The notes under the pieces are model-generated. The model was not told the DNA's origin. It searched no databases and saw only the letters and a program-made list of their open reading frames with translations. A stretch of 63,290 nt of DNA, counting the filler, from Thraustochytrium aureum (lineage: Eukaryota), in the NCBI GenBank assembly GCA_012862495.1. It is 5 parts of 3 records of this genome, joined end to end, with 100 filler letters (N's around TTAATTAATTAA, not from the genome) between each part and the next. Parts side by side here need not be neighbours in the genome. Positions count along the whole stretch, not along the records: positions 45,102 to 61,844 come from BLSG01000158.1; 4 more parts are not named here. One strand, 5' to 3'. Below are positions 1 through 63,290 of the stretch, piece after piece (the first letter of the stretch is position 1; the number at the start of each line of letters is the position of its first letter). The translations under genes and the position numbers were made by a program.

Positions 1-11243: not shown

Positions 11244-14209
11244 CTAGTTGCTGTCCTGGGCCACCTCTGACGAGTCGGCCGCCAGAGCAAAGCATGGCAG
11301 CGCCAGCGGCACAAACAGACCAGCCCCAGCAACCTCCGCGGTCGCTTCGCGAGCCGTGTCGGCATGCATGTGCCGTGACACGACGTCCACGGAAGGGTTG
11401 ATCACTGTCAAATTGGCATCAGCGAGAAGCTGTGCAAACCGGTTGTCGCAGCGCGGGCGCCCAAGCTCGAATTGCGCAAGCGAAGCGTCGATCGGCAGCG
11501 GGGCTTCGAACACCCATGCATCTTGCGAGTCGATTCGGGGCGCCCACGCCCATCCTGCGCGGCCCGCCACCCCCTCCCACCGAAGCAGTGCCAGCGCTGC
11601 GCGTCCTCGCTCCCAGCCGCCGAGCCAAGCTTGAGCGCGCGACAGGGTCGCGTCAAAGGCAATGTCGGCGTTGGCGAGGACGCAAACCCTGCCCGCCAAC
11701 CGAGATCCTGTGTACGTGACCACGTGAGCAAAGGTGAGCCGCTCGCCCACAACCTCCTGGACCACCTTGCCTCGCACGAGGGCGCGGTCGTTCGAGTCAA
11801 GCTTGCCCAGGACGCGCTCCAAAAACCCAACGACATCCATGCGGCCTTCAGTGAGCAAGTGCACCTCGTCGATTTCTCGAAGGCGAACGTTGTCCAACAA
11901 CGCGCGCGCTACTTCCCCTTGCCGCTGCGGATCTGCTGGCTCGAACAGCTGCAAGACCAACACGACCCCACCGCCGACATCGTGCCCCCTTACCCTTTGG
12001 CAACGCGAACCACGCAGCCAGGCATCCAGTACAAAGGACTCGTGCAGGTCTCCCTTTGCGTAGTCCGCGAGCTTGGCGGCGTTGTTGGCCAAGTTTGCCA
12101 AACCAGCTCTCTGCGCCGCAAGAACTGCACTAGCCGTCGCTTTGCCCAAAACCTCCGCCAAGCTCGCCTCTGGGTCAGCGAGTTCCCCGAGGTCGGCCAA
12201 AATGAAGAGGACGGCGGCAACGCGGGCGCGCGGCGCAAGCCCCCCAGGCCGAGCGTCGCAGAATAGAGCTCAAAAGCGCCGGCCGGCTCGCCTCGGTCGC
12301 GCATCAAGTTGCCGAGGTTGTAAATCGGGTCGGCCCAACCAGGCGCAGCCTGCAGGGCGGCCTCGTAAGCGGCGCGCGCGCCATCGACATTGCCAAGCGC
12401 CTGCAGCGTGACGCCGAGGTTGTTGCTGGCAACGGGGTGCGACGCCGAGTGCTGCAGCGCCAGCCGAAACTGCTCGGCGGCCTCCTCAAGCTGGCCAGAC
12501 TGCATCAAGATAGCGCCGAGGTCGCTCAGGGCGTCAGAGCTGCGCGGGCGCAGCTGGACAAGCCGCGAGGCCGCTCGCCGCGCAGCCACAAGATCGCCAC
12601 CTGCGTTCGCGGCCGCGGCCCCAGCAGCAAGCATGTCAAACTCGCCCTGTTCCAGGCCTTGCAGGCGCGCTCCTCGAACCGCGCGAGAGGTCCACGCATG
12701 CCACCCGTCCACGACAGCTTGGTCTGCAAAGACAAGCCCGCCGTTCTCGCGCACCGCTTTGGCAGCCCGCATGCGAGTTGCGCAGTTTGCCCCCAGTTCG
12801 ACCGCGAGATCAACATACCGATCGGCGTCCGCGACGGCGAGCCAGCCAAGCCCAGCCTTGTCAAGCAGCGCACTTGCCATCCGGCCGCGAAGAAAGGCGC
12901 CTCGAAGCGCCACGATCGGCAGTCCCAGCGCAAGCGCATCGGCGGCTGTCTTGGACCCCCCGAAGGGAAACGGGTGAAGAGCCACATCAGCACCGGCCAG
13001 GAGCTCGAGGAACTCAGACCCAGAGGCGACCCGAGACACTATTGTCACGCGGTCTCTGAACAGCAGCCCAGCGCGGCGCAAGGTGGCGCTGAGGCGCGCC
13101 ACGAGCTGCGCCGTCCACTCCGGGCGGCGCGCTTCCAAGAGCACGAGCCGCGACCGAGGCACGCGCTGCAGGATGCTGGCCAGAGCTTGGTCAAATGCCG
13201 GGTGCAGCTTGAACGCGCTCTGTAGGACAGCGAAGACAACGGCCCGAGGGCCCGCCCCGTCGTTCGGCAGCGCGGACGCGCACGCTCGGTCGGCTCGGTC
13301 TGCGATGCGGGCGCGCAGCGCGGGAGGGACCTTTGGGGCCTCATACGAGATTCCAGGCCCAGGTAGACGCACAAGTTGCTCGTGGTAGTGCGGGCTGTCG
13401 CCAGGCGCGCACGCGACGGAGGCGCACGGTGGCTCCAGCCAATCTCCGCTGATAAAGTAGTCCACATGCGGGCCACCGGTGGTCACTGGATTGCCCCAGA
13501 AAGCGGCTTGCACCGTCGCCATGCGTTGGAACGTAAGGCTGTAGGAGACCGGCTCGCTCATCGTGTCCGCAAAAACGAGCAGGTCCAGCTCGAGCCCGCG
13601 AATGCGCTCGCGGGCCTCGGTCCAAGCCATGCGGAGCTCGACTACGTTTTCTGGCCCACCGACGGCGTCGAGGAGCTGCTCCGAGGGCCCGCCTCGAGGG
13701 TGGGGCAGGGCCAATAGCAGCACAGCCTCATACTCTCCCGTTAAGCGCAACCCACGCACGACTTGGGCGAGGAGCTCGCCGTGTGCATGATTGTCGTGCC
13801 AGAACTTTGACAAAAACGCGATTCGCGGCTTCAAGTCCAACCGGCGCGGGCGCGGCGGAGCCGAAAAAGATGCGTTGCGCCCGAGCAGTGGGGAAGCGTG
13901 CATGAGCAACGCGGCTGCGCGAGCCTGGTTGCCAGCCTCGTTAACCCCGTGATAGACCCAGTAAAAGGGAAGCCGCTCTACTTGTGCGACGGGGTCGGGT
14001 ATGTGCCAAGGCGGCCGAGCCTCTGCCGCGGCCTCCAAGGCAGCGTCCAATCCGCGGCGCGCACGGCCTTGCAACGTTTCCGCGCATCCCAGCGGGCCAA
14101 CGCACTGCCCCATGACGGCCTCTTGCATGAACGCTATGCGCACCTCGACGGCACCGGTCACAAGCGGTTCAAAGGCCCTGCGGCACGAAACGGGCCGTCG
14201 CAAGGGCCA
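11244..14209 (-). CDS. GT41 (SPINDLY/OGT/HMW1C-like) glycosyltransferase plus TPRs plus a C-terminal putative GT-like domain (5' end in gap; frameshift at G-run ~12240)
   Basis: IAFLSKFWHDNHAHG, QAAFWGNPVTTG..VDYFIS, FKLHPAFD, HPFPFGG; then TPRs (SNNLGVTLQ, YNLGNLM); then ANADIAFD...ALLRW...SQDAWVF...LGRPRCDNRFA. Confidence 0.75.
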
Positions 14210-15427
14210 NNNNNNNNNNNNNNNNNNNNNNNNNNNNNNNNNNNNNNNNNNNNNNNNNNNNNNNNNNNNNNNNNNNNNNNNNNNNNNNNNNNNNNNNNNN
14301 NNNNNNNNNNNNNNNNNNNNNNNNNNNNNNNNNNNNNNNNNNNNNNNNNNNNNNNNNNNNNNNNNNNNNNNNNNNNNNNNNNNNNNNNNNNNNNNNNNNN
14401 NNNNNNNNNNNNNNNNNNNNNNNNNNNNNNNNNNNNNNNNNNNNNNNNNNNNNNNNNNNNNNNNNNNNNNNNNNNNNNNNNNNNNNNNNNNNNNNNNNNN
14501 NNNNNNNNNNNNNNNNNNNNNNNNNNNNNNNNNNNNNNNNNNNNNNNNNNNNNNNNNNNNNNNNNNNNNNNNNNNNNNNNNNNNNNNNNNNNNNNNNNNN
14601 NNNNNNNNNNNNNNNNNNNNNNNNNNNNNNNNNNNNNNNNNNNNNNNNNNNNNNNNNNNNNNNNNNNNNNNNNNNNNNNNNNNNNNNNNNNNNNNNNNNN
14701 NNNNNNNNNNNNNNNNNNNNNNNNNNNNNNNNNNNNNNNNNNNNNNNNNNNNNNNNNNNNNNNNNNNNNNNNNNNNNNNNNNNNNNNNNNNNNNNNNNNN
14801 NNNNNNNNNNNNNNNNNNNNNNNNNNNNNNNNNNNNNNNNNNNNNNNNNNNNNNNNNNNNNNNNNNNNNNNNNNNNNNNNNNNNNNNNNNNNNNNNNNNN
14901 NNNNNNNNNNNNNNNNNNNNNNNNNNNNNNNNNNNNNNNNNNNNNNNNNNNNNNNNNNNNNNNNNNNNNNNNNNNNNNNNNNNNNNNNNNNNNNNNNNNN
15001 NNNNNNNNNNNNNNNNNNNNNNNNNNNNNNNNNNNNNCTCACTCAGGCAGGCTTGGCGCGGTTCGACTCGCTAGTTGAGGCCCTCCACGAGGTGAGCTTC
15101 TCGGGGGTCGAGCTGGTGGACGCTGACCGCCTGCCCTTGCCTTTCGATCCGCAGATCGCCGTAAATCCGCAAGCCTTGGCCCGCCAAGACAGCTAGCTGG
15201 CTAGCTGGTCGGACGCGCCCAATGCCGTGATCTCCACGCACCGCAGGCCGGAACTTTACAGGGTACCAGCGCATCACAAGTGGGCCAATTCAACCAGCCT
15301 TCCAGGGAGCCAGGCACTCGAAAGGCCGCTGCGGCGGCCTTCCCGCGTCGACTCGGATTCCAAACCACATCCACTCGGGCATCTTGCGCGTAAACGCGCG
15401 GCGTCGTCGTTGCCAGCGATTGTGGGC

Positions 15428-16855
15428 TCACGTCGGCGAAAACGTTTGGCGTAGCTTTTTCACGCCGCTACTTCGCGGAACACCACGTTGTAGGCTGCGG
15501 ACGATCGCGGCAAACTCGTCCGTGTAGCGAAATCGCTGAAACGGGTCGCGCTCCATCAAACCGAAAATCTCCTCCATAGCTTCGTCAAAAACGTCGACAG
15601 GTAGTTTGGGACACGTGTCCGCCGTCGGCTTCGTGGACCCAAACGCCTTGACCAGGTTCGAGCGCTGCTGGCCGTCGATATTGATCTGGAGGTCTGCGTC
15701 TTCCGAAATAAATGTACAGAAGATGTTGCAGGCCACAGTTGCCCGCGACCGCTCGGTGGGTGCCTCATCATACATCTCGCGCCATTCTCGAGCAGTTCGC
15801 CAAAACAGAATGCTTTCGACGTTGCATTCCTCTGCAAGAAGCTTTTGAAACGAGCGAAGACCAGAGGGGATGGCAAGCACGGTTTCGAGCGTGACGTCGG
15901 CTGGACTGATAGATTCTGTCCCCGAAATTATGCGGCTTGCAGTGCTCCCTTGGGGGATGACAGAACTGCTAACCCGCCTAGAGTGCGGCCCCCGTCTCAG
16001 CGCGTCGTCGGGGTCTCTGAACGTCCTGAGAAGTGGCTGGAAGTGAATCACATGGTGCTGGTAAACAAGGCCAACGTTCAAAACCCACGCAGTTGGGAAG
16101 TCCACCCAACGACTCAGGAAGAAAGCAGCAAAGGTCCACAACACGAGCGTCACGGCGCCAGCCTTGACCACTTTGGTATCCTGCGCCCGCAGGTGATGCG
16201 AGTCGTCTACGCCTCCCAAATTGTAGTAGAGTACCTTTGCATCGATCACTACGTAGATGAGGACCACCAACAAAAAGAATCCTTCGGTTATGGCGTCCCG
16301 AAGACAACCGTTGCAACCTGAGCCGTAAATAGGGTTGGTAATAACCGATACGCTGACGACAACGCTTGGTATCGCCAGAGAGAGGCACAACGCGCGTATC
16401 TCGTTCGCGCTTCCAGCTTGTCGCATCCGCTTTCGCAACGCGGTGAGATCGAGTGCGGTCTCTGTTATCGCAAAAGACTCCATCGCTTTTCCCAAGCGAG
16501 ATTGGTTGTAAAGCTGGATGAAGGTGATGGTCTGCGGGGCAAGAACCAGCGGCATGCCGAAGGCGCGAAACACGAGAAGCATCTCGCAAGGAAAGTCATT
16601 GCGCCCGTATGCGTCCCGGAACATGACAATCGTATGGATCATCATCGCGCCAATCACAGTTGTCACCATAAGCCTTGCTTCGCGCAAGCATAGAGGGAAC
16701 AGATTCCGGCGCCAGACCAGCAAGATTGTTGAAGGGACGGTGTACAGCGTCACCAGTCCGAACGCCAAGCCCATCCCCACCCTCATTCCGAAGCTTAATT
16801 CCTTTGGGTTTTGTTCATCGTGCAATTGCAAGATCAACTCCGTGCAATTCGCCAT
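15428..16855 (-). CDS. 7TM-RGS protein (multi-pass membrane domain fused to a regulator of G-protein signalling domain)
   Basis: About seven hydrophobic segments, then an RGS box: FQKLLAEECNVESILFW...IFCTFISEDADLQINID...VFDEAMEEIFGLMERDPFQRF. Confidence 0.85.
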   Translation of the reverse strand: MANCTELILQLHDEQNPKELSFGMRVGMGLAFGLVTLYTVPSTILLVWRRNLFPLCLREARLMVTTVIGAMMIHTIVMFRDAYGRNDFPCEMLLVFRAFGMPLVLAPQTITFIQLYNQSRLGKAMESFAITETALDLTALRKRMRQAGSANEIRALCLSLAIPSVVVSVSVITNPIYGSGCNGCLRDAITEGFFLLVVLIYVVIDAKVLYYNLGGVDDSHHLRAQDTKVVKAGAVTLVLWTFAAFFLSRWVDFPTAWVLNVGLVYQHHVIHFQPLLRTFRDPDDALRRGPHSRRVSSSVIPQGSTASRIISGTESISPADVTLETVLAIPSGLRSFQKLLAEECNVESILFWRTAREWREMYDEAPTERSRATVACNIFCTFISEDADLQINIDGQQRSNLVKAFGSTKPTADTCPKLPVDVFDEAMEEIFGLMERDPFQRFRYTDEFAAIVRSLQRGVPRSSGVKKLRQTFSPT

Positions 16856-17833
16856 CGGTTCGGCTTCGCCCTGGAGAGCCGCCGAGTGACTGAGGCGTTT
16901 CCCGGCAACTCACACTAGCACTGATGTGCTCCGCGTGCCTGGCCCGGTCGTCCACCGCCAGCTCCTGCGCTCGTCGAGCTTGCGCGCTCTTGGTGCTGGG
17001 GCGCAGAGCGCCCGGTTGCGTCACTGCGAGCGCTCACTGCGAGCGGTCGCCCCGCTCCTCCATGTAAGTAAGTGATCGCACGGCGACTCCAACGGATTTA
17101 TCCGCACTTTTGAACATTTCTTCCCCGCGAGCGCAGTGGCAACTCCGTGGAGGCGGCAGCCACGCGGTTGGACGCAAATAGCGTTGAGTGAGCGACTGTG
17201 AGCTGGGCTGTTTTGTGCTCTTGGCAGTCGGCCCTACTCGCGTTCGCCCACCCCTGCAAACAAGAGACTTGAGAGCTCTCAACGCATCTTTCGCCACTGT
17301 GCGACCGAGTCTCGCCTTGGTGGCCACCTTCCTTCCGTAGATGGCTCGGAGGTCCAGAGCCGGCTGCGAGGAGCGCTCGCTGGGCTCGAGTCGGGCTTCG
17401 TCCAACCACTGTGTAGACTCGGTACTCGGTTGCATGCAAAGNGTCTACNNNNNNNNNNNNNNNNNNNNNNNNNNNNNNNNNNNNNNNNNNNNNNNNNNNN
17501 NNNNNNNNNNNNNNNNNNNNNNNNNNNNNNNNNNNNNNNNNNNNNNNNNNNNNNNNNNNNNNNNNNNNNNNNNNNNNNNNNNNNNNNNNNNNNNNNNNNN
17601 NNNNNNNNNNNNNNNNNNNNNNNNNNNNNNNNNNNNNNNNNNNNNNNNNNNNNNNNNNNNNNNNNNNNNNNNNNNNNNNNNNNNNNNNNNNNNNNNNNNN
17701 NNNNNNNNNNNNNNNNNNNNNNNNNNNNNNNNNNNNNNNNNNNNNNNNNNNNNNNNNNNNNNNNNNNNNNNNNNNNNNNNNNNNNNNNNNNNNNNNNNNN
17801 NNNNNNNNNNNNNNNNNNNNNNNNNNNNNNNNN

Positions 17834-19006
17834 GTGGCCAGCCTCCAAAGGAGGGGCTGGGAAGCAGAGGCCGCCAGGAAGGCGGTAATGGACGCGGCTA
17901 GGATAGACGGTGAACTCCGGGCGCTCAAGCGAGAGCTGGACAGGGAACGCAAGGCAGGCAAACGCAAGGAAGGCGCGTTTCGCGGGGATCCGCGAGCCTT
18001 GCCCGACGAAGAGAGGGCGCGACGGAGGGCGCTCAAGGAGCTGCTCAAAGGGAAAGAAACCGCGATCGCGGAGGCGCAGGAACTGCTCAATTCTGCTCTC
18101 CGCGGCCTCGGGAACCTCGTCCAGCAGCATGTGGCTGAGAGGATAGCGGCAACCGCTGAAGCGAAGGCTGCTGGCACGGGGGACGTCGTATCGCTTATGG
18201 CGCACTTTGCTGCGGCGATGGGAGACAAGGCGATGGTCGGCGAAGGAGCCCGAGCCCTCGCCGGCCGCTGGCTCGACGAGTCTCGCGAGCTGCCCTTGTT
18301 TATTTGGTCGGGCCCACAGGCTGCAGAAGGCGTCTTGCTCTGTGCTGGCGAGGACAGAGTCTCCGAGTTCGCGGTGCACGCTGTCCTAGAGCGCGCCATG
18401 TCAATCGCGCGGCTCTGCGAACAGGTCGTTTTGTTGTCGCCGGTGCCATCTCAGAGCTTGGACGACGCGTGGGCGTATGCCGTGCGCCTCTCGGCGGCGG
18501 GGCGCCCGTTGCTGACGGTGGCATGCTCGACGGATTTCGAGACGCGCGCGCTGGGCGTGCGATCCGGCCCGAAGAAGCTCAAGTCGGTCAACGCGTCGCA
18601 AAAGTTTGCGCATTGTATTCGTCTCCGCGATGAGGATCCGGCGTTTTGGGCTGGCCCACTGCAGAGCAGCCGCTGCTCTGCGAGCGAGGCCGATCCAATC
18701 AATGTTTGCCCCCCCACGCTCTGGGAGCGCGCAGCCGAAAGCTGTGGTGCTACAGGAAGCTCTGCTTGCGGGGCTGACCTCCCTGCGGCCGAGTGGCTCG
18801 CGTCGGGACGCTTGCGCGCTTTGGAGCTCGACCAGCTGGAGGACTGGCTTTGCGTGCACAGCTTTGTCGGGGGCTGGACTGAAGGCCCGTTTGACGCGCC
18901 TCTCCGAGAGGCGGTTCTCGGGTCCGGCGCAAGCTGCCTTCCCGTCCAGTACCCGTGCGTGCACCGGTGGCTGTGCGTGGGCGGACGCGGATGGTCAGAT
19001 ACGTAG
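17834..19006 (+). CDS. Degenerate seryl-tRNA synthetase-like protein with a C-terminal eEF1B/GST-like helical domain (5' end in gap)
   Basis: Coiled coil ending LGNLVQQHV; ACSTDFETRALGVRSG..KK...FAHCI resembles SerRS SCSNCTDYQSRRL.IR.G; C-terminal LEDWLCVHSFVGG...D...YPCVHRW resembles the eEF1B N-terminal domain. Confidence 0.55.
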   Translation: MASLQRRGWEAEAARKAVMDAARIDGELRALKRELDRERKAGKRKEGAFRGDPRALPDEERARRRALKELLKGKETAIAEAQELLNSALRGLGNLVQQHVAERIAATAEAKAAGTGDVVSLMAHFAAAMGDKAMVGEGARALAGRWLDESRELPLFIWSGPQAAEGVLLCAGEDRVSEFAVHAVLERAMSIARLCEQVVLLSPVPSQSLDDAWAYAVRLSAAGRPLLTVACSTDFETRALGVRSGPKKLKSVNASQKFAHCIRLRDEDPAFWAGPLQSSRCSASEADPINVCPPTLWERAAESCGATGSSACGADLPAAEWLASGRLRALELDQLEDWLCVHSFVGGWTEGPFDAPLREAVLGSGASCLPVQYPCVHRWLCVGGRGWSDT

Positions 19007-19075
19007 GCGCTTCCGCCACGCGTATGCCGGCTGCGCTTGGCTTGGAAACCCTGAGAAGGAACTGAAAATTAACCT

Positions 19076-20400
19076 TTAGAAACGACGGGTTGACGACGCG
19101 AGCACCGCCGAAGACACGCGCACGAGAACAAAGGCCACCAGCCCAGCAGGCGAAACTGAACGGTCCAAGAGCGGCTCGAAGAGCGCTCTGGCCGCGTCGA
19201 TCCTGTCCTTGGCCGCCCGAGCAGCAAACTCGGGAATGCTGGCGTTTGGCGCGACAAGAGCAGTTCCAGCCTGCAGCGCCTGAGCCGGGTCCCAGCCGTA
19301 GGCTTTCAAAAAGGTCGCGACGCTTGCGTCGCCAAGCGAAATGGGAGGAATGTAGATTTCCTCGCTCCCTGGTAGGCGGTACCACCAGCGCGTCGTGTTG
19401 TACCTCTCTGGTGGCGGAGAATCAGCTTTGGAGCTGCCTACCGCCCGGTCTAGTGCCGGCAGCCTCGTAAAGTCATAGGCGACCCTGACGGCCCTGAGGC
19501 GCGCTGGGCGAAAGCTGGCGTCGTGCGTGCCGTTGACGAGCCGCATCACTGCCGGGCTGTTGGAGAGCACCTTGTGGCAGAGGTGGATGAGCCACGGGGC
19601 CTGTTGGTACGACGACAGCGCTGCAAACCACATCTGCCAGTCAAGGCGCGGCTGCGCCGGCCAGAGCAGCGGCGGAGCGCGATCCAGGTCGCCCGGCTTG
19701 TAGCGGAGCTCGAGATCTCGCCAGATGTCTGGCTTGTCCGCCAGCTCGACCTGCAGGATCACCTCGGGGCGGGCGACTGCCCCGGTCGCTGGGTCGACGC
19801 CCGTCATGCGCCGAAAGAGGCCATATCCATGCGCGACGCCGCCCGTGCCTTGCGTCGCAGTGTATCCGTGCAACACGGTCTTTGGCACCAGGTTGTGGAG
19901 GACTGCGCGCGACTCGTCGAGCGTCGCCAGCGGAACGAAGCTCACGAGGGCGAGGAAGAGCAGGCAGAGCGCGAGGCCAGCGCTGGTCGCCGTGCGCGCG
20001 ATTGCGGCCCCAAGCCTCGCAGGGCCCGAGGTCCAGAACACTTTGGTCGCCTCGGCGAGGGGTGCCGCGACGTCAAGGGCGCCGCAGAGCCCCACGGAGC
20101 CTGCTAGCCAATAGAAGGTCGGTTCGAGAGCGAGCCGGACGTGGGCGTCCATTCGGGCGGGAAACCGGCCCTGTAGGCGAAGCGGCCAGTCGGGGGAGGC
20201 TAGATCTCCGACAGTCTCAAACATCTCTGTGCACGCGTAGTAGGCGACGGGTGCGAGTCCAGCGACGGTGACGACGACGGCCCCGGCGCGTGTAGCCTCA
20301 AGTCGGGCGCGGGCGCGGCAAGCCAGCACGAGCGGCCCGTCGCTTTCGAGCGCCGCGGCGCCGAGGTCCGCAGTGGATCCTGGGTTTGACTCTGAGCCTG
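19076..20400 (-). CDS. LMF2: Lipase maturation factor family protein, C-terminal part (truncated by linker)
   Basis: HGYGLFRRMTG, RPEVIL, YKPGD, QPRLDWQMWFAAL. Confidence 0.85.
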
Positions 20401-20500
20401 NNNNNNNNNNNNNNNNNNNNNNNNNNNNNNNNNNNNNNNNNNNNTTAATTAATTAANNNNNNNNNNNNNNNNNNNNNNNNNNNNNNNNNNNNNNNNNNNN
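20401..20500. other. Artificial scaffold linker
   Basis: N44-TTAATTAATTAA-N44; stop codons in all six frames. Confidence 0.97.
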
Positions 20501-20759
20501 TTTGTTTGGGGTGATTCGCCGGTGTTTGGGGAGGAGGAGGCGTTGTGTGGATTTTGGATGGGTGGGCGGCGAGGAGGGGAGGAGGAGGAGACGCACGTGG
20601 AGCGAGTGAGCAGAAGGGCGGCGACGCACAGCAGAGCGTGGCGGGCGAGGCAAGGAGCAAGAGCGGAGGAGGCAGCGCGCAGGGCAAGGGAGGGGACAGC
20701 GTGAGGCGCGCCAGGGAGGAATGTTTCTGTTTGGCAAGGACGGCGCGCTGCGAGGGGCG

Positions 20760-21813
20760 ATGGACGGCGTCAAGGCTGCGCTTGCGCCAAAGGAGGCGGA
20801 ATGCGCTGGGATGACACCCGTGGGCAGCAAGAGCGAGATGGATGCGGCGGCAGCGCAGGCCGCCGCGCAGGCAGCAATGGCCCGCGAGCAGGGACTGCCG
20901 ATCGGCACCGAGAACCAGCCGAGCTCGGCCGAGCAGCTGGCCGCAGCCACCGCCAAGCGCGCCGAAGCGGAGAAGGCGCTCGCGAAGCGCGGCAACCCGG
21001 GCGGGTTTGACAAAGCCGACTCTGACGCCAAGCGGGTGCTGAACCCCGAGTATTTCGACGGCATGCGGCTGATCATCAACAAGCCGCTGTCGCAGAAATT
21101 CCAGACCTCGCACGAGTTTTGGCTGGGCTCGCAGCTCAACCAGCAAAAAGCCCAACTCGTACCACTTTGGCGCGCAGCTGACCCCGACCGACTCTGTCTT
21201 TCTGATGGGCCGCATCGCGCCAGACGGCCAGCTTGACGCACAGTACCACCACAACCTTACTCCGCAACTGACCTCGCGGGTCGTGGGCATGCTGAGCCCG
21301 GACTCGTCGCGCAGCGTGCTGCAACTCGACCTCGAGTACAAGGGCAGCGACTTTACGGGCGGCGTCAAGTTCTCGCAAGGCCCGTACGCGAGCGTGAGCT
21401 ACTTTCAGAGCGTGACTAAGAACCTGTCGCTGGGCGGTGAGGGCGTCGTCAACACAGGACAAGGCTACTCGCACCTCTTTGCGCGTGGCAAGTACGCGGA
21501 CGAGCAAAACCAGGTCACGCTAACCTACACGACGCTCAACACGGTATCGGCCAGCTACTTTCGCAAGGTGAACGAGCGCGTCGGGCTTGCCACCGAGTTT
21601 GAGGTCAACCTTGCCACAAACGAGTCGCTCATGAACCTGGGGTGGGAGTTTGGTCTGCGCCAGGCGCGCGTGCAGGGCACGGTCTCGACGGACGGCATCT
21701 TGGCAACGCAGGTGCAGCACGTTTTGGAGCCGGGCTTTTCTCTCTTTCTCAACGCGATTCTCAACCACGACAAGGGCGAGCACCGCTTCGGCTATGGCGT
21801 GCAGTTTGGCTGA
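20760..21813 (+). CDS. TOM40: Mitochondrial import channel TOM40 (frameshift at A-run ~21145)
   Basis: [60 protein letters not shown]. An alternative ATG lies at 20721. Confidence 0.9.
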
Positions 21814-21998
21814 GCGCGCGCGGGGTTTGCGGGGGGAAGGGGGCGCCGCCTGGCCGCTTTGCACGACAAGGGCAGGCTGGCACGTAACACTCGCAACCAA
21901 TTTTTTGACACTTCAAGACCTATATCCTACGCTAGAGCTGTGACCTACCCCGTCTGCGAGGGGCCCCGCCCTGGGCGCGGAGGCCGTGCGGCCAGAGG

Positions 21999-22325
21999 TC
22001 ACCTTGCTTTGGCGGCAGCGAAGGACTGGCGCTTGCTTTTCGCCTCGCGCACTTTGGCCACATAGCCCTTGATCAGCTTGGAAAACGTATACTCGTCCAG
22101 CTTGGTCAGCATCTCCGAGAACGCGAGCCACTCCTCCCTCGACACCATGCCGTCGCCGTCCCGGTCGGCCCTGTCCAGCTGCACCTGCGCCTCCTTGGTT
22201 GTCACGGGTGACCCGGTCATCGCCTCGCCAAGCAGCACGAAGGCGCGCGCGTCCAGAAACCCGGACGAGTCCAGGTCGAGGGTGTCAAAGAGCTCGCTCA
22301 GCAGCCGCTCGCACTCTCCGTTCAT
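21999..22325 (-). CDS. Small EF-hand protein
   Basis: Two EF loops: DLDSSGFLD and DRDGDGMVSREEW. Confidence 0.7.
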   Translation of the reverse strand: MNGECERLLSELFDTLDLDSSGFLDARAFVLLGEAMTGSPVTTKEAQVQLDRADRDGDGMVSREEWLAFSEMLTKLDEYTFSKLIKGYVAKVREAKSKRQSFAAAKAR

Positions 22326-22446
22326 CCCCACATGCAGCGGAGCCGCCCGCGCGCTTGCCCGTCCTGCCCTGTCGCGGCATCCGCGCCCGACCGGACAGTT
22401 CGCCCTCTATCTTCCGTCATGGCCCTCTATACGATTGCCCGCTGTG

Positions 22447-22506
22447 TTATTAAACTGCGGGGCATATTTATCAAACTGCGGGGCATATTTTATTAAACTG
22501 CGGGGC
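22447..22506 (+). repeat. 21-22-bp tandem repeat running into a gap
   Basis: ttat(t/c)aaactgcggggcatat occurs about three times before the N-run. Confidence 0.85.
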
Positions 22507-32724: not shown

Positions 32725-34668
32725 TCACGCGCTTGCCAGCGGCAACGCTTCGCACTCGGGGCACTTTCGCGACGCAAGTTGTACTACGCCGTGCGCGGAG
32801 CAGCGCACGAGCTCGCCCGAAACGAAGAGCCCTCGGACAAACGCCGACATCCGGCGCTGCCCAGTGTGCTCCGCAAGAATGGCTTCTCCGCACTCCTCGC
32901 ACGGCCCCGTCTCTTGCTGCGCGTGGCCACAGCGCGGGCACTTTGCCTCCTTGAGCTTTTCGTTGTACTTGTGCAGGTCCTCCCACGGAAACGCCTCAAA
33001 ATCAGTCCCGGTGCTGAGCGCCGCAAAGTGCCGCTTCAGCCGGCCCACAAGCTCTGTCAGCGCACCAACATGCGCGGCCCGGTGACGGTTGCCCATGCCG
33101 AACACCCAGACCTCAGAGTCCGCGAGCCGCGCAAAGTCCCTTGCAATTGACCACTCGCCTCCGCCGACAGCTGGTTGCGGCCCGAAAGCCTCCGCCTGGA
33201 GGCCAAAGGGAATCTGGCCGCCGCCCACTGCTGCGTTCGAGTTGGCGCGCAGCAACCCAAGCGCGTCTCGCGCCACCACAAGCGCGTCGCACACGTTCGG
33301 TTTGGAGAGGTCTCCAGCAAACTTGAGAAACGTGCGCCCCGAAGCAGGGTCTTGCCAGCGCACAAACTCGATGGACTGCAGCAGCTCCTGCGCGCCGTGC
33401 ACAGCGATCACGTTGGTCACGATTGCCTTGTTGTCCAGCGGAAACTGGCCAAACTTGGCGCTCTTGTCCAGGTCGCCCAGCAGGATCGCATCCACTAAGT
33501 TGCTCAGCAGCTTGAAAAGCGTGGCGCAAGACTTTTGCCGCACCACGGGCGGGTTCAGGCCGTAAAAGTGCACCAAAGCCCGTTTGAGCTTGGTCAGCAG
33601 CATCGTGGTGCGCCCGGGCACCGTCCACACGAACGAGTCGCCGGGGCCCTTGCCCTCGGGGATCTGACAGGCGTGCTCCGCGCCAGTCGCCGGATCGCGA
33701 AGCATGCAGACGTCGCCGGGGCCTTTGCCAGGCGGAATCTCGATCGTGATTTGCTGGTCCCCGCCGCTACCACCAGAGGCCTCCTTGGCCTGCATCATCA
33801 GCTCGATTGTCTCCCAAACCTCTGGGCAGGCCGCCACGACGCGGTCGGCTAGGCTGTCGTCTTCGGTTGCCAACAACGCGTTGCGCGAAGGCACAACAAG
33901 CGACACAAAGTGGTTTTTCTGCGCCCCAGCCCACCCGATCACCAGCGGGCAGGCCGGGAGCCCATCGGGCCCTTTGGCGCATTCGCTGCGCGAAAGCCGG
34001 AGGGGAAGGTACATGCCGCACCGGTGGTCTGCCATTGCCATCTCCTCCGGGGTGTCGAGCAGGAGGATCGGCCGCCCTAGCACGTTCGCAAACCCGAAAA
34101 TGTGCTCGGGCCCGAGCCAGCGGTCCGACTGCGCCGCGTGCGTGGGCAACGCCTCCTCGCAGATCCCGTCCCAGTACGCCGTCCACGTCTCTTCGTCCAT
34201 GCCCTGGTGAAACACTGAGCGGTAAAACTCGCGGTGCGCTGCGAGCTCCGCCGCAAGCGCCTCTCGGAGAACGTCGTAGAGGATCTCCTTGCCAACCAAG
34301 CATCGCGACAGCGCGTGGGGCAGGCAGGAGCCGTCGCTGTCGACCGTGATGGGCACTAGCTCGACGCCGAAGCGATCCGCCAGGCCCTTGAGCGTGTCCT
34401 CCAGGTAGACTTCCGCCACGTAGTCGCGCAGCTCCTTGTCCTCGATCTCCATGACCGTCGGGCAAAAGTCGAACGCGCCGACGACCTGCCCGAGCTCGCC
34501 AAGGGCGCTGCCTTCGCCGACAAACCCGGCCGGCTCGTCAGGCGCGGCGCCGCCGCCCTCGCGCGCCGCGCTGTGTCGCCATGAGGGCCCACAAGGAGAG
34601 CGCCAAGGACGCGGCATTCGAAGCACATCGTCCCAGGCGGGGCGCAGGCCAGCGCGGCCTCGCCGTTG
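32725..34668 (-). CDS. VCPIP1-like OTU deubiquitinase with a PUB domain and C-terminal zinc ribbons (5' end uncertain)
   Basis: DSDGSCLPHALSR, HIFGFANVLGRPILLLD, YLPL, IGWAG..KNHFVSL; PUB-like TLFKLLSNLV..KF..NKAI..V..GAQELL..IEF; several CxxC pairs. Confidence 0.75.
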   Translation of the reverse strand, partial: QRRGRAGLRPAWDDVLRMPRPWRSPCGPSWRHSAAREGGGAAPDEPAGFVGEGSALGELGQVVGAFDFCPTVMEIEDKELRDYVAEVYLEDTLKGLADRFGVELVPITVDSDGSCLPHALSRCLVGKEILYDVLREALAAELAAHREFYRSVFHQGMDEETWTAYWDGICEEALPTHAAQSDRWLGPEHIFGFANVLGRPILLLDTPEEMAMADHRCGMYLPLRLSRSECAKGPDGLPACPLVIGWAGAQKNHFVSLVVPSRNALLATEDDSLADRVVAACPEVWETIELMMQAKEASGGSGGDQQITIEIPPGKGPGDVCMLRDPATGAEHACQIPEGKGPGDSFVWTVPGRTTMLLTKLKRALVHFYGLNPPVVRQKSCATLFKLLSNLVDAILLGDLDKSAKFGQFPLDNKAIVTNVIAVHGAQELLQSIEFVRWQDPASGRTFLKFAGDLSKPNVCDALVVARDALGLLRANSNAAVGGGQIPFGLQAEAFGPQPAVGGGEWSIARDFARLADSEVWVFGMGNRHRAAHVGALTELVGRLKRHFAALSTGTDFEAFPWEDLHKYNEKLKEAKCPRCGHAQQETGPCEECGEAILAEHTGQRRMSAFVRGLFVSGELVRCSAHGVVQLASRKCPECEALPLASA

Positions 34669-35384
34669 NNNNNNNNNNNNNNNNNNNNNNNNNNNNNNNN
34701 NNNNNNNNNNNNNNNNNNNNNNNNNNNNNNNNNNNNNNNNNNNNNNNNNNNNNNNNNNNNNNNNNNNNNNNNNNNNNNNNNNNNNNNNNNNNNNNNNNNN
34801 NNNNNNNNNNNNNNNNNNNNNNNNNNNNNNNNNNNNNNNNNNNNNNNNNNNNNNNNNNNNNNNNNNNNNNNNNNNNNNNNNNNNNNNNNNNNNNNNNNNN
34901 NNNNNNNNNNNNNNNNNNNNNNNNNNNNNNNNNNNNNNNNNNNNNNNNNNNNNNNNNNNNNNNNNNNNNNNNNNNNNNNNNNNNNNNNNNNNNNNNNNNN
35001 NNNNNNNNNNNNNNNNNNNNNNNNNNNNNNNNNNNNNNNNNNNNNNNNNNNNNNNNNNNNNNNNNNNNNNNNNNNNNNNNNNNNNNNNNNNNNNNNNNNN
35101 NNNNNNNNNNNNNNNNNNNNNNNNNNNNNNNNNNNNNNNNNNNNNNNNNNNNNNNNNNNNNNNNNNNNNNNNNNNNNNNNNNNNNNNNNNNNNNNNNNNN
35201 NNNNNNNNNNNNNNNNNNNNNNNNNNNNNNNNNNNNNNNNNNNNNNNNNNNNNNNNNNNNNNNNNNNNNNNNNNNNNNNNNNNNNNNNNNNNNNNNNNNN
35301 NNNNNNNNNNNNNNNNNNNNNNNNNNNNNNNNNNNNNNNNNNNNNNNNNNNNNNNNNNNNNNNNNNNNNNNNNNNNNNNNNNNN

Positions 35385-36760
35385 CGCGAGCGTGGGCCTG
35401 CGGTCCCGGCCGGAGCTTCGGGGGCGCCCTGTGGTAGTCACGAATAGCGAGGCAGCCACGCATGGTGAGATCAGCTGCGCCAACTATCCGGCGCGCGCCT
35501 ATGGGATCAAGGCGGGCATGTGGATGCAGGCCGCTCTGGCCAAGTGCCCCGAGCTCGTCTCGATCCCCTACGAGTTTGACCAGTACATGCAAGTCGCGGA
35601 GGCCATGTACCGCGTCTTGTTCGAGACCTCCCCGTTCGTCAACGGACTGAGCTGCGACGAGGCCTTCGTAGACGTCACGCATGTTTTGGCGTCGACGCGA
35701 GGCGCGATGCAGCGCGAGCAGGCCCTCGTAGCCCTCGCGGAAAAGGTACGGGCCGAGATTCTCGAGCGAACCGGCGGCTGCACGGCCTCTATAGGGATTG
35801 GGGCCAACATGCTGCTTGCGCGCGTCGCCACGTCTCGGGCCAAGCCAGATGGCGTCTTTCGACTCTCGCTGGAGCGCGAGCAAGACCGGGAGCTCATCGC
35901 AAACATGGACATCAAACAGGTGCCCGGCATCGGGTATCAACTGAGCAAGCAGATCCGCGCCAACCTCTGTGCGAACACCTGCCGCGAGCTGCAGCAGACC
36001 AGCCTTGCGAAGCTGCGAGAGCTCTTTGGCAACAAAAAGGGCGAGACCATTTTCAACCACTGCAGGGGACGGGACACGCGAACCTGGATCCCTGACGGAC
36101 TCAAGCAGCGCCAGACCATTGGCGCGCAGAGCTCCTGGGGCGTCCGGACCGAGACGCAAGAGGAGGTCGAACGTTTCCTGCGCCGGCTCTGCCAAGAGGT
36201 AGTGACACGAATAGCCTCCACCGGTCAGGCGGGCCATGGGGCGCGTCGGGTTACGCTCACGGTCTGGAAGGCCCGCCCAGACAACGGCAAGAGGCGAAAG
36301 GGCATGCTCGGCCACGGCATGTGCGACATTCTCAGCCGGACGGCGAAAATGGAAAGCGCGAGCAGGGACGCAACTGTTTTGTTTTCGCACGCGGTCCGCC
36401 AATTCAAAGGGCTTGGCGTTTTGCCCGGTCAGGTCAGAGGGTTTGGGCTCTCTGCGTCAGATTTCGCGCCGGTCGGATCCGCGACGCGGCGACTCGATTC
36501 CTACTTTGCCCCGGCAGACGCGGCTCAGGCAGCTGGGACGCGTGGGCGCGATGGGGTCGCGGAAGACGCGAGCGACCGTGAGAACGGACGAGAGAGCGAC
36601 AAAGCAGGCCACCCCTCCGAGCGCCGAGGGGCTTGGCCAAGCCGACCTCTTTGCGGAAGACCGCTTTGCAGGGGACAGCGCGGAAGACGATATGCTCATG
36701 AGCGGCGACGATGTCAGCGAGTGGAGCGAAAGCCCAGAAGACAGGTCTGACGACATGGCT
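35385..36760 (+). CDS. REV1: Y-family deoxycytidyl transferase REV1 (partial at both ends)
   Basis: EISCANYPARAYGIKAGM, AKCPEL..PYEF, SCDEAFVD, ASIGIGANMLLARVAT..AKPDG, SWGVR, LGHGMCD. Confidence 0.9.
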
Positions 36761-36860
36761 NNNNNNNNNNNNNNNNNNNNNNNNNNNNNNNNNNNNNNNN
36801 NNNNTTAATTAATTAANNNNNNNNNNNNNNNNNNNNNNNNNNNNNNNNNNNNNNNNNNNN
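36761..36860. other. Artificial scaffold linker
   Basis: N44-TTAATTAATTAA-N44. Confidence 0.97.
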
Positions 36861-37889
36861 AGAAGATCGACCTGGTCATGGACCCCATGGAGCTGTTCTG
36901 GCAGCGCCACCAGTTCTTCCGCTTCTGCTTCACCCTCGAGCACGTCAAGTTCTTCCTGCTCAAGTTCAGCGGCCAGCTGATCCACCACTCGCAGGACGCC
37001 GACTCGGCCGAGGTCCGCGACGTGTACGACCGCTCCAACAACTTTTACAACTGGTTCCTCGGGCCCCGCATGATCTACACCTCGGGCGTGTTCGAGTCGC
37101 AGGACGAGTCCCTCGAGGACGCGCAGGACCGCAAGATGGACCTCGTCTGCCGGTACAGCCACATGAAGCCCGGCGACGAGCACCTCGACATCGGCTGCGG
37201 CTGGGGCACCCTCGTGTGCTTCGCCGCCAAGAACTTTGGCACCCGCTCCACCGGCGTGACCCTCGCCCGCGAGCAGGTCAAGTGGGGCTACGACCAGGCC
37301 GAGAAGATCTACGGCGTGCGCGACCAGGTCAACCTCCTCTGCATGGACTACCGCGACATCCCCAAGAAGCAGTACGACGTCATCACCTGCCTCGAGATGA
37401 TCGAGCACGTCGGCATCAAGAACTTTCAGACCTTTCTCCGCCAGTGCAAGGACATGCTCAAGGACGAGGGCATCTTCTACCTGCAGCTCGCCGGCCTCCG
37501 CCGCTGCTGGCAGTTCGAGGACCTCTGCTGGGGCGTCTTCATGGGCACCTACATCTTCCCCGCCGCCGATGCCTCGTGCCCGCTCGGGTTCTGCGTCACC
37601 CAGGCTGAGCGTGCCGGCTACGAGGTCCACCGCGTCGAGAACTGCGGCGTGCACTACGCCCTCACCATCAACCACTGGCTCAACAACTGGGTCAGCAACA
37701 AGGACAAGGTCATCGAGTCGTTTGGCGAGTGGTGGTACCGCTGCTGGGTCATCTTCCTTGGCTGGTCGACCATCGTCGCAAGCCAGGGCTCGTCCACGGT
37801 TTTCTTCGTCGTCCTGCACAAGAACACGTCCCGCTTTGAGCGCCGCGACACCTTTGTTGGCCCCGCACCCCATCGCCACGCAGCAATAA
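36861..37889 (+). CDS. Sphingolipid C9-methyltransferase-like protein (CFA synthase superfamily); 5' truncated, probable frameshift near the C-terminus (PIATQQ*)
   Basis: EVRDVYDRSNNFYNWFLGPRMIYTSG, LDIGCGWGTL, ITCLEMIEHVG, FYLQLAGLR..WQFEDL.WG.FM..YIFP, QGSST. Confidence 0.85.
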
Positions 37890-38444
37890 GCTGCTGCTGC
37901 TGCGCGCCAGGAGCAAACGGCACTGCACTGCGCCTCGGGCCTGAGCCGGCGACCGCTCTTGGCCAAAGCGAGTAGACGTCGCCGCGCGTCTTCTCTCCTG
38001 AGGCAGGTCCCGCGCCGCCGCCCTCGCAGCTCTTCTCTTTCGGTATTGTGCTCGCGCGCTGTGTTCGCTTCGAGCCCTTTTGGCTCGTTGGGAATCGCGC
38101 CGTGCGCTCCAACTGTTGTCCAACTCGGGCCGCCAAAGGGTGAGGGCTCGCGGCCAACCAACCAACTAGTCCTGTTAAAAGGCGACGACAAGCTGATATT
38201 GCTTTTTCATCAATTGCCCCTTCTCTCCGAGCCAATTCGCCACAATCAAAAGCTGTCAGCCCTCTGGCGCAACGGAGGGAAGCAAGCCATCGGTCGCCAG
38301 GTGCCACTTTTGCTTGTGCTGCGGCGCCCGCGCATGACAATTCGCTGCGGTCTCGTCGCTGGCTCGGGTCTTTTTCGCTGTCCTTGTCGCAGCCCGGCCC
38401 CATGCAACGCGCGGTTGTTGCGTCATCACGCCCATAGGCTATGC

Positions 38445-38550
38445 GAGTTCAAATCAAGTTGAGTTGACAGTTGAGTTCAATCAAGTTGATGAGTTGAAAG
38501 TTGAGTTCAATCAAGTTGAGTTCAATCAAGTTGAGTTCTTGTCGAGTTGA
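38445..38550. repeat. Degenerate AT-rich minisatellite
   Basis: Repeated gagttcaatcaagtt and gagttga units. Confidence 0.8.
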
Positions 38551-38684
38551 TAGTTTTACTGTTTTTTGGTAGATACATTCACGCGCGCCGAGTTCGCGCA
38601 AGCGTTTGCGTTCGCGTTCGCGTTCGCGTTCGTTGCAAGGCGGCCAGGCCTGCCAAGAACCGCCAGAGTCGCACCAGAACGTGC

Positions 38685-40454
38685 TCAGTAAGCAGCGTCT
38701 GCGGGCTCATCCGAAATCACCTTGTCGACCTTGTTGATGCCGAAGCTCTTCCCGTTGCCAGCGCCAAGGTCGTTGACCGCCTGGGTGACCTTCTTCGCCC
38801 GCTCCACGACGCGCGTCAAAAATTGGCGAACAGGCGGGAGGAGGTTGATCAGGACGCCTCCAGCGGCGATGCCAAAAAGCACCCAAAAGTACAGGTAAAC
38901 CTTGGCAGACGTGTAGTTCTCGATATTGGAAATGTCGGTGCTGCCAGAAGCTGTCGTGAACGCCATCGGCGTGCAGGCGTGCAGGAGCGCAGCGCTGATA
39001 AAGTTCGGGACCGCGCCAACCGCAAAGAGGTTGATCGCCGAAGCGAGCGCCTTTTGATCAGGCGGCGCGATCTCAAAGGCGGCGTGGTAGCTCGTCGAGA
39101 TGGCAAAGATTTCGCCGCACCCGATAAACAGGAACGGGAACGCCTGCCAAAGGACGCTGATCTTCTCCTGGCGCTCATTCCACGCGCTGTGGATCTGGTA
39201 GTCAATGATGATGGCACTGAGGAGGGCGAGGCACGCCATTCCAGTCCCGATCGCGTACTTGGTCGCGATATGCAGCGTGATGTTGCGGCGCTCCAGCGCG
39301 GGGTAGAGAAACTGGCTCACCAGGAAACCGAACAGGAGGACCGAGAACGCGTCAAAGTTTTGCATCCAACTGGCGTCCACAAACCCGGCATTTTGCATGA
39401 CCCCGCCCTGGACCACAAAGGTGGTCGCCATTTGCGAGTATGCGATGTTGAAGGGCACCACGAGGAACGTGGTCGGCACCACCGCGAGCAGGAGCTTGAC
39501 GCTGTCCACGAACAGGTCCGGGTACTTGCCGCCCCGGCTGGACTTGGTGGCTTCGATGCTGGGCGGGCAGCGCGCCACGCTGCTGCCGCAGGCCCGCAAG
39601 CTCGTGAGGATGGCGCGCCCCTGCGGCTTCATGCACACATACCGGGGTGTGCCAAGGAGAAAGACCAGCGCGGCGAGTGCAATGCCGACCACAGGGATCA
39701 TATATGCCGCGAAAGTGTTGGTCTGGCAGATGATTGGAATGCTGACCCCACCGATGAGGGCGCCGATGTTGATCACCATGTAGAACCGCACATAGACTTT
39801 TCCACGCTCTGCAAGAGCGGGTGGAACTGCTGTGCGCCAAACACGCTCACCGAGGCCTTAATGAGCCCTGCTCCAACGGGATACAGGAAGAGCAGGCCCA
39901 TCTGGACCGCCAGCGTGTTGAATGTGGGACCGAGCAAGTACGGGTAGGCGGTCAGTGCGATGAGGAGGAGCCCGGGCAGGTAAAACGCAAGAGCGCCGAG
40001 CAAGATGGTCCAGTAGTTGCCGATGAAGGCGTCGGCGAGAATCGCCCCGAGAAACGGCACCGAGTACGCGATAGCGGTCGACGTGCTTACCCAGCTCGAG
40101 GCCTCCACCCCGGTCAAGTTGGCGTTCCATGACGCGTCGTACTTGCCCTGCAGGTATGCTGTTTGCGTGTAGCTCACCCCGTAGTAGCTCAGCCGCTCGA
40201 GGCCCTCAACGACCAAGATGAAACACACGCTGTAAAGCATCGGTTTGAGCGCGTGCTTGTACGTGTTCCCGGCCTCATCCTCGGACAGCAGGGGGCGAGC
40301 ATCGTCGCCGCTCAGATACTCGGGCGGGACCAGGGCGAGCTGCTCTTTGGTTGTCACATTCGTCGGCAACTCGCCCTCCGGGGTAGGGCTGCGCGCCGCT
40401 TCCGCGTCCACCTCGCCCTCCGACGTCTACCTTGAACACGTTCGAGCTCGACAT
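38685..40454 (-). CDS. POT/PTR2 proton-dependent oligopeptide transporter (frameshifts ~40420 and ~39797)
   Basis: EGLERLSYYG, GAILADAFIGNYWTI, GAGLIKASVSVFGAQQF, FYMVINIGA, GEIF. Confidence 0.9.
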
Positions 40455-41858
40455 GCCGAGCATCTTGCCAAGCGCAAGTGGCAAAGTTGCACTTCACACG
40501 TCGTCCTCGTCGTCGTTGTCGTCGTCGTCGTCGTTGCTGCTGCTGCTGTTGTTTGTTGTTTCTGTTGTTGATGATTGTTTTTGTTCTTGTCTTGCGTTGT
40601 GGGACTGCCTGTGCAGACCCATCCGCGCGGCAAGCAAGTTGCCCAAGGTCAAAATGTCTGTGCAGACCCGCCCGCGCAGGGCAGCTTCGAAGCAGCCCGA
40701 GGTGACGTCCAACCTTCCTACCTTCAAATTCACGCGCAGCAGCTGAATCCCCGTCAAGCGAGACTTGACCAGCCACGCAGCGAAACAAGGAGCGCCTACC
40801 GGTACCCACTTCCCGCCCGGATGATCCTCCTTGGTTCGACAACGTGATTCAACGAGTGGGTTCAACTCCTGCCCGTAGTACACGACTCGGGTGTCCAGGC
40901 AAAAACGCTGTTGCTGAATTCTCTCGGGTTGGTCTTTCACACACGATTTCAACTTTCAAGAATTTATCGTGCCGAACGCATGGGTGGGGTGGAGCAACCT
41001 CTCGAGATGGTCAAGCTCGCTCCGTGGCAAGGCAGCGGCGTGCCAGCGGCTGGCTGCATACGCGAGGAGGTATGTAGGCCTTCTGGTAGAGTCGAGTACT
41101 CTACAGAGTTCTTTCCACGGCTCGTACCGGTAGGGGCTCGCCGACTTGAATGCCGCACGGCCCCTTCCGCTGCCAGGGCGGCTGCAGGCTCCTCAAGCTC
41201 GAGCGTGGCTGAATGCGCGTTGGTGGACCTCTGCGTTCGCCCCTCACAACCAAACGCAGAAACGACCTGATTGCTCTCTGTTGTGTTCAGGACCAGCAGG
41301 CTAGCACTGAATTGCGTGCAGCCGACAATGGAATCGCTGCCGCTTCTGGTTCGCCTCTCATCTACGCATCAACGACAACCGCCCGCCGTGAGCGACTTGC
41401 CGCGACTTGCCGGGGGGCCCTTTGAAAAGCAGTTGCCTCGGCGCCGAATTACCCATTTGGGTCCAGGATTTGTGCCGAGACAACGCGCGGCATCCAACAA
41501 GCGCGTCCGTAGAGCCACCCTCGCACGCGGGCGACTCAATGGCGCCACAGTTTTGCGCGGCCGCTGAATTGGTCGGCGCCTCCGAGCCAAAACCAAGCGC
41601 GGCGCGCCGTTTTCGACGTTGCGGTCGCTTCTGCAGGCAAGGCGATCCCTCTCCTTCGACAACTCGCAAACGCAGGGTGGGCGCACAAGGACGGGAACAG
41701 GCCTAGCTAGCTAGAGTAACAACATTGTGACTTTAGGGCGCGGCCGGCCAGCTCGGCATGCACGCAAGCGCTCGGCTCTCCGCTTGGCGAAGAAACGACA
41801 CAGCGAGCTAAGCGGGGCTTTGTAGCTCAACCGCAACGTCTGCGCCCTCAGAGCTCCA

Positions 41859-43089
41859 CTACCCGTTGCCGCTCCGAAATGCGCTCGAAAAGGCAAAGGA
41901 GGACACGCTTGGAAGCGGCAACAGCGCGTCAGCCACAGAGGCGGCAGAGCTCTGCGGGGACGACCCGGCCGGCCGTGGAAGAGGTATCGCGGAGACCAGC
42001 TTTCGCGCCGTTGGGATCTCGTTCGGTGGCAGTACCCGAGGCGGCATGCTGCTCGCGCGAGCAAAAGCGCTCTTCTGCTCTGCATCCTCGCTTGCGGCAG
42101 CAGCCGCCGCAGCCGCCGCCGAGGCCGCAGCGGCATCATCCTTGTTGAGCAATGACATCCGGAGCTTTTCCTGCTGCTCCCAGATCTCGCGCTGGCGGAT
42201 CTTGGCCTCGAGCTCGGCGATTTCCTGCAGCTCCTTCTGTCGAGAACGTTGCGCGGTGCCCTGNNNNNNNNNNNNNNNNNNNNNNNNNNNNNNNNNNNNN
42301 NNNNNNNNNNNNNNNNNNNNNNNNNNNNNNNNNNNNNNNNNNNNNNNNNNNNNNNNNNNNNNNNNNNNNNNNNNNNNNNNNNNNNNNNNNNNNNNNNNNN
42401 NNNNNNNNNNNNNNNNNNNNNNNNNNNNNNNNNNNNNNNNNNNNNNNNNNNNNNNNNNNNNNNNNNNNNNNNNNNNNNNNNNNNNNNNNNNNNNNNNNNN
42501 NNNNNNNNNNNNNGTCAATCAGCGGGTGCGGCAGCCCGATGGGAAAGTTCTCGTCCTCGGGCACACGCAGAGCGCGCGCGTTTCCTGGGCGGTCGGAGGC
42601 AGGCCCCTGTGGGCCCGGGCTAGCAGACGCATGCTCGGACCCGTCGACCGTTTCCGGGCGCGAACTTTCCTCTGTGCGTCTCCGCTTGGCTTTGTGCGCC
42701 GCCTTCCCGGGCGCGTTTCCCGACTCGTTGTCCATATCCGTTTCGCTGCCAGCAGAGCCCAGCCCCTTTGTTCGCTGGGCGTGGCGCTCAGCGATTTCGT
42801 TCGAAGTGGAATTCCGAAAAGCCGCCGACTCGGCGGCATCGGTTGACTCGCCCTCCTCTGGTGGCAGCTGCGCGAGAAGTTTGGCGAGAAGGTCTTGTGT
42901 AATGTTTTCGTTCTGCGCAGACGGCGCGCTCGGGGTGCGCTCCAAGGCGCGCTGCAGGAGGTCCATCGGGACATCGCCTTGGGTGCTAACACTCGCGCGG
43001 CGTGCGCTGCCCGCCGCTCCGCCCAGAGCGCGCTTGCGCCCAGGCGGGGAACTGTCCTGCCTGGGCAGCCTCGCCTTGGGCGCCGTCAT
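41859..43089 (-). CDS. Hypothetical low-complexity / coiled-coil protein spanning a gap
   Basis: Open frames on both sides of the gap (MTAPKARL...; QKELQEIAELEAKIRQREIWEQQEK); no domain recognised. Confidence 0.4.
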
Positions 43090-45001
43090 GGCCAGGACTG
43101 CGGCAGGCGGTCCCCACCGCGGCTCTGCTGGAGCCAGTTTGCAGTGGACCGAACCCTTGGCCCGTGCAACGCGAGGCAAGCACTGCGCGCTTCCCCGGTC
43201 GATCCACAGCGACGGGTGTGGGGCGGACGTTTGCGCGTCCGTCGGGCGAGCTCTGCAGCAAGCCAGGGAACGTTGGGCGGCAAACAGCTCGCGAGAGGCG
43301 CGCGTTCTCCGTCGCGCTGCTCGCTCGGCTGCGCTCGGCTGCGCTCGGCCGGCGGTCGGCCTGAGTGGTGCTGGTTCGTTCGGCCTCGCTCGCGGTCGGC
43401 GTGTGCCGCTCGCAGTCGTCGTGGCGTTTGCCTGTTGCGGTTTTGGGCTGCACTGCACGTCCTTCACCCTTGCGCGAGTCACGTGACTCGCCGGCTCGGA
43501 GACTCCTTCGCTTGATGGTCCCACAGACGCGCCGCTCTTGACTCGATGCGCCCTCCGCTCGTCCCGCGGCGCCTGCTCCTGGGCAGAAACTGATGCGCGC
43601 GATGATCCTACGGCGCGGCCGGCGCCTCAGGCTTCGAGAGGCACTCGCTCGTGAGGCACTCGCTCGTGCATTCGGCGCTCTGCTGCGCTCCTCAGGCTCC
43701 GCGACGACGAGGGAAGGCAGGAGGGAGGGAGGGCCAACGTGCGTTCGTTCGTGCGTGCGTGCTTGCGAGCGTGCGTGCGTGCGTGCTTGGGTGAGTGGGT
43801 GAGTGAGTGCGTTGGTGGGCGGATGCGAAACGCCNNNNNNNNNNNNNNNNNNNNNNNNNNNNNNNNNNNNNNNNNNNNNNNNNNNNNNNNNNNNNNNNNN
43901 NNNNNNNNNNNNNNNNNNNNNNNNNNNNNNNNNNNNNNNNNNNNNNNNNNNNNNNNNNNNNNNNNNNNNNNNNNNNNNNNNNNNNNNNNNNNNNNNNNNN
44001 NNNNNNNNNNNNNNNNNNNNNNNNNNNNNNNNNNNNNNNNNNAACGATTTGTGGCGGCGGTTGCAGGTCCCGTGGTGCTGGCAAGGGGGTGCTGGTTGCT
44101 GCGCGAGGATCTGGCTAGCCCAACGCCGACGAGTGAGCGCGGCGCCGTGACGCGCAAAGGGGGTCGCCCGAGTCTCCATCGAGCAGGCAGGCTCCCCTGT
44201 TCGGCCCTCTGCGCCCACAGGGCCTTCCCGTGCGCAGAGGGAGGGAGCCAAGCAACGCGTGAGAGGGCCTGCTCGGCGTCTGGCCCACGTGGGTGATGAT
44301 GAATGAACGCGTTGAACTCAAGTCGAACTGGTACGAAAACAACCCACGACACCCACGACGGGGAGACGCCCCAGGCACTCTGCATGCAAGAGGTGTGCCT
44401 CGCCAAGGCAGGCTCGCAGGAGCGACAAGCCCCGAGGAGGCTCCCGGTCCTCTACTGCACTTCAAGGCAAAACTATTGAACCACAGCGCTCGCGCCAGGT
44501 CGTGCGAAGGTGGGTCGCGGGCTGGACGCAGCGCGGCTGGGGTCAAAACCACCTTGCAAAGGCAGGACCATCAATCAATCTGACTCGTGAATCATCAGTT
44601 CAGAGAATCAACAGGTTGAGGAAACGGCGAGCGCTTGGCTCCTGCCGCAGCTTGCGAGAGCGGCGCACAGGCTCAAACCAACCAGTGCGGTGAAGTAACC
44701 CCTGCCAAGGAGGATCCTACTGGTAAGTACCGTGCTGCCGCCGCGGTAAGTGGAGTACTTCCCCTCCAAGTGGCAGCGTGTGGCTACTCATCAGTTGAGC
44801 ACCTACGACCTCCTGCACATGCACACACGCACGCAGTGCACTGCTTTCCAAGCGAAACGAACGGCACCAGGATGAACAGACTCGGATCGCAGCGCAGCAA
44901 GCGCACGGACACGCGACCTGATCCGCCGGTGCGACGAGGGGAGAGCCCAGGGGCGAGCCGTCATGAGCGACGCCAAGGAGGACCTTCGAAAGTTTCCGGA
45001 C

Positions 45002-45101
45002 NNNNNNNNNNNNNNNNNNNNNNNNNNNNNNNNNNNNNNNNNNNNTTAATTAATTAANNNNNNNNNNNNNNNNNNNNNNNNNNNNNNNNNNNNNNNNNNN
45101 N
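45002..45101. other. Artificial scaffold linker
   Basis: N44-TTAATTAATTAA-N44. Confidence 0.97.
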
Positions 45102-45117
45102 ACTAGAGCACGCCGTT

Positions 45118-46041
45118 CTACTGGTAGGTGCGGAACGCCTTCTTGGCGCTCTCGTCGCCCGCCGTCGGGTCGGCGCGCTTGAGGACTTTGAGGAGCAAGT
45201 CTACTCGGTGCCGCATACGGCTGTGCAGGTGCGCCTTGGAGGCCTTGATGTGGTAGTGGATGTAGGCCCGGAACCCGGAGAGGAGCGTGCAGAGCTTGTC
45301 AAGCTTTGCGCCCTCAACGTGCGATTGGAAGATTTGGAACTGGACGTAGCCGACGAGATCCTCCTTGCCCGCGCGGAACTCGCGCACTTTGCCGAGGTCG
45401 CTGGGGCAATCCGTTGTGAAAGCCACAGAGGGCGCGTTGGGGATCTTGCGGTTCGTCTCGCTAAACTCTTGCAGAAAAACCTTTGCGATGGCGCGGTCGG
45501 TTTCGTCGGAAAAGTAGACCGTAAAGAACACCAGCACGCGGTCCGAGCTGGGGACCAGGATCATGCTCTCCGCCGGGCGAAAGGGAATCACCATCGGCTT
45601 GAGGGAGCTCGAGCTGCCTTTGGCAAGGGCCTCGAAGCAGCGCTTGAACGGGGCAGCCGTTAAGTTGCGCTTGATCTCGGCAAAGTTTTTCGCCACGGTC
45701 TCGGCGCTTTCGCGCTGCTTGTCGACGTCAATCTTGAACTCGGTGTCGTACCCTTTCTCCGACCCGGACGACTTGTAGGCACCATACATGCTGTCCAGGA
45801 GCGCGGAAGCGCCGAGGCCGTTGAGGTCGCGCAGGTAGGGCATAGAAAGCTGAAACTTGATCACATTCTTGGCGTCGCCGGTGACGACCATGCGGTACCG
45901 CACGTCGTCAAAGTCGGAGCAGGTGATGTCACAGGGCTCTTGCTTGGCGCCAGGGGCCAGCTTCTCCAACAGCGTGCTCTTGATGATGGGGTGCTCCGTT
46001 TCCAGGAAGATCATCCCCTTGGCACCTTGCGCGACACTCAT
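45118..46041 (-). CDS. ARPC2: Arp2/3 complex subunit 2 (p34)
   Basis: MIFLE, SDFDDVRY, KRNLTAAPF, DRV.VFF...FSDETDRAIAKVFLQEF, YIHYHIKASKAHLHSRMR. Confidence 0.93.
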   Translation of the reverse strand: MSVAQGAKGMIFLETEHPIIKSTLLEKLAPGAKQEPCDITCSDFDDVRYRMVVTGDAKNVIKFQLSMPYLRDLNGLGASALLDSMYGAYKSSGSEKGYDTEFKIDVDKQRESAETVAKNFAEIKRNLTAAPFKRCFEALAKGSSSSLKPMVIPFRPAESMILVPSSDRVLVFFTVYFSDETDRAIAKVFLQEFSETNRKIPNAPSVAFTTDCPSDLGKVREFRAGKEDLVGYVQFQIFQSHVEGAKLDKLCTLLSGFRAYIHYHIKASKAHLHSRMRHRVDLLLKVLKRADPTAGDESAKKAFRTYQ

Positions 46042-46826
46042 CGTTGATGGTTGGCGCCTCGGGGGCGTCAGCGGCAGGCAGGGGGGCCAAGCACGGAGGC
46101 AACGACCTCGGCGAACGAGTGCGCTGGGCGACGGCAACGACCGCCTGCGCGTGCGCCTGTTGGTGCTCGAGCTTCCGCGAGCGCGCTATCTAGCCGGGTA
46201 TGCACAGCAACCTGCCGGCTGGAGGCCTCGCGCCGCCGCTGCTGCTCCTGCTGCTCCTGCTGCTGCGAGGGGCTGACGAGACTGCTGCGAGGGGGAGGCA
46301 GGAAGGAAGGCAGGCAGATCCTGCTGCTGCCTCTCCTGGGTGTGCTACGAGGGGCAGAGGGACCAGGATCACTCTGTCGTGATTGTTCCGTGAGGATGTC
46401 AGAAATCCGGACGTTGGGCGTAGTGGGTGAGAGCGAACCGCCTGAAACTGATTGGTTCTTCCTTCTCTGGCCGGCGGATGGCGCGGATTTCCTGCCTTCT
46501 TTCACTCCTTCCTCCTCATTTCGTCCTTTCCTTCGCTCAGCGGAGCCTCTTTCCTTCCTGCGTTTCCTTCGCCCCCTCCTCCCTCTTCTGAAGGTTCACT
46601 CTGAAGGTTCACTCTGAAGGTTCTGAAGGTTCTGAATTCTTGAGGGCGTTTGCTGAGTCCGCCGGATAAAATAATTTGCCCCATGCGTTCATTCTGTTCG
46701 GGCCCACCGCTTGCGGCGCTGGTGGACCTCTTCAAGCCCACGCTGCGGGCCATCGCCGCGGACGACGCGCTGCGCGCAGAGCGCACACGCGCAGAGTGCA
46801 TACGTACCGAGATATCGCCTGCCCGC

Positions 46827-47405
46827 ATGCAGCCAGCGCGCGAGCCAGCGCGCGACGCGGCCGTTTTCGTAGACTCGGCCCTTGAAAGCCTCCAGGGCAG
46901 GCCCGGCGTTGCACGCGAACAACTCGCAGAGCGGCTCGCTGGAGGCGTCGCTCGCGACAACGCCGTCGCCTCAGGACAAGCTGTTCTTCGTCACGTTGTG
47001 GCCGGACGCGCGGGGGGCCGCGCGCAGGACGTCGCAAGAACGCTCGACTTGTGCCCCGTAACTCGCAGCCACGTCAGCGCGGCCTTCGAACCGAAAGCCG
47101 AAACCTTAGCTCGCTGGATCGAGACCGGCGCCTCACGGTGCGGCATCGCGGGGACACGACTCGTGACCTTTGATTGGTCGGTTCGGCTCCAAGTCGAAAG
47201 CGCCACGATGTTTGACAGCCCTCGAGAGGGCCATCAGAACAGCCTTTTGGTACTGGACCTGCGGCTCGACTGTTCAGACGGGCAAGAGAGGTCAGCAACC
47301 CTCGAGCTTGACATCGCGGAACTGGATGAAATCCTGGCAAGTCTTCACCGGGCCCTGGGAGCTTTGAGCCGTGCTGTCACCACAATCGGAGGCGCCGATG
47401 GATGA
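46827..47405 (+). CDS. COMM-domain protein (COMMD8-like)
   Basis: LVTFDWSVRLQVES...LLVLDLRL...TLELDIAELDEILASL; start uncertain. Confidence 0.7.
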   Translation: MQPAREPARDAAVFVDSALESLQGRPGVAREQLAERLAGGVARDNAVASGQAVLRHVVAGRAGGRAQDVARTLDLCPVTRSHVSAAFEPKAETLARWIETGASRCGIAGTRLVTFDWSVRLQVESATMFDSPREGHQNSLLVLDLRLDCSDGQERSATLELDIAELDEILASLHRALGALSRAVTTIGGADG

Positions 47406-48588
47406 ATGCAGGCAGCACTGACGGGCACCGTGACGTGCGAATCTCGCCCTGCTATGCGAGGGTGGAGAATGTAGCCGAGCCTCTCCTGTTGTTGCGACGA
47501 CCTGATGTCCGAGCTAATTGCTGCCCGGAGGTCTTCGTCGTTGATGTGTCTTCAGAGCTGCGCTGAGATGGTGCAACAATCTAGCGAGAACGTTCGGGCG
47601 GGCGGACTTGAGCTCTGCTGCTCGGCGCAGCGAACGGGACTTGCTCCGTGCTCCGCAGCGGCTGTCTGCATCGGGCTAAGAGGCTGCAATGCTGCCAGGC
47701 CCTATTCAGCGCGGCGGCGCTTGCGCATTCTCGTACTCTTCACGCGCTGGTTGGTATCCAAAGCACACGGCGCGTGCTGCTCCTGCTCATCACTTGCCTT
47801 GAGGATTGTAGGGGCGTGTCGAACCTCGAGGCGCTGACGCGCTGAGAGGCTCGAAGCTCCAACTCGTCGATGCGGCGGATGAGCCCTTCCCAGAATTTGC
47901 TCCTGACGAGGAAGAAGGTGTCCAAGTTGGGCAGAGCTCGACCGAAAGGCGAGTAGCACACGACTCTACAGCAATCCGTTTGCCGACTTGGTGTGGGTCT
48001 TCGAGGACGGCGGCCGCGGCCCGCGCTTTAGGGGGGGGGTTCTGTGCCCATTCGCAGACGGTTCTGCACCAGCAGTACAACTGTACAAGAGAACACATCG
48101 TATTGCAACGGCTCTCTGTGGTCGCGCCGAGCTCGGTTCTCGCAGGGTTTGTGTTGGCCGCGGCAAGGCGGTCCCTCGACCCACGACGGGGGTCATCTTG
48201 TCCAGGCTCATTCGGATTTGAACGGCTCCCCGGTGTTCTTCACCATCACCTCGGCCATTCAATCACTTTGATTGATACGCCATGGTGTTACCTACGAGAA
48301 AGTCTAAGAGTTCAGCTGCCTCCTTAGGCAGCTACTGACGGGACATCTCTGCTCGCGACGGAGGCCGCGTGCTGATCATTTGCTTGGGTTGTTACTCTAC
48401 GCGACGCTAAAAGACGGGAGGATTGCATTTTGATTGATTGATTGAAATGACAGGAAACAGTTTGGCCGTTGGAACTCGGCGAACGGCCGATGGATGCGCA
48501 ACGTCGGAGAGTCGCAGCGTCGGAGAGTCGGAGAGAGTACTTTGTGGTGTTTCAGGCAGAGCTCGCGCTCACGAAACAATGCCTTCCG

Positions 48589-48669
48589 CTCAAACAGGAC
48601 GGCAGGCATCTGAGCTCAAACAGGACGGCAGGCTCCTGAGCTCAAAAGAGACGGCAGGCTTGTGAGCTC
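48589..48669 (+). repeat. About 26-bp imperfect tandem repeat, three copies
   Basis: ctcaaacaggacggcaggc..ctgag units. Confidence 0.8.
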
Positions 48670-49134
48670 GTGATGTTTTGCCGTCCATTCTAGACCAAAC
48701 GACGGGTGACTCTCTCCTCTCAGGTTCGGGTTGTACTTGCCACGGACAACTAACTAGCTCGAGCGAGCGCGAGCCGATGGGGACATCGCGGCAAGTTGAT
48801 GATGGCTTTGTCCGTAACCGTTGAGTTGTTCGTTGAGAGTTTCAGGTTGCGAATGGAGAACGGTGTGCTACGACGAAAAAACGCCCCCCCGATGGGTTGC
48901 GCCTTCTTTTCGGTAGTCGAGTCGCAGAGGGCGATAAATCAAGCAAGGCGCCAAACAACGAAATCGCCACCGCGCTTTGATTGAACGAGATTGTGTGATT
49001 GAATGAGTGACCGTCGAGCAGACACCAAACGCTTGGATTGAACAAGCCACGAAAGCAAAACTACGAGAAGCCGACCGACGAAAACGCGTTGACGAAACGA
49101 AGACCGAGCAACACGAAGCGCGCGTGGGGGCGGG

Positions 49135-52100
49135 ATGAGGTTGTCTCGCGGAGACTTTGCGCTTGCGCTTGCCGCGTCATCGTGGGCTTCGTTTGCGAAC
49201 GCAGACTGTGCATGCAAGAATCGCAGCGACACTCGCATCGCTTTGGTTGGGTTTCAGGACCCTGCCTCCTCCGATGAGTTCAACCTGATCATGAAAGGGT
49301 TTCTGGAGGCCGGTAAAAGCCTCCGCGTCCAAGCAACTGTGCAGACCCCGACCGACTTTGAGCTGGTGGATGAATTTGCTGCAGACAAGCTGGCCGCCTT
49401 CAAGCACCACGTAGACCTAGCCATGGCCGCGGACCCGCACGGCTTGCTCGTGAGCGTGNNNNNNNNNNNNNNNNNNNNNNNNNNNNNNNNNNNNNNNNNN
49501 NNNNNNNNNNNNNNNNNNNNNNNNNNNNNNNNNNNNNNNNNNNNNNNNNNNNNNNNNNNNNNNNNNNNNNNNNNNNNNNNNNNNNNNNNNNNNNNNNNNN
49601 NNNNNNNNNNNNNNNNNNNNNNNNNNNNNNNNNNNNNNNNNNNNNNNNNNNNNNNNNNNCAAAGCACTGCCGAACAACGTGTCGGCACGCTGGTCGGCCC
49701 CGGGATCGCGGCGCGGACAAACGCAACCCGTGCCAAGGGACTTTTCCGTGGCGTCACTCACCTTGGCGTGGACGAGCGCGCCACTGGCGAGCAGGTAGGG
49801 AGCCAGGCTGGCCGCCTCGGCGCGACGTCGGCGCTCTGCTTCTTTGCAGAAGGCGGGCTGGGTTCCGAGGCAGAGCAGTGTCAAGGGTTTGTGGACGGGT
49901 TCCTCGCGACTTGTCCAGGAAATTGCCACGCCGCGACACGCAGCATGTCGAGCTTCAACCTGTTTACCCTCAAAGCAGATCTCAGCGCCGAACTCTCCAC
50001 AAGCGCTCACAACGCCACATCGCTGGTCGTGGCGCCGAACGGCCGCAGCGCGCGCGCAGCCCACCAAGTGCTCGTGGACCTGGGGCGAAGCCCGATTCAC
50101 GTAATCTCTATGTCCGCAGACGCCATTGCAGAGACCATGATGACTGATCGCGAGCTCGCCTTCAGTGTCGACCGGCAGCCGTACCTTTCAGGGTTTCTTG
50201 GCACCGTTCTCACCGTCTACGCGGCGACAACAGGGCAGAGGCCAGCCAACCCCGTTCTCAGCACCGGCCCCGTGTTCCTGACAACACCGCGCAGGCGGCC
50301 CGAAACGACTGTTGACCAGCTGGTTCTTGACATTGTCACCCACGGTCGCGGCGTGGACGGGTTTTGGCTTGACGCGAAGAAGGGCGGCGTGGAGGCAGCC
50401 CGGGACATTGGCTTGTCGTTCGAAGAGTGCGCAGTGGTAAACGCAAACTGCAATGGAAAGCCCGGCTCCGTAAGCTACCGCGCCCCAGGGTCCGAGTTCG
50501 ACCTGACGACGATGAGTTTGCAGATTCTCGAGAGCGCCAACCACGACCCCGACGGACTTGTTGTGACCATCCCGAACTGGGACGCGTTGAGCAACGCCAT
50601 CGAGACCGCCGTCAAAGACATGGGCGTCCCCACTGTGAGCGCCAACGCCGGCGGGAAGATCGCAATTCAAGTCGGGATGCTTTCCCACTTTGGCCAGGAA
50701 GAGGTCACAGCTGGGTTTAACGCCGCAGCGCACATGTTTCAAAAGAAGGGGGTAACCAAAGCGATCTTCGTCAACCACGAGAAGGGCAACTCGGCCTTGG
50801 ACGAGCGCGCCCAGGGGTTTGCCGACGGTCTCGATGCCGCCACTGGGAACTCTGGGACAGTGCGGGAGGTGCTGACGACGTTCGGCAGCCGAACCGCGTT
50901 CCAAACCAACGTGATTCCGGTTTTGCAAGGAGACCCCAATATCACCGGCTTGATGTTTGCGGGTACGTTCGATGTCGACATGGCCGTCGACGAGATTCAA
51001 AAGGGAGGTGTGCCACAGGCGATCGTGATTGGAACTTTTGACGTGCTTCCTGAAGTGATCACGTGGATCGAGAACGGCACATCGCTTCTGACGATCCAGC
51101 AGCAGCAGCAAATGCAGTTCTACGTCCCCACCATTTTGCTAGCCCTCCGTGCGCTCACCGGAGAGTTCTTCAAAGCCGACTGGTTCATGACCGGGCCAGC
51201 GATCGTCGACCAGTCCAACGTGGACCAAGTCCCTTGCCAACACGAGCTGGCGTGTCCCGCCGAGCTCGAGTACGTCAGCGGCGCCTGCCCAATGCCTCGA
51301 AGCCGGGGAGATGGGTGGTGTGACAAGGCCAACAACGTGCCAGAGTGCGGCTACGACGGCGGCGATTGCTGTGGCGAGACTTGTGTCAGCTCGAACGCGT
51401 TCTCCTGTGGCACAGACACCTTTTCGTCGGGGCTCAACAAGTTTTCGTGCATCGACCCAGACACCCTGGAGGGCCTCGAGTCTATCTGCGAGGCGACGCC
51501 AAGTGATCCCCGCTGCGTTGGTGCCAACTTTCGCGACCCCACTCTGCTCACCTTGGGTCTCGTGCTCGACATGACCGACTCGAGCGTCACCGATCAAGCC
51601 GAGTGTGTGGGTGACCACCGGGTTTGGAACTCTACGCTTGAGAGTTGCATTCTCCGCGGGGAACCACAGGCTGTGCTTGCAGCCGCGCTCCTTGCCGCGC
51701 AGCACTTCAACGACCGAGATGGCAGCCTTCTTCCAGTCCTTGGGACCGTAGGATCCTGCAACAAGAAGCTGACTCTCGTTGTGGAGGACGCAGGCTCTGG
51801 GATCGGACCGTCTATTGCGGCAACGATGCGCGTTCTGCAGAATGGGACTGACGTCATAATCGGGCCGTCGTCTTCTGACGCCATGGTCCGCGCTGCTCTG
51901 CTCTCAAGCGCGCTAGGCGGAATCCCCCACATTTCGCATGCAGCGACGTCGCGCCGGCTTGACGATGCCGCATCGTTCCCTTACTTTTCGCGCACGATTG
52001 TCCCAGAAACCGAGAATACGAAAGCAACCTGCCGGGTCTTCTCTGCGCTTGGGTTCCGCTTTGCTGCGGTGCTGTACCCCGAGACTGAAGACGGCGAGAG

Positions 52101-53913
52101 CCGTCGCGCGAATTTTGTGAACACCTGTGCGGCCCAGGGGGTGACAATCCGGCCCTTTCCATTTACTTGGGATGATCCTGCCAACTCCGCGGCCTTCGCA
52201 GGTCTCGAGGCCTTCAACGTGATTTCCCTGGTTGGCAGCTCCGCGCAGGCGCTTCAAGTGCTCCAGGCCGCGTTTGCCAGAGGACTCGTGAGCCCTGGCT
52301 CGTCGTGGTTCCTTGACAAATCCCTAGTCGCACGCATCAACGGGATGGCCTCGCATCCACCTGGGTTTCTTGATGCGGTTGCCGGCTCCGTCACGGTCAA
52401 GCCCCGCGGTGGCGCAGGCGCTCTGTACGACGCGTTTGTAGCAAAATGGTCCGCTTCTAGCGTCACCTCGTTCGCTGGCGCCCTCCCGCAAGGCGTATCG
52501 ATTGAAAGCGCATTCGAAACCACCGAATTCCTGCCCATGTCAGCCGCGTACGTTTTCGACTCGGTCGCGCTAGCCGCAGTCGCCTCGTGCCACATTTCAC
52601 CAAGAGACCCATTGGTTCGCAGCTCCTTCGGAGATCTGTTCCAGGATGCCCTGGCCAAGAGCATCGAGTTTGAAGGGCTTACTGGAAAAATAGCCATGGA
52701 TACAAACCACAACCGCAAGCAGTCCACGTCTGGGATCGAGATTCTCAGCGTGCACCGTCCAGGCGCCACTGGGCCGCCCCTTCAGCAGACAGTTGTTGGC
52801 GAGTTTGACATTGCAGGGGGCAAACTCGAGCTTTGGGGCAACCTGACGTTCACCGGCGGAGTCGCGGCGCAAGCGGTCACCGACGTCAAGATTCCTACGC
52901 AAGACTACGGCTACTCCTCCGCTTTGACGGCGGTTTCGTACGCGTTTCTCGCGATCAACCTGGGCATCTGCGGTTTTTTCTTGGTCTGGACAGTGAAGAA
53001 CAGGCGCGAGGCTGTCGTGCGCGCTGCACAAGTGCCGTTCCTCGTTATGGTTGGCGTTGGTTGCGCCGTGTCGTCGTTGGCCATTATCCCCATTGCAACC
53101 ACCGATCAGAGTGAGCCAGCTGGGCCGAACGGGGGCCACAGTGCTGCTGATGCGTCTTGTATGGCCCAGGTTTGGCTCTATACGCTCGGCTTTGTGCTAA
53201 CTTTTGGCCCTCTGTTCGCCAAGCTGTACCGCGTTCGCAAGATCTTCCTCGAGAACCAATTTGCTGTGGGGTCGTCCAAGAAAAACAAGGCCGGAGGATC
53301 GGTTCGGAGTCGGATTAGCAACACGCAGCTCATCAAGATGATCGCCAAGTTTGCGTCAATGGACTTGGTAATCGTTGCATCGTGGACGGTCATGCACCCG
53401 ATGAAATACGTTCGTCAAGTCCAGCAAGCAGACGAGTTTGGCAACCCGCTCAAGTCGGCAGGGTCCTGCGTTGGCGAGCACACCTCGATATACATGGCGC
53501 TGCTGGGGGCGTTGCACATTTCGATGCTTGCTTACGGCTCGTTGCTGTGCTACCAGACAACTGGCATTTCCACCGTCTTTGCGGAGTCCAAGTACCTGAG
53601 CGTGGCAATCTTCAGCAACCTCCAGCTCCTCCTCGTGGCCATCCCGATCCTAGTGGTGACCTCCGACAATGCTCAAGTGTCCACGTTTGTTCGAAGCGGT
53701 GTGGTGTTTCTTGATGCGGCCAGTACAGTCATCCTCGTGTTTGGGCCAAAGGTGTACTTTCACTGCTACGGAGTAAACGACTCTGGCATTGGAGCGGGTA
53801 TGGTGAAAAATTCCAAGTCCAAGAGCAACTCGGCCACGTCTGGGGTGAAGACGACGGTAATGCCAAGCTCAGCTGTGGACGTGAGCATCGCAACGAACTC
53901 AAATTCTAATTAG
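49135..53913 (+). CDS. Class C (GABA-B-like) GPCR with two type-I periplasmic sugar-binding-like domains, an LNR repeat and an ANF/Venus-flytrap domain
   Basis: Signal peptide; SBP motifs VDRQPYLSG..TGPVF and VTHG..DGFW..KKG..PDGLVVTIP..GQEE..NHEKGN.ALDERA..TGPAIV; LNR GDGWCD..NNVPECGYDGGDCC; ANF IIGPSSS, ISHAATS, FPYFSRT, FEGLTG; 7TM VVRAAQVPFL, LFAKLYRV, FAESKYL, FGPK. Confidence 0.85.
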   Translation: MRLSRGDFALALAASSWASFANADCACKNRSDTRIALVGFQDPASSDEFNLIMKGFLEAGKSLRVQATVQTPTDFELVDEFAADKLAAFKHHVDLAMAADPHGLLVSVXXXXXXXXXXXXXXXXXXXXXXXXXXXXXXXXXXXXXXXXXXXXXXXXXXXXXXXXXXXXXXXXXXXQSTAEQRVGTLVGPGIAARTNATRAKGLFRGVTHLGVDERATGEQVGSQAGRLGATSALCFFAEGGLGSEAEQCQGFVDGFLATCPGNCHAATRSMSSFNLFTLKADLSAELSTSAHNATSLVVAPNGRSARAAHQVLVDLGRSPIHVISMSADAIAETMMTDRELAFSVDRQPYLSGFLGTVLTVYAATTGQRPANPVLSTGPVFLTTPRRRPETTVDQLVLDIVTHGRGVDGFWLDAKKGGVEAARDIGLSFEECAVVNANCNGKPGSVSYRAPGSEFDLTTMSLQILESANHDPDGLVVTIPNWDALSNAIETAVKDMGVPTVSANAGGKIAIQVGMLSHFGQEEVTAGFNAAAHMFQKKGVTKAIFVNHEKGNSALDERAQGFADGLDAATGNSGTVREVLTTFGSRTAFQTNVIPVLQGDPNITGLMFAGTFDVDMAVDEIQKGGVPQAIVIGTFDVLPEVITWIENGTSLLTIQQQQQMQFYVPTILLALRALTGEFFKADWFMTGPAIVDQSNVDQVPCQHELACPAELEYVSGACPMPRSRGDGWCDKANNVPECGYDGGDCCGETCVSSNAFSCGTDTFSSGLNKFSCIDPDTLEGLESICEATPSDPRCVGANFRDPTLLTLGLVLDMTDSSVTDQAECVGDHRVWNSTLESCILRGEPQAVLAAALLAAQHFNDRDGSLLPVLGTVGSCNKKLTLVVEDAGSGIGPSIAATMRVLQNGTDVIIGPSSSDAMVRAALLSSALGGIPHISHAATSRRLDDAASFPYFSRTIVPETENTKATCRVFSALGFRFAAVLYPETEDGESRRANFVNTCAAQGVTIRPFPFTWDDPANSAAFAGLEAFNVISLVGSSAQALQVLQAAFARGLVSPGSSWFLDKSLVARINGMASHPPGFLDAVAGSVTVKPRGGAGALYDAFVAKWSASSVTSFAGALPQGVSIESAFETTEFLPMSAAYVFDSVALAAVASCHISPRDPLVRSSFGDLFQDALAKSIEFEGLTGKIAMDTNHNRKQSTSGIEILSVHRPGATGPPLQQTVVGEFDIAGGKLELWGNLTFTGGVAAQAVTDVKIPTQDYGYSSALTAVSYAFLAINLGICGFFLVWTVKNRREAVVRAAQVPFLVMVGVGCAVSSLAIIPIATTDQSEPAGPNGGHSAADASCMAQVWLYTLGFVLTFGPLFAKLYRVRKIFLENQFAVGSSKKNKAGGSVRSRISNTQLIKMIAKFASMDLVIVASWTVMHPMKYVRQVQQADEFGNPLKSAGSCVGEHTSIYMALLGALHISMLAYGSLLCYQTTGISTVFAESKYLSVAIFSNLQLLLVAIPILVVTSDNAQVSTFVRSGVVFLDAASTVILVFGPKVYFHCYGVNDSGIGAGMVKNSKSKSNSATSGVKTTVMPSSAVDVSIATNSNSN

Positions 53914-54018
53914 AAAGCAAAAAAATGAAAAAAGGTGAGGAAGACATTATTGGTTGGGCTGCAGTACAAAGCAGAGTGGCTCCACTAGTAGAGAGGCCTT
54001 GGGGCCTCGGGGCTTTTG

Positions 54019-54129
54019 AAAGTCTCAAATAAACGAAACCACAACCAAGTCGACCCAGTACGCCACAGAAGCTGCGTGCTGAACAGACCGGAAAAAGTCC
54101 CAAAATAAACGAAACCACAACCAAGTCGA
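54019..54129 (+). repeat. About 35-bp direct repeat pair
   Basis: aaataaacgaaaccacaaccaagtcga near 54027 and 54103. Confidence 0.75.
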
Positions 54130-54932
54130 GATGACGAAACGTCGTGACGATCATCTGCAGATTGATGACGAAGTGGGAGCAAACAAACACTTGGCGAAAC
54201 AGACCCCTGAAAGCGAACTTCGGCAGCAAGACCTCCTTCCTTGCCCGTGTTGGATTTGATTTGTCCAGCAGATTCGCGTTGGATTTGTCCAGTCCAGATC
54301 CGTCGTATGTCCTGGACACTGCTCCTCAAGAACTCTAAACCCGTCTCATCAACCGGTGGACCGACCGATTTCAGTGTTTTAACAATGTGGCGAGGAATAC
54401 TTTCCATTGCTCATGATGCTCGAGTCTCCTTGGGGATGTCAATTTGAAATCGCCGCGGCAAGCCTTCACTAGGGTGGCCTAGCGTCGATGATGCGAACTG
54501 GTGGATTTGCACATTTATTGGCACTCTGCACCAATCCTGACGACCGCCTCCTGAAAAGTTGAATTATTGGTCCCCTGCCCGGATTTCTTCGAATTATTGG
54601 TACTCTGCCCGAATTTCTCCTTCCTGTTGCTGGGGTTGGGTCGTTGGAAACATACATACTGTAATTCGGAACGAGACGTATGGGAACTGTCGTGGAGGCC
54701 CCAGCCTCAGCCTATGACCATCCGGGGCCGGCCTGTGAGGATATGTATGTGTCGAGGACAAGTGTTGCTGAGCCCAGTCCAAGCCCAATCAGTGCCAAAT
54801 CTTCCTTCCCTTGACTTTGGGTGTTCGTCCTGAACAAGGGACCTCTCGTTTTCAACCTCGCTGGTATGTGTATCTTGATATCCACGATTATGTCCAGACT
54901 AGGCCTATGTCAAGAGAGAAGTTTATTGTCAT

Positions 54933-57538
54933 CTATCTGCTTTCCGGAGTCGGCGCGGCGCACCTTGCGGAGCTCTGCCGGACGAGCATTCCAAGGCGAG
55001 AGTTTAGTTCCAACAGATCCATGGCGCCTCGCTTGAACAAAACCATGTTGTCCAACACGGATGCGAGCATCTTGATGCTGCAGGGCTTGGGGAGGATGCC
55101 GTTAAAGTCGGCGCCGTGGACGCGCTCCATCTCGCCCATGCTGCTGAGCGCAGCCGTAAAGGCCATGATCACAAGGCCGGGGCGCTGCTGCTGAGCTCGG
55201 ATCAGGTTTGTCGCTTCAATGCCGTCCATGTCTGTCATATTGATGTCCATCAGAACAAGGTCGACAAGCCTATTGGTGCTAGCGCAGTGTTCGACTGCGC
55301 TCGCACCGTCTTCGAGGCACACGACGTCCTTAACGCCCGCCTTGCGGAGCAGCCTTAGCATCACGGCGCAGTTGACGGCATTGTCGTCGACGACTAGGGC
55401 GCTGAGTTGCTCGACCGTGCACGTTGCGTTGACGCGACTGTGCGTCCCAAGCGTGTCTCTGCTCAACGCTGCGTCGTCCGCGATGATGCCCTCGGCCGGC
55501 ACTGTAACCGAAAATTGTTGCGCAAGCTGCGCGACGTTGATGCTGCAGCTACTGCTGCCGTCCTGGGACGACTCGTCGCTGCAAGAGGCCGTTCCCGCGC
55601 TGTCAAAGTGCTTCCAACCGGCAGTCGGCTCCAGGAAGGACTCTAGCTGTCCGTCGTCCCGGGGTGCTGTTTCAAAGGGCAATAGCGCATAAAAGGTCGT
55701 GCCTTCGCCCTCGACACTTTCCACGTGTATCNNNNNNNNNNNNNNNNNNNNGTGCCCCCCATGAGAAAAACGATCTGCCGGCATATTGCCAGCCCCAAGC
55801 CGGTCCCGCCAAATTTGCGCGTAATAGACGCGTCGGACTGCGTGAACCGCTCAAAGATTAGCTTGAGCGCGGAGGCCTTGATCCCGACCCCCGTGTCCGA
55901 AACAGAGACAAGAAACCACTGCTTGTGCGGCTTGTTCGTCGCAGCTTGCCCGTCGCCGTCCGCGCCGTGCCTGGTGCTCTTGAGGAGCTCAACGGGCTCG
56001 CTACCGCTGCGGCTGCCCGCACTCGCAGTCCATGGCCGCGAGATAGGAACTTGCACTTCGTCGGAGCGGCAGTCTGCCCGCGTCGCGCCTTGCGCGGTCG
56101 GCGGCAGCACGGCATGATTGTTCTCCACTTCGCGAGTTCGGCGCAAACCGCGCCTAGGGCCTTTAATCAGAAGCGGTTGCTCCGCGCTGGCCTTGCTGTC
56201 GACGAAAATACGCGCTTGTTTTGGCGCTCTCGCTTTCGAAACCGAGTCGTCCTCCAGGCTGCGCATATCAACCCTGTCGCCACCGTCCCCTGAGATCGAG
56301 CGGGCGTTGGGTGGTGGCGGGCTGAAGGTATGCTTGCGGGTGGCAAAGTTGTCGAGCCAATCTGCGCGTTGTGCCGCTGAGCCGATTTTCGTCAGCGAAA
56401 CCGATACCGACCCCTCCCTGGTGAATTTGACGCCGTTGCCGACTACGTTGCTCAGAAACTGAACCAGCCTCGTCGTGTCCGTGAGAACGCGGCTAGGGAT
56501 ACCCGGGCCGATGTTGAACCGGAAGTCCACGTTGGCGCACTTTGCCGTCCCTTCGGCGATGCTGAGCGACCGCTCGACAGCCTCGCGCAGGCACACTGGC
56601 TCGATTTCAAGTTCAAACTCGGCCTTCTGGTACTTTGCGAAGTCCAGAATATCGTTAATAATGTTGGCCAGGAGGCGCGCGCTCGAGAGGAGCGTTCGCA
56701 CCATGGATAGCTGGCCAGAGCTTAGCCGGGACGTCTCGAGCAGTTCGGCGAAACCGAGGATCGATTGCAGCGGCGTGCGCACCTCGTGTGACACAGTCGC
56801 GATGAAGTCTTGCCGCGTTTGTGCCAGCTGCTCGGCAGCTTCTTTAAGCACCTGCAGTCGCATGTACTTTGCGTTCATCTCCTTGAGCAGCCGCGAGGAC
56901 TCGTCCACCGCGTCCTCGAGAGCGGCCGCTTGAGCCAACAGCATGGAGAGGTCCTTTGTGTGCCTGATCAGCACGAAAACAGTTGCGATGGACACCACGG
57001 CAGTGGCGACGCATGACACGAGCAGAAGGCGAGGAACGCGGTAGAAGAACGAGATGAAGTGAAACAGGTGCGTGAATCCGCAGCACACGATGAACAGCAT
57101 AAAGCACACGCGAACGGTCTTGAACACGTTGGCGACCTCGATGCGTTTCAGAAACAGGAAGATCTGCACTGGGATCACAAAGTACGCCACCGCGATAAGA
57201 AGCTCACTCGCTATGGCAGCAGTCGACTTGGCTTCCCACTCTCCATTCTCCACCACGAGCTCCTCGAGCCCTCGCAACTCCCCCAAACCCCGCATTGCGG
57301 CCACCCGCGCCTGTGGCGGGCGGGCCCCAAGCCACAGACAGGTGCTGCGCAGTGTTGGTCCAGCCCTTCCCACGAAAGTCGTGTACCGAACTCTACGCAA
57401 CCACGCACGCAAACGCAGACACGCACGCGGCCACGCAGCCGCACAGCCAAGCCACCGCCAACAACAGCGTTCGCATTTCGGGTCTGCCGCTCTTGCGCCG
57501 CTTTCTTCTGGTCTGCCAGTGGAGAGATCATCCACCAT
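54933..57538 (-). CDS. Ethylene-receptor-like hybrid histidine kinase (3-TM EBD, HisKA, HATPase, receiver; no GAF)
   Basis: SELLIAVAYFVIP, FIVCCGFTHL, TAVVSIAT; SHEVRTPL; NGVKFT; DTGVGI; GGTGLGL; receiver VVDDN, LMDINM, PKP. Joining the flanks of the 21-N gap restores MGGTIHVES in frame. Confidence 0.9.
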
Positions 57539-58210
57539 TGGAATTTAGAAAGAGAGGTCGACTCGATTTTTTGGGCAAAACACTCGTGAAAAATGTTGGC
57601 GCCGCCTCACAGACCTTCGGGGAAGCGGGGCTGTGATGAGCGCGAAAGAGTTTTGGTCGGACCTGCCGGGAGGAACAGAGAGTCCTGCCCCCCTCCCCCC
57701 CCCAAAAAAAATCCTCCCACTGTGGTTGTACGCTGCGGCGCGTCGAGTCTCGCGTCCCAAACGCAACAGTCGATGTGTAGTACCACTCTACTTGTAAACC
57801 GACGCCGAGTCGACCAAGCCACACGGTAGGCTCATGATGATCAATCAGCATCCAGCGGCCAGTCCTTGAGCGTTGGACCTTGAGCGTCGCGTTGTGCCAA
57901 GGGAAGCTCACACCCGTCGACCCGAGCGAGGAGGAGCGAACTGTGCCCAACAACCAGCTTGCTTCAGCTCGCCGCATTAGCGCACTTGGAAAACCGAATG
58001 TGGCTGGGGCTCGTTTGGCTGGCTGGGGCTCGTTTGGCTGGCTTCGTCTGCTTCGTCAAGAGGTTGTTGGTTGGTGCAACTCTGTATTTCGATCCGCTCG
58101 CCACGGACGCTTCGTGTCAAGATCGGAAGGCCATGCTTCGTTAGACTTTTGGTTCTGCGTTCTGATTCTGGTAACTACCGGTTTGCCTGTGCGCGCAGGG
58201 CTGCCCCATT

Positions 58211-58280
58211 GCCCCGTTTCAAGCTGCTAAAGTCTTCCCCGCTGGGCCCCGTTTCAAGCTGCTAAAGTCTTCCCCGCTGG
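58211..58280 (+). repeat. Perfect 35-bp tandem duplication
   Basis: gccccgtttcaagctgctaaagtcttccccgctgg occurs twice. Confidence 0.9.
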
Positions 58281-58860
58281 TTGCTACACCACCAAAAAAC
58301 ACCATGCCATGTGGATCATCGATTGTGCAACGGGTTTTGTACTCTCTGTAAGAGTGCGTATTCCGGCGCGGTGCATGGCGACTGCTCACGCGCGTTTTCA
58401 GCGCTCATCATACTCCAGTCTGGGGCGGGCGGACGCCCTGCACGAAAACCCCGCGCACCGATCTCGATGGAACGGCAACAATACAATTGGGATATCAACC
58501 GGCTAGCAGCAATCGAGTAGAGCACGATCAACTCAAACACCGGCAGGGCTACAAGAGCTGTCAACTCGTCCAAAGTGGCTCACGAAGCGGCGTGGATGCC
58601 GCGACCAGATGAACCACTTTGGACTCGGTGATGCCGCGGTGCTCAGCCGCCGTCACCTCTACAAGCTCCAGAGCACTGGAAACCTCTTTGGAATGGCACA
58701 AAATCATTGCGTTCCCCTCCCCAAATAGTGGTTCTAGCACGGTTTGTTGAGCGCCGCTTGGTCCGGGACTGGGTGCGTTCCAGCCGGCTGGGCGTCCTGG
58801 CAATCTGTTCGATGAGGCGGGATATCCAAGTCATTCGCGTTGCGTTGTCAGCCTTCGGCG

Positions 58861-60501
58861 CTATACGTGCGCTTTGGCGTCGTGCTCATCAAAGACGGAG
58901 GCAACAGGGATTTGGGGGCTTGCGACTCTGGCCACGGCATCGCCCAGGAAGCCCTCATGTCGAGCGCCGCTGTTTCTCCGCATCAAGCAGAATGCACCGA
59001 CGACGATGCCAAAAACCACGCCACCCCCGACGGCTAGACCGATGACTGCTTCGATTCCCAACGCTTGGGTGGTGGAAGACGCAACGTCGGCGAACCCAGT
59101 GCGATGCTCTGACGGGCTCCTTGACGGGGAGGCTGATGGGCTTGGCGAGGGGCTGACGGACCCATCGTTGACTGACGGAGGACTAGCCATAGCGGGGCTC
59201 GCCGTCGGAGCGCAGGCCATTGTGGGACTGGACGTTGGAGAGTCGGTCGTCGTCGGGCTGGTTGTCGGGTGCTCGATTGCAAAAACACGCACGTGGCCTC
59301 TATTGTCCGAGTCGTCTCCTGTCGTGCCGTCGTTGAAGGGGGCCCCAATCGCGACCATGTTGCCATCTGACGACAGCGAGACAGTGAGCCCAGAGTTGTC
59401 GTTCTCCGCCTCACCCTCAATGCCTTCGTTCAGTTGCGTCCACTTGTTCGCGAGGAAACGGTACACGCGCACCTGGCCCGCCTTGTTGGCTTTACCGTTT
59501 TTCAGGGGCCACCCGATCGCGACCGTGTTGCCGTCCGACGACAGCGAGACCGAGTACCCGAACCAGTCACGAGCTGTCTCGCCGTGAATGTCGGCGCCCA
59601 CTTGCGTCCAGGCATCGGAGACAAAGCTGAAGATTCGAACATAACCCGCGTCGGTGTATGTTCCGTCGTGGCGGTGCGACCCAATCGCGACCGTGAGACC
59701 GTCCGAAGACAGCGAAACAGAGTAGCCAAACCAGTCATCGATGCCTTCGCCGTCGATGTCGGCACCCAGCTGCGTCCAGGCGTCGGTATTGAATCGGTAC
59801 ACGCGTACGTGACCCGCGCTCTCGGCTCCTCCGTCGTTCGCAATGGCCCCAATCGCAACCGTGTTGCCGTCCGACGAAAGGGATACCGACCAGCCAGACT
59901 CGTCACTAGCAGCCTCCCCGTCAATTTCGGTTCCCAACAGGTTCCAGACATTTTCAGAGAAGCGAAACACGCGCACATGGCCTCGGTAGTCTCGATTCCA
60001 TTGGGCCCCGACCGCCACCGTGTTGCCGTCCGACGACAGCGACAACGACCTCCCAAACAGATCATAGATTGCCTTGCCGTTAATATCGGTGCCGAGTTGC
60101 TGCCATGAATTTCCGTTGAAGCGGTACACGCGCACTTGGCCCGAGTTTGTGGCAGTTGCGGAGTACATCCAGGCGCCGACCGCGACTGTCCAGCCATCCG
60201 ATGATAGCGAGACAGAGTAGCCAGACTCTCCGCTGCCCGCCCTGCCGTCAATGTCAGCACCCAGCTGCGTCCAGACACCGGCTATGAACCCATACACGCG
60301 GACATGCCCTGCTTTATTGCTGTTGTTAGGCGCTCCGACCGCGACGGTGAGACCGTCCGCCGACAGAGAAATGGAGTCGCCAGACCTGTCGCCAGCAGCC
60401 TCGCCGTCAATATCCGCACCCACTTGTGCCCATGGAAGACTTTGGGCGCTTGCTCCCACTGCCAAGAGCGCGAGCGCCGCTGAAAAAGCGAGCCGAATCA
60501 T
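58861..60501 (-). CDS. Type I membrane protein with an FG-GAP-like seven-bladed beta-propeller and a Pro/Thr/Ser stalk
   Basis: Signal peptide; seven repeats of WTQLGADIDGEA..D.SG.SVSLSSDG.TVAIGA...GHVRVY; PTTSPT stalk; TM VIGLAVGGGVVFGIVVGAFCLM followed by RR. Confidence 0.85.
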   Translation of the reverse strand: MIRLAFSAALALLAVGASAQSLPWAQVGADIDGEAAGDRSGDSISLSADGLTVAVGAPNNSNKAGHVRVYGFIAGVWTQLGADIDGRAGSGESGYSVSLSSDGWTVAVGAWMYSATATNSGQVRVYRFNGNSWQQLGTDINGKAIYDLFGRSLSLSSDGNTVAVGAQWNRDYRGHVRVFRFSENVWNLLGTEIDGEAASDESGWSVSLSSDGNTVAIGAIANDGGAESAGHVRVYRFNTDAWTQLGADIDGEGIDDWFGYSVSLSSDGLTVAIGSHRHDGTYTDAGYVRIFSFVSDAWTQVGADIHGETARDWFGYSVSLSSDGNTVAIGWPLKNGKANKAGQVRVYRFLANKWTQLNEGIEGEAENDNSGLTVSLSSDGNMVAIGAPFNDGTTGDDSDNRGHVRVFAIEHPTTSPTTTDSPTSSPTMACAPTASPAMASPPSVNDGSVSPSPSPSASPSRSPSEHRTGFADVASSTTQALGIEAVIGLAVGGGVVFGIVVGAFCLMRRNSGARHEGFLGDAVARVASPQIPVASVFDEHDAKAHV

Positions 60502-61308
60502 GGCACTGCAGAGCGCTGTTCTCTCAGTGGTGCTGGTGTGGCGCCCGCCCAGGTCGTCCCTTGTCGTTCGTTGTCCGCTGATGGTGCTGCAAGGGTTGCG
60601 TGTCTGTCGCTGTATTTGTGGCCTTGCTGCAGGAGCGCAGCTTGGTCGAACGTCCTTGCTGTGACTACAAGAAGAAAAGGCCTACCTACTAACTAACTAA
60701 CAAGAGAACTGGTCGGCGTCCCGCAACGTGGTTGCCCTCCTCACCCCTGTTTCAAATGCAAAAAAGTACAAAACTAAAACGTGAAACTGCATTTCGCGCG
60801 TTGCGCTCACACAATTTGATAGTCGCGATCTTCCTCCATCCGTGCGGTTGGCACGGGGGCGTTGGTACCGACGCTGGTCCAAACTCCGTTTTCAAGCCCG
60901 CGTTTGGCGAGGAAACTGTGGTCGCTCGACGAGCAACAGCGATTGCCTTTCTCAAGAACGGTGACTCGTGCTTGAAAAAGCTGCGCGAGTTCTCCAGTGA
61001 CATGAGTCGCCGCCCGAGTCGCTGGTTGCGAGCCAGCCAAAATCTTTATAACAAAAAGTACTTACCTGGCAACCACTGGCAGTGGGAAGAGTGTAAGTAC
61101 ACAGTGTGATCATGATGGGCTGTGGCATCCGAGTTGTTGGTGGACAGCAGTGATGCCGATTTGTTACAGCTGCCCATTTCAACCAAGAGGAAACCTCGAG
61201 GTTAGCCCTCGATATTTCCTCTAGAATATACGTCGTGTACCGTCTGTCGCGTCTCGTCTCGTTGGGTCAGGTCACTGCCACCCCTCTTCCAACACGCAGC
61301 ACCAACAA

Positions 61309-61800
61309 ATGGATGCCACGTTGCGCGAGCTCGACGCCCAGCTGCGGCGTGTCCGCGGCGATGACGCCGCCTCCGGCAGGTCCGCTTCCCGGGCCAGCGA
61401 CGAGCAGCTGGAGAACATGCGCGAGCGCGTCGGCTGGCCTGATCTGCCAGCGGACTTGTGCCAGTTCTACGCACTAACCGACGGGTACGCGCCGGACGCG
61501 TACTCGCTCGCCGCCGTGCTGCCAGCCGACGAGGTGGATGCCGTGGCGCGCGTGGAGCCGGCGGTGGTGCGGTCCTTTGCCGAGTTCGTCCCAGAGCTGG
61601 AAGAAGGGCGTGGCGCCGTGGCGCTGTCGCGCGAGAACGACACGTCGATGCTCTTTGCCGTGCGCACCGACGACAGACGCGTGAGCTACTGCTGGTTAAA
61701 CCACGCGGGCGGCGCCGACGTCGAGAGGTATGACAGCTTGCAGGCGATGCTCCGCGGCTTCATGCTGGAGCAGCTCTCCCAGTTCGACCCGGTTGGCTAA
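61309..61800 (+). CDS. SMI1/KNR4 (SUKH superfamily) protein
   Basis: ASDEQLENMRERVGWPDLPADLCQFYALTDG at the N-terminus and YDSLQAML at the C-terminus. Confidence 0.65.
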   Translation: MDATLRELDAQLRRVRGDDAASGRSASRASDEQLENMRERVGWPDLPADLCQFYALTDGYAPDAYSLAAVLPADEVDAVARVEPAVVRSFAEFVPELEEGRGAVALSRENDTSMLFAVRTDDRRVSYCWLNHAGGADVERYDSLQAMLRGFMLEQLSQFDPVG

Positions 61801-61844
61801 TTATGCGCGCGCCGCGCGGATGAAACAGTTTTCCCAGGTCCAAA

Positions 61845-61944
61845 NNNNNNNNNNNNNNNNNNNNNNNNNNNNNNNNNNNNNNNNNNNNTTAATTAATTAA
61901 NNNNNNNNNNNNNNNNNNNNNNNNNNNNNNNNNNNNNNNNNNNN
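61845..61944. other. Artificial scaffold linker
   Basis: N44-TTAATTAATTAA-N44. Confidence 0.97.
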
Positions 61945-63204
61945 TGTCTTGAACGGCGACCCCGGAGCGGCGCAGCTGCTCCTGGAGGTCGGCGATTTGC
62001 ATGCGGAGTTCCGCCACAAGCTTGGAGGTCGACCCGTCCGCTTGCTCGTTGTTGGTCACGGGCTTGTTCTGGATATTCCGCGCGCGATTTGCGTACTTGA
62101 GCGTGTTGACGGTCTCCTCAAAGTTGATGTCTGCTGGCGAAACGCAGGCAATCATGACCGTGCGGCTGTTGCCGCCAAGCGAGTCTTGCAGGATCCGGGT
62201 CAGCTTGGAATCGCGGTACGGGACGTGCGCTCCGGCGGTGCGCTTCGCGTCGTCGCCGAGGGCCGAGATCACGTTGCCAAGCGCCAGGAGCCCGCGGTTG
62301 ATGTCGATGCCTTCCTTCAGCCGCTCACCTTGCGCCTTGGTCCGCTTGGCGCGCTCAGAGCCGGCGAGGTCGACCAAGTGAAACTTGGCGGTGCGCACCG
62401 TACCGCGCTCGCGGTCTTCGTTGCGGACCTCGACGGTGAAGATGGCGTGCGACCTGCTCGAGGACCGGTTCATTTTCGGTGCTTCCTGTCGCGCGGTTGC
62501 GGCAGCCCGCCGCGAGCTGGCCCAGGAGATCCGCCTCGCTTGCCACGCTGATTTGCGACAGCCCTGCAACGAAGAGGTTGCGCGACGCGTCCTCGCGAAT
62601 AGTAAGCGCGTTGTGGTGCCCCGCAGCGCCGGTCGTCGCGGGCCGCAGCAAGTCAAAGAGCTCCTCGCGGTAGATTTCGAAGAAGGAGACCGAGGCGGAG
62701 ACGGAGGCGCTGCCCGCCTTTGCCTCGCGCTGCGCTGAGATCTTGGCAAACAAGTCGGCAGCAAGCAAGGGGATGACGCTGTTTCGCTCGCTGCTCATCG
62801 TGAACGTTTTGCCTGATCCGGTCTGCCCGTACGCGAGCACGGTGGCGTTCAGCCCGTCAAAGCACCCATCGAGCAGCGGGGCCACGCAGTCTCGGTAGAG
62901 GCGGTCTGAGCTCGGCGGCGACCCAGTCAGGCCCGCCGCGTCGTCGCCGCGCTGCTGAAAAACGTAGTCAAATGTGAACCTGCGCTCCGCGGCGGTGGGC
63001 AGGGTCACGGTCTTGGCCTTTTCGTCTGCCATGATCGTCGCCGAGCTCCCCTGGGCGCGTTCATGTTCAAGAAGAGGCCGCACGTGCACTGCAACCTGTA
63101 CGGGCAGCACGCCAGGGCACCGCGTTGCTCTCGCCTCGCCCTCGCTCGTCGCCGCGCCTTCTGGCCCCGAGACGTCCTCCAGCGGGTCCCTCCTCGGCCG
63201 CCAT
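61945..63204 (-). CDS. Kinesin-4 family (KIF4/KIF21/KIF27-like) motor domain; frameshifts ~63188 and ~62475; 3' truncated
   Basis: [83 protein letters not shown]. Confidence 0.92.
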
Positions 63205-63290
63205 CCCGCAGCCGCTCGCAGCAAGCACAGGCCCGCAGCCGACCTTGCGCGGCACCAAGCCCTCACCAGCGCGGCGCCGCCGCCCGTCAC

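Follow-up and report, generated by a model that had tools for sequence, protein, structure and literature searches.

The window, the whole 63,290-nucleotide stretch of Thraustochytrium aureum DNA that was analysed, contains a class C GPCR gene whose product carries two type-I sugar-binding-protein domains (SBP1 and SBP2) and an LNR repeat ahead of an ANF (Venus flytrap) domain and a 7TM region. Class C receptors with tandem SBPs form a large family, and published examples of sugar-type SBP-7TM fusions date back to 2013; what is new here is an ANF domain added to the tandem-SBP 7TM design, a real, conserved and rare architecture made from a known kind of part. The favoured reading, given a probability of roughly 0.45, is that the tandem cassette (SBP1-SBP2-LNR) stands ahead of a GABA-B-like flytrap-7TM in a two-input chemosensor, in which SBP2 would bind a cyclitol, ANF an amino-acid-type ligand, and SBP1 would be ligand-free.

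Domain layout and the Mucochytrium counterpart

Pfam places the domains in the order SBP, SBP, LNR, ANF and 7tm_3 (Table 1), the same order as in an earlier sequence-only reading of this DNA and within about 100 nt of its coordinates. The type-I SBP character proposed there for the N-terminal domains is borne out by two Peripla_BP_4 matches, one to SBP2 (E 1.5e-20) and one, under the cut-off, to the C-terminal part of SBP1 (E 8e-4), and the motifs it had named (VTHG, DGFW, PDGLVVTIP and NHEKGN) are all present. The LNR repeat is matched by Pfam Notch at 51298-51369 with an E-value of 4e-5 (24.3 bits, cut-off 21.2), and is followed by ANF_receptor (E 4e-27, 95.6 bits, cut-off 25.4) and 7tm_3 (E 2e-35, 123 bits, cut-off 33.5).

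Table 1. Features of the receptor gene and other genes, in positions of the window
Feature	Position	Strand	Basis or remark
Class C GPCR gene, whole	49135..53913	+	ORF; product ~1535 aa; 41% identity to the Mucochytrium protein
Likely signal peptide	49135..49203	+	Hydrophobic N-terminus, judged by eye
SBP1, complete type-I sugar-binding-protein fold, degenerate pocket	49207..50289	+	Pfam, family HMM, AlphaFold, pocket residues
N-gap	49459..49659	.	Hides 29 coding letters and a likely intron or insertion; base missing behind 49685
SBP2, predicted inositol/rhizopine-type binding domain, intact pocket	50311..51240	+	Pfam, NCBIfam, model, pocket residues
Cys-rich LNR-like linker, conserved extension common to P0019 and kinase-type proteins	51235..51460	+	Pfam Notch, alignment
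ANF / Venus flytrap domain, amino-acid-site Ser and Thr kept	51541..52800	+	Pfam; best solved relatives mGluRs
Class C 7TM, GABA-B-like, joined to ANF without NCD3G	52912..53751	+	Pfam; best solved relatives GABA-B
Short Ser/Thr-rich cytoplasmic tail	53752..53910	+	Sequence
Multi-TM protein with C-terminal RGS domain (5.8e-14)	15428-16855	-	Pfam
ARPC2 (p34-Arc), ordinary eukaryotic neighbour	45118-46041	-	
COMM-domain protein, ordinary eukaryotic neighbour	46683-47405	+	
Hybrid histidine kinase, ethylene-receptor-like N-terminus	54933-57538	-	ETR1_N 1.7e-19, HisKA, HATPase_c, receiver
Secreted or single-TM FG-GAP repeat protein	58861-60501	-	

The closest solved relatives of the ANF domain are mGluRs, which match around the amino-acid site. 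ANF residues S914 and T938 are invariant in all three aligned rows and align with amino-acid contacts of mGlu2, but Glu and Asp occupy positions where mGlu2 has Asp and Tyr. Between ANF and the 7TM region Pfam finds no NCD3G, the nine-cysteine domain of mGluR, CaSR and T1R receptors, and ANF runs into TM1. The closest solved relatives of the 7TM region in the PDB are the GABA-B subunits (E 3e-15), and the class C TM motifs were located in it, namely the TM3 and ECL2 Cys, K-x-x-R, the TM6 E and PK; among class C motifs, PMC3727952 lists two Cys, a basic pair at TM3, the TM6 acid and the TM7 PK. With 7tm_3 above cut-off, a PBP-fold flytrap before TM1 and these motifs, the class C identity given by the sequence-only reading is upheld at the level of sequence. 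GABA-B receptors and mGluRs share ANF, 7tm_3 and the TM motifs with the window protein, and GABA-B receptors also join ANF to TM1 without NCD3G; they have one flytrap only, whereas the window protein begins with approximately 770 extra residues (two SBPs and LNR).

The counterpart of this protein is found in Mucochytrium quahogii (P0001; EP00516_P005315 / MMETSP0098, also in JGI and EukProt), a complete transcript of 1550 aa that aligns with the window protein at 41% identity over 1411 columns with 4% gaps. Since this alignment is full length, a single transcript of a relative carries all five modules. Among long proteins P0001 is the sole homolog found with the SBP region, and the search for a description of it returned a database entry only and no paper. 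It shares with the window protein the five-module order, an identical SBP2 pocket and a degenerate SBP1, is its sister in the SBP and 7TM trees, and differs in having kept the SBP1 Arg. Identity between the two is 53% for SBP2, 36-45% for SBP1 and 34% for ANF, in line with the earlier view that SBP1 is more diverged than SBP2. The Notch match is undetected in P0001 at E 0.001, yet the LNR motif aligns. The P0001 cassette model contains two complete domains (pTM 0.88), with the LNR region modelled at a pLDDT under 50.

The tandem cassette in other proteins and the proposed mechanism

A HMMER query composed of SBP1 (C-terminal part), SBP2 and LNR gave 1637 matches at E 0.001 among 1.84 billion representatives. 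Pfam was run on 98 of the best 150 of these, including every match longer than 362 aa, and the 1487 matches below the best 150 could hold distant cases of the full design. A 7tm_3 domain was found in 27 of the 98, and two Peripla_BP_4 domains occur in 24 of those 27, consisting of P0001 and 23 others (counted as 50%-identity clusters), one a diatom. ANF is present in one of the 27 7TM-bearing matches listed, P0001. The rarity claimed for the architecture thus applies to the version with the added ANF, found among these proteins only in the window and in P0001, while the tandem-SBP-7TM part is widespread; P0002 is a further SBP-SBP-7TM protein, and one such receptor comes from the diatom Pseudo-nitzschia heimii. 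No further locus appeared in two metagenome scans, Foldseek with the tandem-SBP model returned single-domain matches only, a word search gave no ANF-7TM parent, and an LNR-ANF-7TM parent was absent among 13 LNR-rich matches. Atlas look-alikes with scores of 0.96-0.97 are mostly-diatom ANF and 7tm_3 clusters, which are a lead only.

Other outputs are joined to the same kind of cassette. P0020 and P0027 (two of the 98) carry SBP-SBP-LNR on a histidine kinase (HisKA), and P0019 has SBP-LNR joined straight to 7tm_3. The related SBP1-SBP2-LNR cassette of these proteins has the same Cys pattern as that of the window; the kinases have one TM with HisKA, HATPase and receiver domains as output, the 7TM of P0019 belongs to another branch, and all lack ANF. 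P0030 from Picozoa sp. COSAG05 combines a tandem SBP with PA, ephrin-receptor-like repeats and multiple TMs, and both of its SBP pockets score as intact. The SBP1-SBP2(-LNR) cassette is seen in the eukaryote-type proteins P0020, P0021, P0027, P0066 and P0157, of which P0021, P0066 and P0157 look truncated.

The diatom class C GPCRs (Port et al. 2013, PMC3727952) likewise place a type-I sugar SBP on a GABA-B-like 7TM, and three Phaeodactylum receptors with ABC-sugar-like N-termini are described there; in the text available, neither tandem copies nor inositol come up. The window receptor has a related 7TM and is not of the diatom-type layout, in which two Peripla_BP_4 domains directly precede 7tm_3, as LNR and ANF intervene; the diatom-type tandem-SBP receptors have neither of these, and their SBPs lie in their own clades. 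Fungal and amoebozoan class C GPCRs (PMC3251606, PMC5168858) are also reported with bacterial-type binding domains on 7tm_3, though from other SBP families (BMP, SBP_bac_1, OpuAC and type-II sugar) than the type-I domains of the window. In gut fungi, as far as the available text of PMC5168858 goes, a type-II SBP replaces ANF and no case with ANF is given, whereas the window protein keeps its ANF and has type-I SBPs in addition. The main text of PMC12716839, on opisthokont architectures, has no mention of periplasmic domains or LNR in the parts consulted; PMC7452957 treats diatom GPCRs and surface colonisation and, in those parts, gives no ligand; and GPCRs are unmentioned in the available text of PMC12221091. 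No published description of two sugar SBPs and ANF on one 7TM was found in this literature, where the supplements of PMC3971589 (figure S3) and PMC12716839 (file 12) and the gene trees of PMC6050695 could list it.

A FastTree phylogeny of 208 SBP domains (fragments covering fewer than 170 profile positions excluded) separated 75 bacterial-type rows from 133 eukaryote-type multidomain rows with support 93, where the bacterial-type label is based on length, a lipobox-like motif (in 24 of 58 proteins with a single SBP and 6 of 9 with a tandem) and named GTDB relatives. In the IQ-TREE analysis of 50 chosen rows, one bacterial-type row falls among the eukaryote-type rows; the AU test did not reject a tree uniting the 29 eukaryote-type rows (p-AU 0.77), and this tree had the higher likelihood. 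The eukaryote-type group was named after the first tree was seen, and so these results allow a single origin rather than demonstrate it. In the maximum likelihood tree the SBP1s of the window, P0001, two kinases, P0091 and the picozoan protein cluster (SH-aLRT 98), as do the SBP2s of the window, P0001 and the kinases (SH-aLRT 97), which FastTree did not unite. The window SBPs lie outside the diatom-type d1 and d2 clades, and the window 7TM falls within a 100/98 clade with 18 diatom-type receptors, apart from P0019 (one outgroup). The different nearest kin of cassette and 7TM point to domain shuffling, and the cassette may have been added to an ANF-7TM receptor or ANF may have been inserted.

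This history replaces the earlier idea that the receptor itself recruited bacterial modules, given that the SBP pair is an old eukaryotic cassette common to diatom-type GPCRs, the picozoan protein and the kinases. The cassette would descend from a bacterial inositol-uptake SBP that eukaryotes acquired long ago, and would later have been shuffled onto this receptor. Recent horizontal transfer was considered and rejected on GC3, since the range within the gene (0.66-0.76) lies inside that of five neighbours (0.60-0.84). Descent of the tandem from bacterial-type tandem SBPs was also rejected, as the two SBPs of each such protein group with one another, in the opposite part of the tree.

In the proposed mechanism, SBP1 and SBP2 would form one rigid unit, in keeping with the pTM of 0.88 for the P0001 cassette, in which SBP1 braces SBP2, and SBP2 would close on an inositol-type ligand. 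This closure may be relayed through the disulfide-rich LNR linker, the part of low model confidence, to ANF, which would still bind an amino-acid-type ligand and reorient the dimer, activating the 7TM and G protein by analogy with other class C receptors. The stronger version of this proposal, in which the receptor is a coincidence detector whose bacterial-origin inositol cassette gates the retained amino-acid flytrap through LNR and whose module also drives histidine kinases, is less likely than not. A receptor of this kind would probably serve zoospores in finding or settling on material of algal, plant or animal origin by chemotaxis or settlement cues, and need not be sensing a food sugar. 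In thraustochytrid genomes, PMC6050695 reports depletion of sugar/inositol transporter domains and enrichment of class C GPCR and G-alpha domains, and the depletion counts against a nutrient role.

The flytrap could instead act alone, with the SBP cassette binding ligand only as an accessory for ligand capture, glycan adhesion or targeting, as the sushi domains of GABA-B1a do. This arrangement is rather unlikely here. It would fit the position of ANF directly on TM1 with its Ser and Thr kept and the lack of a confident model for the LNR linker, and N-terminal domain recruitment and accretion are described as common among class C receptors (PMC3971589). However, the cassette is the only recognised ectodomain of P0019, P0020 and P0027 and the obvious input there, and SBP2 is better conserved than ANF between the two species. 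The presence of one cassette on 7tm_3 in P0019 and on HisKA in P0020 and P0027 makes it look like a working input module. As a two-input chemosensor, the receptor would show class C activation driven one layer further out, by sugar-type domains atop a retained flytrap, which would be of relevance to receptor evolution and biosensor design. The occurrence of one cassette on both GPCRs and histidine kinases clearly exemplifies a eukaryotic sensor module that can be swapped between outputs.

Ligand pockets of SBP2 and SBP1

SBP2 is predicted, on sequence and model, as likely to bind myo-inositol or a related cyclitol. Its model (pLDDT 94) has 4RU1 as the best fold match (TM 0.83-0.90, rmsd 2.0-2.5), and in a search of the PDB with the family profile 4RU1 is first at 1e-90, with the next entry at 2.5e-50. 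4RU1 is identified as a myo-inositol transporter protein in PMC10747050. The SBP2 domains of the window and P0001 are identical at 14 of 14 scored pocket positions and both have 7/7 core residues, and 39 of 44 bacterial rows score 6-7 at these seven core positions, which were chosen from family conservation and ribose-binding-protein contacts rather than from the coordinates of 4RU1. SBP2 retains the His and the Asp-x-Phe-Trp motif of the family. The only NCBIfam match for SBP2 is the rhizopine SBP (NF052284; E 1e-46), below cut-off at 159 against 420 bits, and the three bacterial-type relatives scanned are also under this cut-off (290-362 bits). The bacterial inositol/rhizopine ABC binding proteins (ACEI_1806, PDB 4RU1; NF052284) share the fold and pocket motif at approximately 30% identity to SBP2; they are free proteins encoded beside permease and ATPase genes, whereas SBP2 is part of a receptor.

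The bacterial gene context was taken from the best 80 of 533 GTDB matches, which were picked through one motif and include near-duplicates (among them about ten Pelagibacteraceae). A permease gene adjoins in 73 of the 80 loci and an ATPase gene in 71, with IolD in 32, IolC in 25, IolE in 22 and IolB in 10. One or more of iolB/C/D/E is present in 46 of these loci, these or an IolG-like gene in 61, and neither in 19, where each of the 17 annotated neighbour clusters is named from one member and the IolG-like cluster also contains other oxidoreductases. The earlier suggestion of sugar or polyol sensing therefore gains in its polyol half, a polyol ligand for SBP2 being favoured by predicted structure and bacterial gene context.

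Under the same mechanism SBP2 may instead bind a common monosaccharide (glucose, xylose or ribose) or another polyol, an option that appears unlikely. The structural matches ranked after 4RU1 bind glucose, galactose, arabinose or ribose, weak binding of ribose and xylose is frequent among inositol binders (PMC10747050), and the identity of SBP2 to its bacterial relatives is no higher than 28-36%; together with the low rhizopine score, this identity means that its specificity may have drifted. Against this stand the wide 4RU1 score gap, the iol-cluster context and the retained His and Asp-x-Phe-Trp. If the coincidence-detector version is true, the protein would be an inositol-activated GPCR and would provide a ligand class for tandem-SBP receptors that are still orphans in diatoms and further protists. 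Nearly every class C receptor of protists lacks a known ligand, and here a 310-residue soluble domain comes with a named ligand class, a prediction that may extend to at least two dozen divergent tandem-SBP receptors.

For SBP1, the family HMM spans the whole domain of P0001 (98.6 bits), where the two-lobed class I fold is complete with AlphaFold block means mostly of 84-98. The family's His, Trp and Asn are absent from SBP1 in both the window and P0001; the Trp position holds Asn or Arg, differing between the two. The Arg is lost in the window (Arg to Gln) and kept in P0001, the Asp of Phe-Asp is lost or shifted depending on the alignment, and the pocket Gln is retained. The first SBP domains of the kinase-type proteins are likewise degenerate, with 3-4 of the seven core residues, whereas the diatom-type receptors mostly keep both pockets (6-7/7 in 29 of 32 first domains). 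The loss of key pocket residues from SBP1 leaves two pockets rather than the three counted in the sequence-only reading, and SBP1 is likely, on residue evidence, a ligand-free partner of SBP2. That SBP1 has been re-specified for another ligand, giving three working pockets, is quite improbable: the complete fold, the identity between the two species, the kept Gln and the Arg of P0001 would be compatible with such a site, but the substitutions differ by species, a pattern more in line with decay than with a newly conserved site, and the kinase-type first domains have degenerated too.

Gene model and other genes of the window

The plus-strand ORF reported earlier at 49135-53913 is present in the sequence and is free of stops and gaps from 49660 to 53910. 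Its description as intronless is not borne out by a contig joint across the N-gap. A contig of run X2 (RNA by guess) bridges 49458 to 49660 with 29 letters, against 201 in the window, and contigs of both X1 and X2 have an extra base behind 49685. The 29 letters and one base make a net 30 nt or 10 codons, giving a product of 108+1427=1535 aa in place of the 1592 aa implied by the window frame. That frame is open by luck, with window residues 176-184 off-frame, and the alternative frame at 49661-49684 gives KALPNNVS, matching KALSSSIV of P0001. The X1 contig (DNA by guess) has the same 29 letters (2 differences) followed by at least 255 letters absent from the stretch. An intron or insertion allele within the N-gap is likely as the simplest reading of one contig per run with guessed run types, and the assembler's 201-nt estimate suggests a size of approximately 170-230 nt for the intron (or insertion allele). 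No RNA label is recorded for X2, X4 and X5, whose assignment to RNA is a guess; their contigs cover ARPC2 and the kinase gene far more than the FG-GAP ORF, a hint towards RNA.

The window is a chain of scaffolds with stop-codon linkers between them, with artificial N44-linker-N44 joins at 20401-20500, 36761-36860, 45002-45101 and 61845-61944, and neighbourhood across these joins is not real; the GPCR gene lies wholly within the scaffold at 45102-61844. There is a negligible chance that the fusion is an artefact in which assembly or annotation merged separate SBP and GPCR genes: the assembly is gappy and made of joined scaffolds, and among the contigs listed from other runs none spans the gene or bridges 51441-51564, but the uninterrupted reading frame downstream of the N-gap and the complete transcript of another genus with the same order throughout both speak against it.

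The multi-TM protein at 15428-16855 is, from its sequence, probably a 7TM-RGS, and this 7TM-RGS-like protein suggests G-protein signalling in the organism. Upstream of the GPCR gene is a multi-copy element of approximately 135 nt (48287-48421), marked by numerous loose contig ends and a high summed depth in four of the runs; it has no Rfam match and no unusual fold (z 0.08), and is possibly a SINE-like repeat. The hybrid histidine kinase gene lies 1 kb from the GPCR gene, tail to tail, and looks split only through a 20-N gap, which the contigs of three runs omit.

Follow-up and report, generated by a model that had tools for sequence, protein, structure and literature searches.

A Thraustochytrium aureum hybrid histidine kinase with an ethylene-receptor-type sensor and Glu and Cys at the positions of ETR1 D25 and K91

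Introduction

According to the model set out in PMC10266040 for the plant ethylene receptor ETR1, a Cys and a His hold copper, whereas D25 polarises H69 and bridges to K91, and the resulting D25-H69-K91 triad is the current explanation in that paper for both high affinity and coupling. Among the mutants described there, ETR1-D25E has minimal copper binding in vitro, its ethylene binding in yeast is lowered yet detectable, and the plants are ethylene-insensitive, while K91A and K91M bind copper normally, retain 1% and 6% of ethylene binding, respectively, and couple poorly. Among the 1221 sequences surveyed in the same paper, position 25 is Asp in 93.55% and Asn in 3.67%, the natural Asn variants being argued to represent fast, low-affinity receptors; an olfactory receptor that detects organosulfur odorants by means of Cu(I) and Cys/His is also cited there. 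Furthermore, P110 is described in PMC6586836 as required for ETR1 signal transmission.

Outside plants, ETR homologues are described in diatoms, amoebae, Capsaspora and early fungi (PMC6324907, PMC5285503) and in Labyrinthulomycetes (PMC6944256), and AzoEtr1 of Azospirillum brasilense is reported to bind ethylene with residues 1-130 alone (PMC11819568). By the account given in PMC7700396, no SAR ETR candidate had been functionally studied at the time of that paper. The Agaricus proteins, as presented in PMC6682694, PMC9603746 and PMC11971883, differ in the number of transmembrane (TM) segments, and we draw no support from them. In the present study, we followed up an earlier note, made from DNA sequence alone, which had proposed an ethylene-receptor-like hybrid kinase in the genome of Thraustochytrium aureum.

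Materials and Methods

The DNA analysed (hereafter the window) is a stretch of 63,290 nt from the T. aureum assembly GCA_012862495.1, which consists of five joined parts of three records with N filler between them; the kinase gene lies in the part at 45,102-61,844, which comes from BLSG01000158.1. Residue numbering throughout counts from the ATG at 57538.

A word-indexed search with the sensor region alone passed 0 of 2217 candidates, and an exhaustive phmmer search with aa 95-240 then gave 1858 relatives. Column counts were taken over the best 150 of these 1858, which are the 50%-identity representatives nearest the query, and equivalence to ETR1 was set by the family alignment columns together with published residue numbers. 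The tree was a quick one, built on 83 of 151 rows and 91 columns. Among the sequencing runs X1-X4 that were consulted, X1, X2 and X4 are guessed to be RNA runs of one study, and their contigs cannot show the gene start.

Results

Gene Model and Neighboring Genes

The window DNA is 62% GC, intron-poor and eukaryotic, with many assembly gaps. On its minus strand, an ORF extends from 57538 into 20 N at 55732-55751, a little beyond the G2 box, and a second frame continues from 55730 to the stop at 54933, the N run being a frame break in the window sequence. Contigs of both X1 and X2 span 55485-55793 with all 20 N absent, and with the gap closed accordingly the coding length from ATG 57538 is 2586 nt, that is, 861 aa. 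The receiver-side (distal) part aligns with the matching part of the orthologue P0003, where the domain order is the same, and no spliced joint was seen in the run contigs over the kinase gene. The kinase gene is thus one real, intact minus-strand ORF, and a reading as a frameshifted pseudogene was rejected, since the X1 and X2 contigs close the gap in frame. The span of 54933..57538 originally assigned to it did mark a real gene, though one interrupted by the zero-length N run and with a likely start farther in: because the orthologues begin at about the second ATG (57295) and GC3 steps up at that point (Table 1), 57295 is likely the true start, giving 780 aa.

Coverage by X1 and X2 extends over about 54970-57475 and leaves the flanks uncovered, the flanks being covered by X3; the confinement of X1 and X2 coverage to the gene may be taken as a weak hint of expression. 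A scan for sigma-70 promoters found nothing and has no bearing on a eukaryote.

Several other genes in the window merit description. Tail to tail with the kinase gene lies a 1592-codon, class C GPCR-like ORF (49135-53913, plus strand) with a 201-N gap inside and an unusual layout of Peripla_BP_4 (two stretches; a bacterial-type periplasmic sugar-binding domain), LNR repeat, ANF_receptor and 7tm_3. The upstream neighbor (58861-60501, minus strand) encodes a secreted-type protein with an FG-GAP_2 repeat propeller, a stalk rich in Ser and Pro and, probably, a TM segment. Farther away, the product of 15428-16855 (minus strand) combines a hydrophobic N-terminal half with an RGS domain at the C-terminus, and presumably resembles 7TM-RGS proteins such as plant RGS1; 36878-37975 (plus strand) encodes a CMAS-family methyltransferase (cyclopropane fatty acid synthase-like or sphingolipid); and a kinesin motor gene at 61889-63290 (minus strand) is in two frames, with apparent duplicated sequence near the gap linker, which is likely an assembly artefact. 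ARPC2 is also encoded in the window and is 64% identical to that of Hondaea fermentalgiana, a thraustochytrid labyrinthulomycete, among 18 relatives, from which a labyrinthulomycete host would by itself be likely.

Table 1. Coordinates of the kinase gene and of its features in the window (residues counted from ATG 57538)
Feature	Positions	Strand	Evidence or conservation
Hybrid histidine kinase gene, likely start to stop, 780 aa with the zero-length gap allowed for	54933..57295	-	
81 in-frame codons 5' of the likely start; probably 5' UTR, possibly N-terminal extension	57296..57538	-	Orthologues without match; GC3 0.58 versus 0.75 downstream of 57295
20-N assembly placeholder, true length zero	55732..55751	.	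Omitted in bridging contigs of X1 and X2
ETR1_N ethylene-binding-type domain, three TM helices, aa 108-197	56948..57217	-	Pfam 70.3 bits; hydropathy; AF2 pLDDT 91.6
E112, D25 equivalent (Glu)	57203..57205	-	Column D129 N13 E5 S3, best 150 of 1858
C152, extra Cys before C65	57083..57085	-	Cys in 21/150, best 150 of 1858
C153 and H157, C65/H69 equivalents, predicted Cu(I) ligands	57068..57082	-	C 148/150, H 149/150, best 150 of 1858
C176, K91 equivalent (Cys)	57011..57013	-	K101 R27 other 22, C 0/150, best 150 of 1858
K195, replacing the P110 kink proline	56954..56956	-	Pro 119/150, best 150 of 1858; 0/10 other protist-clade rows
Helical linker of about 46 residues from TM3 to DHp, no GAF/PAS	56816..56953	-	One model helix aa 169-268; heptad check
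HisKA/DHp, phospho-acceptor H251 at 56786-56788	56627..56815	-	Pfam; fold match to ERS1 and GacS DHp
HATPase_c boxes N (56420-56455), G1 (55877-55903), F and G2 (55787-55813)	55787..56455	-	Pfam; motif check
Low-complexity insert splitting HATPase_c, about 155 aa	55919-56383	-	Shorter insert in orthologues, same place
Receiver; phospho-acceptor Asp D758 at 55245-55247, Lys at 55086-55088	55056..55397	-	Pfam 1.3e-18; motifs

Domain Architecture and Structure Models

With the gap closed in frame, the receiver is in the same polypeptide as the kinase, and Pfam gives the order ETR1_N (PF25487), coil, HisKA, HATPase and receiver. The score of ETR1_N stands against a cut-off of 27 bits, and HisKA (aa 242-304), HATPase_c (in two stretches) and Response_reg also pass. 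The protein has the features of PF25487, namely a Cys-x3-His in TM2 (C153, H157) and three N-terminal TM helices, and by its sequence it belongs both to this family and to the hybrid histidine kinases. The phospho-His, G boxes and receiver Asp had been called intact, and so they are: the H-box His, the N, G1, F and G2 boxes and the receiver DD, D758, T and K are all present and match the orthologues. The ATPase insert, rich in A, R, S and P, is likely a tolerated loop, since it is shorter in the orthologues and an in-frame stretch of 78 nt within it is skipped in a second gene copy.

The sensor had also been described as connected straight to HisKA through a coil, which agrees with the absence of GAF and PAS from the kinase by Pfam, with an AF2 model that shows no GAF, and with the single model helix that links TM3 to DHp helix 1. 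The missing GAF was correctly reported, but it is not an oddity, being the norm among non-plant relatives. Among the best 150 of the 1858 relatives, GAF was found in only 4-8: in 0 of 88 in one batch and in 4 of 62 in the other (PF01590), or up to 8 with GAF_2 and GAF_3 included. The idea that its absence is unusual was therefore rejected. Direct coupling (Cys-to-His distance of at most 125 aa, against 98 aa here) is seen in 26 of the 58 with a DHp match among these best 150 of 1858.

The AF2 model was made on aa 82-310 with 89 sequences and has three TM helices (mean pLDDT 91.6, pTM 0.65). Its top fold matches are the DHp of GacS and ERS1, and the matches listed are kinase DHp or catalytic regions; a sequence search of the PDB gave no solved TM sensor, its two matches being chance ones (E 0.29 and 0.94), and the top three matches in the ESM Atlas are ETR1_N (0.87-0.89), which serves as a lead only. 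A dimer model of two aa 95-211 chains with Zn scored 0.64 versus 0.00 for the best control, with at least 92% contact agreement between runs and a partner pLDDT of at least 76. In calibration, which contained no Zn, 21 of 30 solved pairs attained the mark for a dimer, as against 0 of 23 single chains; for eukaryotes the figures were 17 of 29 pairs, with only 1 of 7 where an older solved relative was lacking, as against 0 of 30 single chains. The predicted interface brings C153 of one chain against C153 of the other and C176 against E112 of the other chain (expected error 2.2 Å), as would be expected if C176 occupies the K91 slot; C176 also lies against I115 of that chain in the model, beside the centre formed by C153 and H157. 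The fold, the dimer and the E112-C176 contact are all predictions.

Residues of the Putative Ligand Pocket

The three motifs quoted in the earlier note were recovered in the minus-strand frame at aa 111-123 (57208-57170), 149-158 (57094-57065) and 175-186 (57016-56981). E112, Y119, I122, P123, I150, C153 and H157 fall on the D/Y/I/P/I/C/H columns of the family and C176 on the K91 column (best 150 of 1858 relatives), the TM2-TM3 block aligns without gaps with three orthologues, and the H157-C176 spacing of 19 residues is that of H79-K98 in AzoEtr1. An alignment had been proposed as a check on whether the Cys and His are positional equivalents of C65 and H69, and it shows that they are. The equivalents of Y32, I35, P36 and I62, together with C65 and H69, are kept as claimed, in columns that are themselves nearly invariant (Y32 150/150, I35 148/150, P36 149/150, I62 147/150, best 150 of 1858). 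Neither of two plant-type motifs matched any of the best 150 of the 1858 relatives. A register shift that would bring another Lys or Arg into TM3 was considered and rejected, the block being gap-free and the alignment with the three closest relatives showing no other Lys or Arg between aa 171 and 191 of the kinase.

Both substitutions reported at the outset are real: the Glu at D25 is common to the three closest orthologues, and the Cys at K91 is kept in the second gene copy. The extra Cys before C65 is likewise present (C152), but it is common in the family (Table 1), and the suggestion that it marks a new metal site was rejected, as it also occurs in relatives that keep D and K. The strict set of binding residues (D25, Y32, I35, P36, I62, C65 and H69, with Y32 presumably counted among the seven) is represented here by six of its seven members, D25 being Glu, whereas all seven are found in 124 of the best 150 of 1858 relatives. 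A basic residue at K91 that would pair with D25 is replaced by C176. By this strict seven-residue test, the protein stands outside the ethylene receptors.

An acid at position 25 and a base at position 91 occur together in 126 of 134 acidic rows versus 2 of the 16 others (best 150 of 1858; Fisher p = 2e-12, which overstates independence as the rows are related), and on the strength of this co-occurrence the Glu-Cys combination breaks a conserved acid-base pair. The copper site had been called modified; D25 and K91 are indeed changed, while the first-shell copper ligands are not. Because this Cys and His are unaltered, the change sits in the second shell and the relay (the D25-K91 pair and P110) rather than in the copper ligands. 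As a separate observation, the D25 position is Asn and the K91 position Asp in P0026, P0038, P0043, P0067 and P0070, where the acid may have moved from one helix to the other.

Orthologues and Gene Copies

The best three relatives, P0001-P0003 (E 1e-24 to 1e-26, 42-45% identity by phmmer), share with this protein the architecture, the 98-residue spacing from Cys to phospho-His, the Glu and the double Cys, and retain Lys at the K91 position. P0002 is Hondaea fermentalgiana 'Histidine kinase 3' (GBG26555.1); Hondaea also has the Asp/Lys receptor P0016, and its GBG30782.1 is of the same Asp/Lys type. For P0001, the taxon id in the header of one cluster member resolves to a fungus. The four Glu proteins are mutually only 42-57% identical, yet all of them keep the Cys/His along with five more residues of the pocket, a pattern that suggests the metal site is under selection; T179, S183 and T186 are also kept across the clade. 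In the tree, a protist clade of 11 rows has an SH-aLRT of 98, with the four Glu rows unresolved within it, and two distant bacterial-side rows also have Glu at the D25 position. The proline of the P110 position is absent from this protein and from all 10 other rows of the clade. The clade also includes Tetraselmis rows, and P0004, P0005, P0007, P0006, P0013, P0016 and P0039 are direct-coupled ETR1_N kinases without P110, among them proteins of Tetraselmis (a chlorophyte) and Hondaea (a stramenopile). A profile built from three clade members found no further member (14 matches among 7998 scored), and a scan of metagenome contigs gave 39 loci with 26-48% best-segment identity and no close relative.

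Additionally, runs X1-X4 all carry a gene copy about 10% different from this kinase gene, a divergence for which we infer a paralogue rather than an allele. Among the 40 of its 47 differences that are listed (several contigs pooled), 21 codons are changed synonymously and 15 non-synonymously, and E112, C152, C153, H157 and C176 are unchanged. Loose contig ends at the kinase locus, judged by eye, hint at yet another copy of greater divergence. The codons of TM1-TM2 are matched with 0 differences by contigs of X3, and those of TM3 by contigs of X1; one other X3 contig, of depth 3.6, alters Y119, a change that could reflect either an error or a copy in decay. Taken together, the alignments indicate that the Glu at the D25 position is old and clade-wide, and that Cys176 is real, specific to this lineage and older than a duplication, because the orthologues keep Lys and the second copy keeps Cys.

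Discussion

We consider, with a probability of roughly 0.55, that this protein is a Cu-dependent, low-affinity sensor of ethylene or a similar small gas that signals by phosphorelay. The membrane hybrid kinase would act as a homodimer, as modelled, with Cu(I) likely held at C153/H157, and would likely sense ethylene or a small gas like it, binding it less tightly and releasing it faster than ETR1 of plants does. On binding, the ligand would move TM3, predicted to form a continuous helix into DHp, and this may change the autophosphorylation of H251 and the transfer to receiver D758, and the output would be carried by an HPt/response-regulator relay whose partners and sign of regulation are presumptive. 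The kept pocket residues, the intact kinase and receiver motifs, the in-frame closure of the gap and a second copy with the same residues all speak for such a sensor, as do the residual ethylene binding of ETR1-D25E, the retained copper binding of the K91 mutants and the argued low affinity of natural Asn receptors (PMC10266040), the ethylene binding of GAF-less AzoEtr1 (PMC11819568), and the predicted TM3-DHp helix and dimer. Against it, both kinds of change that impair ETR1 come together here, P110 is missing as well, the conserved acid-base pair is broken, and the X3 contig with altered Y119 leaves room for a decaying copy. An altered ligand chemistry, as first supposed, is not directly indicated, for ETR1 D25E and the non-basic K91 mutants point to weaker binding and poorer coupling.

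Could the pocket instead have been retuned, with C176, with or without C152, as an extra copper ligand or redox thiol, so as to read copper load, redox, a sulfur volatile or CO? We regard this tentatively, and as rather unlikely. A Cys at K91 occurs in 0 of the best 150 of 1858 relatives yet is kept in the second copy, a change from Lys to Cys takes more than one base change, the dimer model would place C176 at E112 and I115 of the other chain near C153/H157, and the presence of both Glu/Lys and Asp/Lys receptors in Hondaea leaves room for divergence; a precedent for such chemistry is the Cu(I) Cys/His organosulfur olfactory receptor cited in PMC10266040. Nevertheless, the three orthologues pair Lys with Glu, so the Cys appears to be a late change in one lineage, K91 is described as no copper ligand in ETR1 (PMC10266040), and C152 lies by helical phase about 100 degrees off the C153/H157 face and is found in relatives of the D/K type. 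It is also unlikely that the sensor has lost most of its coupling or no longer responds to ligand, in which case the protein would be constitutively active as a kinase or would modulate D/K-type paralogues as their partner, its TM bundle being retained for dimerisation and Cys176 having been fixed by relaxed selection after duplication. Each substitution singly impairs ETR1 (PMC10266040), several gene copies are present in the runs, and acid-less relatives are mostly base-less too (14 of 16, best 150 of 1858); but a site without function should show drift at its Cys/His, and C153, H157, Y119, I122, P123, I150, T179, S183 and T186 are kept clade-wide, with Glu in all four proteins. That the gene is a frameshifted pseudogene, or its odd residues sequence errors, is very improbable and largely refuted: the frame does break at the N run in the window, but contigs bridge the run in frame, contigs without a difference cover the codons of TM1-TM2 (X3) and TM3 (X1), and the Glu is common to the orthologues.

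A bolder scenario, in which we place little belief, is that the ETR-type receptors of Labyrinthulomycetes have diverged into two kinds, an ethylene sensor with Asp/Lys and a Glu-type branch serving some other role. In the lineage of this gene, the relay Lys would then have become a third pocket Cys, and the protein a Cu(I)-thiolate sensor of a different cue, such as a sulfur volatile from algae, copper itself or redox state. If true, this would be a case in nature where a receptor family linked until now to ethylene took on a different ligand. In an ecological reading, such protists would meet ethylene and sulfur volatiles given off by the decaying algae and plants on which they live. Whichever ligand applies, the triad positions carry natural, selected variants, namely Glu/Lys in the three orthologues, Glu/Cys in this gene and Asp/Lys in the Hondaea paralogue, and the triad model thus becomes testable with natural variants, which bears on what the ETR-like kinases of marine protists sense. 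Because the format is a minimal one of sensor, coil and kinase with an intact catalytic core, ligand effects should be directly readable as autophosphorylation; assays with 14C-ethylene, by comparison, can miss binding when the off-rate is fast, as with D25N.

The sensor-coil-kinase architecture is not new, nor are ETR-type receptors in Labyrinthulomycetes; in the main-text passages of the literature searched, neither a Glu-type labyrinthulomycete branch nor a Cys at K91 is described. Nearest to the sensor kinase proposed here are Hondaea GBG26555.1, P0001 and P0003, which are 49-50% identical to it over aa 82-310 and have the same ETR1_N-coil-HisKA-HATPase(insert)-REC order, 98-aa spacing, Glu, double Cys and lack of P110; they differ by their Lys at K91 and carry automatic annotation only. 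The Fistulifera proteins FsolaHK12-15 and the Labyrinthulomycetes homologues in PMC6944256 are of the same domain family and supergroup, and the former are described, unlike the present protein, with all conserved binding residues. Arabidopsis ETR1 (subfamily 1) shares the three-TM sensor, the equivalents of C65/H69 and of Y32, I35, P36, I62, T94 and S98, and the combination of histidine kinase and receiver, but has D25, K91, P110 and a GAF where this protein has E, C, K and none. The N-terminal disulfide Cys of ETR1 have no counterpart either, there being no Cys in aa 82-144 and Cys only upstream of the likely start, so that the two marks of plant subfamily 1 (ETR1/ERS1), a GAF after the sensor and the disulfide Cys, are both absent; moreover, ETR1 output is described as running mainly via CTR1. 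AzoEtr1, a proven receptor by the account in PMC11819568, has PAS, a separate response regulator, all seven binding residues and K98, and like the T. aureum protein it is a GAF-less kinase with 19 residues from the His to the K91 position.
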